In this document: one piece after another, positions 1 to 64,000 of the stretch | How positions within the stretch are numbered: position 1 is the first letter of the stretch | How the letters are laid out: every line of letters starts with the position of its first letter | Assembly: GCA_038046385.1 (NCBI GenBank) | Contig: JBBSWH010000011.1 | Location: 56,731 to 120,730, forward strand | Source of the DNA: Nanobdellota archaeon | Lineage (GTDB): Archaea > Nanobdellota > Nanobdellia > Woesearchaeales > GW2011-AR4 | Direction: 5' to 3' | DNA length: 64,000 nucleotides | Made by a program: the position numbers and the translations under genes | The notes under the pieces: generated by a model | Databases searched by the model: none | Seen by the model: the letters and a program-made list of their open reading frames with translations, nothing else | Told to the model about the DNA's origin: nothing

Positions 1-119
1 AACGACTGCAGCGTACATCCCGTTGCAGTATCTGTGGTTGCAAGATTGTTTTTGTAGATGGAGCTAATCAACGCGCTTGCCATCTTTCTAGTTATGGTAG
101 GGGAATTGTTTTGGTTTCA

Positions 120-2228
120 TTATCCGTGGCCTCCTTTTTTAGACCCTCCTTTTTTAGCTATTTGGTATTTGGCATGCTCTAAAACTCCGCCCGGGCCAAG
201 AGGATCAGTAATAAATGGCCCCCCATAATGTCTTATTCCATAATCCCAACCAGGCTCTCTTTTAAGGGCATTTCTGGCTTTTTCAAAGCTGAAATTATTT
301 CTCATAGTAAAATCTATCAAAAATTTTGCAAGCCCTCTTGTAGATATATGTGGGAACGGATTTTCAGACCATTTATTTATTCCATCGGTAGTTTCATAGT
401 AAAGCATCCTCCCCCAGTGTATATAATCGTGATTTACCGCAGCCCTGTCAAAAGCTGGATTAAGGTGTGTTGGGGTCCTAATTTCGTCTCTTAAAGTTTT
501 CTCTTCTGTTTCCATGTCATATTTTCTAGAAATTTTTTGCTCGTCTTCCGGGGTTATTTTGGAAGGATTTCCACACCCAACTATTTTTCCATCATAAACT
601 GTTCCAATTTTCTTTTTTGCATTTTCATCTTCCCAATTATCGAAATCCGCTTCTGTGTAGTAAATTGGCCTGAACATTATTCTGGTTTTAAGGTCTTTTG
701 TATCAATTTTATCAAATGCATCCATAGATTGAGTTGAGTTTATTCTAAACAAGCCTGCAATGATATAATCCATGCTGGATTTTGAGTGCGGATGAAAGCG
801 CCCGTCCCTAAAATCATCCCTGTAAGCGTCTGTCTCGTTCGATATGAAACTTATCTTATCGAGAGGCTCGACATCCCCTATACCACCATCATGCACCCAT
901 TCATCAGGAACTTTTCTTATGTATTTTTTTAAGTATTTCTCCCCATATTTTCCTTTAACATTAATTCCTTTAGTGACCTTGTTATTCCAAACTTCTTCTC
1001 CCCCATCCTTTTCTTTTACTATTCTTATCATTCTTTCTTGCCATTTGTTCCTGCTTATCTCTGCCCACCACCTATCTGTCAATACATACCACCCGCCATT
1101 ATACTCAAAAACTTCCAGCGGCCAGTTGTTTTCATCTTTTCCGGCCTCAATTTCATCATCTCTTTTGAAGTCAGAATATTCATCCTTGAAATAAACTGCT
1201 TTCTGAATTTTTTTGCCATCTGGCCCATCAACTTTTTTTATTATATGGGGTTTTATTATTTTATAAGTATGCGCAAACCTGATAAACATTTCTTTTGGCT
1301 TAAACTCATCGGCTAATCCTTTGCCAGCTTCTCCCTTTAATATTTCTATAATCGTGGATATAGTATCCAATTTTTCTCCGTGGTTTAATTCTATTTCTTT
1401 AATTTCCTTAAAACTTTCCCTAAGAGTGGTCAATAATTGGGTTACAGGAGTTCTAATATTTGCCCCCATTCCAGAAGAAGAAGCGAAGTGGTCTGCTCTC
1501 GCCAATATAATTTCAAATTGAGTGGATACCTTCTCCATTTTAGAAGCACCAATTGCAACAATACTTTGCGGCCTGCCGTCTGTGAATGGAACAACTACGG
1601 GATTTGTATCAATATGCGGCAAAAATCCCAATGATCCTACTAGACTTTCCTTTTCTTCCAGAATTTTTTGGGCAATTTCTAAGTTAGCTATGTCCGGATC
1701 ATCTTTTTTCAAAGACCCTTCTCTTGCAATTTTTCCTTCTATTCTGTTCTTTGTTTGTTCTGCTTCTCTTATAATCTCTAAAATCTCCTCTTCAGTCATT
1801 GCAGATTTTTTGGTAATCTCAATAGTTCCGGTTTCTTTAAAAATGCTGGCCTCTAGTTTTGCAGCTTTACCCTCTTTGAAGTATTCTATTAACCTATATC
1901 TGTCAGTGAAAACATGATCGCCTGGTTTCTCTTTATATTCAAATCCTTCAGCTCCAAATAGCTTTTCTTCTATTTCAGTCCAATTGGCTTCAATTTCCTG
2001 CAAAACTTCTATTTTTTTGTCATTTTTTGTAAATAAATACTTATAGTTCTCCAAAAGGGGATTAATTTGATCTGTACTTTCTTTTGTGATATCTACCATT
2101 ACCCCTTCTCTTTTTCCAAATGTACTAGCCCAAATATCGTTAAGCCTGTTATGGAACCATTGATTTATTCTCTTGCCAATGGCTTGGGTTAATGTTCCTG
2201 CTTTGGTTTCTTTTGGTGGGTCTGTCAT
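120..2228 (-). CDS. hypothetical soluble protein (702 aa), distal gene of a 4-gene minus-strand operon; its C-terminal region shares an 'NPAFDR(R/A)A-VN' / 'HP..S.M.YIIAG' domain with the 873-aa membrane protein
   Basis: Long ORF with an 8-nt gap to the upstream gene; no recognisable catalytic motif; motif sharing seen by eye. Confidence 0.6.
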   Translation of the reverse strand: MTDPPKETKAGTLTQAIGKRINQWFHNRLNDIWASTFGKREGVMVDITKESTDQINPLLENYKYLFTKNDKKIEVLQEIEANWTEIEEKLFGAEGFEYKEKPGDHVFTDRYRLIEYFKEGKAAKLEASIFKETGTIEITKKSAMTEEEILEIIREAEQTKNRIEGKIAREGSLKKDDPDIANLEIAQKILEEKESLVGSLGFLPHIDTNPVVVPFTDGRPQSIVAIGASKMEKVSTQFEIILARADHFASSSGMGANIRTPVTQLLTTLRESFKEIKEIELNHGEKLDTISTIIEILKGEAGKGLADEFKPKEMFIRFAHTYKIIKPHIIKKVDGPDGKKIQKAVYFKDEYSDFKRDDEIEAGKDENNWPLEVFEYNGGWYVLTDRWWAEISRNKWQERMIRIVKEKDGGEEVWNNKVTKGINVKGKYGEKYLKKYIRKVPDEWVHDGGIGDVEPLDKISFISNETDAYRDDFRDGRFHPHSKSSMDYIIAGLFRINSTQSMDAFDKIDTKDLKTRIMFRPIYYTEADFDNWEDENAKKKIGTVYDGKIVGCGNPSKITPEDEQKISRKYDMETEEKTLRDEIRTPTHLNPAFDRAAVNHDYIHWGRMLYYETTDGINKWSENPFPHISTRGLAKFLIDFTMRNNFSFEKARNALKREPGWDYGIRHYGGPFITDPLGPGGVLEHAKYQIAKKGGSKKGGHG

Positions 2229-2236
2229 ATTCTTAC

Positions 2237-4111
2237 CTATGCTGCTCTGTCAATTAAATTATTATTCATCCCTAATCTTTTCGGCTGTAGACTTATAATC
2301 TGGGATGAAGTTTTCCCATCATCTTTGTTTGGTTGGCCATTGCCAAGAGAAGCAAATTGGTTGGGTTTCTGCGTTAAAAATACGCCAATTTGGTCAATAT
2401 AATCCTTTTTCTTTGATTCAATCTGTGCAAGACACCTTGTCGTTTCCGGCATAATAACCTCGCATATGTAGGAAAGCTCATGGAGTATTCTAAGCCCGGC
2501 AATATACTTTGCTTCTATTCTCTTTTTTACTTTTACTCCTCTCTCAGCCAGTTCGAGCGATACATAGCTTCCAAAACCGCTCCTTGTTATCGCCGCCGTG
2601 CTTGAATTATCCAGTATGCTGCCATCTGTTTTGGCAGCTCCAGAAGTTTTTGCTATGAACCCTTGCCAATCTCCCAGCCTTTTGGCAATTTCAGCCCCGG
2701 CTCTACGTTCCTTTAAGTCTTGCGTAACCTCGTCCAATAGATTTAATTTTGCCACAAGATCCGGGATTGTCAAAACCACATTTTCGGTTAAATTTTGAAA
2801 TTCCATTCTTTCATTTTCTAATTTTTTAATGAGCTGTTTTTTCTTTCTGTTCAATATTCTTAAAAATAATTCTTTGGCTTTTGTAGAAGAATCACCCTCT
2901 AGCATTAATTTTTTCAAATCAGCAAGTGCAGTAATCTTTTGCTGCTCAAGTTGCTTTATCCGCTGTTCAAAAATTTTTATAATAGTCTGCGCAGCAGGTT
3001 GCACTACTATTTCATAAGCGCGTCTTGTCAATTGCTGGTCAAGGTTCTCCAATTCATTTTCCCAGTCAACAGGAGCCTCGTGCTTTTTTTGTTCAAAGGC
3101 CTCCAAAACTCTTGCAAATTGCTCATTTCCAAACCTTTCCCTGACCATCCTTATGTAATTCTTGCCTTTCTTCAGGTTGTTGTAAAATTCATAGAATCCT
3201 TCCCAATTCCCTTGCGTTTCCACAGAGCGCTTGATGGCGTCTCTTGCCATTGTGAAAAATTGTATTTCTTGCATGTAAGTCAAGAGCCTTTTTATTTCCG
3301 GAGTTTTTTTCATTTCACTGACGAGATTTTCATCTTTAAAATACATGCTGAATCCTAAAAAAGAGTTTCTATCATACCTTGATCTGCCACCATTTATGAA
3401 CAAAAACCCCCTTTCTATGAAAAGTTGGATACCATAAGACATTATGTATGGCCAGCTTCTTATATCGTTGGTGCACCTGTTTAATTCTTCAACTTCTCTG
3501 TCGCTCAAGGAAACTATGGCCATTCTTAATATGTCTGCAGTTGCCTTATCGTGGATTCTGTCAACTTGCTTCATCAGTTCATCATAATGGGTTTTTACAT
3601 AAGCAATAACTAGTCGAGGATTTTCCAATAATTTTGCCATTGGCTGCAAAACAGTTCCTAAATCAGTTTTCCCTCTTTGTGAAAACCCTAACGACCTCAT
3701 CTCTTCTGCCAACTGACTGTCTAACTGGCTTATTTGATTTATTCTTGGATTTATTTCTGAAGCAAATTTATCATTGTCTTTCACCAAAAGATTATATGCG
3801 CTTAATCCAAGCCTTAATGCTATCCATTTTTTATTATATCTCTCTGTCAGTCCTATTCTTTTTCCGCTTGCCGCTATACTTAATGCGTTTTCTCCAGTTT
3901 CTTTATTGGCAAGAACCGATTCCCATCTTAATATTATGTCCCATCTATTGCTTATTTGCCAAAATTTGGCAAGAAACTGACTGTAACTTGCATCAAACTC
4001 TGCGAAAATGTCTCTTTCGACTTCACTCTTGGTACTTTTTCCTGCAAATATCATAGGAATCCATCCAAAAACCCTTCTTTTGTTTTCTGTCATTTTATTT
4101 GCTATGCTCAT
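2237..4111 (-). CDS. hypothetical protein (624 aa), predicted largely alpha-helical/coiled-coil
   Basis: Long ORF overlapping the upstream gene by 17 nt, suggesting translational coupling; heptad-like charged repeats (QLEQQKITALADLKKL...). Confidence 0.6.
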   Translation of the reverse strand: MSIANKMTENKRRVFGWIPMIFAGKSTKSEVERDIFAEFDASYSQFLAKFWQISNRWDIILRWESVLANKETGENALSIAASGKRIGLTERYNKKWIALRLGLSAYNLLVKDNDKFASEINPRINQISQLDSQLAEEMRSLGFSQRGKTDLGTVLQPMAKLLENPRLVIAYVKTHYDELMKQVDRIHDKATADILRMAIVSLSDREVEELNRCTNDIRSWPYIMSYGIQLFIERGFLFINGGRSRYDRNSFLGFSMYFKDENLVSEMKKTPEIKRLLTYMQEIQFFTMARDAIKRSVETQGNWEGFYEFYNNLKKGKNYIRMVRERFGNEQFARVLEAFEQKKHEAPVDWENELENLDQQLTRRAYEIVVQPAAQTIIKIFEQRIKQLEQQKITALADLKKLMLEGDSSTKAKELFLRILNRKKKQLIKKLENERMEFQNLTENVVLTIPDLVAKLNLLDEVTQDLKERRAGAEIAKRLGDWQGFIAKTSGAAKTDGSILDNSSTAAITRSGFGSYVSLELAERGVKVKKRIEAKYIAGLRILHELSYICEVIMPETTRCLAQIESKKKDYIDQIGVFLTQKPNQFASLGNGQPNKDDGKTSSQIISLQPKRLGMNNNLIDRAA

Positions 4112-6716
4112 CTTTTCCTTGCTGAAGTTTTATGCCTTCATTTAGTGTACCCATTATTTCAGCTGTATCTCCCTGGGTGCCCCTATCGTATAACCCTATT
4201 TCCAGATATTTTATTACATCCTGCATATCTTCAAAATTTCTGATGGACAGTGCTGGGATATACATGCTCATGCCTGCTGTAGAAACAGCTGGAAGCGTAT
4301 CCCATTTTTTCTTATTATTCCCTACAGCTTCCCACTTGTCGTCATAATTTTTTCTTCCGGCATATTTTAATATTCCAGTGTTAACCAATGCTCTCCTGTC
4401 AAATGCCGGGTTCTCTGTTGATTTTAAACCTGGAGTGAATTTTATTAATTTTTCATGTTCTTTATCAAGAACAAATTTGCCTTCATAGCTGAATTTTGGC
4501 ATAAATTCTTCCCTTCCCAAAAGGTTTGGATTGTCTTTTTTAGTTTCAAGCGCTTTTATATAATCACTTGCAAATTTACTGCTGTTCCTAAACCAGCCAA
4601 ACCTCATGTTTCTGATAAACCCTATCCAATCATGATTTATGTACTCCATCATGCTGTGAGGAGACTCCAGCAAATGCACTTTACCGGCAATAATCTCATC
4701 AGGATGCACTCTTCTTGGCCTTTTTCCTTCATATATATCCTCTAAAACCTCAAAATATTGATTAACTTCTAGCTTGTGCCCTTTCACTATACTTCCATCT
4801 GATAATCTGGTTCCAGGATCTACGAACTTATATTCATGCGCTGTAGCTCCATAAGGATTGCATTGATCTAATATTAGATATCTCCATGCCTTCAATACCA
4901 TATGGTTGCCATAGGCTTTAGCCCTATCGTTAAGAAGTGTATTGGAATTCTTAAGAATCTCTTTTGCCTTAGCTAATTTACTATTCTGGCGCTGTATCTC
5001 CTGTATAAAATTTTCATATTCTTTAGTTCCTGGCCTTATGGACCCTTTGATAATACCAACCATATATTTTTGAATTAATATTGCAGAGTTATTCAGCTCA
5101 TCACAAAATTTTTCAGTTGCCCTGAACAAACCAACCTCTTCATTTTTCCCACTTTCACTATTGTATATTATTCCGCCATTTCTGCAAGAATAAATCTCAT
5201 CTTCCAGTTTGTCAACATCCATATATATTGAACCAATCATTGGCTCCAAAGTTTCGCATACGTGCAAAGCCTGTTCGACTTGACCTTTCTTTACATTCCA
5301 GATGTAAAATCTTTTTAAGTAATTACTTAAGGAGAAAAAAATAATTAAATTTTCTCTAAATAAATCAGGCAGTCTATCTAAAGCTACTCTTTCTTTTGGC
5401 CATGCTTTTTTATTTATACCCGTTCTTGATTGTACCTCTCCTAATTTTTTTCTGAACATTTCCCATAAAAGTACTGAATATCTATCCTTTAGGTCCTTAA
5501 ATTTCCATTTCCTCTCAGCCCTGTTAACAGCCCAAACCCCTCCTCCCAGCAATAATAAAAGTATCATCAGGCTTAGTATCAGGAACCATTTCCATCCTAT
5601 GTCAAAGAATATTGATAGGATGATCCCTATCCCAAGAACAATAAGTCCCCAGTTGCCTATTTTATCTCCTGTTTCCCCGCCGAATTTTTTTGCAGCAAGC
5701 AGTCCTGCTATAGCGATAAGTATGAGCCACCAGTAGCTGAACATTGTTTTTGTAATTCCTTTGCTTTCCGGCCCGGTTATGCCTATTTTGCTGGCTCCTC
5801 CTCCTGCAGGGGCACAATCAATAGGGGTTATTGTGCAAAACACAGATCCAAGAGCTCCTCTGTATTCTGGAGCATCTGCCGTGACTGCTGCAGCGGCCCA
5901 TCCTACAAGTATTATTGCAATAATCCATGCAGTCCATTTGCTTGCATCACCCACTGTGCTTTTTAACGCATCTGCAAACAACATAACAAAGAAAACTTCA
6001 GCAACCTGAATAACTGCGCCAAGCGATGCACCTTCCCTTGCCATGCTTACAGCAAATACAAATGCCAAAGCATAGCTTACTTTGTCCATACCTCCGGTAG
6101 CACCTTTTAGGAGGTATCCTCTAAAGAAGAATGAGAATAAAACAAAGCTCGATATGAATACCCATATCCTGCCGTCTTTTGTGGTCAATATCCCATTCGA
6201 TCCAAACAAGAAAGCAATAAAATCCTGAACCATTCCTTGGCTCCACACCCATTGATTTCCTATTTTTACGGCAATTATCAGAGCGATTATAGCCAACAAT
6301 ATTCCATACCCGGTTTTTCCCTGAGGCGAGCCCAGTTTATCATTTACCTTCAGCAACCCCAATACAAAATACAGCACAACTCCAATCACAAACGCATTAA
6401 CTAAAACAACATACCAGACATAAGTTGCAAAGAACGTTCCAATTGCTCCAGTTTTCCAAATCAAGCCTTCTCTTCCGTTGAACCACGCAACCAGCAATGC
6501 AACTAAAACTATTATCATCCAGATTGATCCTTTTTCTTTGTCATTCTTGTCTGGAACAAGTATAGCCTGCAGGATAAACATTACAGCTCCGATAACTAAA
6601 GCGTTTATTATCAAATAGTACCAGGATGACATGCCAGTTGCAGCTGTCTGCGCAAATGCTAAAGGCACCATTAGCAAAGCCATTACAAGAATCCAAAATA
6701 GTTTATTCTTGCTCAT
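4095..6716 (-). CDS. large integral membrane protein (873 aa): N-terminal ~400 aa with >=10 hydrophobic helices plus a C-terminal ~450-aa soluble domain
   Basis: Hydrophobic N-terminus (MSKNKLFWILVMALLMVPLAFA...) and many TM-like segments; 4-nt ATGA overlap with the upstream ATPase gene; C-terminus shares an NPAFDRRALVN motif with the 702-aa protein. Confidence 0.65.
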   Translation of the reverse strand: MSKNKLFWILVMALLMVPLAFAQTAATGMSSWYYLIINALVIGAVMFILQAILVPDKNDKEKGSIWMIIVLVALLVAWFNGREGLIWKTGAIGTFFATYVWYVVLVNAFVIGVVLYFVLGLLKVNDKLGSPQGKTGYGILLAIIALIIAVKIGNQWVWSQGMVQDFIAFLFGSNGILTTKDGRIWVFISSFVLFSFFFRGYLLKGATGGMDKVSYALAFVFAVSMAREGASLGAVIQVAEVFFVMLFADALKSTVGDASKWTAWIIAIILVGWAAAAVTADAPEYRGALGSVFCTITPIDCAPAGGGASKIGITGPESKGITKTMFSYWWLILIAIAGLLAAKKFGGETGDKIGNWGLIVLGIGIILSIFFDIGWKWFLILSLMILLLLLGGGVWAVNRAERKWKFKDLKDRYSVLLWEMFRKKLGEVQSRTGINKKAWPKERVALDRLPDLFRENLIIFFSLSNYLKRFYIWNVKKGQVEQALHVCETLEPMIGSIYMDVDKLEDEIYSCRNGGIIYNSESGKNEEVGLFRATEKFCDELNNSAILIQKYMVGIIKGSIRPGTKEYENFIQEIQRQNSKLAKAKEILKNSNTLLNDRAKAYGNHMVLKAWRYLILDQCNPYGATAHEYKFVDPGTRLSDGSIVKGHKLEVNQYFEVLEDIYEGKRPRRVHPDEIIAGKVHLLESPHSMMEYINHDWIGFIRNMRFGWFRNSSKFASDYIKALETKKDNPNLLGREEFMPKFSYEGKFVLDKEHEKLIKFTPGLKSTENPAFDRRALVNTGILKYAGRKNYDDKWEAVGNNKKKWDTLPAVSTAGMSMYIPALSIRNFEDMQDVIKYLEIGLYDRGTQGDTAEIMGTLNEGIKLQQGKDEHSK

Positions 6717-7852
6717 AGTAATTTAGCGACCTCATCAAGCATTTTATCATCAATCTCATCAAACTCATATCCAAGAGAAGTCAGTTTAATCCACAAGCGA
6801 AGCACATTATCAGTAAAGCAGAATTTGTTTCCGTTCTTGTAAATAATATCAGTCTGTATCAGCCTTTCAATAACGCTTTTTGTAACAGGCGCGCTTCTGT
6901 AGATCTTCTTTGCAATGTCAGTTAATCTTAATTCATCGTTTGCAACAACCTTTAGGATTGTTTTAAGAAGCGTTTGACCACGAGCCCTGTTATAATAATA
7001 GTTAAGCGAGTCATTGCAGTAATTGTAAAGTGGATTGTTCTTCTGCAGAAGTTCTATCAAAAATGCCTTTCTAGAATTCTTTATTTCTCTAAACCTTTGA
7101 GAAACAGCAATCATCGCATAATAATTACCATTGCATAAATTGAATATTTCTTCGCTTGATCCGGCATCTATCTTGCCGGCATTCTCTTCGATAAGCAAAA
7201 TAGATTCCTCTTTTTCAAGATTTTTCATCTCGTAGCATTCGAACTGCTTAAGTGAATGAAGAGACTCTTTTACAGCAGAGCTTGCTGCAATATAAGAAAC
7301 ATTGTCTGAGCCAAAGTTAATCAAAGAAAATACATCTTTTATCTGCGAGAAATTATTCATATCAAGAAGATTCTCTATATTGTCCCAAACAATAAGAAAT
7401 TTTTTCTTTGAATCCCTTCCGAGTGCATCTGCAAACCCGAATGCATTTTCAACAATCAGTTTTTGATTTGGCTTTATCTTAAGAAGCTCGTTTTCAACTG
7501 ATTTTATCAAAGAAAAAGCAGAAGAACTATTTAACTCCCCTTCGAGTTTTACAAGATTGTCAAGAACAAGAAATTTTTTGTAATCTTTAGGTGATTTTTT
7601 TAAAAAACTAAAAGCAACATTTCCTATATACTCAACCGAAAAATTCTCTGGATTAAGACTTATCTTGGAAAAATCAACATAAACAGGAACAACGTCTTTT
7701 ACATTTTTGATATGGTTCTTGATAATAGACGTTTTTCCGCATTTCCTTGGACCGAGAAGAGCTATATGCTTTCCTTCATTTTTCTTAAAATTGTTTGTAT
7801 TGGTGTCTAGCAAATTCCTGTAGAAACTCCTCTTTACGTTGCTGTCGACCAA
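6713..7852 (-). CDS. archaeal AAA-type ATPase (Arch_ATPase family P-loop NTPase with C-terminal DUF234-like winged helix)
   Basis: Walker A 'LLGPRKCGKTS'; Walker B-like 'FLIVWDNIE'; C-terminal wHTH-like 'KSVIERLIQTDIIYKNGNKFCFTDNVLRLWI'. Confidence 0.75.
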   Translation of the reverse strand: MVDSNVKRSFYRNLLDTNTNNFKKNEGKHIALLGPRKCGKTSIIKNHIKNVKDVVPVYVDFSKISLNPENFSVEYIGNVAFSFLKKSPKDYKKFLVLDNLVKLEGELNSSSAFSLIKSVENELLKIKPNQKLIVENAFGFADALGRDSKKKFLIVWDNIENLLDMNNFSQIKDVFSLINFGSDNVSYIAASSAVKESLHSLKQFECYEMKNLEKEESILLIEENAGKIDAGSSEEIFNLCNGNYYAMIAVSQRFREIKNSRKAFLIELLQKNNPLYNYCNDSLNYYYNRARGQTLLKTILKVVANDELRLTDIAKKIYRSAPVTKSVIERLIQTDIIYKNGNKFCFTDNVLRLWIKLTSLGYEFDEIDDKMLDEVAKLL

Positions 7853-8166
7853 TACTTCTCCGTTATACCATTTGGGCTATATACTTAATGATATAAAAAC
7901 ATTTCGCTTATGATTTTATACATTTTGGTATATTATTCTTAAATTAATATACCTTTTTGTATAATTAGTATATAAATGTTACGGAAAAGAATGGGCTATA
8001 GATTTAATTCTACTAATTGGTATATATTCTTTTTGGTATACTATCTAATTTTACGAGTGATTTTTGTAACTACTTTAAAATGATTACAAAATCGAAAGGT
8101 TTATATACACAAATCCAAACTGGAGTAGTATATTACACTACTAAGTAGCATAAACGTTGGGGCGTT
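7853..8166. promoter_or_regulatory. divergent promoter region between the ATPase operon and the A1-RHH array
   Basis: three 'ttttggtata' direct repeats; TATA-like 'tttatatac' ~60 nt upstream of 8167. Confidence 0.35.
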
Positions 8167-9072
8167 ATGGCTGAAGAGCACAAAGAACCAAAACTAGAAG
8201 ATATTGTAAAAAATAATCATAAGCTAGATAGCCACGCGTCTGAACATAAAGAAGAAGATCATGATAATCACAAAGAAAAACCAAAAAGTTCTATTGACAA
8301 AGTAACTGATGAAGTTCTGGATGCTGGAAAATTTCTTGGGTCATTTGCAGCAGGAATGTCTTTTCCGTTCATGTTTTCTGGTCAGGCAAGAACAAATGCA
8401 ATGATTAACGCTTATCCTCTTGCAGCAGGATCAACTGTTGAGGACAAAATGAGGGGCAAGCCGATAAATCCTGTAAAATCAATGAAAGAATCACTTGTAG
8501 GAACTTTGATGGCAAACCCGCTTGCCAGTTTGCTGGGTTACATAAATGTAGTAAGGGATTCCGTTACTTCATATGCAGGAACACTGCCGGGCGCAGGAGC
8601 TGCTGTCGGAGCGCTTGCAGCAGGCCAGGGAATTTTTGTCGGCACTTACATGGCTATTAACCACGTTGTGCAGAACATGAGCTTCAAAGGGCTTTATGAC
8701 AAAATGAAGACCAGCTATTGGACTGCAATAAAAAACACATGGAAATATGTTCTTCCATTAAGCATGTGGAACGTTCTTTATGTTTACAAGTTCGGAATAG
8801 TTGCGCAGATGGCATACGGTTCTTTGATGTCATTCCTCTTCAGATTAGTAGGTCCAAAGGAAAAAGATGCAAACCTCAAAAATTTAGGAAAAGCCCTAAA
8901 CCCTGCACCCTACATCGGAGCGACTGCAAGCGTAACTGGAAAACTAGTAAAAAACACAGTCAAAGGATTTTACGATTCAATCTATGCAATAGGATCTTCT
9001 CTAGGTGATCTGTACAAATCAACGCCAAAAGCAGCAGCGCCAGCTCCGGCAGCAGCAGGAGCGCACCACTAA
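8167..9072 (+). CDS. Gly/Ala-rich amphipathic protein A1 (301 aa) with a charged His/Lys/Glu-rich N-terminus and a conserved C-terminal tail '...LGDLYKSTPKAAAPAPAAAGAHH'; paralog of 10062-10904
   Basis: ORF; ~100-aa C-terminal block almost identical to A2; hydrophobic G/A-rich segments. Confidence 0.65.
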   Translation: MAEEHKEPKLEDIVKNNHKLDSHASEHKEEDHDNHKEKPKSSIDKVTDEVLDAGKFLGSFAAGMSFPFMFSGQARTNAMINAYPLAAGSTVEDKMRGKPINPVKSMKESLVGTLMANPLASLLGYINVVRDSVTSYAGTLPGAGAAVGALAAGQGIFVGTYMAINHVVQNMSFKGLYDKMKTSYWTAIKNTWKYVLPLSMWNVLYVYKFGIVAQMAYGSLMSFLFRLVGPKEKDANLKNLGKALNPAPYIGATASVTGKLVKNTVKGFYDSIYAIGSSLGDLYKSTPKAAAPAPAAAGAHH

Positions 9073-9250
9073 AATGAAACAGAAACTGAGCATCACAATG
9101 GACAATGAAGCAGTTCGTGATATTGAGCAGTCTATCAAGTCTGGAAAATTCAGAAACAAAAGTCATTTTGTTGAATATGCTGTAAAAAAACTTTTGGAAG
9201 AAGAAAAAAAATCAGAAGAAAAAATAATAATGGAATACCAATGAGCCTAG
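9060..9250 (+). repeat. direct repeat unit 1 (A-tail + RHH gene), ~80% identical to 9895-10075 and partly to 10855-10905
   Basis: 'gcagcagcgccagctccggcagc' occurs three times; the RHH ORF is duplicated. Confidence 0.7.
9074..9244 (+). CDS. ribbon-helix-helix (CopG/Arc/MetJ-like) small DNA-binding protein, copy 1
   Basis: MKQKLSITMDNEAVRDIEQSIKSGKFRNKSHFVEYAVKKLLEEE: beta-strand then two helices, typical RHH; starts 1 nt after the A1 stop. Confidence 0.7.
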   Translation: MKQKLSITMDNEAVRDIEQSIKSGKFRNKSHFVEYAVKKLLEEEKKSEEKIIMEYQ

Positions 9251-9906
9251 AAAACAAAGTTGAGGACAAGGAAAGCAAAAGCTTTGCGAAAAAGGCATTT
9301 AGGCTTGGATTCAATGTAGCTGCCGCTGCAGCAACGACTGCATTGAGCATGGCAACAGTCGGAACCGTAGGTCCAATTGTAGGCGCAGCTTTTGCAGGCG
9401 GAAGCATGATTGGGCATTTGATAAAAGGAAAGCCATTGTACGAATCAACAGTTGATGCTTTGAGAACTTATACTGGAGTAAACGCAGTAATCTGGCCAAT
9501 AGTTGCACTGGGCAACGCAACATTTCCGTTAATTTCAAACGAAACAATAATTGGAAAAGCTGCAAGAACATTGTATGCATCAACCTTATACAACGCTGCA
9601 TTTGTAGGCGCTTTCAGGGGAGCAACACATCTTGTCGATAATTACCTAAATCCAGTTGGAATTGTTAAATCAATCAAAGATAATTTCTATAATGAATGGA
9701 AAAGAATAGGGCTTGGATTCCTGCCAGGATATGCTCTTGATGCAAACGGAATCACAAATATAATGGGCTTGCCGACATTTGCTCTAAACGCGTTCCCTCT
9801 AGGATTGTACAATGCAATAAAACCAACTCCAATTGCAAAGAAATCATCTCATTCAAACTACTCTCCGGGCTATTCAACGCCATCGATGTCGCCGCATCCA
9901 GCCTAA
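9241..9906 (+). CDS. Gly/Ala-rich amphipathic protein B (221 aa), compositionally related to A1/A2
   Basis: ORF overlapping the RHH1 stop (ATGA); charged N-terminus then an A/G-rich hydrophobic core (AAAAATTALSMATVGTVGPIVGAAFAGG). Confidence 0.6.
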   Translation: MSLENKVEDKESKSFAKKAFRLGFNVAAAAATTALSMATVGTVGPIVGAAFAGGSMIGHLIKGKPLYESTVDALRTYTGVNAVIWPIVALGNATFPLISNETIIGKAARTLYASTLYNAAFVGAFRGATHLVDNYLNPVGIVKSIKDNFYNEWKRIGLGFLPGYALDANGITNIMGLPTFALNAFPLGLYNAIKPTPIAKKSSHSNYSPGYSTPSMSPHPA

Positions 9907-9907
9907 A

Positions 9908-10069
9908 ATGAAACAAAAGCTAAGCATCACAATGGACGAAGAAACAGTTCACGATATTGATAATTCTATTAGATCTGGGAAATTCAGGAACAAAAGCCAT
10001 TTTGTTGAATATGCTGTAAAAAAATTATTGGAAGAAGAAAAGATAATTCTCAAGGTGGAAAATGGCTGA
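9908..10069 (+). CDS. ribbon-helix-helix small DNA-binding protein, copy 2 (paralog of 9074-9244)
   Basis: MKQKLSITMDEETVHDIDNSIRSGKFRNKSHFVEYAVKKLLEEEK; ~80% nucleotide identity to copy 1. Confidence 0.7.
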   Translation: MKQKLSITMDEETVHDIDNSIRSGKFRNKSHFVEYAVKKLLEEEKIILKVENG

Positions 10070-10904
10070 AACTGAAAAAATTCCACTAGAAGAACATGGG
10101 AAAGAGAAGAAGGAAGAAAAAAAGAAAAAAGGCACGCTTGAAAATGTAATTGATGAGCTTTCAGGCTTCGGAAGAAAAGCTGTTGCAATAGGCGCAATAG
10201 CAGCAATGCCTCTTTCATTCCTTCCTTTCGCGCCTTCACATGTCCCAAGGGCAGCAGTTACAGCATATGGATACGCTGCCGGCCGCGCAACAGCAAACGT
10301 GATGCAGGAAAAGCCTGCACTGGAGAAGCTTGTCAAGGTCGGAACAATAGGGGCAATAAATTCAGTGCCGCTTGCAGCAGGTTTCACAGCCCTTAACATG
10401 CTTGAAAAAGCCATGGAGCCGGTTTATGGCGGATTAGCGGCAAAAGCCGCAAAAGTTGCAGCATACGGGCTTATACAGATACCTACAGTCACAACTTTGC
10501 GTAATGCAATGGACTACGGATTAGGAAAAAAATTCAGAGAGAATTTATTGCCAAGCATAAAAAACACTTTCAAAACTTTGATAATACCTGGAATTTTCAA
10601 TGTTCTTTACATATCAAAATTTGGGCTGTTTCCTCAGATGGCTGCTGCTGCTGTTTTTAGTTACCTTGTCCAGCTTACAGAATCAGTAAGGGTAGGGAAA
10701 GGAAGTTTCAAGAATCTTTACAAATCAATTAACCCAGCCCAATATATCAGGGCAACTTCCAGCGTAACAGGAAAACTTGTCAGGAATTCTACCAAAGGAA
10801 TATCTGACGCAGTCTCTGCCATAGGCAGTTCTCTCAATGATTTGTACAAATCAGCTCCAAAAGCAGCAGCGCCAGCTCCGGCAGCTGCAGGAGCGCATCC
10901 TTAA
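10062..10904 (+). CDS. Gly/Ala-rich amphipathic protein A2 (280 aa), paralog of A1 with the same C-terminal tail 'KSAPKAAAPAPAAAGAHP'
   Basis: ORF overlapping the RHH2 stop; C-terminal 100 aa alignable to A1. Confidence 0.65.
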   Translation: MAETEKIPLEEHGKEKKEEKKKKGTLENVIDELSGFGRKAVAIGAIAAMPLSFLPFAPSHVPRAAVTAYGYAAGRATANVMQEKPALEKLVKVGTIGAINSVPLAAGFTALNMLEKAMEPVYGGLAAKAAKVAAYGLIQIPTVTTLRNAMDYGLGKKFRENLLPSIKNTFKTLIIPGIFNVLYISKFGLFPQMAAAAVFSYLVQLTESVRVGKGSFKNLYKSINPAQYIRATSSVTGKLVRNSTKGISDAVSAIGSSLNDLYKSAPKAAAPAPAAAGAHP

Positions 10905-10951
10905 CCAAAAAAAAGATCAACTTATTTTAACAACAAGAAAAACTATAATCT

Positions 10952-11893
10952 TTAGTGCGTCCAGTCCAGCACAGCACCCTTTCCGCCGGTTATCCATTTG
11001 TAGCATTCAAGCGCCGTCTTTGCTCCGTCGCCTGCTGCAATCACAGTCTGTTTGTAAGGAACCGGTGTTATGTCTCCTGCAGAAAAAATGCCAGGGCACG
11101 TTGTATTGCCTCTTTCATCAACAATAATCTCTTTCTTCTCGTTGACTTTTACAAGATGAGAAACGAATGAAGTGTCAACAACATACCCTATCTCTATAAA
11201 AATCCCTTCAACTTTAAACTGCCTTCTTTCTTTTGTATTCAGATTTTCAACTTCCAATCCATCAACGTTTTTCTCTCCGATAACTTTTGTTGATGCACTA
11301 TTAAGAACCAGTTCAATTTTTGGATTATTTTTTAGCTTTTCAACAGTTATTTCGTCTGCCCTGAAAGAATCCCTTCTGTGAACAAGATAAACTTTTTTTG
11401 CAATTCCGGCTAATTCAAGAGCGCCTTCAACAGCAGAATTTCCTCCGCCTATGACTACAACTTCCCTGTTTTTGTACAGTGGAGCGTCGCATGTTACGCA
11501 CGTTGAAACGCCTCTTCCGAAGAATTTTTCCTCGCCTTCTATTCCAAGGCTTTTCGGGACTTTTCCATATGCAAGAATAAGTGCTTTGCATTCATATTCC
11601 TCTCCATTTGCAAGGCCAATTTTGAATCCGCCATCTATTTTGTCAACTTTATTCACTTTGCCCATGATGGTTTCTGCGCCAAACCCAACTGCTTCATTGT
11701 AGAATCGCTGCATCAATTCAATGCCGTTCATCGGGCCTGTGCCGGGATAGTTTTCAATGTGGCTCGTTAAATTAGTCTGGCCGCCGATGTCCATGCTTAC
11801 AATAACAGTTTTCAGTTTTTTCCTGCAGCAGTATGTCGCAGCAGTCATTCCTGCAGCGCCTCCGCCAACAATTATAACATCATACATACTCAT
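10952..11893 (-). CDS. trxB: thioredoxin-disulfide reductase (NADPH)
   Basis: FAD motif 'VIIVGGGAAGMTAA'; redox-active 'CVTCD'; NADPH motif 'VVVIGGGNSAVEGA'. Confidence 0.9.
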   Translation of the reverse strand: MSMYDVIIVGGGAAGMTAATYCCRKKLKTVIVSMDIGGQTNLTSHIENYPGTGPMNGIELMQRFYNEAVGFGAETIMGKVNKVDKIDGGFKIGLANGEEYECKALILAYGKVPKSLGIEGEEKFFGRGVSTCVTCDAPLYKNREVVVIGGGNSAVEGALELAGIAKKVYLVHRRDSFRADEITVEKLKNNPKIELVLNSASTKVIGEKNVDGLEVENLNTKERRQFKVEGIFIEIGYVVDTSFVSHLVKVNEKKEIIVDERGNTTCPGIFSAGDITPVPYKQTVIAAGDGAKTALECYKWITGGKGAVLDWTH

Positions 11894-11939
11894 TTTAGAA
11901 AAGTATCAGTTTTATAAATGTTATTGTCAAATTAAATAG

Positions 11940-12329
11940 CTATGGTCCAATGTAAACAACGTTTTTTAACCCTTTAAAATGCCGGTCTCCGCTTATTATA
12001 TAACTTTGTAATTCATTTTGTTTGGATATAAGGATAGAGTCAATTAAACCAAAATCTTTGATATTTTCTCTCATTTTATGTTTTATATCTGAGGCATCCA
12101 ACCAGTTGGTAATCAACACAGGCAAAATAACAGAATTTTTTTTTACAGATTTGTAAATTCTGCTAAAATCTATTCCTTTTCTTAAACAATAACTTTTTAA
12201 CTCAGAAAGGCAGCACTCCATTGTTATGAATTTATTGTTTTTTTGAAACAATTTTCTTAATACTTGCCCCTGTTCTGTTCCAATAAGATACTCTATCCAC
12301 CCATACGTATCAATTATATAAATCACCAT
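11940..12329 (-). CDS. vapC: PIN-domain ribonuclease (VapC-like toxin)
   Basis: 'IYIIDTYGWIEYL' acidic PIN start; 129 aa; overlaps the upstream AbrB gene. Confidence 0.7.
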   Translation of the reverse strand: MVIYIIDTYGWIEYLIGTEQGQVLRKLFQKNNKFITMECCLSELKSYCLRKGIDFSRIYKSVKKNSVILPVLITNWLDASDIKHKMRENIKDFGLIDSILISKQNELQSYIISGDRHFKGLKNVVYIGP

Positions 12330-12538
12330 AGGTCTTCATGTTCATCTTTATCTCTTTCAAATCTCGGCATTCCTTTGAGAATACCAAAAGCATCTACTCT
12401 TTTTTCTTTCTCTATTTCTACTTTTACAATATCGCCTTCATCTATATCTTCCTGCCTTACTATGTCTTTTGGAACAATCAATGCTAATGAATTCCCCCAC
12501 CTTTTTATCTTTGCTTCAGCCATGACCATTTGTATCAC
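12323..12538 (-). CDS. vapB: AbrB/SpoVT (MazE-like) antitoxin (VapB)
   Basis: 'AKIKRWGNSLALIVPKDIVRQEDIDEGDIVKVEI' swapped-hairpin motif. Confidence 0.75.
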   Translation of the reverse strand: MIQMVMAEAKIKRWGNSLALIVPKDIVRQEDIDEGDIVKVEIEKEKRVDAFGILKGMPRFERDKDEHEDLW

Positions 12539-12601
12539 CTTTTAGTATAACTAATGATACATAAAAGTATAACTAATATATAAATTTATCTTATAAGAAG
12601 T

Positions 12602-14107
12602 CTATTTCCAGTCCCTTAGCAATTCTACCATCAGCCTTACTGTTGCGCCGGTTGCGCCTTTCACAATAACACCTTTGTCTGCTTTTGCAAAAACAGTTTC
12701 TCCGATGTCAATATGTGCCCATGGAATGTCATTAACAAAATTTTGAAGGAAAATCCCGCCTATTATTGTCCCAGCGTCGCCTTCATTGCCCAGGTTTTTT
12801 AAATCAGCAATGTCACTTTTAACATCTTCATTATATTCTTCCCACAACGGCAATTCCCAGAGTTTTTCAAGGCTTTTTTCAGATGCAATCTTAAGTTTTT
12901 CAGTAATCTTTGGATTATTGCTCATGAATGGAGATCCAACGCTGCCAAGAACAATTCTTGCAGCACCTGTAAGCGATGCAATGTCAAAAATAGCTTCAGG
13001 TTTCTTTTCTGCGGCATAGGCAAGCCCGTCAGCAAGCACAAGCCTTCCTTCAGCATCTGTATTTTTGATTTCAATTGTTATTTTGTTGTACGCTGTTAAA
13101 ACATCATCCGGCCTGTACGCTTCAGAGTCTATCATGTTCTCTGCAAGCGGAGTCACTGCAACAACATTCAAAGGCAATTTCAGTTTGGAGCATGCTTCGA
13201 CAATGTTTATTGCTGCCAATGCGCCGCCCTTGTCGTCTTTCATGTTGATTATGAATGGATGCTGCTTAACATTTATCCCGCCTGTATCAAATGTTATTCC
13301 TTTTCCGACAATTGCTATCTGCTTTTTGCCGGGCGCTCCGTTATATTCCAAAATAACAAGTCTTGGTTTATTGACACTCCCTTTTCCGACTGCAAGCAAA
13401 CAATCTAGTTTCATTTTTTCTATCTGTTTTTCGTCAAATACTGTAAACTTAAGGCCATTCTTCTTTGCAATATCTTTTGTGTAATTGGCAACATATTCCG
13501 GAGTTGCAACATTTGGCGGAGTATTAACAACATCTCTTGTGCTGTTAACCGCTTCCGAAACAATAATTCCGTATTTTACCTGCCTGTCAAAATTCTTATT
13601 TGAATTTGTTATTATCCTGACGTTTTCAAAAGAGCCGTTTTTGCCGTTGTCTTTTGTCCTGTATCCTGTAAATTTGTAAAGCCCAAGCAAAGAGCTTACT
13701 GTTATTTTTTCAACTGCATCCTCTTCATTTAACTTTCCGACAAAAGAATCAAGCACTATGCTGCAGTTTTTTATCCCGCTCGCCTTAAGCTTTTTTAATG
13801 TGTCTGCAACAACTGCAGTCATAACATTCGCGTTATATCTTTCTTCTTCTCCAAGACCGACAAGGATTATATTTTTTACATTGCCTCTTGCATAAACGCT
13901 TTTTGCCTCGTTTTTATCTCCCTTGAAAGTGTTTTCTTTGATAAATTCCGATATAATTCCGCTGCACTTTCCATCAAGCTCTTTAACAGGGCCTTCAAGT
14001 TTCAGCTTTCCCTTAAAAAATCCTATAATCAATGCTTCATCCTTTATCTTAGAAACATCTTCCTTGGACACAGAAATATTTATTTTTTCCATGAAAAATA
14101 TAATCAT
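12602..14107 (-). CDS. pepA: leucyl aminopeptidase (M17 family); the true start may be Met at 14092
   Basis: M17 signature 'NTDAEGRLVLADGLAYA'; ~500 aa. Confidence 0.88.
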   Translation of the reverse strand: MIIFFMEKINISVSKEDVSKIKDEALIIGFFKGKLKLEGPVKELDGKCSGIISEFIKENTFKGDKNEAKSVYARGNVKNIILVGLGEEERYNANVMTAVVADTLKKLKASGIKNCSIVLDSFVGKLNEEDAVEKITVSSLLGLYKFTGYRTKDNGKNGSFENVRIITNSNKNFDRQVKYGIIVSEAVNSTRDVVNTPPNVATPEYVANYTKDIAKKNGLKFTVFDEKQIEKMKLDCLLAVGKGSVNKPRLVILEYNGAPGKKQIAIVGKGITFDTGGINVKQHPFIINMKDDKGGALAAINIVEACSKLKLPLNVVAVTPLAENMIDSEAYRPDDVLTAYNKITIEIKNTDAEGRLVLADGLAYAAEKKPEAIFDIASLTGAARIVLGSVGSPFMSNNPKITEKLKIASEKSLEKLWELPLWEEYNEDVKSDIADLKNLGNEGDAGTIIGGIFLQNFVNDIPWAHIDIGETVFAKADKGVIVKGATGATVRLMVELLRDWK

Positions 14108-14179
14108 GAAGTGGTTTATTAATCTTTTGATTAAAAGTATTGCATAACCTTTATATATAAGTTAGGATAACCTAACTTT

Positions 14180-14578
14180 ATGTCCACTACAAACAGGGAA
14201 GATTACCTGCGCGCAATTTACATCCTTGAAGAGGAGAAGCACGAGATAAAGTCAACAGATTTGGCAAGATACCTTAATATCTCAAAACCAAGCGTCACTG
14301 AGATGGTGCAGGAGCTGGATAAAGAAGGCCTCGTATCCTACAAAAAATATTCTCCTCTAAAATTCACTCCAAAAGGAAGAAAGGCCGCGGCAAACCTTAC
14401 AGTAAAGCACCGCGTGATAGAGCTTTTCCTGAAAAAAATACTTAAAATAAACAAAAAAAAAATACATAACGAAGCGCACAGGCTGGAGCACGCATTCAGT
14501 GACGAGTCAATATCGAGATTAAAGAAGATTCTTGGAAATCCAAAAACAGACCCGCACGGAAAGCCGATACCGGGATAG
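14180..14578 (+). CDS. DtxR/MntR-family metal-dependent transcriptional repressor
   Basis: N-terminal 'REDYLRAIYILEEE...STDLARYLNISKPSVTEMVQELDKEGLV' HTH typical of DtxR/MntR. Confidence 0.85.
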   Translation: MSTTNREDYLRAIYILEEEKHEIKSTDLARYLNISKPSVTEMVQELDKEGLVSYKKYSPLKFTPKGRKAAANLTVKHRVIELFLKKILKINKKKIHNEAHRLEHAFSDESISRLKKILGNPKTDPHGKPIPG

Positions 14579-14594
14579 TTCTTTTTGAATAAAA

Positions 14595-15890
14595 ATGGAA
14601 GAAAAACAAACTCAGGTCAGGGAAACTCTTACGCAAAAACCTAAAAGAAAATTTAGGTTTTGCCCTGACAGGAATATGTTTGCATTTATGGGCTCTGGAC
14701 TGATAGTCAGTGTGGCTTATATGGATCCTGGCAACTGGGGCACTGCTATAAGCGGCGGCGCAGAGTTCGCTTATGACCTTTTGTGGGTTGTGTGGATGGC
14801 GTCAGGAATGGCAATGCTGTTCCAATACCTCTCTGGCAAGCTCGGCATTGCAGGATACTCATTGCCGGAGCTTGTAAAGGAAAAGCTTGGAAAAAAATGG
14901 CTTGTTATGTTTTACTGGATCCTGGCAGAAATCGTAATAATTGCAACAGACCTTGCAGAATTTCTCGGAATTGTCGTAGCTCTTAACATGCTTTTTGGAA
15001 TTCCGCTGCTATGGGGCGCATACATTGCAATTGCAGATGTCTTATTAATACTTCTTTTGACAACCAAGAGGTTTAGAATTTTAGAATATTCATTTATCAT
15101 CTTTGTAGGGGTTATAGGGTTGGCATATGTATACGAAATTTTTGTCACAAACCCTGATTACAGCCTCATACTGCTTCATTCTGTTAAGCCTATCTTGACA
15201 AAAGAAAGCGCCCTCATTGCAGTGGGAATAATCGGAGCGACAGTCATGCCGCACGCTTTGTTCGTGCATTCATGGCTTGTAAAGAACAAGATGAAAAACC
15301 CGGCTTTCAAGAACAAGAAAAAAACCCTCAAGTATCATGTTTGGGACAATGTTCTGTCATTAATCATAGCCGGATTTATCAATGCTGCAATAATAATAAT
15401 GGCAGCAGCGGCATTCCACTCTTCAGGAATAGCTGTTACAACGCTTAATCAGGCATACACAACACTAATCCCGCTGTTTGGAAAATTCGCTGCATTGGCA
15501 TTTGCGCTCGCGCTTTTGTCTGCAGGAATCTCTTCTTCAGTTACGGGCACCCTTGCAGGCCAGTCTGTCATGGACGGATTGACTGGATTTAAAATTCCAT
15601 TATGGGTCAGGAGAGTTATAACAAGAGTTATTAACGTGATTCCGGTTACAATAGCTATCCTCATGGGGATTGAGCCGCTAAAAATATTAATTCTTAGCCA
15701 GGTCGCATTAAGCCTGCTCATACCTCTTCCTTTGATACCTCTTATAATGTACACAGCCGATAAGAAGATTATGAAAGAGCTTGTTAACAGAAAAATAACC
15801 ACAATATTTGCAGTGATATTTGCTTTTGTTATACTCTGCTTTAATGTATACCTTCTTTATCAGGTGATATTCGGCGGGGCAGGATTTTAA
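14595..15890 (+). CDS. mntH: NRAMP-family divalent metal (Mn2+/Fe2+) transporter
   Basis: 'MDPGNWGTAISGGAEFAY' NRAMP motif; ~11 TM helices; adjacent to DtxR. Confidence 0.88.
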   Translation: MEEKQTQVRETLTQKPKRKFRFCPDRNMFAFMGSGLIVSVAYMDPGNWGTAISGGAEFAYDLLWVVWMASGMAMLFQYLSGKLGIAGYSLPELVKEKLGKKWLVMFYWILAEIVIIATDLAEFLGIVVALNMLFGIPLLWGAYIAIADVLLILLLTTKRFRILEYSFIIFVGVIGLAYVYEIFVTNPDYSLILLHSVKPILTKESALIAVGIIGATVMPHALFVHSWLVKNKMKNPAFKNKKKTLKYHVWDNVLSLIIAGFINAAIIIMAAAAFHSSGIAVTTLNQAYTTLIPLFGKFAALAFALALLSAGISSSVTGTLAGQSVMDGLTGFKIPLWVRRVITRVINVIPVTIAILMGIEPLKILILSQVALSLLIPLPLIPLIMYTADKKIMKELVNRKITTIFAVIFAFVILCFNVYLLYQVIFGGAGF

Positions 15891-15892
15891 AT

Positions 15893-16558
15893 TTACCTGC
15901 TTTTTGCAACTCCTATTTTCGGGCAATATTGCTTTATTGCGCATTTTGAACAGATTGGTGAATTTGTAAAGCAGACATTCTGCCCGTGAAGAACAAACAA
16001 GTCATTTAAGTCTCCCCAGTATTTTTTTGGGATTGTTTTCATCAAATCATCCATTGACTGCTCTGCGTTCTTTGTTTTAATCCATCCCAATCTGTTGCTT
16101 ATGACATGGACGTGCACGTCAACTGGGATATAATCAGTTTTTTTATGCCCGTAAACCATTGTTATGGCGGCTGTTTTCTTTCCAACACCTTTTAGCGTCA
16201 TCAGTTCTTCAAATGTATCCGGCACTTTTCCGTTGTGTTTTTCAAGAATGTCCCTGCAGATCCCTTTGATTGTCTTTGATTTTGTTATGTAATAATTGCA
16301 CGACCTGATTATTTTTTGAAATTTGTTCATCGGCATTTTTAGAATTTTTTTAGGAGTGTCCGCAGCTTCAAATAATTTTAAAGAAACCGGTCCTGTTGTC
16401 CTGTCCTGCGTCCTTAAGCTTAAAATGCATGAGATTAAAACCTTGAATGGGTCTTTTTGTATTTCCCCTATTTTTGAAACAACCGGATTCTCAAAATTCT
16501 TGACTTCTTTTTTCAGAAGCGATATGATTTTGGAAATGTTTTTTAGATGGTGTTTCAT
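15893..16558 (-). CDS. nth: endonuclease III (HhH-GPD DNA glycosylase/AP lyase with [4Fe-4S] cluster)
   Basis: 'LRTQDRTT', HhH 'LKGVGKKTAAITM', catalytic D and Cys cluster 'CFTNSPICSKCAIKQYC'. Confidence 0.88.
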   Translation of the reverse strand: MKHHLKNISKIISLLKKEVKNFENPVVSKIGEIQKDPFKVLISCILSLRTQDRTTGPVSLKLFEAADTPKKILKMPMNKFQKIIRSCNYYITKSKTIKGICRDILEKHNGKVPDTFEELMTLKGVGKKTAAITMVYGHKKTDYIPVDVHVHVISNRLGWIKTKNAEQSMDDLMKTIPKKYWGDLNDLFVLHGQNVCFTNSPICSKCAIKQYCPKIGVAKSR

Positions 16559-17241
16559 TTCAAAATCCTCCCGTTCTTTCTGCTCCAGAGCAATAAATCC
16601 AGCTCGTCCATGTCAATCCCGATTTTCTTCGAGAAATCCTTATATTTTTGTTCAATTTCTAAATAGTTTTTAGAGGTTAATTTTATGTTTTCATTCAAAA
16701 CACCAAATTCACGCATAGAATTCATAATATGTTTATCTAAGATGGCATATCCTCTAAATCCTATATTTCTTAAGAAATGCGATGCTTCCTTCATCCCAAG
16801 GCCTTTTACATTAATAACAAAAAAGTTGCGCAGATCATTCTTGCTGTCTTTTAAGGAATCTATTTTTTTCCTCAATTCAAAGTTAATGAACTTTTTTAGA
16901 TGTTCTCTAGTATAAACAATGTATTTTGGCCTTATTCTATTAAACCTATTCCCATCTAACTTCCGTGTCATATCGTATGTGCTTCCCTTCATCAGTACAT
17001 TTCGCACTTTATCCACAGATTTTAACCCTTCTTCTGCGCTGTTGTTTGCTGTGAATATGCAAAATGCAAGTTCCTCGAAAATCCTTTCATTATCATTTTT
17101 GTCAGAAGGAAGAAGCTTCAGATTATTGTCAATGTAGTGCCACGAATAAGGCTCATTGAAGAATTTTTCAAACTGAGAAAGTCTTTCCCTTATCTCATTT
17201 TTTTTGCTATTATATTCTACCTTTAGTTGTGCTGTCCCCAT
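16555..17241 (-). CDS. ogg: N-glycosylase/DNA lyase (archaeal Ogg2-type 8-oxoguanine glycosylase)
   Basis: 'ASHFLRNIGFRGYAILDKHI' HhH-GPD motif of Ogg2; 4-nt overlap with nth. Confidence 0.72.
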   Translation of the reverse strand: MGTAQLKVEYNSKKNEIRERLSQFEKFFNEPYSWHYIDNNLKLLPSDKNDNERIFEELAFCIFTANNSAEEGLKSVDKVRNVLMKGSTYDMTRKLDGNRFNRIRPKYIVYTREHLKKFINFELRKKIDSLKDSKNDLRNFFVINVKGLGMKEASHFLRNIGFRGYAILDKHIMNSMREFGVLNENIKLTSKNYLEIEQKYKDFSKKIGIDMDELDLLLWSRKNGRILK

Positions 17242-17425
17242 AACCTTGGTATTACTTAATGTTTTTTAAAGCTTGCCTTGGGTTTTAGAGGATGTATCTT
17301 GGCAAGCTTTAAACAACACTCGGAGATTATGCAGTTGATTTGATTTTTTTATCACCTCTTAATAAATTCTGGTGATTCCTATATAAATATTTAATTGAAG
17401 AAATTATTCCTAAAAGAATAAATAT

Positions 17426-17926
17426 CTATTTCTTTTTCTTTCCTTTGCTCTTTTTTTCTTTTGTCCTTGAATGTGCAATCCAAAAATATACTGCGATGAG
17501 GCCGGAGTAATTAAGCAGCATGAACCACCAAGTCCCCCAGCTTATTCCGTCAAATCTATAATTTGCCAAAGGCCATAAGAAAGGCGTGGGAAAAAACTTA
17601 GTTGAATGTGTCGGAATGTCAATCAGTATGTGTATCGGCCATCCAAGCATTGGCCAGAACCATTTTTTTGTTATTAAAAATACAATTAAGAAAACAACGG
17701 CAAAAACAATCAGGCTGTGCGTCATATTGTATGCAGAAAAAATCCAGCTTGGCAGCGATTCAAGCGCCGGTTTTCCCCTGTGAAGCGTTCCTGTTGCGAT
17801 GCCAATCACAAAAAGAATGCCAAAAGACAGCAAATCCGGCAAAACCCCGAAAAATGCCCCAAGCCATGCGTATTTCTTTTTATTGAATACTGCATAAGCC
17901 CATAATCCGTGCGCTAAAGTGTCCAT
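17426..17926 (-). CDS. membrane-bound metal-dependent hydrolase-like protein (YdjM/DUF457 family)
   Basis: N-terminal 'MDTLAHGLWAY' followed by 4 hydrophobic helices with conserved His residues. Confidence 0.55.
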   Translation of the reverse strand: MDTLAHGLWAYAVFNKKKYAWLGAFFGVLPDLLSFGILFVIGIATGTLHRGKPALESLPSWIFSAYNMTHSLIVFAVVFLIVFLITKKWFWPMLGWPIHILIDIPTHSTKFFPTPFLWPLANYRFDGISWGTWWFMLLNYSGLIAVYFWIAHSRTKEKKSKGKKKK

Positions 17927-17930
17927 TTTA

Positions 17931-18036
17931 TTGTAAATTTAGTGTATTTAAATCTCACACTTCAGTGAGAAATTTACAATCTAGCAGACTCACTTATTAA
18001 TTAATCGGTAGTGCGGTGAGTCTGCGTTATTTTTTT
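17931..18036 (+). repeat. structured repeat element, copy 1 (TTGTAAATTT-inner hairpin-AAATTTACAATC-long hairpin-TTATTT)
   Basis: stem 'gcagactcac'/'gtgagtctgc'; conserved flanks. Confidence 0.65.
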
Positions 18037-18587
18037 AATGTTGATTTTGATATTAAATCAAGAAGTAATGGGAACTTTGTAAATCCTGCTTCTTTGTTTA
18101 GGTGGCCCCCTTGAGGTATTATTCTTAATTCTGCTCCAACATATTTCGCAAGCTCTTTGCTTACATCGACTGTGATGTACTCATCATTGTCAGAAGCAAT
18201 AACAAAGAATTTTTTGCAGCCATTCTTTATTTTTTTCCAGTCGAATTTTTTGTCTGTAAAAGTTTCCAGTATTTTGTCATAAGGGCTTCCAAGCTGCTTG
18301 TGGAACCCTGCAACAAGAAATACGGAATTTACTTTTTTATCGGACTGTTCAAGATAATTAAGAATAAATGCGGCCCCGAGGCTGTGTCCAATCAAAACAG
18401 TTTCTTCATTAATTTTGTCTTCATGTTTTTTGATTATTCTTAGCCAGCTTTCAAGTGTCTGGTTTAGGGGAGTAGGAAACTTAGGGACAATAGTGTCATA
18501 TCCCTTTGTTTCCATCTTTTTCTTAAGCCATGGAAACCAGTTTCCATCAGGACTGCTGTAGACTCCGTGTATTATTATGAAATTCAT
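18027..18587 (-). CDS. alpha/beta serine hydrolase (YdeN/RBBP9-like)
   Basis: 'IIIHGVYSSPDGNWFPWL' and nucleophile elbow 'GHSLGA'. Confidence 0.7.
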   Translation of the reverse strand: MNFIIIHGVYSSPDGNWFPWLKKKMETKGYDTIVPKFPTPLNQTLESWLRIIKKHEDKINEETVLIGHSLGAAFILNYLEQSDKKVNSVFLVAGFHKQLGSPYDKILETFTDKKFDWKKIKNGCKKFFVIASDNDEYITVDVSKELAKYVGAELRIIPQGGHLNKEAGFTKFPLLLDLISKSTLKK

Positions 18588-19099
18588 TTTATTTTTGCGT
18601 ATAAGTAAGCATCAATATATTTGCCGTCTTTGCTGCAATGTTTTCTCAACAGCCCTTCTTTTTTGTATCCGTTTTTTACCAGCACCCTGGAAGATTTTTT
18701 GTTGAATGAAAACACAGTTGCATAAATTCTGATTAATTTTAAATTATTTAAGCCATAATCTGTCACAAGATTTACCGCTTTTGTTATTATCCCTTTATTC
18801 CAATATTTTTTCCCCAGCCAGTATCCCATTTCTGCTTTATGGCATTCAATATGGTTGAATCCTATTCCCCCAACTACTTTTCCATTTATGTCGATTGCGA
18901 AATTAATCTCTTTTTTATTTTTTAATTTTGCTAATTTTAAATTATAATTTATCCACCATTTAGCGTCTTTTTTGGTAAATGGATGTGGAATCCTGCACGT
19001 ATGCCTGTAAATATCAAAATCATTGACATTTTCTTTTAAAGATTCTTCATCGCCTTTTTTATAAAGCCTGATTACAAACCCTTTTCCTTTCAGTTTCAT
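18584..19099 (-). CDS. GNAT-family N-acetyltransferase (RimJ/RimL-like)
   Basis: ~170 aa; GNAT-like core 'WLGKKYWNKGIITKAV'; overlaps neighbours by 4 nt. Confidence 0.6.
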   Translation of the reverse strand: MKLKGKGFVIRLYKKGDEESLKENVNDFDIYRHTCRIPHPFTKKDAKWWINYNLKLAKLKNKKEINFAIDINGKVVGGIGFNHIECHKAEMGYWLGKKYWNKGIITKAVNLVTDYGLNNLKLIRIYATVFSFNKKSSRVLVKNGYKKEGLLRKHCSKDGKYIDAYLYAKIK

Positions 19100-20868
19100 T
19101 TTCTTCTGATAAAATTGCTTAATGTAATCTGCTCATCTTTGTTTGCGCTTAAGTAAATGACCTGGCCTTCCTTGCTGCCCGACCTGTAAATAGAGATGCC
19201 TTTGCATCCAAGCTCATGCGCCATCATGAATATTTTTTCAATATCTTCAACTTTGGCATCTTTTGGCAGCGTAACTGTTTTTGAAATTCCATTGTCTACA
19301 TACGTTTGGAATGCAGCCTGCATTTTTACGTGCCATTCAGCTTCAATGTCGCTTCCAATAACAAAAATGTTTCTTATTTCTTCCGGAATCTCCTTTATAT
19401 TTTTTATAGACCCTTCCCTGTTTATTTTTTCAATTATTTCTTCTGTATAAATGCCGGAATCAGCAAGCTTTTCCTTCAGCTGCCTGTTGAAATAAATCAG
19501 GGTCTTTCCTTCTGCCGTGCTCCTGTTATAGCTTAATGCAAACAGCGGCTCGATTCCGCTTGACACATCTGCAATAATGCTTATAGTGCCGGTTGGCGCG
19601 ATTGTTGTTCTTGTTGCATTCCTTAATACAGCGTGATTTCCCTTAAAATGCCTGCTTTTTTTATTGTAAACGCTTTGATTCCATGCAGGAAAAGCGCCCC
19701 TTTGCCCAGCAATAGCTACAGAAGAATTATCTGCTTCATTTGAAATGAATTTCATAACCTTTTCAGCAGTTTTTAATGCTTCATCTGAATCATAAGCGAT
19801 GTTCATCTTGATAAGCATGTCTGCAAACCCCATCACTCCGAGGCCAATTTTTCTGTTTTGCTCTACGAATTTTCTGTTTGCCTCAAGAGGATAATTGCAC
19901 ATGTCAATAACATTATCAAGGAAATGCACAGCAGAACGGACAACTCCCTTTAGCCTTTCAAAGTCTACAGTCCCATCTTTGACAAAGTTGCTTAAATTAA
20001 TGCTTCCCAGGTTGCAGGATTCATAAGGCAATAATGGCTGTTCTCCGCATGAGTCTGTTGATTCAATTGTTCCAAGTGCTGGCGTTGGATTGCTTTTGTT
20101 GATTGTATCAATAAAAATAACTCCGGGGTCTCCGTTAAGCCATGCATGTTCGCATAATATCCTGAAAATCCTGCTAGCGCTTTCTTTTTTTACAAACTTT
20201 TTGGTTCTGTAATTTATTAGATTGTAATCTTTGTCTTTGGCGACTGCATTAAGGAATTTGTCAGTGACTGCCAATGAAATGTTGAAATTTGTAAGTGTGT
20301 TCTCGCGGCTTTTTATTGTTATGAATTCCTCAACATCAGGATGATCCACATTCAGGATGCCCATGTTTGCTCCCCTTAAAGTGCCTCCCAATTTAATCTG
20401 GCCGGTTGCTGCGTCAAATACTTTCATGAATGATACTGGACCGGATGTGAATCCTGCGCTTTCAATTATGTCGCCTTTTGGCCTTAAGTTAGAGAAGTTA
20501 AATCCGGTTCCTGCGCCTGTTTTGTGGATTAAAGCAGAATCATGCAGCGTCATGAATATAGAGCTTATGTCATCTTCTATCGGAAGCACAAAGCACCCGG
20601 CCAGCTGCTGCAGTTTTCTGCCTGCATTTATCAGGGTCGGGGAATTAGGAAGAAAATCAAGCGAAGCCATGAGGTTGTAGAACTCTTCTTCAGCCCTCTT
20701 TATGTTTTTTTTCTGGGATTTGTATTTTGCATCAGCCGATGCTACGTTTTTTGCAACCCTCCTGAACAGTTTTTCAGGCGTTTCAATTATCCTTCCCTTA
20801 TCATCGCGCTTCAGGTATCTCTGCTCAAGAATCATCAATGCATTCTTCGATAAATGTGAGTGCTTCAT
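19096..20868 (-). CDS. nrdJ: class II (adenosylcobalamin-dependent) ribonucleotide reductase, short form without ATP-cone or C-terminal Zn ribbon
   Basis: '[14 protein letters not shown]', 'NSPTLINAG', '[23 protein letters not shown]' and '[10 protein letters not shown]' (catalytic Cys/Asn) align with the long NrdJ at 23378-25966. Confidence 0.85.
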
Positions 20869-20869
20869 T

Positions 20870-21256
20870 TTATTTTACAAATTCTACCCCTTCTTTAGTT
20901 TTAAATTTTGAATCTCCGGTTAGAAAATGCATTTCCCTCTCCAAAGAAAATGCATATCCGACACAATCAATGTAGCTTAGCTTTTCTTTTTTATTTGCGA
21001 GTTTTATTTCCATGCCTATTTTTATTGCAGTATGAGTTAAATCCACACAAAAACCCAGCCAATAGTCAAAATAACGGTTTGCCTTTTCTTTTCCATAAAC
21101 CCTGAGAAGGTGGTAGTACAATTCCATCAAATTAAATTCAGAAGTTACCAATGCAGAATTTTCATATTTTTTGTAATTTTCATTGCCGCCAATTATCTCT
21201 ATCAAGGCGTATGTATCACAAAAAAAGATTTCAGTGCTCATCATATCCCTTATCAA
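20870..21256 (-). CDS. vapC: PIN-domain protein (VapC-like toxin), second copy
   Basis: 'IFFCDTYALIEI' PIN N-terminal Asp; 128 aa; overlaps the AbrB gene. Confidence 0.6.
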   Translation of the reverse strand: MIRDMMSTEIFFCDTYALIEIIGGNENYKKYENSALVTSEFNLMELYYHLLRVYGKEKANRYFDYWLGFCVDLTHTAIKIGMEIKLANKKEKLSYIDCVGYAFSLEREMHFLTGDSKFKTKEGVEFVK

Positions 21257-21467
21257 TGTCTTCCATCGCCTTTTGGGTAGACATTTTAAGCTTCAATGTT
21301 CCAAAGATGCTGTCAAAACTTTTTTTTGAGTCTTTAAAAACCAAAACCTTTATTTTTTCATTTGGTTTTATTTTTTCATCCTTAATTATATCTGCCGGTA
21401 TGGTTATACCTAATGAATTTCCCCATCTTTTTGGTATTGCTTCAAATTGCTCCATTTTAATCACCAC
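21231..21467 (-). CDS. vapB: AbrB/SpoVT antitoxin (VapB), second copy
   Basis: 'AIPKRWGNSLGITIPADIIKDEKIKPNEKIKVLV'. Confidence 0.7.
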   Translation of the reverse strand: MVIKMEQFEAIPKRWGNSLGITIPADIIKDEKIKPNEKIKVLVFKDSKKSFDSIFGTLKLKMSTQKAMEDIDKGYDEH

Positions 21468-21499
21468 TTTTATGTATAATTTAATTATATATAAACTTA

Positions 21500-21614
21500 T
21501 TGTAAATTCGTGGGTTTAATGCCTATACTTCAGCACGAATTTACAATCCCGCAGACTCGCCTATTAATTACGATGCGCAATAATGCGCCGAGTGGCGAGT
21601 CTGCGTTATTTATT
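21500..21614 (+). repeat. structured repeat element, copy 2
   Basis: 'ttgtaaattcgtg...cacgaatttacaatc' + stem 'cgcagactcgcc'/'ggcgagtctgcg' + 'ttattt'. Confidence 0.65.
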
Positions 21615-21655
21615 TTTGCAATAAATTTATATAATTTAGAATAAGAGACAATATT

Positions 21656-21934
21656 ATGGAGCATCTATCCATTAAAGACATTCATGACAGGCTGGAGCAG
21701 CTTAATGAATGGGAACTTACAGGAGATGAGCTTGTAAAGGAATTTTCGTTTGACAGCTTCAAGGAAGCAATGAATTTTGCGCATCAGGTCGGAGAAGAAG
21801 CTGAAAGGCAGAAGCATTATCCTGTAATCATCATAAGGGGAACCCTTGTTACAATAACATTGTCAACTCCCGCAGCAAACGGAGTCACGCACGATGATTT
21901 TAAGCTCGCAAGGGCAATAGAGCAGATGGTTTAA
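21656..21934 (+). CDS. pterin-4a-carbinolamine dehydratase (PCD/DCoH family)
   Basis: 'EAERQKHYPVIII...THDD' matches the PCD [E]x3-H-[HY]-P...H-D signature; 92 aa. Confidence 0.75.
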   Translation: MEHLSIKDIHDRLEQLNEWELTGDELVKEFSFDSFKEAMNFAHQVGEEAERQKHYPVIIIRGTLVTITLSTPAANGVTHDDFKLARAIEQMV

Positions 21935-21998
21935 TTATTTTCAAGTTCCTTATTTCATTGAAGCAGATTAAGGGCGAGTTTGTGAACTTGTAGTCAAA

Positions 21999-22199
21999 TT
22001 ATTTTCTTTTTTTGTATTTTTTTCTATAATATTCTGTTTTTAGTATGTGTAAATACTCCATAATCCATCTTACTGGCCAATATTCTTTATGACCTGGTTT
22101 TGGCCAATTACCCATTCCATCAAAAGCAGGATGAGAATCTAAATAATTTTCAATTTTGTCCGTTTTCTTTTTCAGTTCTTTAATGGATAGTTTACTCAT
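21999..22199 (-). CDS. small hypothetical protein (66 aa, Lys/Tyr/Trp-rich)
   Basis: ORF only. Confidence 0.35.
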   Translation of the reverse strand: MSKLSIKELKKKTDKIENYLDSHPAFDGMGNWPKPGHKEYWPVRWIMEYLHILKTEYYRKKYKKRK

Positions 22200-22210
22200 A
22201 GAACAAAAAA

Positions 22211-22516
22211 TTAATTTAATGCGTCTTCAATTTCTTTTTGCCTAGTAGGGAACTTTTCGATTAAAAAACGAACTAATTCTTCTGGATATCCCACCAAACG
22301 TTTAAATTCAATAGTATTTATTTTTAATTCCCTAGTGCAAGCGGCTCGTATAGTACTCTCCTTCCTACCATTTTCTTGAGCAATTTTGTATAACGCTACA
22401 TCGAAAGAATTATTATCCTTAATCATTAGTTTTGATACACCTATAACATGCTTAAATTGTTCATTTGGATTATTTCTCTCTTCAATTTTTTTGAGCAATT
22501 TATCCCAATCTTTCAT
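22211..22516 (-). CDS. hypothetical protein (101 aa)
   Basis: ORF only; host-like composition. Confidence 0.45.
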   Translation of the reverse strand: MKDWDKLLKKIEERNNPNEQFKHVIGVSKLMIKDNNSFDVALYKIAQENGRKESTIRAACTRELKINTIEFKRLVGYPEELVRFLIEKFPTRQKEIEDALN

Positions 22517-22525
22517 AGTCTTAAT

Positions 22526-23134
22526 CTAGTATTCAATTCCTTTTCTCGCGATAATCCCCTTCTGCCAGGGGTGCTTTACGCTTTGGACAACATTGACATA
22601 ATCTGCCAATTCTATTATCTCCTGCGGAGCGTCTCTTCCTGTAAGCACAAGTTCAACTTTGCCGTGGTTTTTCAGAATATCAAGAACCTCATTTATCGGA
22701 ATAAGGTTTTTTTCCAGAACGCAGTTTATCTCATCCATTATGACCATGTCATATTCTCCGCTTTTAATTGTTTTTTTCACATGCTCCCAGCCCTGCATCG
22801 CTGCATCTTTTTCCTTTATGTCCGGCTGAAATGTAAAAGTTCCTGTTTTGTCGGAGAATTCCTTAAAGTGTTTTTGCTTGTCTTTCAAGGCATCAACGCC
22901 AAACTGCTCTATTTCAAATCCCAATTTCTTTGCGCTGTAAATTTCTCCGGTAAATCCGCTCTTAAGAAATTGTATCATGCAAACCTGAAGATTATTTCCA
23001 ACAGCCCTTAATGCCAGTCCCAATGAAGAAGTTGTCTTTCCCTTTCCGTCTCCTGTTATGACATGAACAAGGCCAAGGTGATCCTTGCTGTTGTCCCCCT
23101 TTACTTTGATTGGATTCTTTATTTTCGTGAGCAT
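22526..23134 (-). CDS. cobA: ATP:cob(I)alamin adenosyltransferase (CobA/CobO/BtuR family)
   Basis: 'LVHVITGDGKGKTTSSLGLALRAVG' P-loop typical of CobA/BtuR. Confidence 0.88.
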   Translation of the reverse strand: MLTKIKNPIKVKGDNSKDHLGLVHVITGDGKGKTTSSLGLALRAVGNNLQVCMIQFLKSGFTGEIYSAKKLGFEIEQFGVDALKDKQKHFKEFSDKTGTFTFQPDIKEKDAAMQGWEHVKKTIKSGEYDMVIMDEINCVLEKNLIPINEVLDILKNHGKVELVLTGRDAPQEIIELADYVNVVQSVKHPWQKGIIARKGIEY

Positions 23135-23377
23135 TTTAGTATAGGTAACATTTTTGGCTTTAAATATTTATCATTAGTGGATTACTTATCAGTATTGATT
23201 AAAATTATATGTAAATTTTTTAATGTTATTAGTTAATGAGTTTTATTATTGAAATTTAATCCCGTTCGGCTTCGCCTCACAAAATATAGTGCTCGGGTTT
23301 CGCTCGGTTGCCAGTCGCTCAACCCTCGCCAATCTATTGTTATAAAATAAAAATTAATTAAAAAGAAAAAAACAAAA

Positions 23378-25966
23378 CTACATGCAAAGGCCCCATCCGC
23401 ATCCGGGACAGTGCAGGCATCCTTCTTTTATCTCAACTTTTGCGCCGCATTCAGGGCAGTTTTTGATTGTAGTCTTTGTCATTGGAGCAGATACTTTGTC
23501 TGCAAACACAAGGTTTCCGGATTCCTTAACAGCAGCCTGCTGTACTGGAATTGCTTGTGGAGCTGGCTTTGCTTCTTTCTCCTCCCTTGCTTTTGGCGCA
23601 ACCAATACCTGATCCTTGATGCTGGAATCCCTGAACACTGTGACATCTTTGCATCCAATCTTGTAAGCCAGTATGAAACTTTGCCTCATATCTTCAAGAG
23701 TTGCATCTGCAGGGAAATTATTTGTCTTTGAGATGCTTGAGTCTACCCATCTTTGGAAAGATGCCAATGCCATTATATGCTCTTCAGGAGTTATGTCCAT
23801 TGCAGTCACAAGCGCTTTTTTTATGTGCTCTGGCACATAATCGAGGCTTTGTATGCTTCCCTTGTTTTGGTTAATATCTTCCATTACTTTATCGTTCAGC
23901 AAGCCTTCTTCTCTTAAGACCTTTTCTCCTGCAGGGTCAATGTAGAAGAATTTTCCAACAGCAACGTTTTTTTCATAAACAAGGCTGTAGACCGGTTCCA
24001 TTCCAGATGAACAGCCAGCTATCATTGAGATGCTTCCGGTTGGCGCAATTATTGTAGTGTATCCATTTCTTATGCCATACTTCTTCATGTCGTTGCTTAT
24101 CTTTTCCCAGTTTAATTTTGCATTCCCTCTGTATGGGCCGCTTATTGGATGCCTGCCCTGCTTGTAGAAGCTCTTGTCATAGTAAGGCAAGTTCCCTCTT
24201 GCTTTCGCAAGCTCTATGCTTTCAACCTTGCTCCAGTAAGCAACAAACTCCATAAGCTGTTCCATAAAATTCCTTCCTTCCTCTGAATTGAACGGAAGCT
24301 TTAGTTCATAAAGCAGATTTGCAACTCCCATAACTCCAAGGCCAACTTTCCTTGTCGAAAGGCTCATCTCTTCTATAGCTTTCAATGGGAAATTGTTAAC
24401 ATCAATCACATTATCAAGGAACCTTGTTGAGCTCATTACAACTTCTTTCAATGCATCCCAGTCAACTGTCGTTTGGCCATGCTCATCCATTCTTGCAAAT
24501 GCCCATACATTGATTGATCCAAGGTTGCATGGCTCATTCGGATACAAAAGAACTTCTCCGCAAGGGTTTGTTGTTACGATTGGCCCAAGATGCTCAAAGA
24601 ACGGGTTGTATTCGTTTACTTTATCGTAGAAAATAACTCCCGGTTCAGCAGATTCCCATGCCTGATAAACAATTTTGTCAAACAATACTCTTGGGTTAAC
24701 TGTCTTTACAATCTTGCCGTCTTTCGGATTAACCAATGGGTACGGCTCGTTCTTTTCATAGTGTTCCCAGAAATCTGGCATTATCAAGACGCTTATGTTA
24801 AAGTTCCTCAATGCTTTGTTTCCGTCTTTTGCTGTTATGAACTTCTCAATGTCAGGATGATTTGAGTTAAGGATGCCCATATTGGCGCCTCTTCTTATAC
24901 CCCCTTGTTTGATGACTTCTGTCATTGTATCAAACAGCCTCATGAAGCTTAATGGGCCTGATGCTGTTCCGCCTGTTGAAGAAACAAAATCTCCCTCTGG
25001 CCTTAATTTTGAAAAATTGTAGCCCATTCCTCCGCCAGCTTTGAATACTATTGCTGTATTCTTTAGAGTCTCCATTATGCCATCTATACTATCTGGCACA
25101 TCAAGAACAAAGCATGCGCTTCCCATTCCCAATGGATTTCCAAAATTTGCAATTGCAGGAGTATTCGGCATGAATAGCTTCTGTGTCATAAGATTGTACA
25201 GTTCATCCAGATTTTTTTCATAATTGTCAAAGTCGCCTTTCTTAATCATGTCAAAAAATTTGCTCCACGTTACTTTCATCTGCTTGTTTCTGTTAAAGCG
25301 GTCATACATCCTCTTCACAGCTTCAAGATGGTATCTGTTCAGCTTGTACTTTCCAACACCATACTGGTTTTCATGCACAGCTGGCCTAAACTCTTCAACA
25401 ATGTTGGTCTGCTGCTGGCCGCTTATGTCAAAAACTTTTGAATCATAGAATAAATCAGGAAGTGCAGCATGCACAGCTACCCTTGTGAAAAGCTGTTTTG
25501 GAGTTTCAATCAGCTTGCCTGTTGCATCCCTTCTCAAGTATCTTGCTTTTAGGACTCTTAGAGCATTAACATCAAACTTCTTGTCAACTTCATCCACTTC
25601 TTCCTTTTCAAGCACAATCTGCTTTTCTTTCCTAACAGCAGCTCTCTGTTCCCTATAAAGTATGAATGCTTTTGCTGTTGTTGCATGCCCTTCTTCCATA
25701 AGCACTTTTTCAACAGTGTCCTGGATTTCTTCAACAGAAGGGGTTGTTTTTAATGCTTCCAGCCTTTGCATGACTATATTACTAAGCTGCTGCGCTAATT
25801 TTCGGTCTTTTCCGCCAACTGACTGGGCCGCTTTCCATATTACATTTGTAATTTTTGACTGATTGAATGAAACTACGCTACCGTCCCTTTTCTTTATCCT
25901 AGAAATTTTTGATTCCATATTTATCTGACCCTCCTTCGGCAAAATCTTATTTTCGCTTATTTTCAC
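23378..25966 (-). CDS. nrdJ: class II (adenosylcobalamin-dependent) ribonucleotide reductase, long form with N-terminal ATP-cone and C-terminal Cys4 Zn ribbon
   Basis: ATP-cone 'ISRIKKRDGSVVSFNQSKI'; 'NPCGEV', 'EPCNLGSINV'; C-terminal 'CPECGAKVEIKEGCLHCPGCG'. Confidence 0.9.
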   Translation of the reverse strand: MKISENKILPKEGQINMESKISRIKKRDGSVVSFNQSKITNVIWKAAQSVGGKDRKLAQQLSNIVMQRLEALKTTPSVEEIQDTVEKVLMEEGHATTAKAFILYREQRAAVRKEKQIVLEKEEVDEVDKKFDVNALRVLKARYLRRDATGKLIETPKQLFTRVAVHAALPDLFYDSKVFDISGQQQTNIVEEFRPAVHENQYGVGKYKLNRYHLEAVKRMYDRFNRNKQMKVTWSKFFDMIKKGDFDNYEKNLDELYNLMTQKLFMPNTPAIANFGNPLGMGSACFVLDVPDSIDGIMETLKNTAIVFKAGGGMGYNFSKLRPEGDFVSSTGGTASGPLSFMRLFDTMTEVIKQGGIRRGANMGILNSNHPDIEKFITAKDGNKALRNFNISVLIMPDFWEHYEKNEPYPLVNPKDGKIVKTVNPRVLFDKIVYQAWESAEPGVIFYDKVNEYNPFFEHLGPIVTTNPCGEVLLYPNEPCNLGSINVWAFARMDEHGQTTVDWDALKEVVMSSTRFLDNVIDVNNFPLKAIEEMSLSTRKVGLGVMGVANLLYELKLPFNSEEGRNFMEQLMEFVAYWSKVESIELAKARGNLPYYDKSFYKQGRHPISGPYRGNAKLNWEKISNDMKKYGIRNGYTTIIAPTGSISMIAGCSSGMEPVYSLVYEKNVAVGKFFYIDPAGEKVLREEGLLNDKVMEDINQNKGSIQSLDYVPEHIKKALVTAMDITPEEHIMALASFQRWVDSSISKTNNFPADATLEDMRQSFILAYKIGCKDVTVFRDSSIKDQVLVAPKAREEKEAKPAPQAIPVQQAAVKESGNLVFADKVSAPMTKTTIKNCPECGAKVEIKEGCLHCPGCGWGLCM

Positions 25967-25984
25967 TACTTTATCGAAACCACA

Positions 25985-26025
25985 ATAGGTAGTATGTATG
26001 ATGACGTCTGCATACTACAGGTAGT
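25985..26025. promoter_or_regulatory. palindromic operator-like site upstream of the long nrdJ
   Basis: 'gtagtatg-tatgatgacgtctg-catactac' with flanking 'aggtagt' repeats. Confidence 0.35.
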
Positions 26026-26101
26026 GGTTTTTTAACGCTGACCTAATATTTAAAGATTGTGTTTTTATTGTAACAATTGACTTAAAAATTTTATATAAAT
26101 T

Positions 26102-26253
26102 ATAAATAACGCAGACTTGTTACTCTATATACATTTACAACAAGTCTGCGGGATTGTAAATTTATCGTGGAACAAAGTTCCGCGGATATCCGCTGAGCTT
26201 TGCTCAGCGAATACATGCAAAATCATTGGGTTTTTATACCCATGAATTTACAA
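26102..26253 (-). repeat. structured repeat element, copy 3 (inverted orientation, with a ~50-nt three-hairpin insertion)
   Basis: stem 'cgcagacttgt'/'acaagtctgcg'; 'gggattgtaaattt' and 'gaatttacaa' termini. Confidence 0.6.
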
Positions 26254-26350
26254 TAAACTTCATAATACTTTTAAATCAAGAATTTGTAGTTGCTTTCCCT
26301 TTAAAAATCTTAGGCAAGCATGTCCAGTGGTTTTTATATGTAGCCTCAAA

Positions 26351-26484
26351 GTTAGCATCAATATGCGAAGGCATTTTATTTATCCAGCTAATATGGCAGG
26401 GGGAAGCCCCTTACGGGGATGCCATATAATCTAAACCCTGTAGACAGCCTGAGCCGATGCTAACTTTGGCAAATCCATGCCAAA
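26351..26484. ncRNA. candidate structured RNA: nested long-range stems enclosing GC-rich apical hairpins
   Basis: outer stem 'gttagcatc' (26352-26360) / 'gatgctaac' (26455-26463); inner 'atatggca'/'tgccatat'; apical 'gggggaagcccc' and 'ccccttacgggg'; then the hairpin 'ttggcaAATCCAtgccaa'. Confidence 0.35.
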
Positions 26485-26532
26485 CGTTTATAAACCGATA
26501 AAAATACCAAAATACGTTACAAAATTCTTATT

Positions 26533-27084
26533 TTGTGCTTGACAATGAGAACAATAAACGCAAAAGGACATGAATTTATATCGCATCCGGTTAGGGACTC
26601 CTATGACAGAAGAGCGCAGCAGTTCAAAAACAAGATAATTTTGGCATTGGGAAAAATTGGATTGACAGAAGATGATGTTGAAATAGATCTTGAGCCTTCG
26701 GCTGTTAAATCAGCGCCTGCATCTGCAGCGTGGTACATGGAAGGGCATTATATGCATTACAGCCACAATTCACCAAGAAAATACGTTGAAAACCTTTCTG
26801 TTGTGCTAAAAGTGATTGAGCTTGAAGTTGATGCACTTATTCATGGGCGCAAGACAATACGGGATTTCATCACAGAATTCTCTGAAGACAAAGAAGTCGA
26901 AAAGCTAAGGAAAGAAGCGCGCGAGGTGCTTGGGATTGGCGAAGATGTGCATGACCTTAACTTAATTGATGCAAACTACAAAGCGCTTGCCAAGAAACAC
27001 CATCCTGACATGCCTGATGGAGATATTGTAAAGTTCAAAGAAATCAACCACGCGCATAAGATACTAAAGAGAGAGTTGCAGTAA
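26533..27084 (+). CDS. J-domain (DnaJ-like) protein, 183 aa; alternative start at 26545
   Basis: C-terminal J-domain 'YKALAKKHHPDMPDGDIVKFKEINHAHKIL' with an HPD motif. Confidence 0.7.
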   Translation: MCLTMRTINAKGHEFISHPVRDSYDRRAQQFKNKIILALGKIGLTEDDVEIDLEPSAVKSAPASAAWYMEGHYMHYSHNSPRKYVENLSVVLKVIELEVDALIHGRKTIRDFITEFSEDKEVEKLRKEAREVLGIGEDVHDLNLIDANYKALAKKHHPDMPDGDIVKFKEINHAHKILKRELQ

Positions 27085-27229
27085 CTGTATTTTTCTGGAT
27101 TGAGTTTAACATAGTGGGTGATTGTTCGTTTTTGTAAAGGCTGGCTTTTGTATTGTAGTATCTTTAGAGTAGTAAACAACCAAAACGTTTAAATACTTGC
27201 CATTTACTCTATATTTTAGGTGAATTGAT

Positions 27230-27586
27230 ATGGACGAAAATTTATCTGTTGAACAAAGGATAGCAAGATTCTTAGAAGCAAACGATATTACTATTATTCC
27301 CGTAAATGGGGGCGATGGAATAGAAATATTAGAGTTTGTACAACATATGACTGGCGGGACGACAAGAGAATTAGGTGGAATATTCTATAATCGTGACGTA
27401 GGAATGACACAAGCAGCCGATGTTCCTCGTCTAGGGCAGTGCCTTCAACTCCCAGAATTTGTTGCTGAAGTTAGAAGGCCAATGTCACAACTTTTAGCAC
27501 AAGTCAAGGGTGACTTTTATGCTGATCAATTAGGACCAATACATGATGCTTGTGACAAAGTAGAAGCAAAGTATGCAGGAAGATAA
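27230..27586 (+). CDS. hypothetical protein (118 aa), atypical codon usage and SD motif
   Basis: 'aggtga' 7 nt upstream of the ATG; CGT/CGA Arg codons, whereas backbone genes use AGA and lack SD. Confidence 0.5.
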   Translation: MDENLSVEQRIARFLEANDITIIPVNGGDGIEILEFVQHMTGGTTRELGGIFYNRDVGMTQAADVPRLGQCLQLPEFVAEVRRPMSQLLAQVKGDFYADQLGPIHDACDKVEAKYAGR

Positions 27587-27703
27587 GGCACCTGTTTTTT
27601 CTTATTATTTTCAAATTTATATGAAATTCTGCTTTATTTTAATTCAGCTGCCAATTACAATTAACATTTTTTTGATGCAGTTAAATCAGCCTAACTATTA
27701 GAA

Positions 27704-29239
27704 TCACTCAACAATCTTCCCTAACTTGCTTAACTCCTCCCCCTCAAACATCCTTATAATCACGTCTTTCAGTTCAGTAATCTTAACGCGAGCTTGTTCT
27801 GTTGTATCTCTAGACCTTATCGTAACAGTCTCATCTTCCAAACCTTCAAAATCTATCGTAATACAGGCATAAGCTCCAATCTCATCCATTCTTGCGTACC
27901 TTCTTCCGATTGAGCCGGAAACGTCAAAAGAGCAAGTCCATTCTTTCTTGAGCATGTTATAGACTTCTCTTGCCTTGTCAACAACTTCTTTCTTGTTAGA
28001 CACAAGTGGAAACACTCCTAATTTGACAGGCGCTAATTTAGGATGAAGTTTTAAAACAACATTCTCCCTTGACTTGTCAAAATGATAAGCGTCAAACAAG
28101 AACACAAGGAAAGCCCTTTCAACACCCATCGAAGGCTCGCAGATTACATGCGGAATTATCTTTTTCTTTGTTTCCTCATCAAATATTGAAAGATCAGTTT
28201 TTGAATGCTCAATATGCTGCTTCAAATCAAAATCCGTTCTATTACTTAACCCTTGTAATTCTTTCCACCCAAAAGGAAATTCGTATTCCAAATCCCAAGT
28301 ATCAAGAGCATAATGCGATAATTCATCATGAACATGCTGCCTTATCCTGAAATGATCCGGTTTGACTCCAAGATTTACAAACCACTGGTGCATTGATGCC
28401 AGCCAGTAAGCGTGCCACTTTGTTTTTATTATCTTCTTAGACAAGCATTCTTTGATTGACATTTTTTCATGTTTCTTGCCATGACCCTGCATCTCTGCAG
28501 AATAAACATTCATTTCATGGTCAATTACATCATCAATGAAAGCGCATTCGTTTTGCTTTTCCGGATGAACAAAATATTCTATCTCCATCTGCTCAAATTC
28601 TCTCATTCTAAAGAGAAAATCTCTAGGAGAAATTTCATTTCTGAAGGATTTTCCGATTTGCGCAATTCCAAACGGAAGCTTCATCCGTGCATTTTCCTGC
28701 ACCAGTTTGAAATTTGCAAAAATAACCTGTGCAGTTTCAGGACGAAGATAAGCAACAGAACCGGAAACAGGACCGACATTCGTGGAGAACATCAAATTGA
28801 ACATCTTTGGCTCTCCAAGTTCTGCATTGCCGCACTTTGTACACCTTAATTTGTGCTCTTTTATTTTTGAATCCATATCTGAAATAGACATTCCTGCTGT
28901 CTCTATCTTCAGCTTGTCCTCTATCAAAGTGTCTGCCCTAAAACGTGCATTGCACTTCTTGCAGTCAACCAGCACATCTGTGAATCCATCAACGTGACCG
29001 GAAGCTTTCCACACAGTCGGATGGTTTACAATACTTCCGTCAATTCCGGCAATATCTTCCCTTTCCTGAACAAAAATCTTCCACCACTGCTGCTTGATGT
29101 TGTTTTTTAATTCAACGCCCAGATGACCAAAATCATAGAATCCCGATATGCCGCCGTAAATCTCAGAGTTTGGATACACAAATCCCTTTCTCTTGCAAAA
29201 AACAGCCATATCATCAATTGTAAGCTTTTGCTTTTCCAT
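27704..29239 (-). CDS. glyS: glycyl-tRNA synthetase (archaeal/eukaryotic alpha2 type)
   Basis: 'FVYPNSEIYGGISGFYDFGHLG' class II motif 1/2; insertion Zn-like 'CKKCN...CTKCG'. Confidence 0.9.
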   Translation of the reverse strand: MEKQKLTIDDMAVFCKRKGFVYPNSEIYGGISGFYDFGHLGVELKNNIKQQWWKIFVQEREDIAGIDGSIVNHPTVWKASGHVDGFTDVLVDCKKCNARFRADTLIEDKLKIETAGMSISDMDSKIKEHKLRCTKCGNAELGEPKMFNLMFSTNVGPVSGSVAYLRPETAQVIFANFKLVQENARMKLPFGIAQIGKSFRNEISPRDFLFRMREFEQMEIEYFVHPEKQNECAFIDDVIDHEMNVYSAEMQGHGKKHEKMSIKECLSKKIIKTKWHAYWLASMHQWFVNLGVKPDHFRIRQHVHDELSHYALDTWDLEYEFPFGWKELQGLSNRTDFDLKQHIEHSKTDLSIFDEETKKKIIPHVICEPSMGVERAFLVFLFDAYHFDKSRENVVLKLHPKLAPVKLGVFPLVSNKKEVVDKAREVYNMLKKEWTCSFDVSGSIGRRYARMDEIGAYACITIDFEGLEDETVTIRSRDTTEQARVKITELKDVIIRMFEGEELSKLGKIVE

Positions 29240-29278
29240 AATATAGAAAAATAATTAATTGGCTTATAAAATTTTGCT

Positions 29279-30208
29279 TTAAACAGCGCTTTTCTCATGA
29301 TTCAATTCTCTGTAAGACATCCAGAAGAAATAACCCACTATTGTAAAAGTAACGACTGGCGAAAACCATGAAGGAATGTGCTTCCCGAAGCTGTCAAGAA
29401 GCATTATCATTCCCAAGGCGAATATCGAGTACATCGCCCCGTTCTTCAGGTATTTGTATTTTTTGACATTTTCTATGTTGCTTACTGTTAATTGTCTTAC
29501 AACCAAAGCGCCTATCCCATTTCCTATTAATATCAGCGGTATTGACAAAGTAAATGCAAAAGCGCCAAGTATCCCGTCTATTGAAAATGTTGCGTCTATA
29601 ACTTCAAGATAAAGTATCTTGCTTAAATCACTCATCTTGTTGCCTTCAATCATCCTTTTCTCAGCCTGCTCTGCATTCTCCTTGAAGCCGTGCGTTATGA
29701 AAAAAGCAGTCGAGCCGACAACAGCGCCAAATGCCATGAAAGGATTTTTTTCCATTGAAAACCACACAATTGCTGTCAAGATTACAGAAACAACTGCAAA
29801 AAACCACACTCCCTGTTTGTGAATAAATCTTTCTCCCTGCAGCCCATAATGCTTTTCCTCAAGGAAAATCCAGTGGAAAAACAAGAATACCAGGAATGTG
29901 CCTCCTCCTGTCAGTAATATGGGAGACGACGCTTCTATGACCTCGGCTATATGAGGATCTCCGGAAAATGAGGCTGTAAACGCTTCTATCGGGCCTATCC
30001 CTGGCGTGCTTAGCCATACAATAAGCCAAGGCAACACCCCTCTGACAAGAAAAACTGCAATCAGTATTCCCCAGAGAAGAAACCATTTTCTTCCTTTTTT
30101 GGACATTGTGCCGAGAACTTCAGCGTTTATTATTGCGTTGTCCACGCTGATTATTACTTCAAAGAGGATTAATCCTCCAACTATAAATAATGCCGAAAAA
30201 AGGTCCAT
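29279..30208 (-). CDS. TerC/DUF475-family integral membrane protein
   Basis: 'ISVDNAIINAEVLG' motif; multiple TM helices. Confidence 0.65.
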   Translation of the reverse strand: MDLFSALFIVGGLILFEVIISVDNAIINAEVLGTMSKKGRKWFLLWGILIAVFLVRGVLPWLIVWLSTPGIGPIEAFTASFSGDPHIAEVIEASSPILLTGGGTFLVFLFFHWIFLEEKHYGLQGERFIHKQGVWFFAVVSVILTAIVWFSMEKNPFMAFGAVVGSTAFFITHGFKENAEQAEKRMIEGNKMSDLSKILYLEVIDATFSIDGILGAFAFTLSIPLILIGNGIGALVVRQLTVSNIENVKKYKYLKNGAMYSIFALGMIMLLDSFGKHIPSWFSPVVTFTIVGYFFWMSYRELNHEKSAV

Positions 30209-30286
30209 TTTTACATAATAATTATTTTAATTTAAAAGTGTTTTGTTTTCAATAACTTAATAAAACCGTAAATCTTCCTTTCTAAT

Positions 30287-31501
30287 ATGCATCCTTTTAC
30301 TCATAAATACAGGCCAAAGAATACAAAAGATATAATTGGCCAGGAAGAGAATTTAACCCAGTTAAGGGATTTTATTTTAAATTTCACAAAACACAAAAAG
30401 AATTCTGCATTTGTTTACGGTCCAAGCGGAACAGGAAAAACCTCATCGGTTTATGCGATTGCATCTGACCTGGGCCTGGAAATAATTGAAGTCAACGCAT
30501 CTGATTTCAGAAATGCAGATCAGGTAAACCAGAAAGTTGGCAACGCAATAAAGCAGCAAAGCCTTTTTGCAAAAAGCAAATTAATTCTTGTTGACGAAGT
30601 TGACGGGCTATCAGGCCATCAGGACAGGGGAGGAATTCAGGCAATCATAAAACTGATAGAAGAATCAAAATATCCTATAATTCTCACTGCAACAAACCCT
30701 TTTGACAACAAATTTTCATCATTAAGATCAAAATCCCTGATGGTTGAATTCAAAGGCCATGATTACATGTCAATCTTTGCAATTCTAAAAAACATTTGCG
30801 AAAAGGAAAAAATAAAGCATGATGATGAAACTTTAAAATCACTTTCAAGAAGATCAGGCGGAGACGCACGCGCTGCAATCAACGATTTGCAGAACATTGC
30901 AAATGAAAAAAAAGAGCTGGTTAAGGAAAGCATTTTGGAATTAGAGGACAGGCAGAAGACCGAAAACATAATGACTGCACTGAATAAAATTTTTAAGACA
31001 ACAGATCTGAAAATTGCAATTTCTGCGTTTGACAATGTTGACGAAGATTTAGACGAGCAATTATTGTGGATAGACGAGAATCTGCCGAAAGAATACACAA
31101 AAGCAAAAGACCTTGCAGAAGCATACGATAAATTAAGCAAAGCCGATGTCTTCAGCAGAAGGATCAGGAGATGGCAGCACTGGAGATTTCTTGTTTACAT
31201 CAATGCTTTGATAACCGCTGGAATCGCTTCTTCAAAAGATGAGCGCTACAAGGAGCTTGTTTCATATAAACCAACAGGAAGAATCTTGAAATTGTGGTGG
31301 GCAAAGCAGAAGGCCGCAAAGAAAAAAAGCATTGCAGAGAAGATTGGGACAAAGACGCACGCGTCAACAAAAGACACTTTGAAAAGCACAATGCCTTACC
31401 TTCCAGTAATGTTCAGAAACAAGGAAATGAAATCTCAGCTGATACATGAGCTTGAGCTTGACGACGAAGAAGTTGAATGGCTTGAGAAGCAGATAAAATG
31501 A
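30287..31501 (+). CDS. rfcL: replication factor C large subunit
   Basis: 'KYRPKNTKDIIGQEE' RFC box II; Walker A 'GPSGTGKTS'; 'LILVDEVD'; SRC-like arginine region. Confidence 0.82.
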   Translation: MHPFTHKYRPKNTKDIIGQEENLTQLRDFILNFTKHKKNSAFVYGPSGTGKTSSVYAIASDLGLEIIEVNASDFRNADQVNQKVGNAIKQQSLFAKSKLILVDEVDGLSGHQDRGGIQAIIKLIEESKYPIILTATNPFDNKFSSLRSKSLMVEFKGHDYMSIFAILKNICEKEKIKHDDETLKSLSRRSGGDARAAINDLQNIANEKKELVKESILELEDRQKTENIMTALNKIFKTTDLKIAISAFDNVDEDLDEQLLWIDENLPKEYTKAKDLAEAYDKLSKADVFSRRIRRWQHWRFLVYINALITAGIASSKDERYKELVSYKPTGRILKLWWAKQKAAKKKSIAEKIGTKTHASTKDTLKSTMPYLPVMFRNKEMKSQLIHELELDDEEVEWLEKQIK

Positions 31502-31833
31502 AATTCATAACATCGGAAGAGCTTGCAAATTCAAAAGATAAAAATTTATTTCTTTTGGACATAAGGGACGATGACACATATTCTGATGGCCACATTGAAA
31601 ACTCTTTGCAGATTGACGTCTACATTGAGTTAAAGTTAGGAAACATAAAAAAAGTAAAAGAAAAGTTTTCACACCTTCCAAAAAACAAGACAATAATCAC
31701 AATTTGCAACGCAGGAATCACAGCGCAAAAAGCTTCTGCAGTTCTTGAAGAAATGGGATACAAAACAAAAGTCCTTGAAGGCGGGATGATGGCATGGGGC
31801 GGGAATAATCCTGTAAAGACCGGGTTTAAGTGA
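31498..31833 (+). CDS. rhodanese-domain sulfurtransferase
   Basis: active-site loop 'ICNAGITAQKA' with Cys; 111 aa; ATGA overlap with rfcL. Confidence 0.75.
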   Translation: MKFITSEELANSKDKNLFLLDIRDDDTYSDGHIENSLQIDVYIELKLGNIKKVKEKFSHLPKNKTIITICNAGITAQKASAVLEEMGYKTKVLEGGMMAWGGNNPVKTGFK

Positions 31834-31884
31834 AGTTTTGGATAAGCTAATTAAAGAAATAATCAAATCTGGATTGTTGATACA

Positions 31885-32199
31885 TCAAGCAATAATGCTT
31901 TTAGATAATGCCCAATTTATAGTTTTTAAAAGTGATAATCTCTGTGCTTCAGCGGCGCTAAGGGCTGTTGGATTAGACTCGCTCTCATTAACAGCGCGCT
32001 CAAGTTCTCCAAAATCAACTTCAGTGCCGGGCTTTATATCAAAAACAAACATTAAGGTTCTTTGTTCAGGAGTATACTTTCTCAATAAATGCCCAAATTT
32101 TATAACATAATCCATATCCTGGGACCTCCCGTATGGTGATGGTGCATCTGATGTTGTTACATTTGGCGTTGTCATACCTTCAGGGTAATCATATTTCAT
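31885..32199 (-). CDS. hypothetical protein (104 aa) with atypical composition, in the intergenic gap upstream of valS
   Basis: ORF; GC-richer than flanks; no family motif. Confidence 0.35.
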   Translation of the reverse strand: MKYDYPEGMTTPNVTTSDAPSPYGRSQDMDYVIKFGHLLRKYTPEQRTLMFVFDIKPGTEVDFGELERAVNESESNPTALSAAEAQRLSLLKTINWALSKSIIA

Positions 32200-32258
32200 T
32201 TATAAATCTAACTTTTAGAAACAATAAAATTAAAAACCGCCAATGTAAACTTCTGTTT

Positions 32259-34679
32259 ATGGAACTTTCAAAAAACTATAATCCGAAGGAATCAGAATTA
32301 AAATGGCTGGAGTTCTGGGAAAGGGAGAAAATATATTCTTTTAACCCGGACAGTGATGCAGAAATATTCTCAATAGACACTCCGCCGCCAACAGTTTCCG
32401 GCAAGATGCACATAGGACATTCGTTCTCATACTCTCAGCAGGATTTCATCGCAAGATTCCACAGAATGCGCGGAAAGAACATTTTCTATCCCTTTGGAAC
32501 AGATGACAACGGATTGGCTACAGAAAGAATGATAGAGAAAATGAAAAATGTAAAAGGCCAGTTCATGAAAAGAAAGGAATTTGTTGACTTATGCCTTAAA
32601 ACACTCGAAGAGATAAGGCCAGATTTTGTTATTGACTGGAAAAGAATCGGAATAAGCGCAGACTTCAACATCTTTTATACAACAATCAATGAGCATTCCC
32701 AAAAAACATCCCAGAATTCTTTTATTGACCTGTACAAAAAAAATAGAATTTACAGAAAAAAAGCCCCTATAATGTTTTGCCCAAACTGCATGACTGCAAT
32801 CGCCCAGGTCGAGATGAAAGATTCAGAAAGAGAATCAAATCTTGTTTACATAAAAGCAGATGTTGAAGGCACAAATGAGCATTTGGTTTTTGCAACAACA
32901 AGGCCGGAATTGATTTACGGCTGCGTCGGTGTTTCAGTTCATCCGGAAGACAAAAGATATTCTCATCTTATCGGAAAAAAAGTAAAAATTCCTTTAATCA
33001 GCAGAAGCGTTGAGTTGATTCCGGATGAAATGACAGATATGGAATACGGAAGCGGTGTTGTTTATTACTGCACTTATGGAGGTGTTGACTGCATAGACTG
33101 GATGATGCGCCATCCGAAAATAAGCCCTATTGATATAATGGGAACAGACGGAAGGTACAACGAGCATTCTGGAACAATAAAGGGGATGAAGAGCGGAGAA
33201 GCAAGAAAAAAAATAATTGAAGAGCTGGAAAAAGATGGCTCATTGGTCAAGCTGGAAAAAATAAAGCACACTGTTAATGTTCACGAAAGATGCGATACAG
33301 ACATAGAGTATGTATCGACGTGGCAATGGTACATAAGATACCTCGATCTTAAAGGGGATTTTATAAAAAAAGGCCGCGAGATAAAATGGTATCCCGACCA
33401 TATGCGTTCAAGATATGAGAACTGGATTAGCGGCTTAAAGTGGGACTGGAACATCTCAAGGCAGAGGCATTTTGGAGTACCGATACCGGTGTGGTTCTGT
33501 TCAAAGTGCAGCGAGATAAATGTTGCTGACGAAAAACAATTGCCAGTTGATCCGCTAGTTGACAAACCGATTCATAAGTGCAAGTGCGGCTCAGATGAAT
33601 TTATTCCTGAAAAGGATGTTCTCGACACATGGGCAACTTCATCTTTGACTCCGGACATTGCGATAGGCCTGTTTGACAAGAAAACACATTCAAAACTGTC
33701 TCCAATGAGCTTAAGGCCGCAGGCGCATGATATAATAACATTCTGGCTGTTCAATACTGTTGTTAAGAGTTATTTCCACCATAATGATGTTCCATGGAAA
33801 AACATAATGATCTCAGGCTGGGCTCTTGATCCGCACGGAAAGAAAATGAGCAAGAGCAAGGGAAATACTGTCGATCCAAGAGATGTTATTGGCAAGTATT
33901 CGGCAGATGCATTAAGGTTCTGGGCAGCTGGCTCAAGATTAGGCGACGATATGCCGTTCCAGGAAAAAGACCTTGTGACAGGCTCAAAGTTTACAACAAA
34001 AATATGGAATGCTTCAAAGTTTGCATTCATGCACCTTGTAGACTATAATCTTGAGAAGCCTGCAAAGCTTGAAGTAATGGACAGATGGATATTATCAAAA
34101 TTAAGCAAGATTGTAAAAGATGTTACAGAAAATTTTGAAAACTATGAATATTCGCATACAAAACTGGCGACAGAAACATTCTTCTGGCATACCTTCTGCG
34201 ACAACTATCTTGAACTTGTAAAAGACCGTTTTTATAACACCGAAACAAGGAGCAAAGACGAGAAAATATCTGCCCAGTACGGATTATATAATTCTCTTCT
34301 TACAGTAATAAAAATTATGGCGCCAATAATGCCGTTCATAACAGAAGAGCTTTATCAGACTTACTTCAGAAAGCACGATGGATCAAAAAGCGTTCATATC
34401 TCAAAATGGCCTGTGCTTGACATGGTTGACGAGCACGCAGAGCACATTGGTGATTTTGTGGTTGAAGTTGTAGAGTTCGCAAGAAAGAAAAAAACAGAAA
34501 AGCAGGTTTCATTAAAAACACCGATAAAGAAACTGACAATCAAAGCAAGCATAGAGGAAACAGATTTTGAAACGGTTGAAGCAGACATAAAAGCTGCAAC
34601 ATCCTCTGAAAACATCGTGTTTGAGCCGATGCGCGGCCACAATCCTGAGCACAAGACCGAGATAGAAATTGAGTTTTGA
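32259..34679 (+). CDS. valS: valyl-tRNA synthetase (class I; LeuRS not fully excluded)
   Basis: 'TPPPTVSGKMHIGH' (ValRS-type PPP-x-V-x-G HIGH), 'FGTDDNGLATE', CP1 'ATTRPELIYG', 'KMSKSKGN'; the ORF start at 32133 is probably upstream read-through and Met 32259 is the likely start. Confidence 0.7.
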   Translation: MELSKNYNPKESELKWLEFWEREKIYSFNPDSDAEIFSIDTPPPTVSGKMHIGHSFSYSQQDFIARFHRMRGKNIFYPFGTDDNGLATERMIEKMKNVKGQFMKRKEFVDLCLKTLEEIRPDFVIDWKRIGISADFNIFYTTINEHSQKTSQNSFIDLYKKNRIYRKKAPIMFCPNCMTAIAQVEMKDSERESNLVYIKADVEGTNEHLVFATTRPELIYGCVGVSVHPEDKRYSHLIGKKVKIPLISRSVELIPDEMTDMEYGSGVVYYCTYGGVDCIDWMMRHPKISPIDIMGTDGRYNEHSGTIKGMKSGEARKKIIEELEKDGSLVKLEKIKHTVNVHERCDTDIEYVSTWQWYIRYLDLKGDFIKKGREIKWYPDHMRSRYENWISGLKWDWNISRQRHFGVPIPVWFCSKCSEINVADEKQLPVDPLVDKPIHKCKCGSDEFIPEKDVLDTWATSSLTPDIAIGLFDKKTHSKLSPMSLRPQAHDIITFWLFNTVVKSYFHHNDVPWKNIMISGWALDPHGKKMSKSKGNTVDPRDVIGKYSADALRFWAAGSRLGDDMPFQEKDLVTGSKFTTKIWNASKFAFMHLVDYNLEKPAKLEVMDRWILSKLSKIVKDVTENFENYEYSHTKLATETFFWHTFCDNYLELVKDRFYNTETRSKDEKISAQYGLYNSLLTVIKIMAPIMPFITEELYQTYFRKHDGSKSVHISKWPVLDMVDEHAEHIGDFVVEVVEFARKKKTEKQVSLKTPIKKLTIKASIEETDFETVEADIKAATSSENIVFEPMRGHNPEHKTEIEIEF

Positions 34680-34728
34680 AATATTTCGACAGGTTTAAAA
34701 ATAAGATTCTATTCCTACTATTGGGTGG

Positions 34729-35247
34729 TTGATAATGAGTTTAGACAGTTTAACAGGAAGAGAATTTGAAAAACAGGAAAGAAGAAGGACAAAACGTGCA
34801 AGTGATAAAGCTACACGTCCTAGCCAAATACTTTTTGGCGACCAAACTACAGAAGTTATATACGGTAAAAGATTCTCGAGTGCTAACGGCACATTTAATC
34901 CAAATAAACGTCAAATTCATAAGGTGGACGGGTTAGTTGAAGCTGTAAAAAGCCCAAACCCGAAATGGATATACGCAGCGGAAATCTTACAGGATTTAGG
35001 TAAGTACAAAACATCAACATTTCCAAGCACTTCTTTTTATGAAGGGTTTTTGGTGCAAATGGGTGCTATTGTTTCTCAAAGGTTGCCGGTTGTCGTTTAC
35101 ATAGAAAGGAATGAAAGCAAATTACCAATTGGATATTCAATAAGACCATACCAACCGCATCAAAAAGCTGTAGCTCCAGTTATTGTTGAGGCTAGTGAAG
35201 GTGAACATCAGAAACCACCTTATGTACGCGAATCACGTCGTCGTTAA
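34729..35247 (+). CDS. hypothetical protein (172 aa), atypical codon usage (CGT-rich), SD 'ggtgg'
   Basis: ORF; ends '...cgtcgtcgttaa'; SD-like motif upstream. Confidence 0.5.
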   Translation: MIMSLDSLTGREFEKQERRRTKRASDKATRPSQILFGDQTTEVIYGKRFSSANGTFNPNKRQIHKVDGLVEAVKSPNPKWIYAAEILQDLGKYKTSTFPSTSFYEGFLVQMGAIVSQRLPVVVYIERNESKLPIGYSIRPYQPHQKAVAPVIVEASEGEHQKPPYVRESRRR

Positions 35248-35379
35248 ACAACATCATTGAGGACTTCAGTTGGAGTATGGTTAAGACAAAATTAGATTGT
35301 ATGATTCAGACTTTAAAAAAGTTTAAATATACTTAACCTAAATTATATTTTTTATATAACTTTTAGTGGAGGGTTTAAA

Positions 35380-35904
35380 ATGAGTTTAAAATTAATTTTG
35401 ACAAGAAATGAGAATATGAAGCCAAAGCCTGCAAGAACAAATTCCGGAATTCATGGGAATACTGTGTTGCAGTTAGAAGAAATAGGCGGTGTGGCTTCTT
35501 CTGGAGTTCCAACTAGTTTTAATGAAGATAGAATATTAGCAGAACACAGGGAATTAAACAGGATGGCTCCTAGTTTGTTTAAGAGACATCAATTGTCAGA
35601 TGTTGTTTACCTATTGGATGAGTACGGAATTGATGCAGTTATAGAAGGCTACCATGCATCACAAATAACTGGCTTTCCATTGGAATATGAAGTAATGATG
35701 TGCTCAACCCAGCCAGCAGACGATGGAAAAGATTTAATGGACCCGGACATTTTAGAAATAATGGTTCAAGACCAAAGCAGAGGACCACTAAGCCCAACAC
35801 CATGGGAGATATTTAGTCAAGGTGCTCATCGAATAGTCAAAAGAAAATCTTTGGTAGGACTCGGATTCGAGTATGGCTCAAAGCATCCTTTGGATTTGAC
35901 ATAA
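35380..35904 (+). CDS. hypothetical protein (174 aa), atypical codon usage, strong SD 'ggaggg'
   Basis: 'tagtggagggtttaaaATG'; no family motif. Confidence 0.5.
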   Translation: MSLKLILTRNENMKPKPARTNSGIHGNTVLQLEEIGGVASSGVPTSFNEDRILAEHRELNRMAPSLFKRHQLSDVVYLLDEYGIDAVIEGYHASQITGFPLEYEVMMCSTQPADDGKDLMDPDILEIMVQDQSRGPLSPTPWEIFSQGAHRIVKRKSLVGLGFEYGSKHPLDLT

Positions 35905-35940
35905 TTTTTTAATTTAAAAAAATCCAAATCAAACACTTCT

Positions 35941-36267
35941 CTAAGCAGCAATATCTTCAAGGCCAAGAGTGTATTTTACTATTACTCGTTCTGCTATGTA
36001 TTCTCCATTCCAGCGGAAAAAATCCGTATCACTTCTTAATCTAAGCTCACCTACTCTTGCAAATTCCTTGTTCAAATAATAATCAAAAGCCCTCATTTCA
36101 GTTTCAGATCTCTCTGGCCCGTCATTTCTTGCAATATTATTTGACCAAGTTCTGAAAGAGGCAAGGTACTTAGGAATATAATGCCTCAATCCGTTTTCAT
36201 CAAGACTCTGTGGTCTTGTAAAATCCCCAAAAAGAGTACTGGGACTTGTTAATACTGGTTCTGCCAT
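35941..36267 (-). CDS. hypothetical protein (108 aa), SD 'gaaggtggg' upstream
   Basis: ORF abutting the cysS start by 1 nt; SD motif. Confidence 0.45.
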   Translation of the reverse strand: MAEPVLTSPSTLFGDFTRPQSLDENGLRHYIPKYLASFRTWSNNIARNDGPERSETEMRAFDYYLNKEFARVGELRLRSDTDFFRWNGEYIAERVIVKYTLGLEDIAA

Positions 36268-36268
36268 T

Positions 36269-37663
36269 CTAACCCACCTTCCATCTTACACCCTCTTTTG
36301 TATCCTCAAGGATAACCCCTTTGCTTTTTAAAGTTTCCCTTATCTCATCCGCCTTTTTGAAGTTTTTCTCTTTTCGCGCTTTCTCTCTTTCATCAATCAT
36401 CTTTTGGACTTCAGAGTCGACTTCTTTTTGCTCTTCAAGAATCCCAAGGACTTTGTCAAAATCCTGCATTAATCCCATAATCTTATCAGCATCGTTCTTG
36501 CCAATCTTTCCTTCCATCATCAGCGTATTTATTTCTTTTACAAAATCAAAAACATGCGACAATGCTCCGCTTATGTTGATGTCATCATCCATTTCTTTCT
36601 CAAACAGCTTCTTTGTTTTGTCAATTAATTTTACAATATCTTTATTTTCATCATTATTTTTTATCTCATTCAATTTCAGCATAAAATCATTTAATCTTTG
36701 CACAGCGCTTTCAGACGCTTTTACAGCATCTTCTGTAAAATTCAATTGCATCCTGTAGTTTGCAGACAAAAGAAGGTACCTTATCGAGCTTGCCTTGTAC
36801 CCTTTTGCTAGCAAATCCCTTAAAGTGTAAAAATTGCCAAGAGACTTTGACATTTTCTTCCCTTCAACAAGAAGGTGCTCGTTATGTACCCAGTAGTTTG
36901 CAAAATGCTCGTGAGTATAAGCCTCGCTTTGCGCAATCTCATTCTCGTGATGCGGAAACACAAGATCTATTCCTCCGGCGTGTATGTCAAAATGGTTTCC
37001 AAGATGTTTTATTGACATTGCACTGCATTCTATATGCCATCCCGGCCTTCCTTTGCCTATTTCAGTGTCCCAGAAAACATTTCCATCATCTTTATCGTAC
37101 GATTTCCATAATGCAAAATCTTTTGCCTCTTCTTTTTCGTAAGAATCATGTTTTACCCTTGCGCCTTCCATCAAATCTGCAACTTTTGTTTTGGACAATT
37201 TTCCATAACCCTTGAATTTAGAAATATTGTAATAAACGCTTCCGTCATCGCTTTTGTAAGCAATTCCGTCTTCAAGCATTTTTTTTATCATGGAAACAAT
37301 TTCTTCGATATAATCAGTTGCTCTCGGAAAAACATCTGCTTTTGCTATGTTCAGCGCTTCCAAATCCTCGAAGAATGCCTTTTCATACCTTGAAGTATAC
37401 TCTTTCAATGAAATTTTTTCTTTGTTCGCGCCCTTTATTGTCTTGTCATCAACATCGGTTATGTTCATCACATGCTTGATATGGTATCCGGAGTACTTCA
37501 AATATCGCTTAAGAATATCACTGCATATGTAAGCCCTAAAGTTGCCGATGTGGGCATAATCATAAACAGTCGGGCCACAAGTATACATACCAACCATCTT
37601 GTCCTTTATCGGCTTGAAGGTTTCTTTCTTCCTTGTGAGGGTATTGTAAATTTTCAATGCCAT
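36269..37663 (-). CDS. cysS: cysteinyl-tRNA synthetase
   Basis: 'MYTCGPTVYDYAHIGNFRAY' (HIGH), Zn-binding Cys/His, 'KMSKSLGN'. Confidence 0.92.
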   Translation of the reverse strand: MALKIYNTLTRKKETFKPIKDKMVGMYTCGPTVYDYAHIGNFRAYICSDILKRYLKYSGYHIKHVMNITDVDDKTIKGANKEKISLKEYTSRYEKAFFEDLEALNIAKADVFPRATDYIEEIVSMIKKMLEDGIAYKSDDGSVYYNISKFKGYGKLSKTKVADLMEGARVKHDSYEKEEAKDFALWKSYDKDDGNVFWDTEIGKGRPGWHIECSAMSIKHLGNHFDIHAGGIDLVFPHHENEIAQSEAYTHEHFANYWVHNEHLLVEGKKMSKSLGNFYTLRDLLAKGYKASSIRYLLLSANYRMQLNFTEDAVKASESAVQRLNDFMLKLNEIKNNDENKDIVKLIDKTKKLFEKEMDDDINISGALSHVFDFVKEINTLMMEGKIGKNDADKIMGLMQDFDKVLGILEEQKEVDSEVQKMIDEREKARKEKNFKKADEIRETLKSKGVILEDTKEGVRWKVG

Positions 37664-37695
37664 TTTGGATTCATTGTCAAAATTCTTTAATAAGT

Positions 37696-37989
37696 TTATG
37701 ATACTTGGTGCACTTCTGCAAGATAATGCGGCTTTGAACCCCTAAATAGCTGCTCAGCCAATACAACTACATTATAATCCCTGCCGCCAGAAACTACTCT
37801 GTGTATTCCTGGCATTGGATTGGCAGATTCTATTGCTCCTAAAATATCTGACAAAGAAATGCCGGTATTTCTTGACATCTCATTATTTGAGTTGAATGCA
37901 ATTCCAGATGAATGAAAAACATTCCCTCCTGCATCCATGTAGCCTAATATTTGGTCATGGCATCCTATCATCATGTAACTTTCGCACAT
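37696..37989 (-). CDS. hypothetical protein (97 aa); possibly a gene fragment
   Basis: ORF only; slightly GC-richer. Confidence 0.3.
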   Translation of the reverse strand: MCESYMMIGCHDQILGYMDAGGNVFHSSGIAFNSNNEMSRNTGISLSDILGAIESANPMPGIHRVVSGGRDYNVVVLAEQLFRGSKPHYLAEVHQVS

Positions 37990-38041
37990 AGTATATCATC
38001 TCCGTTGATTTTTAGTTTTATCAAGTCAAAAATAAAAAAAG

Positions 38042-38157
38042 AGCGAGGGATGGGACTCGAACCCATGATAAAGCGGGAATTGCGCACGTCATCGCCGATT
38101 TCTCGGCTCATATGGCTGCTTTGCAGCCGCTCCCCTTAGCCGCTTGGGCACCCTCGC
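38042..38157 (-). tRNA. tRNA-Cys(GCA) containing a ~40-nt intron in the anticodon loop
   Basis: Minus-strand read: acceptor GCGAGGG/CCCTCGC; D-arm CCC..GGG with a GG loop; anticodon stem AGCGG/CCGCT with loop C-U-GCA-A; intron pairing with the anticodon region (GGCTG/CAGCC, BHB-like); T-arm ATGGG-TTCGAGT-CCCAT; discriminator U73, the tRNA-Cys identity element; lies next to cysS. Confidence 0.7.
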
Positions 38158-38600
38158 AAATGTGAGAACTATCTAAAAGCAACAACAACCAAGGTAATAA
38201 TTTATGTTCATAAATCTACTGTGATTGTGCAGGATATTTAAAACTTTAGTTTCATTCATAATTTTACTTGAATTTTGATTCTTCTGTTCTGTTATTAAAA
38301 TCCACGGACATAAGGCTGCTTAAAAAATCACGTTCGCGTTCCGCAGCCTTGTCTAGGTTTATTTTTTGTTCCAATTTTAACACCTCTGGTTTTTTAGAAA
38401 AAAATTAAAATTGGCAATCAGCACATATACCAATTGTGTTTAGGACTAATAATAAGAATTCTCATCCCAAACTTTGTGCATTTTGCCATTTCGATTATAA
38501 TCATTTTTTCGTTCTTTTATTTAAATCTTTTGTTTCTGCTATAACTATTCTTGTATATTCTTATATAAATACTCTATTGTTAATTTTATTCCTATAAGAA

Positions 38601-39773
38601 TTAACGTTGTTTGTTTATCTCACTCAGCTGCTTAAGCAGGTTGCACGAGTCTTTCTGCTGCTGCTGCACTATATTTTCGCATACAGAATAATCTTTCAAG
38701 TCAATTGCAAAATACATATAGCAGGAATCTTTTTTGGCGTCTGCTCCAATCAGGCTGCAGATTTCTTTGTCTTTGCCTGCTTTGGCGACGTTGTAATAGC
38801 AAAGGTCTTTTATCTTCGGATTCAATATCTGGGTGCAGTAGCTTTTGTCTGACTGTGATTCTGCAACATTGCCTATGCATGTGTCTTTATTATCCGGAAC
38901 TTGCATTTTACTGCACTCCTGCATTGCCTTGTTAGGGTCAGTTTTTGCAACTGATGATGTATCTTCAGGAACTTCTTCTGTAACCGAAGGCTTGCTTGGA
39001 ACATCTGCTTCTTTCTTGCAGTCAGCAGCGCAGTTTTCATTTTCCTCGCATATGCTGTTGCCGCAGCACGGCACAATTTTTTTGTAGGAGCACTTTCCAT
39101 TATCTTTAATGTCTTCCGTGCATGCATTATTATCGTTGCAGTCTATTTTTTTAACTTCTTCCTGCGGAGGCTGTTCTGAAGGCGTTTCTTTTGCATCTGC
39201 ATTTTCAGTAACTTTAATCGGAAGCGTTGCAATTGCCTTTTTGCCGTCGTAAGTTGCTGTCGCCCTTAAAATATAGTTTCCCGGGCCTGCGTCATCAGGA
39301 ATCCTGATTGTTGTTTCTTTCTCTGCTGATGTTTCTATTGCAATTGTCTCTTCTGTTTCTGTCAAAACCTTGAATGTTTTTGAATCCAAAATTTCGTTTT
39401 TCACAAAAACATCAAATCTTCCTGCAGATCCCATATTGGAGAATTTTTTGATGAAAACAATGTCATTTCCTGCAGCTGCTGTTGTAGTAACTGGCTTTAG
39501 GGTTAAATCTAGCAGCCTTGCCGGGCCTTTTCCATTCAGATAAAGAAACGCCACCGTTCCGATAAAAGAAGCAACTATTATTATAATAAGGATAACTGCA
39601 GTTTTTGAGAAATGGATTTCATGCCTTATAGTCGGATGGTAAACTTCATTTAATGCTTCATTAATGTCATTGCTGCTGTAGCCGTACTTAAGCATTATAT
39701 CTTTTATTGCAGAAGCAGAATATCCTTTTTGAATCTGGACTCTAACGTAATCCACCACACTCTTTTTTACCAT
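38601..39773 (-). CDS. membrane-anchored Cys-rich repeat protein (390 aa): N-terminal cytoplasmic domain, one TM, then an extracellular region with tandem Cys-x(n)-Cys motifs
   Basis: TM 'AVILIIIIVASFIGTVAFLYL'; repeated 'D..C...K.SC' Cys spacing in the C-terminal 150 aa. Confidence 0.6.
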   Translation of the reverse strand: MVKKSVVDYVRVQIQKGYSASAIKDIMLKYGYSSNDINEALNEVYHPTIRHEIHFSKTAVILIIIIVASFIGTVAFLYLNGKGPARLLDLTLKPVTTTAAAGNDIVFIKKFSNMGSAGRFDVFVKNEILDSKTFKVLTETEETIAIETSAEKETTIRIPDDAGPGNYILRATATYDGKKAIATLPIKVTENADAKETPSEQPPQEEVKKIDCNDNNACTEDIKDNGKCSYKKIVPCCGNSICEENENCAADCKKEADVPSKPSVTEEVPEDTSSVAKTDPNKAMQECSKMQVPDNKDTCIGNVAESQSDKSYCTQILNPKIKDLCYYNVAKAGKDKEICSLIGADAKKDSCYMYFAIDLKDYSVCENIVQQQQKDSCNLLKQLSEINKQR

Positions 39774-39895
39774 TATCCATTGCCTAATATATAGTATATT
39801 TAAAATTGTTGAATTTGAGCGTTTGTTAACTGCATCAATTTTGCCATCAAAATGTGAGCATCATCCATTTAATAAGTTAACAAAAAGGAGGTTCC

Positions 39896-40009
39896 ATGAG
39901 GAATTTTTGTTATTTGATTAGAACATTTAATGCGAACGATGGCAAAATTGCCGTATTTTGGTTTGTTTTTATTTTTCTTTATGCTTTATCTATCCTTAAT
40001 AAATACTAA
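39896..40009 (+). CDS. possible 37-aa hydrophobic micropeptide preceded by a perfect SD 'aaggaggt'
   Basis: 'caaaaaggaggttccATGagg...'; weak, could be chance. Confidence 0.2.
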   Translation: MRNFCYLIRTFNANDGKIAVFWFVFIFLYALSILNKY

Positions 40010-40118
40010 AAATATACCTTATTTATACTTAATTCAGTATAGTATAAATAAAATTTGATAGTAATCTTTAAATACTAATACTCAAAGTATGCTAAATAAT
40101 GTACATTTTAAGCTTAAA

Positions 40119-40295
40119 ATGAGTATTCAAATAAGAATAACGGTATCGAAAGAGATCAACGAACTTCTAGAAAAAGTATCAAAAAAATTAGGCAAGAAAA
40201 AATCAATGCTTGCCCGTGAGTTAATGGAGCAGAAGCTTTACGATCTTCAGTTAATACAAAAAGAGCTCAACAGCATGGATAAAAATGACAAGTAA
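40119..40295 (+). CDS. ribbon-helix-helix (CopG/MetJ-like) regulator heading giant-protein module 1
   Basis: 'MSIQIRITVSKEINELLEKVSKKLGKKKSMLARELMEQ'; the ORF track starts earlier at 40089. Confidence 0.6.
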   Translation: MSIQIRITVSKEINELLEKVSKKLGKKKSMLARELMEQKLYDLQLIQKELNSMDKNDK

Positions 40296-42453
40296 AAATT
40301 TCAGAATTTTTTCAAAAAAAGCGCAGCTTGCAATATTTATGATAATTGCCGTTGTATTGATAATTGGCGGAGTTGTGTTTTTCACGCTGACAAGCGAAGA
40401 GGAAAAAACAGCTGAAGCAGAAATCATGATAACTGAAAGTGTTCCAATTGAATTTGAACCTGTGAAGAAGTTTGTTGAGGACTGTTTGTACGCAACAAGC
40501 GTGGAAGGGCTTGAGCTTATCGGGGAACATGGAGGATATGCGAGCCTTGATGAAAACAATCTGAACGCAGAAACTTTTGCAGTAAATATCAATAATCCAA
40601 CAGAAAGCGACGCTGTTCTGTTTGCAAGCGACTCTAATTTAAAAATTCCTTACTGGAATTATTTGAAATCGGCAAACAGCTGCAAAGGAAATTGCGTGTT
40701 TGCAAGCAAAAGGCCGAAATTGTCAGGATCTGGAAATTCAATACAAGAAAATTTGCAAAGATATGTCGATGCAAAACTAAGTTCATGCACTGATAATTTT
40801 AAAACATTCAAAGAGCAGGGATATGCAATAACTGAGAAATCAAAGCCAAAATCAAGTGTTGTGATAACACAAGACGATGTTGTTATAGGGCTGGATTATG
40901 AATTAAGCATAGAAAGGCAGGATTCTTCATCGTCTCCAAAGAAGTTTGCAACAAGAGTCCCTATCAATCTGCAAAGAGTATACGAGCTTGCGACGAATAT
41001 AACTAACTTAGAAATACGGCACAATTACATAGAAAAACATGTGCTTAATCTCATTGCAGCATTTTCTGGTGTTGATAACAATAAACTGCCGCCAATGTCT
41101 GAGATGCAGTTTAAGTTCGGGAGTAATGTAGGGTGGCAAAAAACGCAAGTTAAGAATAATGTTGAAAATGTTCTTCTGTCATATATTCCTTTATTCCAAT
41201 TAGACAGTACGGCAAACTATGAAAGAAATGTATTTGACACAGAATTGGCGCAAAGATTATACGATTCAACAATAATCCCGATTGCAGATGAAAAATTCAA
41301 AGATCTTGAAACCCATTTTTCATATCTTGACTTCTGGCCAATGTATTTTAATTTAAACTGCAATGGAGAAAATTGCAAGCCAAATTCCGCAAATTCATTG
41401 ATTTCGTTTTTGGGGGTGCAGGACTACAAATTCTTTTACGATTTATCTTTCCCTGTTCTTGTGCAGGTTCAGGATCCCCTTGCACTGAACGGAAAGGGAT
41501 ACACTTTCAATCTTTTCCTTGAAGGGAATATAAGGAACAATGAGCCGCTGAAAGCGGCTTATGATCCGCTTGAAATAAGCTATGAGTCTGAAAAATCGTT
41601 GCTTTGTGACTCGAGGAATAGTGGAGAGGTTAAGGTTAATGTTCTTGATTCTTCGCAGAAGCCAATACAAGACGCTCAAGTGGTATACACTGTAGGTGAT
41701 GAGACTTGTTTCATTGGCACAACAGATGAAACTGGAACTGTCAAAGAAAAATTCCCGATTGCGGCAGGCGGAGCAGTAAGCGTTTCAAAAGAAAACTTCA
41801 TTGGCAAGTATGTTGATTTTGATGCTCAGCTGGATGCTGATTCATCATTAAGTGTTAAACTAAAGCCGATAACAACAAAAAACATTATTGTTAGGAAAAA
41901 AAGCATTGTCAAGACGCAGGATGGCTGGGAATTTGTAAACACTCCAGCTGACTTGACAGCGAAAGAATCTGCAACTATCTCACTTACGAGGGTGAATGAC
42001 AACGGAGAGCTGGATTTCTCATCAGCCGCGCAATATACCGGACAGCAGACAGAAAAAAGCACAATTGAAATTGCCCCTGGCAATTATGAAGCAGACATAA
42101 CTCTTTTGCTGAATGAAAAAATTGTGATTCCGGCGCAGAGAAAATGCCCTTGCGTGCTGTGGACCGGGATTTGCGCGAAAAGAGAGTGTTATGACCTTCC
42201 TGAAATAGATTTCAGCAAAGGCGCTGCAGCAGGAAGCGAAAAATTCCCTTCAGGCGGCTTGAAGGCAAAAATTTCAATAAGCCCGGAGAATCTGAAAGAT
42301 TCTAACACAATTATCCTTTATGCTGTCAGTGTGGACCTTTTGAATGTTCCACTGGATAAAAGGGATGTTGAAGACGCAAATGAAATAGGAAAAGTCGAGG
42401 AATACTCAACAACATATCAAACGGCATTAACTCCGGAGTTCAAAAATGGATAA
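40285..42453 (+). CDS. membrane-anchored extracellular protein (722 aa), N-terminal signal-anchor; paralog of 49821-51728
   Basis: 'KKAQLAIFMIIAVVLIIGGVVFF' anchor; 'VKKFVEDCLYATSVEGLELIGEHGGYASLDEN' alignable to the paralog. Confidence 0.7.
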   Translation: MTSKNFRIFSKKAQLAIFMIIAVVLIIGGVVFFTLTSEEEKTAEAEIMITESVPIEFEPVKKFVEDCLYATSVEGLELIGEHGGYASLDENNLNAETFAVNINNPTESDAVLFASDSNLKIPYWNYLKSANSCKGNCVFASKRPKLSGSGNSIQENLQRYVDAKLSSCTDNFKTFKEQGYAITEKSKPKSSVVITQDDVVIGLDYELSIERQDSSSSPKKFATRVPINLQRVYELATNITNLEIRHNYIEKHVLNLIAAFSGVDNNKLPPMSEMQFKFGSNVGWQKTQVKNNVENVLLSYIPLFQLDSTANYERNVFDTELAQRLYDSTIIPIADEKFKDLETHFSYLDFWPMYFNLNCNGENCKPNSANSLISFLGVQDYKFFYDLSFPVLVQVQDPLALNGKGYTFNLFLEGNIRNNEPLKAAYDPLEISYESEKSLLCDSRNSGEVKVNVLDSSQKPIQDAQVVYTVGDETCFIGTTDETGTVKEKFPIAAGGAVSVSKENFIGKYVDFDAQLDADSSLSVKLKPITTKNIIVRKKSIVKTQDGWEFVNTPADLTAKESATISLTRVNDNGELDFSSAAQYTGQQTEKSTIEIAPGNYEADITLLLNEKIVIPAQRKCPCVLWTGICAKRECYDLPEIDFSKGAAAGSEKFPSGGLKAKISISPENLKDSNTIILYAVSVDLLNVPLDKRDVEDANEIGKVEEYSTTYQTALTPEFKNG

Positions 42454-45400
42454 GGAAAATTATTTGCGGTTTATTGCATCATTCATGATGGGGTTGATAC
42501 TTACACTTCCGTTCTACACAACAAGCGTTTACGCTTCGATTAACGGAGTTACCGTAAAAGGAAGCGACGGCATAGAAGGGTTTTTGCGTTCAACAGATTC
42601 TGTTGAATTCAAAGTCGATGCTTCGATATCCGGAGACACAATAGGGCCGGAGCAAGTTTACATAGGATTAAAAGACACAGTGACAAAGTTTACCAGCTGT
42701 GTTGCAGGAACAAACAGCAATTTTATCTGCACTCTTAAATCTCCTGCTTCAGGCAAGGAAGATATTGGCAGCGGCCAATTAAACTATGATATCAATCTTT
42801 ACAAAGATGATGAAACAATAGATGATTCTATGTCTGGAACAGTTCTTGTTGACAACAAAAAACCAATAGTAAAATTAACGTCATCACAACCCAAGTTTTC
42901 TTCTGCAACTGATGTAAAAATTGACTATGACGTAACTGATTACTCATGCAATGATCCTGACTGTGCAGATTTATGTGTTGGATTAAAAAGCATACAGCTG
43001 TACACGCTTGACAATTCATTCAGCCAGACTGTTGAAGTGGATTCTGAAACCTGCAACACAAAAGATACAGTAACAATTCCGTCTTCAAAATTCAAGAACG
43101 GAAACAATGCAGTCTTTGCAAAAGCAACAGACAACTTTAATCAGGTTTCAAGTGTTTCTTCTGTTTCATTTGCAGTCGATACAAAAGCTCCGGAAGTGAA
43201 GTCAAGCTCTTTTGGGATAGAAAGAAAGGGAGTGCCTCTTTCAACATATTCTCCAAATAGCATCGCAGCTGATGTTTTTGTCAACATATCCTCTGATGAT
43301 CTTGTTTTGAATTCTGTGTTTGCAGATTTGTCTCAGTTATCATCTGCAAATTCAAACAACGCACCGGGTGTTTGCGCTGTTATAAAACCGGAAGTGGTTG
43401 CATGCAAATGGGCAGCGCAGTTAGAATCCGGAGCAGCATCAAGAACAATAACTGTCAAGGCATCAGAAACTTCTGGAAACACGATGGAAAAGCCGTTAGT
43501 GAAATCTTTTTCATTGGATGATAAAGGGCCTGTTGTAGCATCTTTAGCCACTTCTAATGTTAAAAACAGCAAGTCTTATGCAAAAGAATCTGGAAATACT
43601 GTATTTGCGTCTTTTGACGAGACAACTGGAATGTTTGCTGATGAAGTGCTCTTGCATGTTGGAACTTCCACAATACCGGCGAAGAACTGCACAAAACAAT
43701 CCAGTTGGGTTTGCGCTTGGGAAAATGTTGGATTTGATGATGCTACGTCAATGTCAATAGACACTGATACAAAAGATATTCTTGGAAACTCTGTTGCTGC
43801 TGCAAAAGTAACAGATGTTGTTGTTGATACTACAAGCCCGGTGATTGTCGGCATAAGTGTTGTTGCTTTGAGCGGGCTTACAGAAGCAATTGAAGGAATG
43901 TTCAAGGTCGGAGATAAATTTTTTGTTGAAGCCAATTTAACAGATGATAATGACATATCTGCTTCAGGTGATTTTTCAAAGTTCATAACTTCTGCTTCGG
44001 CAGTTTCAGGAAGCTGCAAAAAAATACCAGGAGATATGCAGCAGTGCACATGGACAACTGAGAGAATTAATCTTGCTGCAAACAACGATATTGTCCTTGT
44101 TTTTACAGACGAATCAGGCAACCAGGTTTCTTCCAAAAAAACATTTACAATAGTTGGTCTTGACAGCACTGAAGTGCCTGATTTGTGGAAATCGACCATT
44201 GCTTGCTCTCCTGCGACGATTGACAGGCAAACCGGTTCGTTAGTTAACAATAATGTTTACTGTTCTGTCAAATTAACTTTAAATTCATCAAAAAAAGCAT
44301 CAACTATCTCAATAAGCCCTGCAGTATGCGATGATATTCTTGTTGACGGAAAAAACACAGTCGATGTGTCAGATTATGTTGAAAAGATTGAGACATTTAA
44401 TGCGCAGAACGGAAGCACTTCCCCTTTCATCAAGCTGGTTTTGAAGAAAAAGGATTTTAATATTGATAATCTTTCAGTAAGCTGCTCCATAAATATAATT
44501 TCTAAATTGCATGCAGCCAATACAATAACTCAGAATCCTGAAATCGAGAATGAAAAGATATTCTTGCAGTTTTACAATCTTCCCTTAGGAGAGCTTGGAG
44601 ATTCTGTAAAGCAGAAGATACATGACGCGAAGAAGGAAGCAAGAGACACGCTGAAGTTTGTAGATGGGGCGGCTAAATTTATGGCAACAGCCAAGAAAAT
44701 TTGCCAGATGATAGAGACAATGTACAAAATTGCCGCGGTTTTATATATGATAAGTACCGCGCTTCACGTAACAGAGACGGTATGCGAAGATACTGTTGTT
44801 GGAAATCTTTTTGGTGTTTGTGCAGCGGTAACTGGCATTAAAACAGGTGTTTGTCAAGGCCAAACGAAAACAAGCGATATGGCAGATGGTATGCAAAAAA
44901 CTGCAAGAAAATTCTGCGATTTTGTCACGTGCAAACAAACAATTTTGTGGGGGGCGGATATGAACACCTGGATAAACGAAAAAGCCCCTATCTGGCTTGC
45001 CCCTGGAAGGAATTATGGAAGCGACAATCCGCAGATAGATACGCTTAGGGGAGTACAAACTGGAAATTATTTGGATCCTCAAAACAATTTATTGGTCGCA
45101 ACTGCCTTTGCATGCGTTCCTGGAATAATAACTGGCTTGGATAAATACAGGCAGATAAAATGCCTCTATGCAGACTGCCTTGAGAATGCAGTTGGAAAAG
45201 ATGGATTGCCTTTGACAGCATGCGAGAACCAGAAAAATTATGCAACCTGTAAATATGTTACTGGAGAGATCTTTGCAATAGTCCCATGGACTGCATTCTT
45301 TGATCATTGGACAGGACTCCTCAAACAGGCATTTTCAAATCCATTTACAATAATTGGAGTAGCTGCGTCTATTTTCTGCCCATGTACGACTAAAGGAGAT

Positions 45401-45592
45401 GCAGGAGCAAGGTATGTGCTCTGCAGAGGGGTAAGGACATTCAATCTGCTTGCAGATGCAACTGAAAATGTAAACAGTTTCAAGGAGAATGTTAAGCCAG
45501 TACAAAATTACTGCGACAGATTAGATTTTAGTGATTTGGATGCAGAAGAAGCAGCACTGGCAGCAGAAGATAGTGAAGAAGCTACAATTTAA
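42446..45592 (+). CDS. large secreted Cys-rich surface protein (1048 aa) with signal peptide, Ig/FN3-like beta-rich repeats and a Cys-rich C-terminal domain; paralog of the 2094-aa protein
   Basis: signal 'FMMGLILTLPFYTTSVYA'; many Cys in the last 350 aa (CQGQT..CDFVTC..CPC..). Confidence 0.7.
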   Translation: MDKENYLRFIASFMMGLILTLPFYTTSVYASINGVTVKGSDGIEGFLRSTDSVEFKVDASISGDTIGPEQVYIGLKDTVTKFTSCVAGTNSNFICTLKSPASGKEDIGSGQLNYDINLYKDDETIDDSMSGTVLVDNKKPIVKLTSSQPKFSSATDVKIDYDVTDYSCNDPDCADLCVGLKSIQLYTLDNSFSQTVEVDSETCNTKDTVTIPSSKFKNGNNAVFAKATDNFNQVSSVSSVSFAVDTKAPEVKSSSFGIERKGVPLSTYSPNSIAADVFVNISSDDLVLNSVFADLSQLSSANSNNAPGVCAVIKPEVVACKWAAQLESGAASRTITVKASETSGNTMEKPLVKSFSLDDKGPVVASLATSNVKNSKSYAKESGNTVFASFDETTGMFADEVLLHVGTSTIPAKNCTKQSSWVCAWENVGFDDATSMSIDTDTKDILGNSVAAAKVTDVVVDTTSPVIVGISVVALSGLTEAIEGMFKVGDKFFVEANLTDDNDISASGDFSKFITSASAVSGSCKKIPGDMQQCTWTTERINLAANNDIVLVFTDESGNQVSSKKTFTIVGLDSTEVPDLWKSTIACSPATIDRQTGSLVNNNVYCSVKLTLNSSKKASTISISPAVCDDILVDGKNTVDVSDYVEKIETFNAQNGSTSPFIKLVLKKKDFNIDNLSVSCSINIISKLHAANTITQNPEIENEKIFLQFYNLPLGELGDSVKQKIHDAKKEARDTLKFVDGAAKFMATAKKICQMIETMYKIAAVLYMISTALHVTETVCEDTVVGNLFGVCAAVTGIKTGVCQGQTKTSDMADGMQKTARKFCDFVTCKQTILWGADMNTWINEKAPIWLAPGRNYGSDNPQIDTLRGVQTGNYLDPQNNLLVATAFACVPGIITGLDKYRQIKCLYADCLENAVGKDGLPLTACENQKNYATCKYVTGEIFAIVPWTAFFDHWTGLLKQAFSNPFTIIGVAASIFCPCTTKGDAGARYVLCRGVRTFNLLADATENVNSFKENVKPVQNYCDRLDFSDLDAEEAALAAEDSEEATI

Positions 45593-45593
45593 C

Positions 45594-48497
45594 ATGAAAA
45601 AAATACTCGATAACAAGACTGCAAAAGGAATAACCGGATTTGTAATGATAATGCTGATGATGATTTCAGTATTTATGTTTGCATTAAGCAACAACACGTC
45701 AATAACTGCAAATGTTGTGAAATTTGAAGATACTGATACGGCAAAAAATAATGCAGTTATTCAAACTAAAGAAATAAATTCACTTTCACAGTTAAACGAA
45801 GGATGGTACGAGATAAGAAACGGATTTGTGTTTTATCTTGAGGATTTCAATACTCCGGTTCCGCTTTATATTAGATTAAAAAATTCTAATCAAAACGGAA
45901 TGGCTGTTGTAGATTCCGATGGAACAGTTTCATTTGAAGAGAGTTCTGATAAATTAGTAGAGAAGATAATCACTGACAAGGACATTAGGAAATCAAGTTC
46001 TTCAAATCAGATAACTGGGAATGCTGTTGGAATGAGTGCAGTGACTGGGATGCAGACGGCAACGCCCCCAACATTTACAGGCACTGCGAGTTCTATAGGC
46101 AGAGGCTGGATCAGTCTTGTTCAATCTTCAACCACCGATGAGCAAGGAAATTACCGCGCTTTCCTTAATGATGGGACTGCTGTATTTATTCCAAAAGATG
46201 GAAGCTCATTTTATTTTGGGAATAGAAAAAGTGATGGAACATACAATTGGCAGCAGAACACAGGAAATGGCCCACTACAGACAATTGCGCAGCCGCCAGG
46301 ATATTCACCCGTCCCTGCAGCAGAACAAAGAAGTGGAGCGCAAGGTGGAGGAACTGCAGCACAAGGAGCCGAAGGAACGCAAAAAACACAAAACGGATTG
46401 CCAATCCCTCCCGAAGCAAGCAGATCAACAGGAAATCTTCCAACACCAACTGAAACACACACTTCTCAAGAGATAATCTCTGGGGCATTCAAACTCACTC
46501 CTAAAACTCCATTTAAGGCAAGCGACAATGCTGTTTACTATCAAGAATGCTCAACATGTCCAATACAAGTAACCAAAAATAATGGTGGAAATTGGAAAAA
46601 TGTAGAGCGCACTTTTTATTTCGATGCTGTTGATGTTAATAAAAGATCAGGGCACATATCCCAACCTGCGTTTACTCAGGATGAAGCAAAGAAATTATTG
46701 GAAGTCCAAGGATTCACAAATGTACACACTGGTAATCCATCAACTCCAACTCAACTTCCACCTTCTTCAAGGCCGACAGGAACATACGTATTAAGTCCAG
46801 ATAAAAAATATATCACTAATCCAAGTTTAGAACCAGTATTCGTTACGCCTGGAATGGATCCACAGCAGTACCTTGATGACTATAACAACAAAGCAAAAGT
46901 TTTAGACGCTTATCATAGCTGGCTTGCCAAGAGTGGCGTAAAGGATAGCCCAGCTAATCAGGCACTATTTAGTAAATATCCCTCCGAGGGAATAACAACT
47001 CCAGATGCCGATAAGGCATTTAATTTAGTTACTCCACCCAAGACTGGAACTCAAAACAGTGAGCCAAAAGAGACTAAACTTCCAAACGGAAATCCTGGAT
47101 GGATTCTCCCTAACGGAGATGTAACTGATGATAAATTCTTAGGAGAACACCCTAATGCAAAGAAAGAGCCGAAAATAACAACAGGAAATGATCAGCCAGT
47201 TTATTCTCTCAAAGGGCAGTACTATGGCAGCGATGGAAAACCAGTTGCAAGCATAAACCAAAAGATAACCATTACAGGAAACGAATACGATGCAGTTTAC
47301 ACGTTAACTGATGGAAAAAATCCAGCCATAAGTTCTGTAAACGGATATTCAATGACCCCTTCTACTTTAAAATATATAAATGATAACGCAAAAGGCAAAG
47401 GAGATTCCTTTACAATAAGTTCAGAAGGGTTTACAATAACCAAAGCAACCACAACTGTACATGGACAGGAAATTTCAACAGTTATAACTGGCAGTCAAAG
47501 TAGAATCTATGATTTAACTACCTTTACAAAAAAAAATAAAGATGGAGCTATAACTGGTCTTGTTATAACGGAGCAAGGACATGATAAGGATGGAAAGGGG
47601 ATAACCTACAATCAAAGAACAGAATATAGCAGGGGCAGTGATGGAACAATCAATAAGGACAGCTCGGATTATATAACAATATTAACTGATGCAACAGGAA
47701 AACCTACGCGTGTGGATGCCAAGGTGAATGGAGTTTCTAGTTCAGCCGCTACAGGTACTGGTGGGCAGAATGGAGGTGGAGGTAGAGCCCTAGAAATACT
47801 CAACAAAGAAATCAGCCAATACACTTGGAGACAGAGATTTGCAACAGCCGAGAGATGGCTGACAGAATTCAGAGGTCTTGGTTATTATGCGACTTTGTTC
47901 ATGAGCGATGATTCATTATTGCACTGGAGAGAAGAAACCGACAAGGTATTTTCAAACCTTTATCTTGGAACAGAATACTGGAGCAGCGGAATATGCGGCA
48001 AGTACATCAACACAGGCTCTTCCGAAGGCATTGCATTCGCAGACACCCCTCAGGGCGTTGCGCAGGTTGCAACCCACATTGAAGCGACAAGAACTCAGCC
48101 AATACAGTCAGATACAGGAACAGAATATGTTTACAAAATAACATTCAGCGTGAGAAACGGCGATTATGAAGAAGACTTAAGAGCGCCTGAAAAGATGAAC
48201 ATAAAAGTCATAATAAAAGGCCAGACAGAGTCAAAGCTTTTCAAGAATGATGTTGAAGTCAAGAGAGGAACAACATTCGGAAGAGCAGGAACAAAAGCGA
48301 TTGTAAAGCAGAGCAAAAAGCTTTATGACAAAGTCTGCATTGAATTTGACCAGATTCCTGAAAAGTGGCACATAGAAAACAAACAGCTGTGCAACAAAGT
48401 AATTGAAGAAAATGGAGAACCACTCTCTTTAGAAAGGCTAAGGCAGCAAGAAGAGCAGCAGGCAAGCGGAGAGCCTGTATTGAGTGATGACTGGTAA
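45594..48497 (+). CDS. Thr/Gly/Ser-rich low-complexity cell-surface protein (~968 aa) with an N-terminal TM anchor
   Basis: 'ITGFVMIMLMMISVFMFAL' anchor; TGT/GGG low-complexity (likely glycosylated); Met 45594 lies 1 nt after the upstream stop. Confidence 0.65.
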   Translation: MKKILDNKTAKGITGFVMIMLMMISVFMFALSNNTSITANVVKFEDTDTAKNNAVIQTKEINSLSQLNEGWYEIRNGFVFYLEDFNTPVPLYIRLKNSNQNGMAVVDSDGTVSFEESSDKLVEKIITDKDIRKSSSSNQITGNAVGMSAVTGMQTATPPTFTGTASSIGRGWISLVQSSTTDEQGNYRAFLNDGTAVFIPKDGSSFYFGNRKSDGTYNWQQNTGNGPLQTIAQPPGYSPVPAAEQRSGAQGGGTAAQGAEGTQKTQNGLPIPPEASRSTGNLPTPTETHTSQEIISGAFKLTPKTPFKASDNAVYYQECSTCPIQVTKNNGGNWKNVERTFYFDAVDVNKRSGHISQPAFTQDEAKKLLEVQGFTNVHTGNPSTPTQLPPSSRPTGTYVLSPDKKYITNPSLEPVFVTPGMDPQQYLDDYNNKAKVLDAYHSWLAKSGVKDSPANQALFSKYPSEGITTPDADKAFNLVTPPKTGTQNSEPKETKLPNGNPGWILPNGDVTDDKFLGEHPNAKKEPKITTGNDQPVYSLKGQYYGSDGKPVASINQKITITGNEYDAVYTLTDGKNPAISSVNGYSMTPSTLKYINDNAKGKGDSFTISSEGFTITKATTTVHGQEISTVITGSQSRIYDLTTFTKKNKDGAITGLVITEQGHDKDGKGITYNQRTEYSRGSDGTINKDSSDYITILTDATGKPTRVDAKVNGVSSSAATGTGGQNGGGGRALEILNKEISQYTWRQRFATAERWLTEFRGLGYYATLFMSDDSLLHWREETDKVFSNLYLGTEYWSSGICGKYINTGSSEGIAFADTPQGVAQVATHIEATRTQPIQSDTGTEYVYKITFSVRNGDYEEDLRAPEKMNIKVIIKGQTESKLFKNDVEVKRGTTFGRAGTKAIVKQSKKLYDKVCIEFDQIPEKWHIENKQLCNKVIEENGEPLSLERLRQQEEQQASGEPVLSDDW

Positions 48498-49284
48498 AAT
48501 GCCAAAAAAACAAAGCTATTGGGAAAAGAATATTGAACTGTTAAAATCCACAATAAAAAAGATAGACAAATGGATTTTGATTTCAATAGCCTTGGACATT
48601 GCTTTCTATATAATTGTCATTTATTCATTTATGTTCTGGAACAGCTCAGTCCAGGCAAAGCAATTTTCAATAATGTCAAAATACCCGCCTGACCCGATGA
48701 TGATGTCTGCATCTCAATTGCAAAGCATAAATACAGAAGCAAAATCTTTCCTTATATTGCTTTATTCATCAATCGTACTGCTTGCATTATTCATTATTTT
48801 CATTGCAAGCATTGTAAAGGGAATCATCTGGGCAAAAACAACATCCACAAAGATAAACCTCCACTTAATCTCAAGGTTTTTAGGATTAAACTTGATTTGG
48901 ATGGGATTGTGGGCTGCAATAATCATTTTAATCGTATTTGGGATAGATAACTCTTCTTTAGTTGCATTTGCATCATTATCAATTGTTATAGCGCTTTATT
49001 TTACCAATATAGTCTACTCACTGTTCATGAAAAGCAATAAACTATCTTCAATAGCTGAAGGATTAAAATTAGGTGTTTCAAAGATAAGTTACTTTGCAAT
49101 TCCAAACGCAGCATTATTCTTGGTTGTTTACCTGCTAATAAACTCAGGAAGCCTTTTTAATGCAATACAGAAAAATGCCGGCTACATAAACCTTGCAATA
49201 CTGGTGCTGCTTATAGCATTCATGGCCTTTGCAAGATACTACACTTCGACATTAGTTTATCAGGTTCAGAAAATAAAATCATAA
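48484..49284 (+). CDS. polytopic membrane protein (266 aa, ~6 TM); topological paralog of 58011-58823
   Basis: hydrophobicity pattern; last gene of module 1. Confidence 0.6.
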   Translation: MMTGKMPKKQSYWEKNIELLKSTIKKIDKWILISIALDIAFYIIVIYSFMFWNSSVQAKQFSIMSKYPPDPMMMSASQLQSINTEAKSFLILLYSSIVLLALFIIFIASIVKGIIWAKTTSTKINLHLISRFLGLNLIWMGLWAAIIILIVFGIDNSSLVAFASLSIVIALYFTNIVYSLFMKSNKLSSIAEGLKLGVSKISYFAIPNAALFLVVYLLINSGSLFNAIQKNAGYINLAILVLLIAFMAFARYYTSTLVYQVQKIKS

Positions 49285-49299
49285 ACTTTGTATTTAAGT

Positions 49300-49430
49300 G
49301 CCATCGAAGATGGTACATTTTTTGTTCAAACTTTTTCGCAAAAAGTTTGTCGGTGCAAATTGGACAAAGTCCAATTGCACACTTGAGCTCTGCTCAAGTT
49401 GTGTCAACGGACGAAACCGTTGAAACCGAA
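49300..49430. other. cluster of five consecutive GC-containing hairpins downstream of module 1 (terminator complex or small structured RNA); the last hairpins are homologous to 26166-26215
   Basis: 'ccatcGAAgatgg', 'aaactttttCGCaaaaagttt', 'ttggaCAAAGtccaa', 'cttgagcTCTGctcaag', 'caacggACGAAAccgttg'. Confidence 0.5.
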
Positions 49431-49439
49431 AACTTTATA

Positions 49440-49645
49440 AATTCTATATATAATTTATATATGAATATACACTTTTCCACTATGAAAGGCATATAAAATA
49501 GATATATAACATATATATTTCATATGTAAAAAATATGTAAAGTTTACATATTTTTTATCATGATCAAAAATCATGAATAACATTTGCGATAAGCAACAAA
49601 TCATCCCCATATGAAGGATGATTTTTGACATATAAAAAACCTTCA
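49440..49645. promoter_or_regulatory. AT-rich palindrome-laden control region upstream of module 2
   Basis: 'atatgtaaagtttacatat' perfect palindrome; repeated 'atcatga'; 'tatatataatttatatat'. Confidence 0.4.
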
Positions 49646-49649
49646 AAAA

Positions 49650-49808
49650 ATGAAGTACACCAAGAAGCTGATAAAGACAGGCGGAGGGATTGTTGTAAGA
49701 ATCCCCTCTGATATCGTCAAAGTTCTAAACCTTACAGAAAAAGATTATGTTGAAATTGATATCACAAAGATAGATTTGAAGGTGCTGAATAAAAAATCAG
49801 CAAAGTAG
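49650..49808 (+). CDS. small AbrB/SpoVT-like (swapped-hairpin) DNA-binding protein, 52 aa, heading giant-protein module 2
   Basis: 'MKYTKKLIKTGGGIVVRIPSDIVKVLNLTEKDYVEIDITK'; not in the ORF track (<60 aa). Confidence 0.55.
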   Translation: MKYTKKLIKTGGGIVVRIPSDIVKVLNLTEKDYVEIDITKIDLKVLNKKSAK

Positions 49809-49820
49809 CGTAGCATTAAA

Positions 49821-51728
49821 ATGAAAAAAAGAGGAGTAGGCTTTGGAAGAAGAGCGCAAGCTGCGATATTTATCATAATGTCATTAGTGATAATCATATC
49901 GGGGCTCGTGTATTTTATTTATCAGGATAAAATTTCAGGAAAAGAAATAGAAGTTGTTCAGCCTGAAGCGCAGCCGGTGAAATCATTTGTGGAGAATTGC
50001 ATGCAGAAAACAGCAGAAGAAGGATTAAGCACGATAGGATTAACAGGCGGCTATGCATATATTCCTGAAAACATAGCCAATGATCCGCGAGCTTATCTTG
50101 CAGCAGGCAATTTTTTCAAAACTCCGTATTGGTGGCACGACGGAATAAATGCAATGCCATCGGAAAGCTTCATCAATAATCAATTAAAGGCATACATTAA
50201 AACAGAGCTTAACAGCTGCATAGAAAATTTTACTGCATTCGGAAGCCAGTTTGAAATAACTCCATTAAAAGACCCTGTAGTGGATATTTCATTCAACGAA
50301 AATGATGTCTCTGTAAGCTTAAAATATCCTGTTGAAGTTGTAAGCAAAGGCGGAAATTTCAAAGCACTATTGGAAAAATTTTCCTACACGGCTCCGATAA
50401 GATTCAAAAAAATATACGAGCTTGCAAGAACAATAATGGAACGTGAAAACGCAGATAGTTTTTTTGAGCAAAGGGCAATAGACCTTTATTCGATGGACTC
50501 TGAGATACCGACAACAGACATGCAGGCTTCTTGCGGCGGAAAAACGTGGAAGATTAGCGACGTAAAATCAAAGATGTCGGCTCTTTTAACTGCCAATATG
50601 CCTTATGTAAGGGTAGAGGGAACAGATTACAATCCGAATATGTATGTTCCAACACCAAGCGGAAATGGAAAATATTCAGATACTTACTTTCAGAAGCATT
50701 ATGTGTGGAACATTGATAATGATGCAAATAAAAAATACAGCAACATGAAAGTCTCTTTTGCATACGACGGATGGCAGATGCAGATTTATGCAAGGCCATC
50801 TGAAAATGGGATTTTAAAATCAAATTCAGAAAAGGGAAGCAGGATGCTGTCGTTCTTCTGCCTTAACGTGTGGCATTTTACTTATGATATGTCTTATCCG
50901 ATGCTTGCAACAATAATAGACAAGGAAACATCAACTAACAAGCAATACCAATTTAATTTTGGGTTTAAGGTTGCGATTGACCATAATCAGCCAAACAGAT
51001 TGAACAAAGGAACTACTTTGTTTGACAGCATAGAAACAGTGTCAAATGAGGATTATTGCAATGATGTGCAGAACGAAATTACAATATTCACAATAAACAA
51101 TGGAACAAGCGAGGACATAAAGGATGTTGACATGAAATTTGTGTGCGGAAGGTACTCATGCGACATGGGAAAGAGCGACTGGCTAAGCTTGGGAGCAGCG
51201 GCAGGAATAACAAAAAAATTCCCATACTGCGTAAATGGAGTAATCAAGGGAACAGCATCTGGATTTATTGATGCGCAATCATTCATGCAGACAGACATTG
51301 ATGGAAGATCTTATGTATTGCCAATGAACCCTTTAAAAGAAGTGGATTACAGCATAGTAAAACACCCTTATGCCAATCCTGAATCAGAAGAAGCTCTTGG
51401 AGCAGATGAAAAAATTTCAATAATATTAACGGCAAAGGATACGGGCTATGAAACATTTGCAATCTATCCAAAAGAAGCAGACTCCCCTTTAAAGCTGCCG
51501 TCAAGCAAGGATATGTCATATGATGTTTCAATTTATGTTGCAGACGGCGAGAACATCAAAGGAGGATACATCGGGCAGTGGGACGTGAACAGAGATGAAT
51601 TAGAAAATGCAAATGAAGCGGTATTCCACATAATAGATTACGATACATCTTCAGAAGATGAAATGTTCCTTTTCGTGTCAGGCCTCGAATCTTATTCAAA
51701 AAATATACCTGCACCGGAATTAAGATGA
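49821..51728 (+). CDS. membrane-anchored extracellular protein (635 aa), paralog of 40285-42453
   Basis: 'RAQAAIFIIMSLVIIISGLVYF'; 'VKSFVENCMQKTAEEGLSTIGLTGGYAYIPEN'. Confidence 0.7.
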   Translation: MKKRGVGFGRRAQAAIFIIMSLVIIISGLVYFIYQDKISGKEIEVVQPEAQPVKSFVENCMQKTAEEGLSTIGLTGGYAYIPENIANDPRAYLAAGNFFKTPYWWHDGINAMPSESFINNQLKAYIKTELNSCIENFTAFGSQFEITPLKDPVVDISFNENDVSVSLKYPVEVVSKGGNFKALLEKFSYTAPIRFKKIYELARTIMERENADSFFEQRAIDLYSMDSEIPTTDMQASCGGKTWKISDVKSKMSALLTANMPYVRVEGTDYNPNMYVPTPSGNGKYSDTYFQKHYVWNIDNDANKKYSNMKVSFAYDGWQMQIYARPSENGILKSNSEKGSRMLSFFCLNVWHFTYDMSYPMLATIIDKETSTNKQYQFNFGFKVAIDHNQPNRLNKGTTLFDSIETVSNEDYCNDVQNEITIFTINNGTSEDIKDVDMKFVCGRYSCDMGKSDWLSLGAAAGITKKFPYCVNGVIKGTASGFIDAQSFMQTDIDGRSYVLPMNPLKEVDYSIVKHPYANPESEEALGADEKISIILTAKDTGYETFAIYPKEADSPLKLPSSKDMSYDVSIYVADGENIKGGYIGQWDVNRDELENANEAVFHIIDYDTSSEDEMFLFVSGLESYSKNIPAPELR

Positions 51729-54700
51729 AAAAACAGATTAAATCAAGATTGATGGACTTTTCATTAGTTTTAATGCTGCAAATCATACTGACTCTCCCAT
51801 TTTACAGTGCAACTGCTTATGGATTATCAATAACCGACATCAAAATAACGCAGGTTACTGCAAGCTCTGCAACAATAAAATGGAATACTGATGCTGCTTC
51901 AAGCGGCAAGGTGAAATATGGCAGCACATCTGCACTGGGATACACGCAAAGGCACGACAACTTTCTGCAGACACATACCCTTACTCTGACAAACGGATTA
52001 AACAGCGAGACAAAATATTATTTTATAGTTGAAGCAACTGATGCAAACAGCGTTACAATTGTAAGCAACAACTCAGACAATTTTTACACTTTTATTACGT
52101 TAGATATAACTCCGCCGCAGCAGGTTTCTCCGTTGACACTCATTTCAGCAGGAACAGATTATATTGCAGTTTCATGGTCTCCGGTTTCTGCTCCTGACTT
52201 CAACCATTATGCCGTTTATGTCAATAGAAAATGGGTTGCAAACACAACCTCGACAAAATTTAATGCAACCGGCCTTGCATCGGCAACATCATTTAACCTA
52301 AAAGTTGCCGCTGTTGACAACAGCAACAACGAAGGAGCGCAGTCCGATTCATTGATAGCATCTACAATTGTGCAGGATTCAGAAGTTCCAATTATAACTA
52401 ATGCCAACACAATACCTATAACAGACACTTCATCAAAAGTAGTGTGGGAAACAAGCGAAGACTCATCTTCAACAGTATTCTATGGAATAAACAAAACCAA
52501 TCTTGTAAAAACAGCAACCGGCTTGTCAAAAAACCATTCTGTAACGCTTGATGCTCTTGTTAAAAATACAAAATACTCTTTTGCTGCAAATTCATGCGAC
52601 TCGGCAAACAACTGTATAAACTCTTCAGGAGAATTCATTGCAGGCAAGGATGACACTCCTCCTTTTATCAATCTAACAATTCCAAGATATTACAACAGGG
52701 AAGTAATTGACCTTGCAGGTTCAACAGAGCCGTATTCAACTTTGAAAGTGTTTGTCAACAACATGAATGCCCCTTTCAAGTCATTCACCAGCGACGAGCT
52801 TGCTTCCGGAAGATTTTCAATAACCCAAATAAGATTAGAGAAAGACAACCAGATAAAAATAGAAGTTATTGATAAAGCAAACAATCCAAACGAAAAGACA
52901 TTCGAGATTACTGTAGATACAATCAAGCCAATAATAACCTTAAACAAGCTTCCGAACATAACGACAAACTCCACAATAAAAATAAGCGGCACAGTAAACG
53001 AGCCGGTTATAGTGAAGGTTTTCCTTGACGCGAATGTCAATTATTCAAAAGTTCCTGCAAAAATAACGGGATTGAACACAACTTACATAGGCAAAAATTC
53101 TGTTGAGATGGAATGGAAAGAATCTACTGACAAAGATTTCAGCCATTATGCTGTTTACCGCGATAATGTCCCGATAGCAATAATAAAACCAGCTAACTTT
53201 AATTTGTTTGTTGATGCTCTTGCCGATACAGGAAAAAAATACACTTACAGGGTTTCTGCTGTCAACACATTCGGAAAAGAAGGCGCAAAATCGGATGCGT
53301 TAACTGTAACGGCTTTAACTGGAGGAAGTGTTCTTGGATTAAACTATCCTGCAATAGATCCTCTTGAAGATTTCAGAAAGCCGTCCATGGAAGTGAATGC
53401 TACAAATTCATTTAGTTTCCAGTTAAAACTGACTAAAGGAGATGGAGATTACAAAATAAAGCTTATTTTTGAGGATATTGCAGGAAATGATGTTGTTTTT
53501 GAAAGAACAGCAGAGCTGGATACTAAAAACCCGACAGTGAAGATAGTTTCTCCGCAAAACGGCGCTTTTGTCTATGAGAATGTTGCCGGCGGAATTGATA
53601 TTGTTGGAAAAACCGAGCCAAATACAAAAGTTTACGTGTACATCAACAGGGCTCCTTTAAGCGCCTATGACTTTTCTACCCAGGTAAGCGGAATGCCAAA
53701 TGAGGCAATTTCTTCTTCAGAAACCCTGCTTGACGCAGACATAAAATTGGTTACAAACAACCTGCAAAATTTATCAGAAGCATCTCTCGATTCAAAATGC
53801 AAGACAGGAAGCTGCACAGGGGCAGATTATGCTGTTAATTCTGATTCTGCAGGAAACTTCAAAATAGAAAATGTTGATCTTGCTTCATTGTTTAGCATTG
53901 GCGGAAGAATAAGCCAAGTTTCTCCGTCGCAGATAAGAGATGTACAATTAAACCAAGAAGCTAAAGATTCAAGGACGACCAGCATAATTGCAATTGCAAC
54001 AGACAAAGCGGGAAAAAGGGGAATTGATGTCAGCAAGGTAAAGATAGGAAACTGCTGGTCAGGAAATCAAAGTTGGGATGTGATTCCTTTGACGCAATAC
54101 CAAAGCCCAACATTCCTAAGCACAGAAAGGATGAGAGAAGGAACAGAAACGCTATACTTTTTGTTTAATTATTCTTATATCGGAAGAGGAGAAAATGCTC
54201 ACATCAAAACAGTTTCAATGTCAAAAGCGTGCGGAACAGCAGATATAATCGATCCAAGGTTTAATTTAAGCTGCAAGGTAATGCCATCCGGAAATGTTCC
54301 TTTTCTCCTTAACAAACCAGAAAATGATGTTTCATATTCTGCAATGCTCTTAAGCAGGTTCAGCCAGACTGATAAATTTGTAGATAACGACTGGAAAAGT
54401 TTCTTGGGATTAAACGGGGAAATGACTTTCCCGTTCAAATTAAGAATAACTTATGAGCACGAGATACTAAAAGATGACGGAACAACTCAAAAAGTAACAG
54501 AAACGCAGACAACATGCGAACAAGTAGGATACATCTTGGACAAAAACCTAATAGACCCAAGAAAAGTTCTTCCGGATTTCCTGCTTAATGATTTTGCAGA
54601 CTTTTTGCAGGACTCGACAAAAACACTTACAGACGTCCAAAACCAGATTGACAAAGTTGTTGATTACGTTGCAATAGGGTGTATCTCCTCATTTTTTGGG

Positions 54701-57700
54701 AACTTTGTTGCAAAGGCTTACAGAATGTGGGCAGAATTTAAAGATGAAAAGATGCCAACTGTTTCTGATGGATGTCCTGAGGCTATTGCCAGCGCAATAA
54801 AAACTAAAGGATTTAAAATAAACTCTCTAAGAGACGCTGATTTGAAAACGTGCCTTCCAGGCACAGCAAGCGCGTGGGCAACAGAATCAAAAATGTACCA
54901 GCTTCAGAGATGGAGCTGCGACAGAATCTTCGGGCATTCAGCTCCTTCGAAATGGACAGTAGACAAGAGTGATGTGGAACTAACTTCTAAAATAGATACT
55001 AAACAAACATGTTCTTCTGACGGAGATACAAAGGGAAGGCAGATTTATGCAGAGGATTGCAGGAAACTCATTCAAACAGTTTTCAAAGGGTTAAATAACA
55101 ACATAGGCGCTTACCAGCCTGGAGACAAATGCTTTGATATTCACGAAGGCAACTCAAAGTCAATGTACAAGCTTGGAAATCAAATTGAAAACAATGTTTA
55201 TGAGCTCCAATATGTCCCGGGTTCAGGCTCTCAAATAGAGCTCAGTTATGCAATCAAGCAAAGCAACAGCAACTTTATGACAGCACAGTCAGGAACATGC
55301 GATGATGTTTGTGGCATAAATAAAGAAGATAAACAGGCTGGCAAGATGACTTTTGGAGATAATACATTTACGTTGCACAAAGGGGCTTTTAATTCAAAAG
55401 ATTCGGAAGAAATAGGCAGGAGTGGAAGCGGTTGCGTTACAGTAAATGAATGCAGACAACTAATAGCGACAGCGGCAAAAGATAAGTCATTGACAATTCC
55501 AGGTGTAGGTTTAATAGAAAATCCAAATGTGTATCGGGGAGGATATTCAAAAAATTGCTTCTATAATGATAAAGATTCTTCAACAGTTAATCCAACGAAT
55601 GCAAACACAAGACAGGAATGCTGCTGCGTAAAAGGAAAAGGCTCTGATTCAAAACCTAATCCATATTATGGGCCATCCGATGTCGAATCCAAATCAAGCC
55701 CGGGAAGCCAAGCAACAGCTATTGATGACATGAAATGGAGCTACAGGTATTCAAGAATAAACTATAATGATAAAAAGTATAATCCTAACAGGTATATTGA
55801 AGGGCGTGATTTGCCTGCGTGCTTCGGGCAAGATAGTTTCTTGCATACTGCATTGAATAGAAAAGAAGAAGTTCTTGTCCTAGATCCATTTAAGCAGCAC
55901 ACAGCAGCAATGCAGTGCTTGTTTTTAACCGGAATAAATCAAAGGCTGCAGATGTTTAAGAACGTGATGACTTCAATGTCAAACTGCCTTGTTGAAGTCA
56001 GGGAAAGCGGAAGAGCCGATACTGGAGTGTGCAAAGAGCTTTTCACGCAGCATGTCTGCGACGTAGTATGGCAAGGAGTTAATTTCTTTGTCAATCCTGG
56101 CTGCGGCACAGAAGAAACCGGAAATGGAATGAGTATAAGAGAAGATGAAGTTACTGATAATTTAAGATTAGGATTCAAGAGTATTGCAAGCGGAATATCA
56201 AAAACTCAGCAGGAAATAATGCAAGAGTATCCTACTACTCAGATTGGAACACTGCTCGGCACAGGCGGAGAAAGTGTCTCAAGAAAAATATGCCTTGGCG
56301 CATTTGGCTATGACTGGGCATTGAACACAAGAAATCTGATTGATATAGCATATTCTGCGCCGTTTGCAACATTAGTACAGCCAGTTACAAAATCAAGAGA
56401 GTTCTTAACAGTTGATCCCTTGACATTAAAGCCAAAATACGAATACAGCGCATCATGGTTCATTAACCCAGGATGCGATTTAGAAAACTACAATGTGCAA
56501 TTGGCATGCATTTCAAGAAAGGAACTGGACGAATATCCAAACTCGATAAAATGTTCTTCTGTTGGTGCTGGTTCAATTTTGGATGTTGTGCCTGCAGGAA
56601 CAAGCGAAGGTTACAGCAGCTGCGACTGTTTGGAATTGCCGCAGGAAGTTACGCAACAATTTATTTCAGAGCCAAAGCTCAAGCAGAATGCACCGATTGA
56701 CAGAAGCTACCGCAAAGTTGTTGACTCAAACTACAGATACGATCATTTGAAGTTCACATTAAAAACAGACAGGAAAATACCAGCAAACATCCAGTCAAGC
56801 TGCTTCCCAACAGGATATGAAAAAGGAGTTTTCTATTCGCCTATACTTGACAAGACAGCAAGGGATATTACAGATTGCACAATACAGCCAACAAGCGGCG
56901 TAATGTCATGCGGCGGCGGAAATGCATTCTTCAGCAGGAAAGGAACTGTGCAACTAATAGGAGTAACTTTAAATGATGTTGATGCTGAAAAAGCCCCTGG
57001 AAGAACTGTTGAAGCAAGAGTTGGAGAAACATTGACCGTTTCTGCAAAAGTAACAAAAACAGGATTGGGTAAATGCATGAAAGTTTCATTATCCCCTGAC
57101 CCAATAGAGCCGCAGTATGTTCCAATAGATGTAGACGGAACATCTGATGTGTCTGTTCACTTTGATGGATTGTCAATATATGGCACAGCAGGAAACACTG
57201 TTGCAAGGTTCATAAAAATAGGCTCATTGATACAAAGCAATGACCACATAGTATCAATTAAGATTAACATAACAGATAATAATGAAACAATCAACGGAAG
57301 GCCAAATCCGGGAATTGGAACATACACTTCTGATGATTATGTTACAATTGACGATGCAAAAGTCAGCCTGATAGACGGAAGCGTCCAGAACAATAACAAC
57401 GAGAATCTGAAAATAACAGTAAATGGAAATTCAATAAATGTAGAAAAAGACGGCGCTTCTTTTGCAATAACAGGAGTCAATTGGCAAAGAAATGTGGACA
57501 AAAGATTTGAAGCAGTTGAGACAATAATAATAAACCCGCAGCAGCAGGGAAGCACAACATCGCAGAAAAAAACAGTGAAGATTGAGATTTTCAACATGAA
57601 AGAAGGAGTTGAATCTTACAACGATGTTACTGACTGCAGTATAAATGATGTAGCTCTTCCTGCAAAGAGTTATTATGTGATGGTGGGCCAGAAAGGAGCG

Positions 57701-58009
57701 ACTGCAGATCAAATAACGCCAGTGCCTGCAAATCCTGTATGGAGTCCAACAAGCCCAACTGTTTGGCAAGACATGGTAATCAAAATACAGATAAGAAACT
57801 CGCAGAATGTTGAAAGAGTAGAAATAGAATTAGTCGGTGCAGACCAAGTTCCTTACAAAGAGGTTATGCAGCCGCTGGATAATGGTTGGTATGAATACAG
57901 ATTTGCTCCAACTGTTGCAGGAATATACAATAATAACATTAATGCCATAGACAAAGACGGAAAATCCCATAATAAGCAGTTCACTTTCACAGCAAGAGAG
58001 CAGAAATAA
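51725..58009 (+). CDS. giant secreted surface protein (2094 aa): signal peptide, >=4 fibronectin-III-like repeats, long Cys-rich C-terminal region; paralog of 42446-45592
   Basis: signal 'LVLMLQIILTLPFYSATAYG'; FN3-like units 'ITDIKITQVTASSATIKWNTDAASSGKVKYG', 'VSPLTLISAGTDYIAVSWSPVSAPDFNHYAVYVNRKW', 'ITGLNTTYIGKNSVEMEWKESTDKDFSHYAVYRDN'; dozens of Cys. Confidence 0.75.
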   Translation: MKKQIKSRLMDFSLVLMLQIILTLPFYSATAYGLSITDIKITQVTASSATIKWNTDAASSGKVKYGSTSALGYTQRHDNFLQTHTLTLTNGLNSETKYYFIVEATDANSVTIVSNNSDNFYTFITLDITPPQQVSPLTLISAGTDYIAVSWSPVSAPDFNHYAVYVNRKWVANTTSTKFNATGLASATSFNLKVAAVDNSNNEGAQSDSLIASTIVQDSEVPIITNANTIPITDTSSKVVWETSEDSSSTVFYGINKTNLVKTATGLSKNHSVTLDALVKNTKYSFAANSCDSANNCINSSGEFIAGKDDTPPFINLTIPRYYNREVIDLAGSTEPYSTLKVFVNNMNAPFKSFTSDELASGRFSITQIRLEKDNQIKIEVIDKANNPNEKTFEITVDTIKPIITLNKLPNITTNSTIKISGTVNEPVIVKVFLDANVNYSKVPAKITGLNTTYIGKNSVEMEWKESTDKDFSHYAVYRDNVPIAIIKPANFNLFVDALADTGKKYTYRVSAVNTFGKEGAKSDALTVTALTGGSVLGLNYPAIDPLEDFRKPSMEVNATNSFSFQLKLTKGDGDYKIKLIFEDIAGNDVVFERTAELDTKNPTVKIVSPQNGAFVYENVAGGIDIVGKTEPNTKVYVYINRAPLSAYDFSTQVSGMPNEAISSSETLLDADIKLVTNNLQNLSEASLDSKCKTGSCTGADYAVNSDSAGNFKIENVDLASLFSIGGRISQVSPSQIRDVQLNQEAKDSRTTSIIAIATDKAGKRGIDVSKVKIGNCWSGNQSWDVIPLTQYQSPTFLSTERMREGTETLYFLFNYSYIGRGENAHIKTVSMSKACGTADIIDPRFNLSCKVMPSGNVPFLLNKPENDVSYSAMLLSRFSQTDKFVDNDWKSFLGLNGEMTFPFKLRITYEHEILKDDGTTQKVTETQTTCEQVGYILDKNLIDPRKVLPDFLLNDFADFLQDSTKTLTDVQNQIDKVVDYVAIGCISSFFGNFVAKAYRMWAEFKDEKMPTVSDGCPEAIASAIKTKGFKINSLRDADLKTCLPGTASAWATESKMYQLQRWSCDRIFGHSAPSKWTVDKSDVELTSKIDTKQTCSSDGDTKGRQIYAEDCRKLIQTVFKGLNNNIGAYQPGDKCFDIHEGNSKSMYKLGNQIENNVYELQYVPGSGSQIELSYAIKQSNSNFMTAQSGTCDDVCGINKEDKQAGKMTFGDNTFTLHKGAFNSKDSEEIGRSGSGCVTVNECRQLIATAAKDKSLTIPGVGLIENPNVYRGGYSKNCFYNDKDSSTVNPTNANTRQECCCVKGKGSDSKPNPYYGPSDVESKSSPGSQATAIDDMKWSYRYSRINYNDKKYNPNRYIEGRDLPACFGQDSFLHTALNRKEEVLVLDPFKQHTAAMQCLFLTGINQRLQMFKNVMTSMSNCLVEVRESGRADTGVCKELFTQHVCDVVWQGVNFFVNPGCGTEETGNGMSIREDEVTDNLRLGFKSIASGISKTQQEIMQEYPTTQIGTLLGTGGESVSRKICLGAFGYDWALNTRNLIDIAYSAPFATLVQPVTKSREFLTVDPLTLKPKYEYSASWFINPGCDLENYNVQLACISRKELDEYPNSIKCSSVGAGSILDVVPAGTSEGYSSCDCLELPQEVTQQFISEPKLKQNAPIDRSYRKVVDSNYRYDHLKFTLKTDRKIPANIQSSCFPTGYEKGVFYSPILDKTARDITDCTIQPTSGVMSCGGGNAFFSRKGTVQLIGVTLNDVDAEKAPGRTVEARVGETLTVSAKVTKTGLGKCMKVSLSPDPIEPQYVPIDVDGTSDVSVHFDGLSIYGTAGNTVARFIKIGSLIQSNDHIVSIKINITDNNETINGRPNPGIGTYTSDDYVTIDDAKVSLIDGSVQNNNNENLKITVNGNSINVEKDGASFAITGVNWQRNVDKRFEAVETIIINPQQQGSTTSQKKTVKIEIFNMKEGVESYNDVTDCSINDVALPAKSYYVMVGQKGATADQITPVPANPVWSPTSPTVWQDMVIKIQIRNSQNVERVEIELVGADQVPYKEVMQPLDNGWYEYRFAPTVAGIYNNNINAIDKDGKSHNKQFTFTAREQK

Positions 58010-58010
58010 A

Positions 58011-58823
58011 ATGCCAAGCATTATTTTTTCTTCACTGAAAGAATCATTCTCTGCTTTTTTTAAATATAAAAAAATAGTTTTAATTTTGTTTGTCCTGCAG
58101 ATAATTTTGCTCGTTTCCCTTTCTTATGTGAACATGGCTTATGGAACAAAAATAATTGAAAATCAACAAGAAATATTTGACTACCTGAGCAAACTGGAAC
58201 TTGACGAGTCAAAGATTGCAGACAACATACTGCAGCAAAAAAATCTTCTTGGAGATGATCCTTTATCAATTTCGAGGAATTTCAACGATATGAAATATAA
58301 TCTTAGAATTTACATGGCCTGGTTTTTCTTTTTGCTTCTAATTTTTATGTCTTATTGCTGGACTCTGTCGCATAAGACAGCAAATCCAAAGCAAAAATCA
58401 TTTTCAAAAATATTTTTTATAACATTTTCATATCTGGCGATAATGCTCCTGCTGTTTTTGTGGATATTCAGCATTTCGCTTTCCGAAATAACGTCTGAAA
58501 GCACACAATTCTTTTCAAAGTATATCTTGTTGTTTGCATTCATTCTCGTGCTTGCATATTTTATGTTTATTTCACTGGCTTTGGCAGGCAAGACAGAATT
58601 AAAACATATTTTGGAGAAAACTCTTGTTGTCGGAATCAGAAAAGCGCATTACATCATTGCAGCTTATTCCATTAATATTCTATTTTTTGTTTTATTCGGA
58701 TTTTTATTGCTGTATTCGATTGAGAAAAGTTTTATTGTGGTGTTTTTTTCAATATTTTTAATAATAATAAATTTTATTTTCTCAAGAATTTTTATAATAA
58801 ATATGATTAGAAGACTGGATTAA
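58011..58823 (+). CDS. polytopic membrane protein (270 aa), last gene of module 2
   Basis: multiple hydrophobic helices; starts 1 nt after the giant gene's stop. Confidence 0.6.
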   Translation: MPSIIFSSLKESFSAFFKYKKIVLILFVLQIILLVSLSYVNMAYGTKIIENQQEIFDYLSKLELDESKIADNILQQKNLLGDDPLSISRNFNDMKYNLRIYMAWFFFLLLIFMSYCWTLSHKTANPKQKSFSKIFFITFSYLAIMLLLFLWIFSISLSEITSESTQFFSKYILLFAFILVLAYFMFISLALAGKTELKHILEKTLVVGIRKAHYIIAAYSINILFFVLFGFLLLYSIEKSFIVVFFSIFLIIINFIFSRIFIINMIRRLD

Positions 58824-60130
58824 GCTGCTTTTGCTTCACTTGATTCAGAAGATTCGCCTTTGGATTCTTTTGCATCGGATTTTGATTCCCTTGCATCCCC
58901 TTTTGCATCAGGTTTTTCATATTTTCCGCTTGGTTTTTCGTATTTTCCTTTTGAAGTTGCACTTTTTCTTGATATTGGAATTGCGCCGCCTTCTCTCTCG
59001 GCAATGGCTTCCAGCCCTTCTGATGTGGAGTAATGCGAACCACTTACAAGAGGCCCCATTGTTTCATTAACCCTGTCGTTTACATATTTATGCGCATCCT
59101 CAGGATCAATTCCCATAGCCTCTGCTTCTGCTGTGAATTTCCTGACCATTGCATCAAGCCTGCCGTCATGCTCAGTATGCAGAAGCCCTGAAAGTCTGTG
59201 TGATAATGAATGCGCATTTGCATAATCAGCACCTTCCTTTGCGAGTGCCTGGTAAATTCTGCTTTTTTTTGAGCCCTTATGCCTTTGAGCCATCATTGAA
59301 TAGAATTCTGCCTGCAACAAGCCCTGAAGCCTTTCTGATTTGACTCCGGCTACGTGAGCAAGCTCGTGAAATGTGATTGTGTTTTCAACTGCTTCAATCG
59401 CTTCGTCCCCTCTTAACCCATAGCGTGATGCAAGAACCCTTGCCTTGTCCCTAAAATCAACTTCAGTGACCAAATATCCAAGATCAGGATAATACGCTGC
59501 AGTAAACTTTGCCTTTTCAACTCCGAAACCAAGGATTCCGGCTTTTCCAGAGTTGTCAGCATTGAACCCTTTTTTGTTAAGGAACCCTATCCATTCAGAA
59601 GCTTCACTCCGGTACCTGCTCGCTTCACCAAAAAGAATTTTTCTGTACCTTGCTTCGTTGTTAGCGTCTTTTGAAACATAAAACCCGACTCTGTTTGGAT
59701 CAACAGCTTCCACGATTCTTGGTGTTGTTTTTAAATCTATTTTTGTATCGTTCGGATGCGGAAGCCAAATTCCGAGCTCTGTTGCTCCTCTTATGTATGA
59801 AGTGTCCGGCATCTTCATAATGTAATTATTTCTTGAAGGGGGATTTATTGTGCTGTTTGCAATCCACCTGTCCATTCCTCTGTCGTCAATCTGCGTTATC
59901 GGGCCGTGATACATCAAGCTGTTAAGCGACGTCTTGTACTGATTTCCTGAAGAAGTGATTGTAACAGCATCTCCGCCTTTATCTGCATAGGACCACTGTC
60001 CATGCCCATAAGAAGAAACAGTCGGAGGCATTGGGATGCCTGAGATTATCTTGTCAGGCTTTATCTTAGGGCTGTGTTTAGTAGAATCTCCTCTAAATAC
60101 ATGACTGCTTAATATCGGATAACTTGTCAT
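58820..60130 (-). CDS. putative zinc metallopeptidase (HExxH) with a Lys/Glu/Ser-rich repetitive C-terminal tail
   Basis: 'ITFHELAHVAG' HExxH; C-terminal 'KGKYEKPSGKYEKPDAKGDARESKSDAKESK'; GC-richer than the backbone. Confidence 0.55.
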   Translation of the reverse strand: MTSYPILSSHVFRGDSTKHSPKIKPDKIISGIPMPPTVSSYGHGQWSYADKGGDAVTITSSGNQYKTSLNSLMYHGPITQIDDRGMDRWIANSTINPPSRNNYIMKMPDTSYIRGATELGIWLPHPNDTKIDLKTTPRIVEAVDPNRVGFYVSKDANNEARYRKILFGEASRYRSEASEWIGFLNKKGFNADNSGKAGILGFGVEKAKFTAAYYPDLGYLVTEVDFRDKARVLASRYGLRGDEAIEAVENTITFHELAHVAGVKSERLQGLLQAEFYSMMAQRHKGSKKSRIYQALAKEGADYANAHSLSHRLSGLLHTEHDGRLDAMVRKFTAEAEAMGIDPEDAHKYVNDRVNETMGPLVSGSHYSTSEGLEAIAEREGGAIPISRKSATSKGKYEKPSGKYEKPDAKGDARESKSDAKESKGESSESSEAKAA

Positions 60131-60235
60131 TTTCTTAATAGCTCTAAAATATTGATTTCAAACACTCTGAAATTTTTTCAATAGTGTACCTAGTGGTATT
60201 AAAATAAAATTAAAAAGAAAAGAAAGAAAATAAGC

Positions 60236-61048
60236 TTAAGCAGCTTTATCCATTTTATAATGCTGGCCTGCGTGGTTCGAAGGACCTATATGTCCTGCTA
60301 CCTTACCCTCATGTGGGTGCTTCAGGTATGTTTTTCCTGTCTGAGCCGCATATGCCCTGCTTGCAATCTGAGCCATTTCGTTTATCTCTCTTAGAGCTTC
60401 TCCTGCTGTTGCAGTTCCTGCTAGAGGTATTCCGAAAGTTCTGCTTATGCCTTCTTGTAGTGCTATTCCTACTTCAGGCTGAGCCCATTTTTCCTGTATT
60501 AGGGCTTGTAAGTAGTTTATCCTCTTCGATTCAGTATCTCTTTGCGTTGCAGCATACTGCACCAACTGAGCCAATGGAGAATTTGCATCATAAAGCGGAT
60601 CTCCCGGCCTTGCAGCAGCAAGGTTCATGATTGCTTTGGTTAATTCTGTCACGTTTCCAATAGTAGGATTTCCAAGTGCGTTTGCCGCAGTAGTCAAATA
60701 ATTTCTAGCCTGTTCACTCGTAAAATCTTCAAGCTTTCCCTTGTAACCATCAGATTGTGCGACCTCAAAAGCAAGAGTTTTTATCATTTTGTCAGCATGC
60801 TCTTTTGATGCCTTTACATCAGTTCCTAAAATTGCTTTTACTTTATCCTCTAATTTGCTGGTATTTGCACTAATCCTTCTCTGTCTCACAATCAAAGGAT
60901 GCTCTGCAGCATGTCCATCATGTTCGCCATGCGGCACCTGATAAGCATGTGCCATTTCATTTATAGCAGCATCTAAAGAAACTCCATTAAGCATTAATCC
61001 GTTATCATGTCCACCATGTCCGTGTGCGTCTGTCATTTTGTTTTCCAC
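60236..61048 (-). CDS. hypothetical His-rich protein (270 aa), upstream partner of the HExxH gene
   Basis: 'MTDAHGHGGHDNG...HGEHDGHAAEH'; SD 'ggggtgg' 5 nt upstream; GC-richer. Confidence 0.5.
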   Translation of the reverse strand: MENKMTDAHGHGGHDNGLMLNGVSLDAAINEMAHAYQVPHGEHDGHAAEHPLIVRQRRISANTSKLEDKVKAILGTDVKASKEHADKMIKTLAFEVAQSDGYKGKLEDFTSEQARNYLTTAANALGNPTIGNVTELTKAIMNLAAARPGDPLYDANSPLAQLVQYAATQRDTESKRINYLQALIQEKWAQPEVGIALQEGISRTFGIPLAGTATAGEALREINEMAQIASRAYAAQTGKTYLKHPHEGKVAGHIGPSNHAGQHYKMDKAA

Positions 61049-61327
61049 CCCTTCTTTTTTGTTATTCTTTTTAGTTTAAATTTTTTATGAATGTTTGTTT
61101 TCTTTTGTTACTACCTATTAATAACAACACTTATATTTAAACCTTTCGGTTCTGAAACCCATAAGTTTCAGTTTCAAAACTATACTATTTGTTATTACCA
61201 TTAAGTAACAAACTTATATATAAATCTTATGGTATTGTATACTAATCCTATTTATTTTCAATATAGAAATAAATATCCAAGCAAAAGATTTATATGCTAT
61301 CTATATATACTCAATATTGAGTTTCTA

Positions 61328-63235
61328 ATGGCAAAAAAAGAAAAAAAAGGATATTCACCGCCAGTTTCAAACAATTCTAAAGAGCAGCCAAAGGAAAACG
61401 AAGCATTGGCAAAAATGCCCGCTGATATCCAGGAAAAGCTTAATGCAATAAAGTCAAAGCTCGAAAAATTCCAGAAAAGAATTATAGAGAAGTTTGACAA
61501 ATATATAATAGGCGTAGCATTAATGCCTCCGCCAAAGCCGGAAGAACTGCAGCAATTGCAGGCAATGCACAATCCGCAAGCTCCGTCACAACCCGCTCCT
61601 GAACCAAAGCCGGAAGATAAAGACAAAATCCATGTTCTTGTGCTTGTTGACGATTCTGACAGCAAGACAATGCCAAAGTTAGAACTAAAAGACAAGCTTA
61701 CTGCAATAATAAACACAATCGGCAAGGAGATAGATCCGAATTTTGTGCCTCAGGTTCTTATTTTATCAGAATTATGGCAGAATTGCTTTGATGCCAAATA
61801 TGAGCTTCTCCAGTTAATCGCATTATCAGCTCCAATCTATGACACTGGAATGCTGCAGGCGATTAAAATTTCAGAAGTCCACAAGACAATGGTTCTAAAG
61901 AAATTTGAAAAATATATTGTATCATACGTTCTTGCAGGCTCTTTAGTTCAGGGAAAAGCAACGAGTTCAAGCGATATTGATGTCTGGATTGTAATAGATG
62001 ACACAGACGTCAAGAAGATGACAAGGGCAGAATTAAAAGACAAATTGAGGGCAATAATAATCGGAATGGGCATTGAAGCCGGAGAATTGACCGGAATAAA
62101 AAACAAAATCAACATTCAGGTTTACATTTTGACAGATTTTTGGGATTCATTAAGAGAAGCAAATCCGGTAATATTCACATTATTAAGAGACGGCGTTCCG
62201 TTCTTCGACAGGGGAATATTCATGCCGTGGAAACAGCTCTTAAAAATGGGCAAGATAAAGCCATCTGCAGAAGCAATTGACATGTTCATGGGCTCCGGAG
62301 AACAAGTAATCAGAAGAGTTCAATTGAAATTAAACGAAATTGGAATGGAAGATATTTATTATGCTTTGCTGACTCCAAGCCAGGCCGCTTTGATGCTGTA
62401 TGGCGTTGCTCCCCCATCTCCAAAAGAAACAGGCGCCCTGATGAGGGAATTGTTTGTCAACAAGGAAAAACTACTGGAAGACAAATTTGTAAAAATTCTT
62501 GAGAAAAGCGTCGAGATAAGAAAGTCAATAGAGCACGGAGACAAGAAAGAGCTTTCAGGAAAAGAAATTGACGAGCTTATGTCAGACGGAGACAAGTACC
62601 TCAAGAGAATAAAAAGGCTTTTCACGCAGATTGAAAAAATAAAGGAACAGCACGAGATGGTAAACCTTTATGATACTATCACAACAGTCGCAAGAGATGT
62701 CTTAAAATTAGAAGGCGTTGAAAAAGTAAAAGACAGCGAGCTTCTTGAAGTTGTTGAGGACAAACTTGTTACAGAAGGAAAAATGCCGTCCAAGTTTTTA
62801 AGAACAATAGAAGAAGTGATTGATGCAAAAAAGGCTTATGATGCCAATAAAATTTCAAAAGTAGAGATAGAAAAGCTGCACAGGGAAGCAGGCCCATTGG
62901 TAAAGTTCCTTGTCGAGCACATGCAGAGAAAAAGAACAAGGGAATTAGACAGGGTAAAAATACGCGTTAAGTATGGGGGCAAATTCGGAGAGGTTCTTCT
63001 GCTTGTAAATGAGGCATTTGTCACAATCGATATAGATGCAGAGCAGAAAGAAATAAACAAAGCAGTTCTTGGAGAGAACGGAAGCATCGGCACTCTTGAA
63101 AAAAGCTCATTTGAAGACATGGAAAAATCGCTTTCAACTGCAAAAATCCCGCAGAAAGCATCAATCAAGGAAAGAACTTTTGAGGATCTGAAAAGAATTT
63201 TCGGGAAAGATGTAGAAATTCTGATGAACTGGTAA
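61328..63235 (+). CDS. tandem nucleotidyltransferase-fold protein: degenerate NTase repeat + intact minimal NTase + C-terminal helical (possibly HEPN-like) domain
   Basis: 'YVLAGSLVQGKATSSSDIDVWIVIDD' (GS...DxD MNT motif) preceded by a degenerate repeat 'HVLVLVDDSD'; C-terminal 'RKSIEH' (Rx4H); the ORF track starts at 61229 but Met 61328 is the likely start. Confidence 0.6.
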   Translation: MAKKEKKGYSPPVSNNSKEQPKENEALAKMPADIQEKLNAIKSKLEKFQKRIIEKFDKYIIGVALMPPPKPEELQQLQAMHNPQAPSQPAPEPKPEDKDKIHVLVLVDDSDSKTMPKLELKDKLTAIINTIGKEIDPNFVPQVLILSELWQNCFDAKYELLQLIALSAPIYDTGMLQAIKISEVHKTMVLKKFEKYIVSYVLAGSLVQGKATSSSDIDVWIVIDDTDVKKMTRAELKDKLRAIIIGMGIEAGELTGIKNKINIQVYILTDFWDSLREANPVIFTLLRDGVPFFDRGIFMPWKQLLKMGKIKPSAEAIDMFMGSGEQVIRRVQLKLNEIGMEDIYYALLTPSQAALMLYGVAPPSPKETGALMRELFVNKEKLLEDKFVKILEKSVEIRKSIEHGDKKELSGKEIDELMSDGDKYLKRIKRLFTQIEKIKEQHEMVNLYDTITTVARDVLKLEGVEKVKDSELLEVVEDKLVTEGKMPSKFLRTIEEVIDAKKAYDANKISKVEIEKLHREAGPLVKFLVEHMQRKRTRELDRVKIRVKYGGKFGEVLLLVNEAFVTIDIDAEQKEINKAVLGENGSIGTLEKSSFEDMEKSLSTAKIPQKASIKERTFEDLKRIFGKDVEILMNW

Positions 63236-63298
63236 TTTATTACTTAATACTAGTAACAAATAGAAAGATTTTTAAATTAACCTTGTTATTTCTGTTGT

Positions 63299-63955
63299 AT
63301 GATAATCATTCATGAAAATCTGCAAAGAGAAGCACAGGCAGCCTCTCAAGCGCTTCAAAGTGCATACGGATTGGAAAACCAATTAGTTGATGTATCTTTA
63401 GAAGGAGAATTTCCTCCGCTGCCGGAATTTGAAGGTTATTGGGTTTCACAATTAACTAACCTAAGGGGATTGTTTGGAGACAAACCATTATTAGTAATAA
63501 CTCCCCGTGATTTATACCAATTAGACGCCAGCAAAGATGATGATTGGATCTTAGGATACAATGCTGGCAACACCAGTGTTGTTTCGACAGCAAGAATAAA
63601 AAGAAAAGACAATCAACCCGGAGCGAAAATAGAAGTTCCTGACGAAGTTTATCTCAAAAGATTGAGTATACTGGCAGTTCATGAAATAGGGCACGATGTT
63701 GTTAAAGCTCCGTATTTCCAGCCTGCAGTTTGGGTTAATTCCCAAACAGGGCACCAACTTCCATTAGGCCCGCATTGTGATGATAATTCATGTTCTATGT
63801 ATGAAATTGTTGATATTAAAACCCCGCCAGCCAGTGAAGGCCACATGTTGCTGGGAACAGAAAAAAAATTTGATGCTGGTCTTGACGATTTATTGGCAAG
63901 GTTAAATCCTAGATGGTTTTGTGACAGATGCGTTTCATCAATAAAAATTTCTTAG
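63299..63955 (+). CDS. amzA: archaemetzincin (M54 zinc metallopeptidase)
   Basis: 'HEIGHDVV' HExxH, a second Zn Cys4 site 'C..C...C..C' (HCDDNSC ... CDRC); ~200 aa. Confidence 0.75.
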   Translation: MIIIHENLQREAQAASQALQSAYGLENQLVDVSLEGEFPPLPEFEGYWVSQLTNLRGLFGDKPLLVITPRDLYQLDASKDDDWILGYNAGNTSVVSTARIKRKDNQPGAKIEVPDEVYLKRLSILAVHEIGHDVVKAPYFQPAVWVNSQTGHQLPLGPHCDDNSCSMYEIVDIKTPPASEGHMLLGTEKKFDAGLDDLLARLNPRWFCDRCVSSIKIS

Positions 63956-64000
63956 GATTATCAATAATCAAATAAAAATTTCTAAACTATATTTTTAAAA

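What the first reader, a model, noticed from the sequence alone, without database searches (positions are those of the whole stretch)
120..7852. Tightly coupled four-gene operon: Arch_ATPase + 873-aa polytopic membrane protein + two large unknown proteins sharing a C-terminal domain
The four minus-strand genes have overlapping start/stop codons (ATGA overlap, 17-nt overlap, 8-nt gap). Their order from the promoter-proximal end is an archaeal P-loop ATPase (Walker A GPRKCGKTS plus a wHTH tail), a protein whose N-terminal half has >=10 TM helices and whose soluble C-terminal half is ~450 aa, a 624-aa coiled-coil protein, and a 702-aa protein. The membrane protein and the 702-aa protein share a motif set ('RxHP...S.M.YIIAG' ... 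'NPAFDR(R/A)A.VN'), which implies a common domain exposed on both. No component matches a defence or transport family I recognise, so this may be an uncharacterised ATPase-driven envelope or defence-like system.
Basis: partly seen in the sequence, partly recalled or inferred. Interest (0 to 1): 0.6.

Follow-up and report, generated by a model that had tools for sequence, protein, structure and literature searches.

The report
Orphan self-regulated membrane operon of Nanoarchaeota
This is a real four-gene operon, conserved in tiny symbiotic archaea, that encodes a membrane-anchored protein set with no known relatives and sits behind a conserved array of DNA switch sites, so its first gene (the "ATPase") is probably its own regulator rather than a motor.

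Summary
The four minus-strand genes (6713-7852, 4095-6716, 2237-4111, 120-2228) are real and tightly packed. Wherever enough DNA is available they recur in the same order in Woesearchaeota/Nanoarchaeota contigs, including one marine contig and several gene neighbourhoods.

The 873-aa and 702-aa proteins do share a C-terminal module (hhalign 98% probability, E 3.5e-14).

The TM, 624-aa and 702-aa proteins match no Pfam, NCBIfam, PADLOC, PHROG or PDB family. A confident AlphaFold model of the 702-aa protein (pLDDT 85) has no Foldseek match in PDB or among viral structures.

New here is an array of five palindromic sites (TATACC-N4-GGTATA) interleaved with two TATA boxes in front of the ATPase gene. 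These sites are about 870-fold enriched there. A scan of metagenomes with the tandem site returned only this operon (22 of 22 assessable hits).

The ATPase carries a winged-helix tail and a Walker B of D-N instead of D-E. It is 63-69% identical between operons whose partners are only 20-45% identical.

My best reading is an ATP-sensing autoregulator controlling a membrane-anchored cytoplasmic complex of unknown role. Defence, viral and plasmid origins find no support.

The parts
6713..7852 (-). Gene 1: 379-aa P-loop ATPase (AAA_14/ATPase_2-like) with a C-terminal winged helix. Walker A is G34PRKCGKTS and Walker B is LIVWD157N. It is the proposed ATP-sensing autoregulator.
   Evidence: It is 63-69% identical to most orthologs, while the other three proteins are 20-45% identical. 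NCBI names it a hypothetical protein, MEK6943544.1.
4095..6716 (-). Gene 2: 873-aa polytopic membrane protein. NCBI lists it as MEK6943543.1, hypothetical protein.
   Evidence: It has no family hit. It is split into a TM half and a soluble half in L011, L013, L017-L019, L021 and L022 and in several loci.
5526..6716 (-). Membrane domain of gene 2 (residues 1-397). It has 11-12 hydrophobic segments. The topology most consistent with the positive-inside rule is N-in/C-in with 12 TM helices.
   Evidence: hydropathy plus K/R counts in the loops. The topology is inferred, not shown.
4173..4775 (-). Shared C-terminal module in gene 2 (residues ~648-848). This is the degenerate copy, in which several charged positions that are conserved in the 702-aa family are replaced.
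2237..4111 (-). Gene 3: 624-aa soluble orphan protein (618 aa if it starts at window 4093). It is unrelated to genes 2 and 4.
120..2228 (-). Gene 4: 702-aa soluble orphan protein. The AlphaFold model is confident (pLDDT 84.8, pTM 0.80) and has no match in PDB or BFVD.
231..1166 (-). Shared module in gene 4 (residues ~355-666). Its strongly conserved motifs are GLDENGxPLEV, D467..RDDFRDGRxHPxSK, NPAFDR, HWGRMLYYE, WSENPFP, TRG and WDYG.
7864..8041 (.). Operator/promoter array upstream of gene 1. In order: O1 8025-8041, O2 8009-8025, TATA1 ~7969-7976, O3 7947-7964, O4 7917-7933, TATA2 ~7891-7899, and O5 7864-7881, which overlaps the expected transcription start. The site consensus is TATACC-N4-GGTATA.
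   Evidence: In the window there are 8 matches against 0.35 expected, and 7 of them lie here. Across 14 loci there are 56 sites within 330 nt upstream against 4 in the other 285 kb.

Best explanation
This is a Nanoarchaeota/Woesearchaeota-restricted operon whose gene order is kept over deep divergence (vertical inheritance is my inference; no trees were built). It encodes a regulator plus a membrane-anchored cytoplasmic protein set built from orphan families.

(1) Regulator. Gene 1 encodes a P-loop NTPase of the AAA_14/Arch_ATPase type with a C-terminal winged helix. I infer that it binds, as a dimer or higher oligomer, the five palindromic operators (TATACC-N4-GGTATA) interleaved with two TATA boxes in front of its own gene. 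Its nucleotide state would gate transcription of the whole operon. O3 sits just downstream of TATA1 and O5 overlaps the expected start site of TATA2. That is the usual archaeal repressor geometry.

(2) Structural proteins. Gene 2 encodes a ~12-TM protein whose cytoplasmic tail ends in a degenerate copy of a module that gene 4 (702 aa) carries in a highly conserved, Asp/Arg/His-rich form. I infer that the two copies pair, tethering the 702-aa protein to the membrane, and that the 624-aa protein is a third subunit.

(3) Role. The conserved charged cluster in the 702-aa module looks like a ligand-binding or catalytic site acting at the inner face of the membrane. The physiological role is not established. 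I favour a conditionally expressed membrane or envelope function of the cell itself over immunity.

Shown: the genes, their conserved order, the shared module, the lack of known relatives, the operator array and its exclusivity to this operon, and the Walker B D-N.

Inferred: who binds the operators, repression, complex formation, topology and catalysis.
For: Conserved order ATPase-TM-624-702.
- It holds in every locus with enough DNA on both sides: 13 non-redundant loci, plus L010, where the third gene is too diverged for the profile but is present by position, five of the loci, and L053.
- Locus titles name only Woesearchaeota, Nanoarchaeia or Nanoarchaeota, apart from some bins labelled 'uncultured Methanosarcinales'.
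- It holds in different neighbourhoods (L008: rpL35Ae; L010: toxin-antitoxin genes).

Shared module. hhalign gives 98.2% probability and E 3.5e-14. The residues conserved in both families are R474, G476, P480, S482, Y488, A592/D594, G606/R607, P624/P626, G632 and D662 (702-aa numbering). The acidic and His residues that are invariant in the 702-aa family vary in the TM family.

Orphan status.
- There are no Pfam, NCBIfam, PADLOC, PHROG or PDB sequence hits.
- The model with pLDDT 84.8 has no Foldseek hit at E<=0.001 in PDB or BFVD.
- Only 222 representatives among 1.84 billion proteins match the 702-aa profile.

Regulator reading.
- The operator array is conserved in sequence and layout across loci whose 702-aa proteins are 25-45% identical: 83 invariant columns.
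- Enrichment is about 870-fold.
- A metagenome-wide scan with the 30-nt tandem site returned 24 loci. In 22 of the 22 assessable ones the ATPase ortholog starts 150-330 nt downstream.
- Gene 1 is the only one of the four conserved genes with a DNA-binding-type domain.
- Walker B is hhhhDN in 14 of 16 orthologs and DE only in L022/L026.
- The start codons assigned by the ORF/gene calls are non-ATG in 11 of 14 loci.
- L022/L026, which have the most divergent ATPases (33-34% identity), also have a changed half-site, TATACT/AGTATA.
- L052 has a promoter, a different palindrome and a 57-aa ORF in place of the ATPase in front of the TM gene.

Cytoplasmic location. There is no hydrophobic segment in the ATPase, the 624-aa or the 702-aa protein. 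The tail of the TM protein starts with a K/R-rich stretch.
Against: - No binding experiment exists. Another factor encoded elsewhere could bind the operators.
- The wHTH assignment rests on sub-threshold Pfam hits.
- The ATGA translational coupling of the ATPase to the membrane protein, and the ATPase's unusually high conservation, fit a stoichiometric structural or mechanical subunit as well as a regulator.
- The D-N Walker B is followed by a conserved Glu (DNFE) that might substitute in catalysis.
- The co-variation of operator and protein rests on one lineage. L008 has changes in its recognition helix but keeps TATACC.
- L052 is a single case with only 130 nt of upstream DNA, and its 57-aa ORF has no Pfam hit.
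- Complex formation between the two shared modules is untested.
- The structures of the TM and 624-aa proteins were not modelled.
Confidence: 0.45

Rival explanations
1. ATPase-driven envelope machine. Here the gene-1 ATPase is the energising subunit that powers the membrane protein and its two partners, for example for transport, secretion or remodelling. The operator array would then be bound by some other factor.
For: - The ATPase stop and the TM start overlap as ATGA, and this is kept in orthologs (coordinates).
- The ATPase is the best-conserved component, at 63-69% identity.
- The four genes always travel together.
- The conserved Glu two residues after the Walker B Asp (DNFE) could act in hydrolysis.
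Against: - The Walker B catalytic Glu is replaced by Asn in 14 of 16 orthologs.
- The protein ends in a DNA-binding-type wHTH, which has no obvious use in a motor.
- No other DNA-binding protein is conserved with the operon, yet the operators are exclusive to it.
- L052 appears to lack the ATPase at the head of the operon.
- The ATPase resembles the STAND/Arch_ATPase switch families (AAA_16, NB-ARC, ATPase_2 hits) rather than transport or secretion ATPases.
Confidence: 0.2
2. Anti-virus defence or abortive-infection module. A STAND-like NTPase senses infection and unleashes a membrane effector, and tight repression avoids self-toxicity.
For: - There are weak STAND-type hits (AAA_16 in 10 of 17 orthologs, NB-ARC in 2, nSTAND6 in 1) and weak PADLOC P-loop hits (PDC-S01 E 8e-5, mad8).
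- The multi-operator control looks like strong repression.
- Toxin-antitoxin genes are neighbours in some loci.
Against: - No PADLOC model matches beyond the P-loop, and there is no hit for the three large proteins.
- No nuclease, protease, TIR, SIR2 or known pore-effector domain is present.
- The same gene order is kept over deep divergence, often inside a conserved housekeeping block (trxB/prx upstream, proCAB downstream). The 702-aa gene even overlaps proC by 8 nt in L001.
- There is one copy in the 64-kb window.
- It is absent from IMG/VR, phage and plasmid collections.
- No sensor repeat domain is present.
Confidence: 0.1
3. Replication origin with an initiator-like protein. The AT-rich intergenic region with repeated elements would be an origin, and the AAA-type ATPase with a winged helix would be a divergent Orc1/Cdc6-like initiator. 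The downstream genes would be passengers.
For: - Repeated sites lie in an AT-rich intergenic region next to a gene for a P-loop plus wHTH protein.
- That protein is very highly conserved.
Against: - The sites are perfect dimer-type palindromes interleaved with two TATA boxes directly in front of the start codon, which is promoter-operator geometry.
- No family member hits the Cdc6 C-terminal winged-helix family, and only 7 of 17 reach the generic AAA_22 model.
- The window shows no change of GC-skew sign specific to this point.
- The three downstream genes are as strictly linked as the sites.
Confidence: 0.03
4. Remnant of an integrated mobile element or virus.
For: - The proteins are orphans.
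- An integrase gene lies about 6 kb downstream in L001.
- TA genes are nearby in some loci.
Against: - There are no relatives in 2.9 million viral contigs, 50,697 phage records or 72,556 plasmids, and no PHROG hits.
- The model has no BFVD fold match.
- Chromosomal synteny is conserved.
- G+C content is the same as in the rest of the window.
Confidence: 0.02

Closest known systems
Archaeal 'Arch_ATPase' proteins (Pfam ATPase_2 PF01637 / AAA_14 PF13173) with a C-terminal winged helix; the nearest solved example by sequence is PDB 2QEN ('Walker-type ATPase')
   Same: Gene 1 has the same layout: an N-terminal P-loop with Walker A GxxxxGKT, a Walker B hhhhD, a helical lid and a C-terminal wHTH. 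AAA_14 hits 16 of 17 orthologs and ATPase_2 hits 6 of 17.
   Different: It scores below the ATPase_2 gathering threshold (16.9 against 33.2 bits). Against 2QEN it reaches only E 0.27. Walker B is D-N, not D-E. It forms its own very tightly conserved orthologous group, tied to one operon and one operator array.
MalT-type STAND ATPase transcription factors (works-like comparison, from general knowledge)
   Same: In both, a P-loop switch ATPase is fused to a DNA-binding domain, arrays of repeated sites sit in the target promoter, and nucleotide-dependent oligomerisation would explain several closely spaced sites (O1/O2 abut).
   Different: There is no sensor repeat domain, and the DNA-binding domain is a wHTH rather than a LuxR-type HTH. 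The sites are palindromes that overlap the promoter, which suggests repression rather than activation. Homology is not shown beyond weak AAA_16/NB-ARC hits.
Phage-shock (Psp) system: PspF (AAA+ with HTH) + PspA + PspB/C (works-like comparison, from general knowledge)
   Same: Both combine an ATPase-HTH regulator, an integral membrane component and largely helical cytoplasmic proteins that would act at the inner face of the membrane. Expression is conditional and tightly controlled.
   Different: No sequence or fold similarity was found. Foldseek hits to helical bundles or BAR-like folds are noise (E>0.3). PspF is an enhancer-binding activator for sigma-54, which archaea lack. This is an analogy only.
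STAND-NTPase defence systems with membrane effectors (PADLOC candidates such as PDC-S01, mad8)
   Same: Both have a P-loop NTPase next to a multi-TM protein. Weak P-loop-only PADLOC hits were obtained.
   Different: Nothing matches beyond the P-loop. The module is fixed in a conserved chromosomal arrangement. It has no known effector domain and is absent from mobile-element collections.

Membership tests
Pfam ATPase_2 (PF01637, 'Arch_ATPase') / AAA_14 | The profile score reaches the curated gathering threshold. | tested here: inconclusive
   ATPase_2 scores 16.9 bits against a cut-off of 33.2 (not met). AAA_14 scores 27.9 against 27 (just met). Across 17 orthologs, AAA_14 hits 16 and ATPase_2 hits 6 at E<=0.1.
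Pfam ATPase_2 (PF01637, 'Arch_ATPase') / AAA_14 | Walker A GxxxxGK[ST]. | tested here: met
   G34PRKCGKTS is present, and G34, G39 and K40 are invariant in 17 orthologs.
Pfam ATPase_2 (PF01637, 'Arch_ATPase') / AAA_14 | Walker B hhhhDE with a catalytic Glu. | tested here: not met
   The window has LIVWD157N. Of the 16 orthologs aligned, 14 have D-N and only L022/L026 have D-E.
Pfam ATPase_2 (PF01637, 'Arch_ATPase') / AAA_14 | C-terminal winged-helix DNA-binding domain. | tested here: inconclusive
   HTH_45 scores 20.3 bits against a cut-off of 25.5 at residues 297-353. HTH_Cmi2_C, HTH_45 and TrmB recur in 11, 10 and 6 of 17 orthologs. No structure was made.
Known anti-phage defence systems (PADLOC-DB 2.0) | A component matches a defence-system HMM over more than the P-loop. 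| tested here: not met
   Only residues 12-63 of the ATPase hit (PDC-S01, mad8, PDC-S59). The TM and 702-aa proteins have no hit, and the 624-aa protein has only Drt5 at E 0.0016, below any cut-off.
Known anti-phage defence systems (PADLOC-DB 2.0) | Variable, island-like or mobile genomic context. | tested here: not met
   In six or more non-redundant loci the module has conserved flanks: up1-family membrane-protein genes (window, L001, L007, L013, L015, L023), trxB/prx where the DNA reaches them (window, L001, L007) and proCAB (L001, L006, P0002 contig). There are no relatives in viral, phage or plasmid collections.
Orc1/Cdc6 initiator + ORB origin | AAA+ module with a Cdc6 C-terminal winged helix that Pfam recognises. 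| tested here: not met
   There is no Cdc6_C hit in any of the 17 orthologs, and AAA_22 appears in only 7 of 17.
Orc1/Cdc6 initiator + ORB origin | Repeats flank an unwinding element rather than a promoter. | tested here: not met
   The sites alternate with two conserved TATA boxes, and the last one ends 6-46 nt before the start codon in 13 of the 14 loci scanned (89 nt in L013).
STAND transcription regulators (MalT-like) | NB-ARC/NACHT-type NTPase plus a sensor repeat domain plus a DNA-binding domain. | tested here: not met
   AAA_16 hits 10 of 17 and NB-ARC 2 of 17, all weak. At 379 aa the protein has no room or hit for TPR, WD40 or LRR sensor repeats.
Known transporter / glycosyltransferase-C / other polytopic membrane families (for the 873-aa protein) | Any Pfam or NCBIfam membrane-family match. 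| tested here: not met
   No hit better than E 0.066 in any of 10 family members, and no family is hit by more than one member. The PDB profile search found nothing.
Any solved or viral predicted fold (for the 702-aa protein) | Foldseek match with E<=0.001. | tested here: not met

The most novel reading that the evidence does not exclude
The operon encodes a previously unseen kind of membrane-anchored machine, specific to Woesearchaeota-type Nanoarchaeota. Its shared module (GLDENGxPLEV / D..RDDxRDGRxHPxSK / NPAFDR / HWGRxxYYE / WSENPFP) would be a new enzyme or ligand-binding fold working at the cytoplasmic face of a 12-TM partner. One possibility is handling of scavenged lipids, nucleotides or envelope precursors that these biosynthetically poor symbionts must take from hosts. 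Production would be gated by a dedicated ATP-sensing winged-helix repressor through a five-site operator array.
Probability: 0.25. Interest if true: 0.75.

Novelty: categorically new. Interest (0 to 1): 0.55.

Why it matters
Woesearchaeota and other Nanoarchaeota are abundant, uncultured, genome-reduced archaea, and the molecular basis of their lifestyle is largely unknown. This work delimits a compact module with a clear experimental handle:
- three large orphan protein families, one with a confident model and no fold match in PDB or BFVD;
- a membrane anchor;
- a regulator candidate;
- a defined 16-bp operator that is exclusive to the operon and conserved across deep divergence.

The operator-regulator pair can be tested in vitro without cultivating the organism. 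If confirmed, it would be a characterised cis-regulatory circuit in a DPANN archaeon, and I found no description of one in the held literature library. The conserved charged module is a candidate new enzyme or binding fold.

If the module turns out to be a plain structural complex, it is still a useful lineage marker and a cautionary case. The 'ATPase' at the head of an operon is not necessarily its motor.

Tried and rejected
Searches that found nothing useful:
- Pfam, NCBIfam, PADLOC and PHROGs on all four proteins and on family members gave nothing beyond P-loop and weak wHTH hits.
- PDB sequence/profile searches with A1, A2, A3 and A7 found nothing.
- The first AlphaFold run, with 16 sequences, was poor in the conserved module (pLDDT ~30), and its Foldseek result was discarded. 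The 108-sequence run was good but has no PDB or BFVD match.
- Rfam found nothing in 1-12000.
- The bacterial promoter/terminator scan is not informative for an archaeon.
- Four literature searches found no description of the module. The DPANN dark-matter review lists other families.

Ideas tested and rejected:
- The 624-aa protein is not related to the other two (hhalign probability <1%).
- No fusions of the 702-aa family with the ATPase or the 624-aa family occur among 175 proteins.
- Viral, plasmid or phage origin is rejected.
- My crude heptad test for coiled coils did not beat shuffles, so I make no claim.
- The 57-aa ORF of L052 looks RHH-like to the eye but has no Pfam hit, so I keep it only as a lead.
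- The apparent operator at 7880-7896 is more likely TATA2 plus the edge of O5 than a separate site.

Full report
**1. Observation**

- The gene 1/2 junction reads CTATGAGC, so the TGA stop and the ATG start overlap by 4 nt.
- The gene 3/4 junction is TAG-gtaagaat-ATG, an 8-nt gap.
- The 17-nt overlap of genes 2 and 3 holds only for the first ATG. NCBI's record of the same protein (MEK6943542.1, 618 aa) starts at the second ATG, 1 nt after the TAA.

All four proteins are deposited as 'hypothetical protein AABX00_05750-05765 [Nanoarchaeota archaeon]'.

The rest of the window is ordinary chromosome: two ribonucleotide reductases, several aminoacyl-tRNA synthetases, an M17 peptidase, Nramp, DNA glycosylases and thioredoxin reductase. 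G+C content is uniform.

**2. The proteins**

*Gene 1 (ATPase).*
- It has Walker A GPRKCGKTS. It gives weak but recurrent hits to AAA_14, DUF815, AAA_16, AAA_22 and ATPase_2.
- Its C-terminal part hits winged-helix families (HTH_45, HTH_Cmi2_C, TrmB). All of these are near or below threshold.
- The nearest solved sequence is only a P-loop-level match (2QEN, E 0.27).
- Walker B is hhhhD-N in 14 of 16 orthologs and D-E only in the two most divergent.

*Gene 2 (TM protein).* It has 11-12 hydrophobic segments in residues 1-397. Loop charges fit an N-in/C-in 12-TM topology. The 476-residue tail begins with a K/R-rich stretch and is therefore probably cytoplasmic (inferred).

*Genes 3 and 4.* Neither has a hydrophobic segment.

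*Family membership.*
- None of the three large proteins matches Pfam, NCBIfam, PADLOC, PHROGs or any PDB sequence. This holds for profiles and for individual family members.
- The word-indexed search of 5.8 billion clusters found only 16, 9 and 10 relatives.
- The exhaustive profile search of 1.84 billion representatives found 222 relatives of the 702-aa protein. The best 150 are all soluble and carry no known domain.

**3. The shared domain**

It is real. BLASTP on the two window proteins gives E 3e-4 over the NPAFDR region. Profile-profile comparison gives 98.2% probability and E 3.5e-14 over 192 columns. That alignment runs from GLDENGxPLEV (702-aa residue ~359) to WDYG (residue ~666), against 873-aa residues ~648-848.

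In the 702-aa family the module is extremely conserved and rich in Asp, Arg and His. D365 and D467 are invariant, and R470 D471 D472 R474 D475 G476 R477 H479 P591 D594 G606 Y610 R631 G632 D662 G664 are at least 90% conserved in 108 sequences. In the membrane-protein family mainly the structural positions are kept, and the window's own copy has R, N and R in place of E/D, D and H. I read this as one 'active' copy and one degenerate, membrane-tethered copy. The 624-aa family is unrelated to both.

**4. Structure**

With 16 sequences AlphaFold failed on the conserved module. With 108 sequences it gave pLDDT 84.8 and pTM 0.80. The model shows:
- an N-terminal helical hairpin;
- small beta elements;
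- a very long hairpin (helices 228-252 and 256-309);
- a beta-rich middle part;
- a confidently modelled C-terminal module that is poor in regular secondary structure.

Foldseek found no match at E<=0.001 in 350,542 PDB chains or in BFVD. The best hits are generic helical bundles at E 0.14-0.3. More sensitive libraries were not available, so 'no known fold' is provisional.

**5. Co-occurrence**

In every locus with enough DNA, the order ATPase - TM - 624 family - 702 family is kept.
- Loci came from exact-protein look-ups, a GTDB scan and a metagenome scan.
- This includes a marine contig (L006) and operons whose 702-aa proteins match the profile only at E 1e-21 to 1e-39 (L008, L010, L053).
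- Locus titles name only Woesearchaeota, Nanoarchaeia or Nanoarchaeota, apart from some bins labelled 'uncultured Methanosarcinales'.
- In at least seven lineages the membrane protein is split cleanly into a TM gene and a soluble gene, which confirms its two-part build.

Many loci also share the flanks. Upstream lie divergent small membrane-protein paralogs, peroxiredoxin and thioredoxin reductase. Downstream lie proC-proA-proB, which overlap the 702-aa gene by 8 nt in L001. Distant operons sit in other neighbourhoods, so the four genes are the unit.

The ATPase is 63-69% identical in most loci (33-42% in the five most divergent lineages), whereas the other three proteins are 16-57% identical, mostly 20-45%.

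**6. New finding: an operator array**

The 314-nt region in front of gene 1 contains repeated palindromes of consensus TATACC-N4-GGTATA.
- In the window the pattern TATACCNNNNNGTATA (one mismatch allowed) has 8 matches against 0.35 expected, and 7 of them lie in 7864-8041.
- Across 14 loci there are 56 sites within 330 nt upstream of the ATPase start, against 4 in the remaining 285 kb. That is about 870-fold enrichment.
- An alignment of nine upstream regions shows a fixed layout with 83 invariant columns. The order is: tandem O1-O2, TATA1 (CTTTAAATA), O3, O4, TATA2 (TTTTTATATTA), O5, start codon.
- O5 lies where transcription from TATA2 should start, and O3 lies just downstream of TATA1.
- A scan of 241 million metagenome records with the 30-nt O1-O2 pattern gave 24 loci. 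In all 22 that extend far enough, the ATPase ortholog begins 150-330 nt downstream and is followed by the membrane gene.

The sites are therefore exclusive to this operon.

Gene 1 is the only one of the four conserved genes with a DNA-binding-type domain. The two lineages with the most divergent ATPase use TATACT/AGTATA half-sites. In L052 the membrane gene is preceded instead by a promoter, a different palindrome (GTAAC-N5-GTTAC) and a 57-aa ORF, with no TATACC sites. That last case is a single example with little upstream DNA.

**7. Interpretation**

The simplest account is that gene 1 is the operon's own nucleotide-sensing regulator. Four features fit a low-abundance switch better than a motor:
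- the wHTH tail;
- the D-N Walker B;
- assigned start codons that are non-ATG in 11 of 14 loci;
- operators over the promoters.

The other three genes would encode a membrane-anchored cytoplasmic assembly. In it, the degenerate module on the 12-TM protein docks the conserved module of the 702-aa protein. These steps are inferred, and only in vitro binding and interaction tests can settle them.

I rate it lower.

Defence is unlikely. There is no defence-family match beyond the P-loop and no known effector domain. The chromosomal arrangement is conserved, and the module is absent from viral, phage and plasmid collections.

An origin-of-replication reading fails on the promoter geometry and the lack of any Cdc6-type match.

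**8. Novelty**

Three of the four proteins belong to no described family. The one that was modelled has no detectable fold relative. The held literature library contains no description of the module. The ATPase is a new, tightly defined branch of a known superfamily. As a system it cannot be filed under any known kind, but its function is unknown and remote fold similarity has not been exhaustively excluded.

Noticed in passing
window 8135-8151 (core CTACTAAGTAG at 8138-8148): A second conserved palindrome, GTACTACT-N-AGTAGTAT, lies in the leader/promoter of the divergently transcribed membrane-protein gene (8167-9072). It occurs exactly once in each of 19 fetched loci. It stays next to that gene even where the gene lies more than 1 kb from the operon (L023, L041), so it belongs to the neighbour rather than to the four-gene operon.
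   Followed up: partly
window 8167-9072, 9241-9906, 10062-10904 (+ strand): These are three small orphan membrane proteins. The first and third are paralogs (E ~1e-46) with charged N-termini and 'KAAAPAPAAAGAH' C-termini. Homologs flank the operon in L001-L003, L007, L013, L015 and L023. A close homolog of the middle one (E 2e-73) lies just downstream of the distant operon in L008/L009. They may be functionally linked, but this is not shown.
   Followed up: partly
window 1-83 (- strand), running off the window: The proC (pyrroline-5-carboxylate reductase) homolog downstream of the operon seems to start at MASALISSIYKNN. It lacks the N-terminal 'MARLAFIGTGK' dinucleotide-binding motif present in L001. 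A 10-codon mini-ORF overlaps the 702-aa stop codon (TAATG).
   Followed up: partly
L011, L013, L017, L018, L019, L021, L022 (also L032, L034, L037, L042): The 873-aa-type protein is encoded as two adjacent genes, a TM half of ~250-430 aa and a soluble half of ~460-580 aa. This points to a recurrent or ancient gene fission or fusion at the domain boundary.
   Followed up: partly
L052 1-304: In this distant operon the TM gene is preceded by a TATA box, a GTAAC-N5-GTTAC palindrome and a 57-aa ORF (MKDVPVKLDKGLKKRIEEYISKGENRF...). The ORF looks like a ribbon-helix-helix protein to the eye but has no Pfam hit. No ATPase gene and no TATACC sites are visible, although only 130 nt of upstream DNA are available.
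   Followed up: partly
window 40285-58009 (+ strand): A second block of very large proteins has no Pfam match (722, 1048, 988, 266 and 635 aa). It also includes a 2094-aa protein with a fibronectin type III domain, so the block may encode a surface or adhesion apparatus.
   Followed up: no
window 19096-20868 and 23378-25966 (- strand): Two ribonucleotide reductase large-subunit genes lie within 7 kb of each other. One has an ATP-cone domain and the other does not.
   Followed up: no
window 7850-7852 and orthologous positions: The start codon assigned to the ATPase gene is TTG or GTG in 11 of 14 loci, preceded by GGAG in the window. The start positions come from ORF/gene calls and were not verified independently.
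   Followed up: partly

Follow-up and report, generated by a model that had tools for sequence, protein, structure and literature searches.

The window, a 64,000-nucleotide stretch of archaeal DNA, carries an array of five genes on its forward strand in which three genes for large proteins (A1, B, and A2) are interleaved with two small genes (RHH1 and RHH2). From its upstream promoter element to the end of A2 (positions 8065 to 10904), the array is a genuine operon, conserved in one group of DPANN archaea, which are tiny symbiotic archaea. The gene coordinates proposed in the initial annotation were upheld on recheck, and all features are listed in Table 1. The genes had also been described as packed with 1-nt gaps or ATGA overlaps. 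This is correct for the A1 stop and RHH1 start and for the B stop and RHH2 start (1-nt gaps) and for the RHH1 stop and B start (ATGA), but the RHH2 stop and A2 start overlap by 8 nt, as ATGGCTGA. All five genes have homologs elsewhere, and their order is preserved in other genomes. Comparison of the window with a related locus, L001, gave dN/dS values of 0.14 for A1, 0.09 for RHH1, 0.14 for B, 0.22 for RHH2, and 0.37 for A2. Judging from these sequence comparisons, the five genes are tightly coupled and under purifying selection, and the dN/dS range, together with the presence of homologs in the same order, argues that they are more than chance ORFs.

Table 1. Features of the array and of its divergent neighbors (positions within the window)
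Feature	Positions	Strand	Description
702-aa protein	120-2228	-	No hydrophobic segments
624-aa protein	2237-4111	-	No hydrophobic segments
873-aa protein	4095-6716	-	About 11 strongly hydrophobic segments
P-loop ATPase with C-terminal winged helix	6713-7852	-	379 aa, first of four-gene operon
TATACC-N4-GGTATA boxes (16 bp)	7864-8040		ATPase-proximal side of divergent intergenic region; boxes at 7864-7879, 7880-7895, 7917-7932, 7948-7963, 8009-8024, 8025-8040
Conserved upstream element TGTAACTACTTT	8065-8076	+	Conserved columns in 8-locus alignment
BRE/TATA-like AAAGGTTTATATA	8095-8107	+	Conserved columns in 8-locus alignment
Candidate RHH operator	8124-8150		AGTAGTA (8124-8130), CACTACT (8136-8142, inverted), AGTAGCA (8144-8150)
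Shine-Dalgarno-like TTGGGG	8157-8162	+	5-10 nt before first start codon
A1	8167-9072	+	301 aa, membrane protein, core A subfamily
RHH1	9074-9244	+	56 aa, minimal ribbon-helix-helix protein, R2 class
B	9241-9906	+	221 aa, distant paralog of A proteins
RHH2	9908-10069	+	53 aa, minimal ribbon-helix-helix protein
A2	10062-10904	+	280 aa, accessory paralog, A' subfamily

According to their sequence relationships, A1, B, and A2 are paralogs within one superfamily that is almost confined to Woesearchaeota and Nanoarchaeota MAGs. A1 and A2 share 38% identity over 259 aligned residues (E = 1e-31). B joins them at the profile level only, as hhalign aligned the A and B families over 181 columns (probability 97.4%, E = 1.5e-11). 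An exhaustive profile search of 1.84 billion representatives yielded 110 clusters for the superfamily; no eukaryotic Mpv17 was recognized among the handful of these clusters checked by sequence or source name, which were of archaeal type. The 42 homologs of A1 all belong to DPANN MAGs or to unnamed metagenome contigs, and those of the 69 B homologs that carry an organism name are all from Woesearchaeota or Nanoarchaeota/Nanoarchaeia. The A subfamily was found in all 11 loci compared, and no Pfam family recurred for B. The A2 slot is variable: subfamily clustering assigned a different paralog to this position in the closely related L001, and the genes occupying the slot in the two loci are only 43% identical, compared with 84 to 98% for the flanking genes. 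A3-type paralogs, some B-type paralogs, and stand-alone paralogs occur without RHH; no RHH gene adjoins a stand-alone superfamily member that was inspected.

The large proteins look membrane-inserted and helical, with flanking amphipathic helices, as supported by several predictions. Their N-termini are charged and their cores Gly/Ala-rich and moderately hydrophobic, as had been noticed initially, with a Gly-plus-Ala content of 21 to 24% and Kyte-Doolittle peaks of about 1.0 to 1.7. A1 is predicted to open with a charged N-terminus and to continue with four Gly/Ala-rich segments of moderate hydrophobicity (hydropathy peaks at residues ~50 to 74, 111 to 129, 133 to 168, and 195 to 228, with heights of 0.97 to 1.46); toward the C-terminus, these are followed by an amphipathic helix and, at the very end, a PKAAAPAPAAAGAHH tail. 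Strongly amphipathic helices precede and follow the core (hydrophobic moment of 0.45 to 0.6), and the AF2 model of A1 is all-helical, with block-mean pLDDT values of 73 to 88 over residues 61 to 210 and very short external turns. Hydropathy, hydrophobic moment, and the AF2 model thus agree, at the level of prediction, with the membrane insertion suggested in the initial annotation; since the hydrophobicity is only moderate, peripheral or hairpin insertion may also be envisaged. Several polar residues within the helices are conserved in the A family, i.e., N77, D93, E108, Q154, H166, N202, and Q214. No signal peptide was evident in A1, B, or A2 when the sequences were read by eye, without a predictor, which makes secretion unlikely; together with the synteny with housekeeping genes described below, this speaks against an earlier suggestion that the array encodes secreted effectors.

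Mpv17/PMP22 is the sole known family touched by the A and B proteins, and the link is borderline. Members of the Mpv17 family have four transmembrane helices and a C-terminal PF04117 motif and form non-selective channels of 1.4 to 1.8 nm, and the channel activity of MPV17, Sym1, and Pxmp2 has been established in bilayer experiments (PMC6767901). With 20.6 bits (E = 4.5e-4, residues 168 to 206), A1 falls below the PF04117 gathering score of 27 bits, and the Pfam search returned no match to this family for A2 or B. Across the A family, 27 of 30 members matched at E <= 0.01 (best E = 2.7e-8), and 8 of 10 tested orthologs scored 27.0 to 34.1 bits, always over profile positions 2 to 43 of 62; among representatives of the broad superfamily, 13 of 62 matched. 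An hhalign comparison of the A family with 16 vertebrate MPV17 sequences aligned 35 columns in the Pfam register (probability 33.7%, E = 4.4e-4), its sensitivity being limited by the low diversity of the MPV17 alignment (Neff 1.9). Against MPV17, the broad superfamily profile gave a non-significant probability of 1.2%, and nothing was found with the B family profile. Human MPV17 resembles A1 in its Gly-plus-Ala content and likewise has four hydropathy peaks, of matching height (1.17 to 1.70), with the PF04117 motif situated between the third and the fourth. A1 is accordingly predicted to cross the membrane four times, its motif lying close to the last two helices.

The A proteins share with human MPV17, mouse Pxmp2, yeast Sym1, and plant PMP22 the features of small, helical, Gly/Ala-rich membrane proteins with four segments, and the motif ...KG..K..YW...K..WK....P....N is found in the same register between segments 3 and 4. 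Some A orthologs are already labeled “Mpv17/PMP22 family protein” by NCBI. However, the archaeal match covers only part of the profile, at or under the cut-off, and is missing from A2 and B. The archaeal proteins are also longer (220 to 300 aa, compared with ~176 aa in MPV17), being extended by charged residues at the N-terminus and by an amphipathic helix and a Pro/Ala tail at the C-terminus, and are predicted to reside in the cytoplasmic membrane rather than in an organelle membrane. Finally, they are encoded by two to four paralogs per operon, with RHH genes between them. The borderline character of this link, the moderate hydrophobicity, the very short external turns of the AF2 model, and the amphipathic helices on either side of the core would also suit proteins that do not form channels but shape or protect the membrane, i.e., hairpin or amphipathic proteins of the cytoplasmic leaflet, comparable to reticulons or stress proteins, that stabilize or curve it. 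The resemblance to Mpv17 would then be compositional or convergent. We consider this rather unlikely, as a specific polytopic fold explains better than a generic amphipathic coat why polar residues are conserved inside the helices and why many orthologs match PF04117 in the same register.

The C-terminal ~100 residues of A1 and A2 had been described as near-identical. The tails are indeed similar, but their identity was overstated, as it amounts to 88% over the last 25 residues and falls to 76% over the last 45 and 72% over the last 65; 13 of the 14 terminal codons are identical. The Pro/Ala-rich tail of the superfamily ends in ...PAPA(H). Tails of paralogs share 55% identity within a genome versus 35% between genomes, while the cores show 29% identity within a genome versus 62% between A orthologs of different genomes. 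The C-terminal tails of the paralogs are thus kept alike inside each genome by concerted evolution.

The interleaved small proteins, which measure 46 to 66 aa in related loci, adopt the ribbon-helix-helix (RHH) fold and nothing else. RHH2 matches Pfam RHH_1 just below the cut-off (19.7 versus 20.5 bits, E = 8e-4), RHH1 has no Pfam match, and the NCBIfam models for CdrS, ParD, and NikR match the RHH proteins with E-values of 7e-5 to 2e-2, those for RHH1 spanning 7e-5 to 6e-3, and all with scores far below their cut-offs. In the AF2 model of RHH2 (pLDDT 83), residues 1 to 10 are extended and are followed by helices at 11 to 23 and 29 to 42. All nine Foldseek matches of this model in the PDB are RHH proteins (ParD2, ParD1, DinJ, and CdbA), the best with TM scores of 0.66 to 0.72 and rmsd of 1.7 to 2.3 Å, although no E-value is significant because the domain is short. 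Profile matches, model, and fold search hence agree with the RHH identity initially assigned to these genes, and the reported identity of ~80% between the two copies is confirmed over their full length (87% over 45 aa; 86% over 139 nt of DNA). Each of the 20 RHH sequences listed carries Lys2, Lys4, and Ser6 in its N-terminal strand; the GKFRNKSH loop is likewise invariant, and the stretch past about residue 45 is short and unconserved. These features, a strand-helix-helix unit of ~45 aa with a G-x-F/Y-R-N/S-x-S loop, are those of RHH repressors such as CopG, Arc/Mnt, omega, and the N-terminal domain of ParD, whose RHH domains provide the best fold matches. Like the small proteins of the array, CdrS is a minimal archaeal RHH protein co-transcribed with the gene that it presumably regulates, and the CdrS model (NF058555) is the best NCBIfam match of RHH1. 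Assignment of RHH1 to CdrS was nevertheless rejected, since the scores (22.7 bits for RHH1, E = 7e-5, and 15.1 bits) are far from the equivalog cut-off of 100 and since, unlike CdrS-ftsZ2 operons, the array locus contains neither ftsZ nor any other gene for cell division.

Upstream of A1, the intergenic region contains an element at 8095 to 8107, which we take to be an archaeal BRE/TATA box, and a conserved palindrome just downstream of it, so that the operator search recommended in the initial annotation led to a candidate at the core promoter. The arms of the palindrome, GTAGTAT-N4-YACTAC, are invariant among eight aligned loci, and its 4-nt spacer is variable. It has a single good match in the 64-kb window and occurs once per array locus. 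When metagenomes were scanned with the 27-nt motif, an R/A array was found immediately downstream in 29 of 30 informative contigs. The Shine-Dalgarno-like sequence is also conserved (TTGGG invariant in 8/8 aligned loci, the final G in 6/8). The heptad half-sites stand in mixed orientation and recall omega operators. Given this pattern, we infer that the RHH proteins bind the palindrome. A short-repeat palindrome at the operon's own promoter is shared with autoregulatory RHH repressors, but the array differs from these in that an operon holds two or three RHH genes, every one of them coupled in translation to a gene for a membrane protein, and in lacking a C-terminal toxin-binding or effector domain; the scores also stay under the RHH_1, ParD, and CdrS cut-offs.

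Among the 52 distinct RHH genes collected from related loci, 51 have a stop that overlaps the start of the membrane-protein gene behind them, in 27 cases as ATGGCTGA, and positional RHH classes track the downstream gene, R1 preceding A and R2 preceding the accessory paralogs. The R1 gene that stands before A elsewhere has been lost in the lineage of the window and is a 34-aa remnant in locus L042, and A1 is intact. Several near-identical repressor genes are retained per operon, for which regulation alone does not account. The stop/start overlaps, the class-specific pairing, and this multiplicity of copies would be accommodated if the RHH proteins acted mainly as co-translational partners, i.e., assembly or targeting factors, or if their frames were kept chiefly as leaders for translational coupling. 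We regard this as improbable: the strong conservation of the RHH proteins (low dN/dS, invariant loop and strand residues) would be unneeded in a mere leader ORF, R1 is dispensable in this lineage, and the conserved palindrome occupies the classical position of an archaeal repressor site.

Each genome carries a single array locus, and its flanks are conserved in nine species-level genomes and many metagenome contigs, with a divergent ATPase gene upstream and genes for thioredoxin reductase and leucyl aminopeptidase downstream. This synteny holds across genomes whose A orthologs share just 40 to 60% identity; on such comparative grounds, the array is vertically inherited in Woesearchaeales-type DPANN archaea. 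The initial annotation had named homology to a known structural family in a conserved housekeeping context as evidence against a novel locus; the context is indeed conserved, and the family link, to Mpv17/PMP22, is only borderline. The same annotation had proposed a toxin/immunity-like locus. In such cassettes, the membrane proteins would be pore-forming toxins and the RHH protein encoded upstream the antitoxin. The gene order does resemble that of type II toxin-antitoxin systems with RHH antitoxins (ParDE, CcdAB, and RelBE types), in which a small RHH gene lies upstream of, and overlaps, a larger gene, and the RHH proteins of the array resemble the N-terminal domain of ParD in sequence and fold. 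Pores of the Mpv17 type could, in principle, depolarize the membrane (PMC6767901). However, the RHH proteins are too short, and their tails too poorly conserved, to include a toxin-binding domain, and A1, B, and A2 have no toxin, defense, or phage match in Pfam, NCBIfam, PADLOC, or PHROGs. The locus is single, syntenic, and flanked by housekeeping genes rather than patchy or mobile, and members of the superfamily exist without RHH. In addition, A1 has remained under constraint (dN/dS 0.14) after loss of its cognate R1, even if cross-protection by other RHH copies is conceivable. Taken together, these observations make a toxin-antitoxin function very improbable.

The divergent ATPase is highly conserved (dN/dS 0.07); it matches Pfam AAA_14 with 27.9 bits, matches HTH_45 and ATPase_2 weakly, and has no sequence relative in the PDB. 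It lies directly upstream of and divergent from the array in L001, L004, L005, L006, L007, and L013, and together with the polytopic 873-aa protein and the 624- and 702-aa proteins, it adjoins the array in 6 of 7 distinct related loci for which upstream sequence is available. The three large proteins are fast-evolving, syntenic yet weakly conserved across loci, and matched no family in Pfam, NCBIfam, PADLOC, or PHROGs. In the shared intergenic region, palindromic boxes are concentrated near the ATPase gene, with six of the nine matches in the window falling within 177 bp (0.94 expected in the whole window). The boxes are also present in L001, L004, and L005, and L006, L007, and L013 have partial copies. 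L010 has kept the full array and its promoter and lacks both the ATPase and the boxes, indicating that the boxes track the ATPase gene and not the array.

The array could accordingly be viewed as half of a more extensive system, serving the envelope or host contact, whose other arm comprises the ATPase and the three large proteins, with the A and B proteins as membrane adaptors, the shared tail docking the large proteins, and the palindromic boxes coordinating both arms. Divergent adjacency in most loci, the conserved box array between the two gene groups, the concerted evolution of the tails, which suggests a common, genome-specific partner, and the rapid evolution of the large neighbors, as expected of surface proteins, all favor this arrangement. 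On the other hand, L010 manages without ATPase or boxes, neither gene group matches a characterized system, and the synteny may by itself reflect low rearrangement in small genomes. We thus hold such a system to be unlikely, though deserving of some weight, and it would be compatible with the explanation that we place first.

That explanation, to which we give somewhat less than an even chance, is an RHH-autorepressed operon encoding a hetero-oligomeric membrane channel or scaffold. A1 is its conserved membrane protein, and B and A2 are accessory paralogs of the DPANN-restricted superfamily. The genes for the paralogs overlap and are translationally coupled, and A1, B, and A2 most likely come together in a single hetero-oligomeric membrane complex. 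If Mpv17/PMP22 is a guide, this complex may be a solute channel of large width and low selectivity; alternatively, it may be a membrane scaffold, with the common tail serving as docking site for one shared partner. The interleaving of the two gene types would go back to tandem duplication of a cassette made up of an RHH gene and a membrane-protein gene, which the overlap between RHH stop and membrane-protein start would keep in place. The RHH proteins would act as transcriptional autorepressors on the heptad palindrome, which is located past the TATA box and ahead of the predicted transcription start, and the output of the operon would, if so, be feedback-limited.

The array is a set of five same-strand genes coding for three large proteins (A1, B, and A2) and two small ribbon-helix-helix (RHH) proteins, in the order A1-RHH1-B-RHH2-A2. 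The array is present as the initial annotation described it. All five are real genes under constraint, with dN/dS values against the related metagenomic locus L001 of 0.14 (A1), 0.09 (RHH1), 0.14 (B), 0.22 (RHH2), and 0.37 (A2 slot); the neighboring ATPase and thioredoxin reductase genes gave 0.07 and 0.02, respectively. The packing through 1-nt gaps or ATGA overlaps holds for the first three junctions (a 1-nt gap at A1/RHH1, an ATGA overlap at RHH1/B, and a 1-nt gap at B/RHH2) and not for the last, where RHH2 and A2 overlap by 8 nt (ATGGCTGA). A1 and A2 are 38% identical across 259 residues (E = 1e-31), and the two RHH copies are 87% identical across 45 residues as proteins and 86% across 139 nt as DNA.

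Coordinates of the array, its promoter elements, and neighboring features in the window
Feature	Position	Strand	Details
Conserved four-gene operon	120-7852	-	ATPase, 873-aa, 624-aa, and 702-aa proteins
Six 16-bp palindromic boxes	7864-8040		TATACC-N4-GGTATA; directly upstream of the ATPase/winged-helix gene
Conserved upstream element	8065-8076	+	TGTAACYAYTTT; kept before every array
BRE/TATA-like element	8095-8107	+	AAAnnTTTATATA; kept before every array
Invariant palindrome and third half-site	8124-8150		GTAGTAT-N4-YACTAC(T), AGTAGTAC; kept before every array
TTGGG(G) before start codon	8157-8162	+	Kept before every array
A1	8167-9072	+	301 aa
RHH1	9074-9244	+	56 aa
B	9241-9906	+	221 aa
RHH2	9908-10069	+	53 aa
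A2	10062-10904	+	280 aa
AbrB-type gene and overlapping partner	11940-12538	-	71 and 129 aa
Ribonucleotide reductase large subunits	19096-20868 and 23378-25966	-	Two genes within 7 kb
Run of large ORFs	40285-58823	+	722, 1048, 988, 635, 2094, and 270 aa

BLASTP gave no link between A and B. Profile-profile comparison joined the B family to the A family over 181 columns (97.4% probability, E = 1.5e-11), and A1, B, and A2 are therefore all paralogs. A protein identical to B is annotated in a Nanoarchaeota MAG, and all A/B homologs bearing organism names belong to Woesearchaeota, Pacearchaeota, or Nanoarchaeota/Nanoarchaeia MAGs. When the A family was used as the query of an exhaustive profile search over 1.84 billion representatives, only 110 clusters came back at E <= 1e-3. 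The eight distant clusters inspected share the motif D/N-H/Y-L-I-K-N-K-S/T-F/L-K/R-G...K-x-N-Y-W, and P-x-P-A-H/Y terminates most of them. Source names were sought for ten clusters, three of which were named (Woesearchaeota, Nanoarchaeota, and one Methylococcales bin on a short contig). The distant member P0152, on a 6-kb contig assigned to a Methylococcales bacterium MAG, reflects either a binning error or a rare transfer beyond DPANN. No eukaryotic Mpv17 was recognized among those of the 110 clusters checked by sequence or source name, which held archaeal-type sequences. One superfamily member stands alone, among housekeeping genes and without an RHH gene.

The only known family touched by the A/B superfamily was Mpv17/PMP22 (PF04117), a eukaryotic channel family. 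A1 itself scored 20.6 bits against a cut-off of 27. Matches at E <= 0.01 were obtained for 27 of 30 A-family members, and 8 of the 10 orthologs tested scored 27 to 34 bits, always over profile positions 2 to 43 of 62. Among broad superfamily representatives, 13 of 62 matched, with no other family recurring; none of the B members matched. The A family was also compared by hhalign with an alignment of 16 vertebrate MPV17 sequences seeded by human MPV17, which aligned 35 columns in the same register as the Pfam match (33.7% probability, E = 4.4e-4); the broader superfamily profile reached 1.2% probability, and the B family gave nothing. Hydropathy plots contain four peaks in both A1 (0.97 to 1.46) and human MPV17 (1.17 to 1.70), with the PF04117 motif between peaks 3 and 4 in both proteins and a similar G+A content. 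In addition, A1 has strongly amphipathic helices at residues 37 to 62 and 253 to 289. Searches of the PDB with the A1 model (Foldseek, E <= 1e-3) or the A profile returned no match. A Mpv17/PMP22-like fold is plausible for the A proteins, whose membership in the family is borderline. Some orthologs already carry the Mpv17/PMP22 label in NCBI automated annotation, and our literature search found no paper tying Mpv17 or PF04117 to archaea or DPANN; a phycodnavirus "Mpv17" mention proved to be the virus name MpV1 run together with citation number 7. Matches to DUF5518, V-ATPase subunit K, Paxillin, and PurH were each single, weak, and not shared by homologs, and were therefore treated as compositional. 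The sole match of the A1 model in the BFVD viral library was M1I2L4, a compact, unnamed viral protein of 147 aa (150 columns, target-normalized TM 0.76, rmsd 3.2 A, 9% identity, E = 0.16).

The small array proteins matched the RHH_1, ParD, CdrS, and NikR profiles, each below its own cut-off, and CdrS membership was ruled out by score and context. An AF2 model (pLDDT 83) predicts an extended N terminus followed by two helices, and all nine Foldseek matches of this model in the PDB were RHH proteins (best TM, 0.66 to 0.72). Residues beyond position ~45 are few and variable; these proteins are bare RHH domains. Lys2, Lys4, and Ser6 of the strand are invariant. Two positional classes can be distinguished, R1 (MKHKLSVSLD...) before A and R2 (MKQKISITID...) before accessory genes, and, of 52 distinct RHH genes, 51 run into the start codon of the membrane-protein gene that follows (27 via ATGGCTGA). 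Both copies in the window belong to the R2 class, while locus L042 keeps a decayed 34-aa R1 remnant between promoter and A (1422-1526; MNRLTLNLDKRIVHRIVSSLSQCFMKNSAEGQDG), which indicates that R1 was lost in the lineage of the window. This remnant retains the strand, helix 1, and the terminal ATGGCTGA overlap with the A gene and has lost helix 2; L042 is an intermediate stage of the loss that is complete in the window. For the membrane proteins, PADLOC and PHROGs returned no defense or viral family. The toxin/immunity-like locus proposed earlier did not withstand four of the tests that define a toxin-antitoxin module, namely those for an antitoxin extension, a toxin or defense family, an indispensable antitoxin, and a patchy or mobile distribution.

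ORFs were classified by profile HMMs at 9 species-level genome loci, 3 loci around a close homolog, and 32 metagenome contigs. With R denoting an RHH gene, the common arrangement was R-A-R-A'; others were R-A-R-A'-R-B'-A3 (L005 and L010), R-A-R-A'-B (L011), X175-R-A-R-A2b (L004 and L009), and A-R-B-R-A' or A-R-B-R-A2a (window, L001, and L042). The A subfamily is present at all loci, and the other slots are drawn from at least six accessory subfamilies. Between the window and the closely related L001, the last slot is 43% identical and neighboring genes are 84 to 98% identical. One sub-lineage (L004, 5296-5811; also L009, L025, and L035) has an extra Gly-rich hydrophobic protein of ~175 aa (MAEEGGLEKKLKGYNES...), encoded by the first gene after the conserved promoter and before the first RHH gene, that matched neither the A nor the B profiles at E <= 1e-3. 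The A1 and A2 C termini, which had been called near-identical over ~100 aa, an overstatement, share 88% identity in their final 25 residues and 72% in their final 65, beyond which identity drops to that of the remaining protein. Core regions are 29% identical between A and A' within a genome and 62% between A orthologs of different genomes, whereas the last 45 residues are 55% and 37% identical, respectively; tails of A and A' from different genomes share 35% identity. In the window, A1 and A2 use the same codon at 13 of their 14 final positions, the mixed Ala codons among them. Such concerted tails indicate gene conversion, a genome-specific partner common to the tails, or both.

A search for an operator upstream of the array identified a conserved promoter palindrome that occurs once per array locus and has no other good match in the 64-kb window. 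A metagenome scan with the 27-nt motif retrieved 32 contigs, 30 of which extend far enough downstream to be informative; in 29 of these, an R/A array directly follows the motif. The palindrome falls, in most loci, after the TATA box and ahead of the expected transcription start, the usual position of repressor sites in archaeal promoters. Its arms are invariant and its spacer is variable, so a protein-binding site fits better than an RNA hairpin. A leader RNA element was rejected, since Rfam returned no match, the arms are invariant rather than covarying, and in most loci the first arm lies past the TATA box but ahead of the expected transcription start. We infer that the RHH proteins bind this heptad palindrome, through which they would autorepress the operon. 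In L007 alone, a GC-rich self-complementary stretch (GCGTGCGAGTTTGCTCGCACGC...; 7790-7852) separates TTGGG from the first RHH start.

The palindromic boxes farther upstream probably belong to a different unit. Six of the nine TATACC-N4-GGTATA matches in the window fall within 177 bp (0.94 expected in the whole window), the first between a TATA-like element and the TTG start of the ATPase gene. They recur in several related genomes, and because L010 lacks both ATPase and boxes while retaining the array promoter, they were assigned to the ATPase side; they are probably bound by the winged-helix domain of the ATPase itself or by some other regulator. In L006 (7570-7760) and L013 (7640-7760), a hairpin-rich insert of ~150 to 200 nt, which may be a miniature mobile element, separates these boxes from the array promoter. 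The ATPase combines AAA_14 with a winged helix, is very conserved, and found no match in a PDB sequence search. The three other, large genes of its operon diverge fast and code for proteins of no known family, the 873-aa protein with ~11 hydrophobic segments and the 624- and 702-aa proteins soluble. All four genes lie divergently upstream in six of seven distinct related loci having upstream sequence, and a functional tie between the array and this operon is possible. A replication origin, suggested by an AAA+/winged-helix gene beside repeated boxes, was rejected: the ATPase lacks Orc1/Cdc6 domains, and cumulative GC skew has its minimum near 38 to 40 kb, where gene orientation flips, instead of turning at 8 kb.

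Downstream of the arrays lies a thioredoxin reductase gene, usually with a PIN/AbrB pair and leucyl aminopeptidase. In the window, a gene for a MazE/AbrB-type antitoxin (PF04014, E = 2.7e-9) overlaps its partner; the pair is found in several related loci, and the syntenic genes of L005 carry PF01850 (PIN). It looks like a conventional VapBC-like toxin-antitoxin pair adjoining the array. The remainder of the window encodes ribonucleotide reductases, aminoacyl-tRNA synthetases, and very large proteins without known families. One of the two ribonucleotide reductase large subunits carries an ATP-cone domain, which the other lacks. The run of large ORFs has a single Pfam match, an fn3 domain of the 2094-aa protein; runs of giant family-less ORFs are typical of DPANN surface and host-interaction proteins. 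The window contains no tRNA gene, no Rfam family at gathering score, no integrase, and no phage families, and the array locus is chromosomal.

The array is a single operon that encodes paralogous membrane-type proteins together with minimal RHH proteins, with tight start/stop coupling and vertical inheritance. It is a solid lineage-specific system whose parts are of familiar types and whose function is predicted. The interleaving may have arisen by duplication of an R+A cassette, and the paralogs may co-assemble in the membrane, forming either a wide channel like that of Mpv17 or a scaffold that docks a partner through its common tail. A more specific reading, which we consider unlikely, is that these are genuine archaeal Mpv17/PMP22-type channels, the first non-eukaryotic ones placed within an operon. 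On this view, the host-dependent DPANN cell would have in its membrane a wide, hetero-oligomeric pore for the uptake of metabolites such as nucleotides, with composition varied by swaps of accessory cassettes, level set by RHH feedback, and the genome-specific common tail docking a partner, perhaps the ATPase or the large membrane proteins. If so, an organelle channel family would have a relative among prokaryotes, and its function could be approached genetically.

The genomes of DPANN archaea are tiny, and these organisms obtain most building blocks from their hosts; to our knowledge, solute passage across their membranes is largely uncharacterized, and a large share of their conserved genes carries no annotation. 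This conserved, constrained, and lineage-specific locus offers a defined promoter with a candidate operator, defined regulators, and several paralogous membrane proteins for which the Mpv17/PMP22 channels are the only apparent relatives known. The cassette architecture with interleaved RHH genes, the exchange of accessory paralogs, the homogenization of tails, and the candidate operator appear to be undescribed. In humans, loss of MPV17, a protein whose physiological substrate is still debated, causes mitochondrial DNA depletion. Should the homology be real, a relative encoded in a prokaryotic operon would help with the questions of DPANN solute transport and MPV17 substrate; should it be false, the superfamily would still be a new family of membrane proteins specific to DPANN, with tails that evolve in concert and cassettes of unusual architecture.

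Follow-up and report, generated by a model that had tools for sequence, protein, structure and literature searches.

Three related repeats in the 64-kb stretch of DNA analyzed here (the window), a contig of a Woesearchaeota (DPANN archaeon), are very probably copies of a non-autonomous, protein-less, hairpin-ended mobile DNA element of 96 to 144 bp. The repeats, which an earlier note had described as sharing two hairpins, proved real (Table 1), and the seed AATTTACAATCNNGCAGACT occurs in the window exactly three times, in the places then reported, against an expectation of 0.12. A covariance model built from the copies found just these three in the 64 kb, even with filters off. The copies are non-coding and mutually 62 to 85% identical (15 to 38% diverged), with intact cores. 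All are indeed intergenic, but copy 1 takes up the entire gap between a hydrolase gene (18027..18587, − strand) and a YdjM-like membrane protein gene (17426..17926, − strand), and its right-hand TTA is the TAA stop codon of the former. Copy 2 sits between the divergent TATA boxes of an AbrB/VapB-PIN-RNR1 operon (− strand) and the pterin dehydratase gene at 21656 (+ strand); copy 3 precedes the RNR2 promoter.

Table 1. Coordinates of the element copies, their parts and flanks, and related hairpins in the window
Feature	Position	Strand	Remarks
Copy 1 core	17931..18026	+	96 bp; covariance model 109 bits
Copy 1 parts	H1 17931-17979, linker TCT 17980-17982, H2 17983-18026	+	
Left TTA flank of copy 1	17928..17930	+ (TAA on − strand)	1 nt away from the ATG of the membrane gene (17924-17926, − strand)
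TTATTT target motif at copy 1	18027..18032	+ (AAATAA on − strand)	native DNA, outside the element
Copy 2 core	21500..21605	+	106 bp; covariance model 115 bits
Copy 2 parts	H1 21500-21546, linker TCC 21547-21549, H2 21550-21605	+	H2 with inner GCGC hairpin
Copy 2 flanks	TTA 21497-21499, TTATTT 21606-21611		
Copy 3 core	26110..26253	− (inverted)	144 bp; covariance model 95 bits
Copy 3 parts	H2 26110-26150, linker 26151-26153, H1 26154-26253	−	
Copy 3 flanks	TAA 26254-26256, AAATAA 26104-26109		+ strand reading
Nested palindromic insert	26163..26213		51 bp, in H1 of copy 3; alignments and folds
Related hairpin pair	49362..49397	+	TTGGACAAAGTCCAA, then TGAGCTCTGCTCA; kin to the copy 3 insert

Every copy folds into hairpin H1 (TTGTAAATT...AATTTACAA) followed by hairpin H2 (CGCAGACT plus 3 to 5 bp ... 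AGTCTGCG). The two are wholly different in sequence, are joined by a 3-nt linker and are each flush with one end of the element. No terminal inverted repeats were found with any of the three possible boundary choices (TTGTAAATTC... versus ...GAGTCTGCG, the reverse complement of which is CGCAGACTC). Folding z-scores ranged from −4.9 to −8.5 for RNA, on either strand, and from −6.7 to −8.7 for single-stranded DNA (ssDNA), the ssDNA hairpins being as stable as the RNA ones. In an alignment including a fourth, independent copy from metagenome contig L019 (see below), 98.8% of the cells were paired, and both-sided changes occurred at four pairs, all in distal H2 (CG<->UA, GC<->AU). The compensatory changes previously reported for this stem are thereby confirmed: pairing, not sequence, is kept there. 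The observed covariation score was attained by 2 of 500 shuffles, and slid controls gave 24 to 45% pairing. The basal stems, in turn, are invariant at 33 of 34 positions, compared with 13 of 53 at the other positions (Fisher p = 3e-12). A single core pair has lost its complementarity (A.G) in copy 1 of the window and is intact in the strain variants L001 and L176. Invariant basal stems together with pairing-only conservation higher up may represent recognition structures for a trans-acting enzyme. Intact cores among diverged copies could also mean in-place selection for a host function, which counts against the mobile-element reading. A transcription factor palindrome was rejected on the spacing between the arms, which varies from 17 to 91 nt across copies.

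The insert nested in copy 3 consists of two hairpins around GATATC and is missing from copies 1 and 2 and from L019. Its reported recurrence at 49350-49425 is genuine, although what recurs is not a three-hairpin module but two hairpins only, at 49362 and 49385: GGA(A)CAAAG(T)TCC, then TGAGCTYTGCTCA 23 to 26 nt later. The second pair is part of a tandem array of five hairpins (~49297-49425), which lies downstream of gene 48484..49284. No further occurrence of the pair was found in 622 kb of related archaeal DNA.

The evidence for mobility comes first from empty sites. Contig L170, from a close relative, has an identical gene order and 84% nucleotide identity over 15.8 kb. At the copy 1 site (L170 9990-10010, ggaaaaaTAAATGgacact) the hydrolase stop abuts the ATG of the next gene as TAAATG, so that ...aaaaaTAAATGgac in L170 corresponds to TAA[96 bp]TAAaATGgac in the window; the blastn alignments break abruptly at 18027 and 17928, with L170 9999-10000 aligning to both sides of the insertion. 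At the copy 3 site (L170 955-1000, ...gtgtggggaaaaaTTATTTataatttatataaaa...) the region upstream of RNR2 is uninterrupted (AAAAATTATTTATAA): aaaaaTTATTTataattt in L170 stands against TTA[144 bp]TTATTTataattt in the window, and by blastn 157 nt in the window face 11 nt in L170. The copy 2 site is represented in relatives L089, L028 and L085 by two TATA boxes 20 to 40 nt apart with a single TAA between them. As judged from these alignments, the element is shown to have inserted after the lineage of the window split from its closest sampled relative. Nor is it present ahead of the RNR and cobA orthologs of ~15 syntenic relatives. The order RFC-TerC-GlyRS-DnaJ-RNR2-CobA-PCD-RNR1-GNAT-hydrolase-membrane protein-Ogg is common to ~15 Woesearchaeota MAG loci; we rejected the idea that copies 1 and 3 delimit a genomic island or composite transposon, since the entire gene block is ancestral and shared syntenically with relatives.

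The insertions follow a one-sided rule. The motif A-N-AAATAA stands directly 5′ of H2, always in the same orientation, in 4/4 independent insertions, a number so small that the target consensus and the orientation rule must be read with it in mind. AAATAA pre-exists in both L170 empty sites, where at the copy 1 site it is the Lys-stop of the hydrolase without the element; the opposite flank is not conserved. The element therefore ends at ...AGTCTGCG, and the TTATTT beyond it, which the earlier note had drawn into the two-hairpin architecture, is native target DNA, neither part of the element nor its terminator, because it is present in the relative's empty sites. Two of the insertions fall exactly on stop codons of densely spaced genes and yet keep the stops, since AAA-TAA is a common Lys-stop ending in this AT-rich genome. 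At its far end the element carries ...ACAATAA in three of the copies but, in L019, ...ACAATAG, so that TAA appears on both sides; on the other strand TTA flanks both sides in 3/4 copies (CTA/TTA in L019) and is single in both empty sites. The two-sided TAA fits a true 3-bp target duplication and a far end that itself carries TAA equally well.

The fourth copy, in contig L019 from another Woesearchaeota, lies at an unrelated locus, between the genes for glycogen synthase and debranching enzyme; a relative of 75% identity has just 10 nt at that place. Over 20 kb (L177) this locus holds no RNR or B12 gene. The covariance model yielded no new insertion site in related loci (565 kb + 70 kb + 71 kb), where the only other matches were the L019 insertion re-sampled in other assemblies and copy 1 re-sampled in L176, which belongs to the window's own species; weak matches at L025 9306-9396 and in L032 were on inspection not copies. 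A pattern scan of genome contigs for more copies gave 0 matches, and of the 17 matches to a 20-mer in a metagenome scan L019 was the sole genuine one. Three scans of viral contigs (with a junction 20-mer, an H2-only and an H1-only pattern) returned nothing or chance matches, and a protein database search with the peptide read across the element (NNAD..VCGIVNSC), aimed at spurious ORF calls, produced no candidates. The insertions are in one groundwater Woesearchaeota lineage. Its link with the RNR and cobA genes may be positional only, arising by local hopping or by chance.

A target motif on one side only and echoed at the far end, a fixed orientation, hairpin ends and the absence of inverted repeats point to a strand-specific mechanism, acting on single-stranded DNA or site-specifically, of the IS200/IS605 "target-adjacent motif/element-encoded motif" (TAM/TEM) type. 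The TAM/TEM logic of IS200/IS605 and of their protein-less PATE (palindrome-associated transposable element) derivatives has been described (PMC10055086). Like the element, the PATEs of Haloquadratum and Geobacillus are non-coding, lack terminal inverted repeats, have hairpins at both ends and insert in fixed orientation immediately 3′ of a short motif (here the TAM-like AAATAA) whose echo stands at the opposite end (here the TEM-like AATAA); their excision would leave a scarless joint, which is how the empty sites look (PMC10055086). However, the described PATEs are much longer. At PATE and IS200/IS605 ends the hairpins resemble each other, are subterminal and come with guide tetranucleotides, whereas here they are unrelated and reach the very ends; H2 begins with the base that follows the TAM, so that between cleavage site and left-end hairpin there is no space for a guide tetranucleotide. 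Neither TnpA nor TnpB was seen among the window ORFs, nor did Pfam identify a transposase or autonomous partner there; the mobilizing enzyme would be encoded outside the window. By analogy, the element resembles IS200/IS605-derived PATEs more closely than MITEs, with a full match to neither.

Other mobile or recombining structures share some of these features. Bacterial REPs and REPINs, mobilized by RAYT, are likewise extragenic palindromic hairpin doublets of ~100 nt with compensatory pairing, often beside stop codons. A REPIN, however, consists of two inverted copies of one REP with a GTAG head, is present in tens to hundreds of copies and accompanies a RAYT gene, whereas the element has two unrelated hairpins, no GTAG head, three copies in 64 kb and an archaeal host; no RAYT-like ORF was found in the window. 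Integron attC sites are also structured single-strand recombination sites placed after stop codons, with structure kept more than sequence, but they form one long imperfect hairpin with R''/R' boxes (RYYYAAC/GTTRRRY) and extrahelical bases and are arrayed by intI, none of which applies here: the element has two distinct hairpins, its ends lack mutual complementarity and GTTATTT does not fit GTTRRRY. Rolling-circle elements of the IS91/ISCR/Helitron type have similarly dissimilar hairpin ends, a one-sided target oligonucleotide and no true duplication, but their terminal motifs differ and no Y2 HUH gene was seen; we know of no miniature derivatives of this size.

Among the alternatives we weighed a classical DDE-type MITE, mobilized by transposase cut-and-paste with duplication of a 3-bp TTA/TAA target (IS5 or PIF/Harbinger-Tourist type), the hairpins being incidental or end-stabilizing. 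MITEs, including the archaeal Sulfolobus SM elements, are similarly small, non-coding, multicopy and inserted into AT-rich intergenic targets, with apparent short flanking direct repeats (here TTA), presence/absence polymorphism between relatives and nested insertions, and the TTA counts given above accord with such a duplication. Unlike MITEs, the two ends (TTGTAAATT... and ...AGTCTGCG) share no inverted repeat; the target is asymmetric, with TTT on one side only in 4/4 copies; and all four insertions have a single orientation, which a palindromic TWA target would not impose. Cut-and-paste by a DDE enzyme that truly duplicates 3 bp is a poorer fit to the target, orientation and end features than the TAM/TEM-type mechanism, and we consider a DDE element unlikely. 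The MITE-like option put forward in the earlier note accordingly stands as regards mobility, on the empty sites, abrupt boundaries, one-sided target motif and L019 copy, and falls as regards a MITE in the strict sense, for want of terminal inverted repeats.

In an alternative form of the mobile-element reading, which strikes us as rather improbable, the repeats would belong to an undescribed class of archaeal mobile DNA, a minimal "dumbbell" transposon moved by a strand-specific enzyme of DPANN archaea or their viruses and homing to Lys-stop (AAATAA) gene ends. The excised single-stranded circle would consist of two coaxial hairpins and two 3-nt linkers (TCC and TAA), with a junction reading ...AATTTACAATAA|CGCAGACT.... 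Because of its homing to AAATAA gene ends, such an element could split translationally coupled operons with neither gene destroyed.

It is also doubtful, to much the same degree, that the repeats are domesticated intergenic modules, whether as an intercistronic RNA hairpin spacer or stabilizer, a terminator acting in both directions or an insulator where promoters diverge, or a portable promoter. In keeping with a promoter, the AT-rich H1 loop (TTTAAATA, TTTTTATA or TTTTTAAA) lies 18 to 20 nt inside the end of the element that faces the downstream gene, and a native promoter in relative L089 has the same TATA-to-ATG spacing; the membrane gene at copy 1, once coupled as TAAATG, is intact and now starts 2 nt past the element. 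Yet in copy 2 the H1 loop makes a poor TATA (CATTAAAC) before a gene that has its own, the TATA of copy 1 is 2 to 4 nt nearer the ATG than in the native leaderless promoters of the window, and at L019 a GGGG Shine-Dalgarno-like motif precedes the true start, which is 14 nt farther along. The invariance of the cores among diverged copies would suit domestication, but the core pair broken in copy 1 is polymorphic.

Least probable, in our assessment, are structured small RNAs or cis-regulatory leaders for RNR and cobalamin metabolism, with the two hairpins as the functional RNA and the T-run as its terminator. The structure is strongly and significantly stable, its base pairs covary, the basal stems are kept despite the 15 to 38% divergence, the three copies, all in a span of 8.3 kb, are grouped about cobA and two RNR genes, and copies 2 and 3 are oriented toward the genes for pterin dehydratase and RNR2. 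Against this, none of the syntenic relatives, not even L170 with its 84% nucleotide identity, carries the element in the corresponding intergenic regions. Copy 2, placed between two TATA boxes, is part of neither mRNA, and copy 3 precedes the TATA of RNR2. Copy 1 and the L019 copy run antisense to the proposed RNA and are sited on stop codons, and L019 has glycogen genes for neighbors. No conserved promoter was found upstream of the copies, and Rfam 15 gave 0 matches at gathering thresholds in the 64 kb, the best E-values (0.48-4) being chance miRNA or leader models that score far below threshold. Given these two results and the absence from relatives, a family of small RNAs, as once proposed, or a dedicated RNR/B12 regulatory element is unsupported. 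The proposed hairpin-plus-T-run terminator fails as well, because TTATTT, native flank in the L170 empty sites, had wrongly been included in the architecture. C/D-box or H/ACA RNAs, ribozymes, riboswitches and replication origins (ORB) were rejected, their defining motifs being missing, without any Rfam match.

As jumping DNA inserted next to AAATAA, the element would be a genomic parasite rather than a regulator of RNR or cobalamin genes, and annotations should not call its copies riboswitches or terminators of RNR and cobA. As direct and inverted repeats the copies can break assemblies (compare Logan contig L101, which begins inside copy 1, 16 nt upstream of the membrane gene), and they could mediate deletion or inversion of the RNR1 segment. 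The invariant basal stems and the AAATAA target also provide a defined substrate for finding the mobilizing enzyme. DPANN genomes are tiny and densely packed and are thought to be poor in transposable elements. That a protein-less element of ~100 bp has inserted three times within 8 kb of such a streamlined genome, in one case precisely on the stop codon separating two genes that are contiguous (TAAATG) in a relative, offers a natural experiment in how a streamlined genome tolerates insertion.

Reading and alignment of the three stretches revealed an architecture common to copies 1 to 3, namely a first hairpin (H1), a short linker and a second hairpin (H2), with no coding capacity and with core boundaries running from TTGTAAATT to AGTCTGCG. 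The 20-mer AATTTACAATCNNGCAGACT occurs 3 times in the window versus 0.12 expected, and every copy folds into the two hairpins, both as RNA on either strand (z of -4.9 to -8.5 versus shuffled controls) and as single-stranded DNA (-6.7 to -8.7). The observation of the earlier note, three copies of a shared two-hairpin structure, is thus genuine and well made, save that the "TTATTT" it took for the tail is native DNA. Terminal inverted repeats were not found for the element whichever boundaries were chosen, and a search of the whole window against Rfam 15 gave no match at gathering thresholds and only chance-level matches at E <= 5.

Coordinates and composition of the element, its copies, and neighboring features
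Feature	Position (window unless stated)	Strand	Description
H1			TTGTAAATT-(variable interior)-AATTTACAA
Linker H1/H2			3 nt, TC(C/T)
H2			(C/A)GCAGACT + 3-5 variable bp, loop, complementary bp + AGTCTGCG
Copy 1	17931-18026	+	96 bp; entire gap between hydrolase gene and YdjM-like membrane gene (both - strand)
Copy 2	21500-21605	+	106 bp; between divergent TATA boxes of VapB-PIN-RNR1 operon and leaderless pterin dehydratase gene
Copy 3	26110-26253	-	144 bp; upstream of RNR2 promoter
Nested palindrome of copy 3	26163-26213		51 bp, inside H1
Counterparts of GGAACAAAGTTCC and CTGAGCTTTGCTCAG	49362 and 49385
Tandem hairpins	49297-49425		Directly after stop codon of gene 48484..49284
Hydrolase/membrane-gene junction	17927-18026
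VapB(AbrB)-VapC(PIN) pair	20870-21467		Adjoining copy 2
Segment in place of VapBC	L170 6957-7178		222 nt, unrelated sequence
Paired RNR2 boxes	25977-26030	-	5' of RNR2 start at 25918
RNR2 boxes in relative	L170 1067-1118
Gap, copy 3 to DnaJ-domain gene	26257-26532		About 280 nt
G+C-rich hairpin in this gap	About 26390-26425		ggcatccccgtaaggggcttccccctgcc
Long or split RNR2 orthologues	L043 4040-7729; L056, L083, L085, L086, L092-L099

A 20-mer scan of metagenomes returned 17 loci, of which only L019 (Ga0209542_10053599) carried the full element, between glycogen synthase and debranching-enzyme genes; a pattern scan of genome contigs and three scans of viral contigs yielded no genuine copy. The covariance model R1, built from the copies, was applied to the window with filters off, to 37 loci of related archaea totaling 565 kb, and to 141 kb from further relatives. 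Its only matches were copies 1 to 3, re-samplings of the L019 insertion in other assemblies, and a re-sampling of copy 1 in L176 (the window's own species). Copy number in the family is thus low, and its known range is limited to a narrow lineage.

Across the four independent copies, 98.8% of cells are paired, with a single G.T wobble. The basal pairs (nine in H1, eight in H2) are invariant apart from one broken cell, and four distal H2 pairs have changed on both sides, so that compensatory stem change had been correctly recognized. As read from this alignment, such changes show selection for pairing, in a molecule that could be either RNA or DNA. Invariant positions make up 33 of 34 in the basal stems versus 13 of 53 elsewhere (Fisher P = 3e-12), while whole copies are only 62 to 85% identical. 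Diverged copies with intact cores can be explained in two ways: either the insertions derive from more than one source copy, the sources having already diverged, or the cores have been under selection at their present sites. The broken basal H2 pair (A.G) lies in copy 1 of the window (TAGCAGACT at 17983) and of L102; the same pair is intact (TCGCAGACT) in L001 (6328), L176, and L103, which hints at decay in place. Copy 1 thus contains a site that is polymorphic among strains.

The window (38% G+C) is nearest to Woesearchaeota/Nanoarchaeota MAGs, and its proteins have exact matches in Hainich groundwater assemblies. It encodes two class II ribonucleotide reductases, RNR1 (590 aa) and RNR2 (about 846 aa, with an ATP-cone), plus CobA, a pterin dehydratase, a VapBC pair, and Ogg; a putative archaeal replication factor C and an archaeal-type GlyRS were both recognized by eye alone. 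The gene order RFC-TerC-GlyRS-DnaJ-like-RNR2-CobA-PCD-RNR1-GNAT-hydrolase-membrane protein-Ogg-EndoIII is shared by about 15 Woesearchaeota loci, which makes the region ancestral rather than an island.

The closest relative recovered, L170, is a 62-kb Rifle scaffold located via an 86%-identical membrane protein. Its alignments to the window, at 84% nucleotide identity across 15.8 kb, are interrupted precisely at the edges of the element. At the copy 1 site L170 has ggaaaaaTAAATGgacact, with the next ATG immediately after the hydrolase stop codon, versus aaaaaaaTAA[CGCAGACT...AATTTACAA]TAAaATGgacact in the window; at the copy 3 site it reads ...aaaagtgtggggaaaaaTTATTTataatttatataaaa, versus ...aaaagtattatgaagtTTA[TTGTAAATT...AGTCTGCG]TTATTTataatttatataaaa. 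At the copy 2 site, three other relatives (L089, L028, and L085) have the TATA boxes 20 to 40 nt apart, with one TAA versus the window's TAA-element-TAA, and for L019 a 75%-identity relative shows just 10 nt separating the two flanking genes. These empty sites identify the element as an insertion.

Besides abutting in L170 and holding copy 1 in the window, the hydrolase/membrane-gene junction is variable among genomes, measuring 37 to 75 nt in L090 and L089 and 1.2 to 2.3 kb, with space for extra genes, in five relatives (L028, L043, L085, L088, and L098). The VapBC pair is absent from L170, where the segment in its place holds two adjacent hairpins (gaaaatcctacaggattttc; attcaagaatgttccattcttgaat) that may form a further small element of palindromic type.

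Read on the strand where H2 precedes H1, A-N-AAATAA precedes the insertion in all four copies, and the AAATAA motif is already present in both empty sites. On the other side the flanking sequence shows no conservation (AATGG, GTTTA, ACTTC, TTTTG). The element itself finishes in ACAATAA (ACAATAG in L019), and orientation relative to the asymmetric target is identical in 4/4 copies. Because AAA-TAA is a Lys-stop ending, the hydrolase and L019 glycogen synthase genes end in the motif, and copy 1 and the L019 copy run in the direction of the flanking genes. The element is, then, an insertion specific to this lineage: its boundaries are precise, its target motif lies on one side only, its orientation is fixed, and the bases of its hairpins are constrained. 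Both basal stems would be recognized by an enzyme acting in trans; no transposase domain was found among the window's ORFs.

This combination of motif, far end, orientation, and hairpins resembles the logic of IS200/IS605 elements, in which a motif adjoins the left end and a similar, transposon-encoded one marks the boundary on the right, the ends function as hairpinned single strands, and excision is scarless, without duplication; protein-less derivatives (PATEs) are known (PMC10055086). However, the two hairpins are unrelated to each other and lie flush with the ends, leaving no space for guide nucleotides, which is why the element is not classed with the IS200/IS605 derivatives. A DDE-type event that truly duplicated 3 bp (TTA) is possible, but leaves the asymmetric target, the fixed orientation, and the absence of inverted repeats unexplained. 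A regulatory RNA for RNR or B12 is rejected because the same promoters lack the element in all relatives, copies 2 and 3 lie outside mRNAs, and the fourth copy (L019) sits between glycogen genes. A terminator carried by the element itself is likewise rejected. An attC site, REPIN, ribozyme, riboswitch, and transcription-factor palindrome were all rejected.

Unlike L019 and copy 2, copy 3 has a palindrome nested in H1. Its two hairpins, GGAACAAAGTTCC and CTGAGCTTTGCTCAG, are closely matched, in unchanged order, among five tandem short hairpins near 49 kb (RNA fold z = -7.1). No other such pair turned up in 622 kb of loci from related archaea; the proposed recurrence of a three-hairpin module is therefore real for two hairpins, not three. 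The recurrence points to a further family of palindromic insertions, smaller still than the first; the 49-kb hairpins may belong to it or form a terminator array.

Upstream of RNR2 lie two mutually inverted boxes of 16 to 20 nt, aaaCCACTACCTGTAGTATG and CATACTACCTATTGTGGttt, with centers about 32 nt apart. They are nearly identical in L170, the one substitution falling in the inter-box spacer, in genomes 84% identical overall. They resemble tandem NrdR boxes, each matching 11/16 positions of acaCwAtATaTwGtgt, although no NrdR gene was noticed among those of the window. The pair is probably the real RNR2 operator. For a protein of about 846 aa, the RNR2 orthologue match in several relatives is either split or as long as 3.0 to 3.7 kb, suggesting intein insertions in this class II RNR gene; none interrupts RNR2 in the window. 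The gap beyond copy 3 has no convincing ORF, and the matching gaps in relatives are likewise long (about 690 to 1,240 nt).

Overall, the MITE-like option, one of three entertained in the earlier note, proves the best explanation in an unusual form: in a DPANN archaeon, a nonautonomous mobile element with hairpin ends, no inverted repeats, and AAATAA as its target. At low confidence, a secondary host role is possible, either as a spacer or stabilizer between formerly coupled cistrons or as a promoter via the TATA-like H1 loop, 18 to 20 nt from the element end. L170, without copies 1 and 3, and L177, equivalent to L019 with its glycogen-locus copy, come from one sample (ENA ERZ28563803, Rifle ANAN16-1); the two loci co-occur in assembly ERZ27254767 (L171, L178), and both have 39% G+C. 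If they belong to one genome, two sister lineages would each have acquired insertions of the family at sites of their own.
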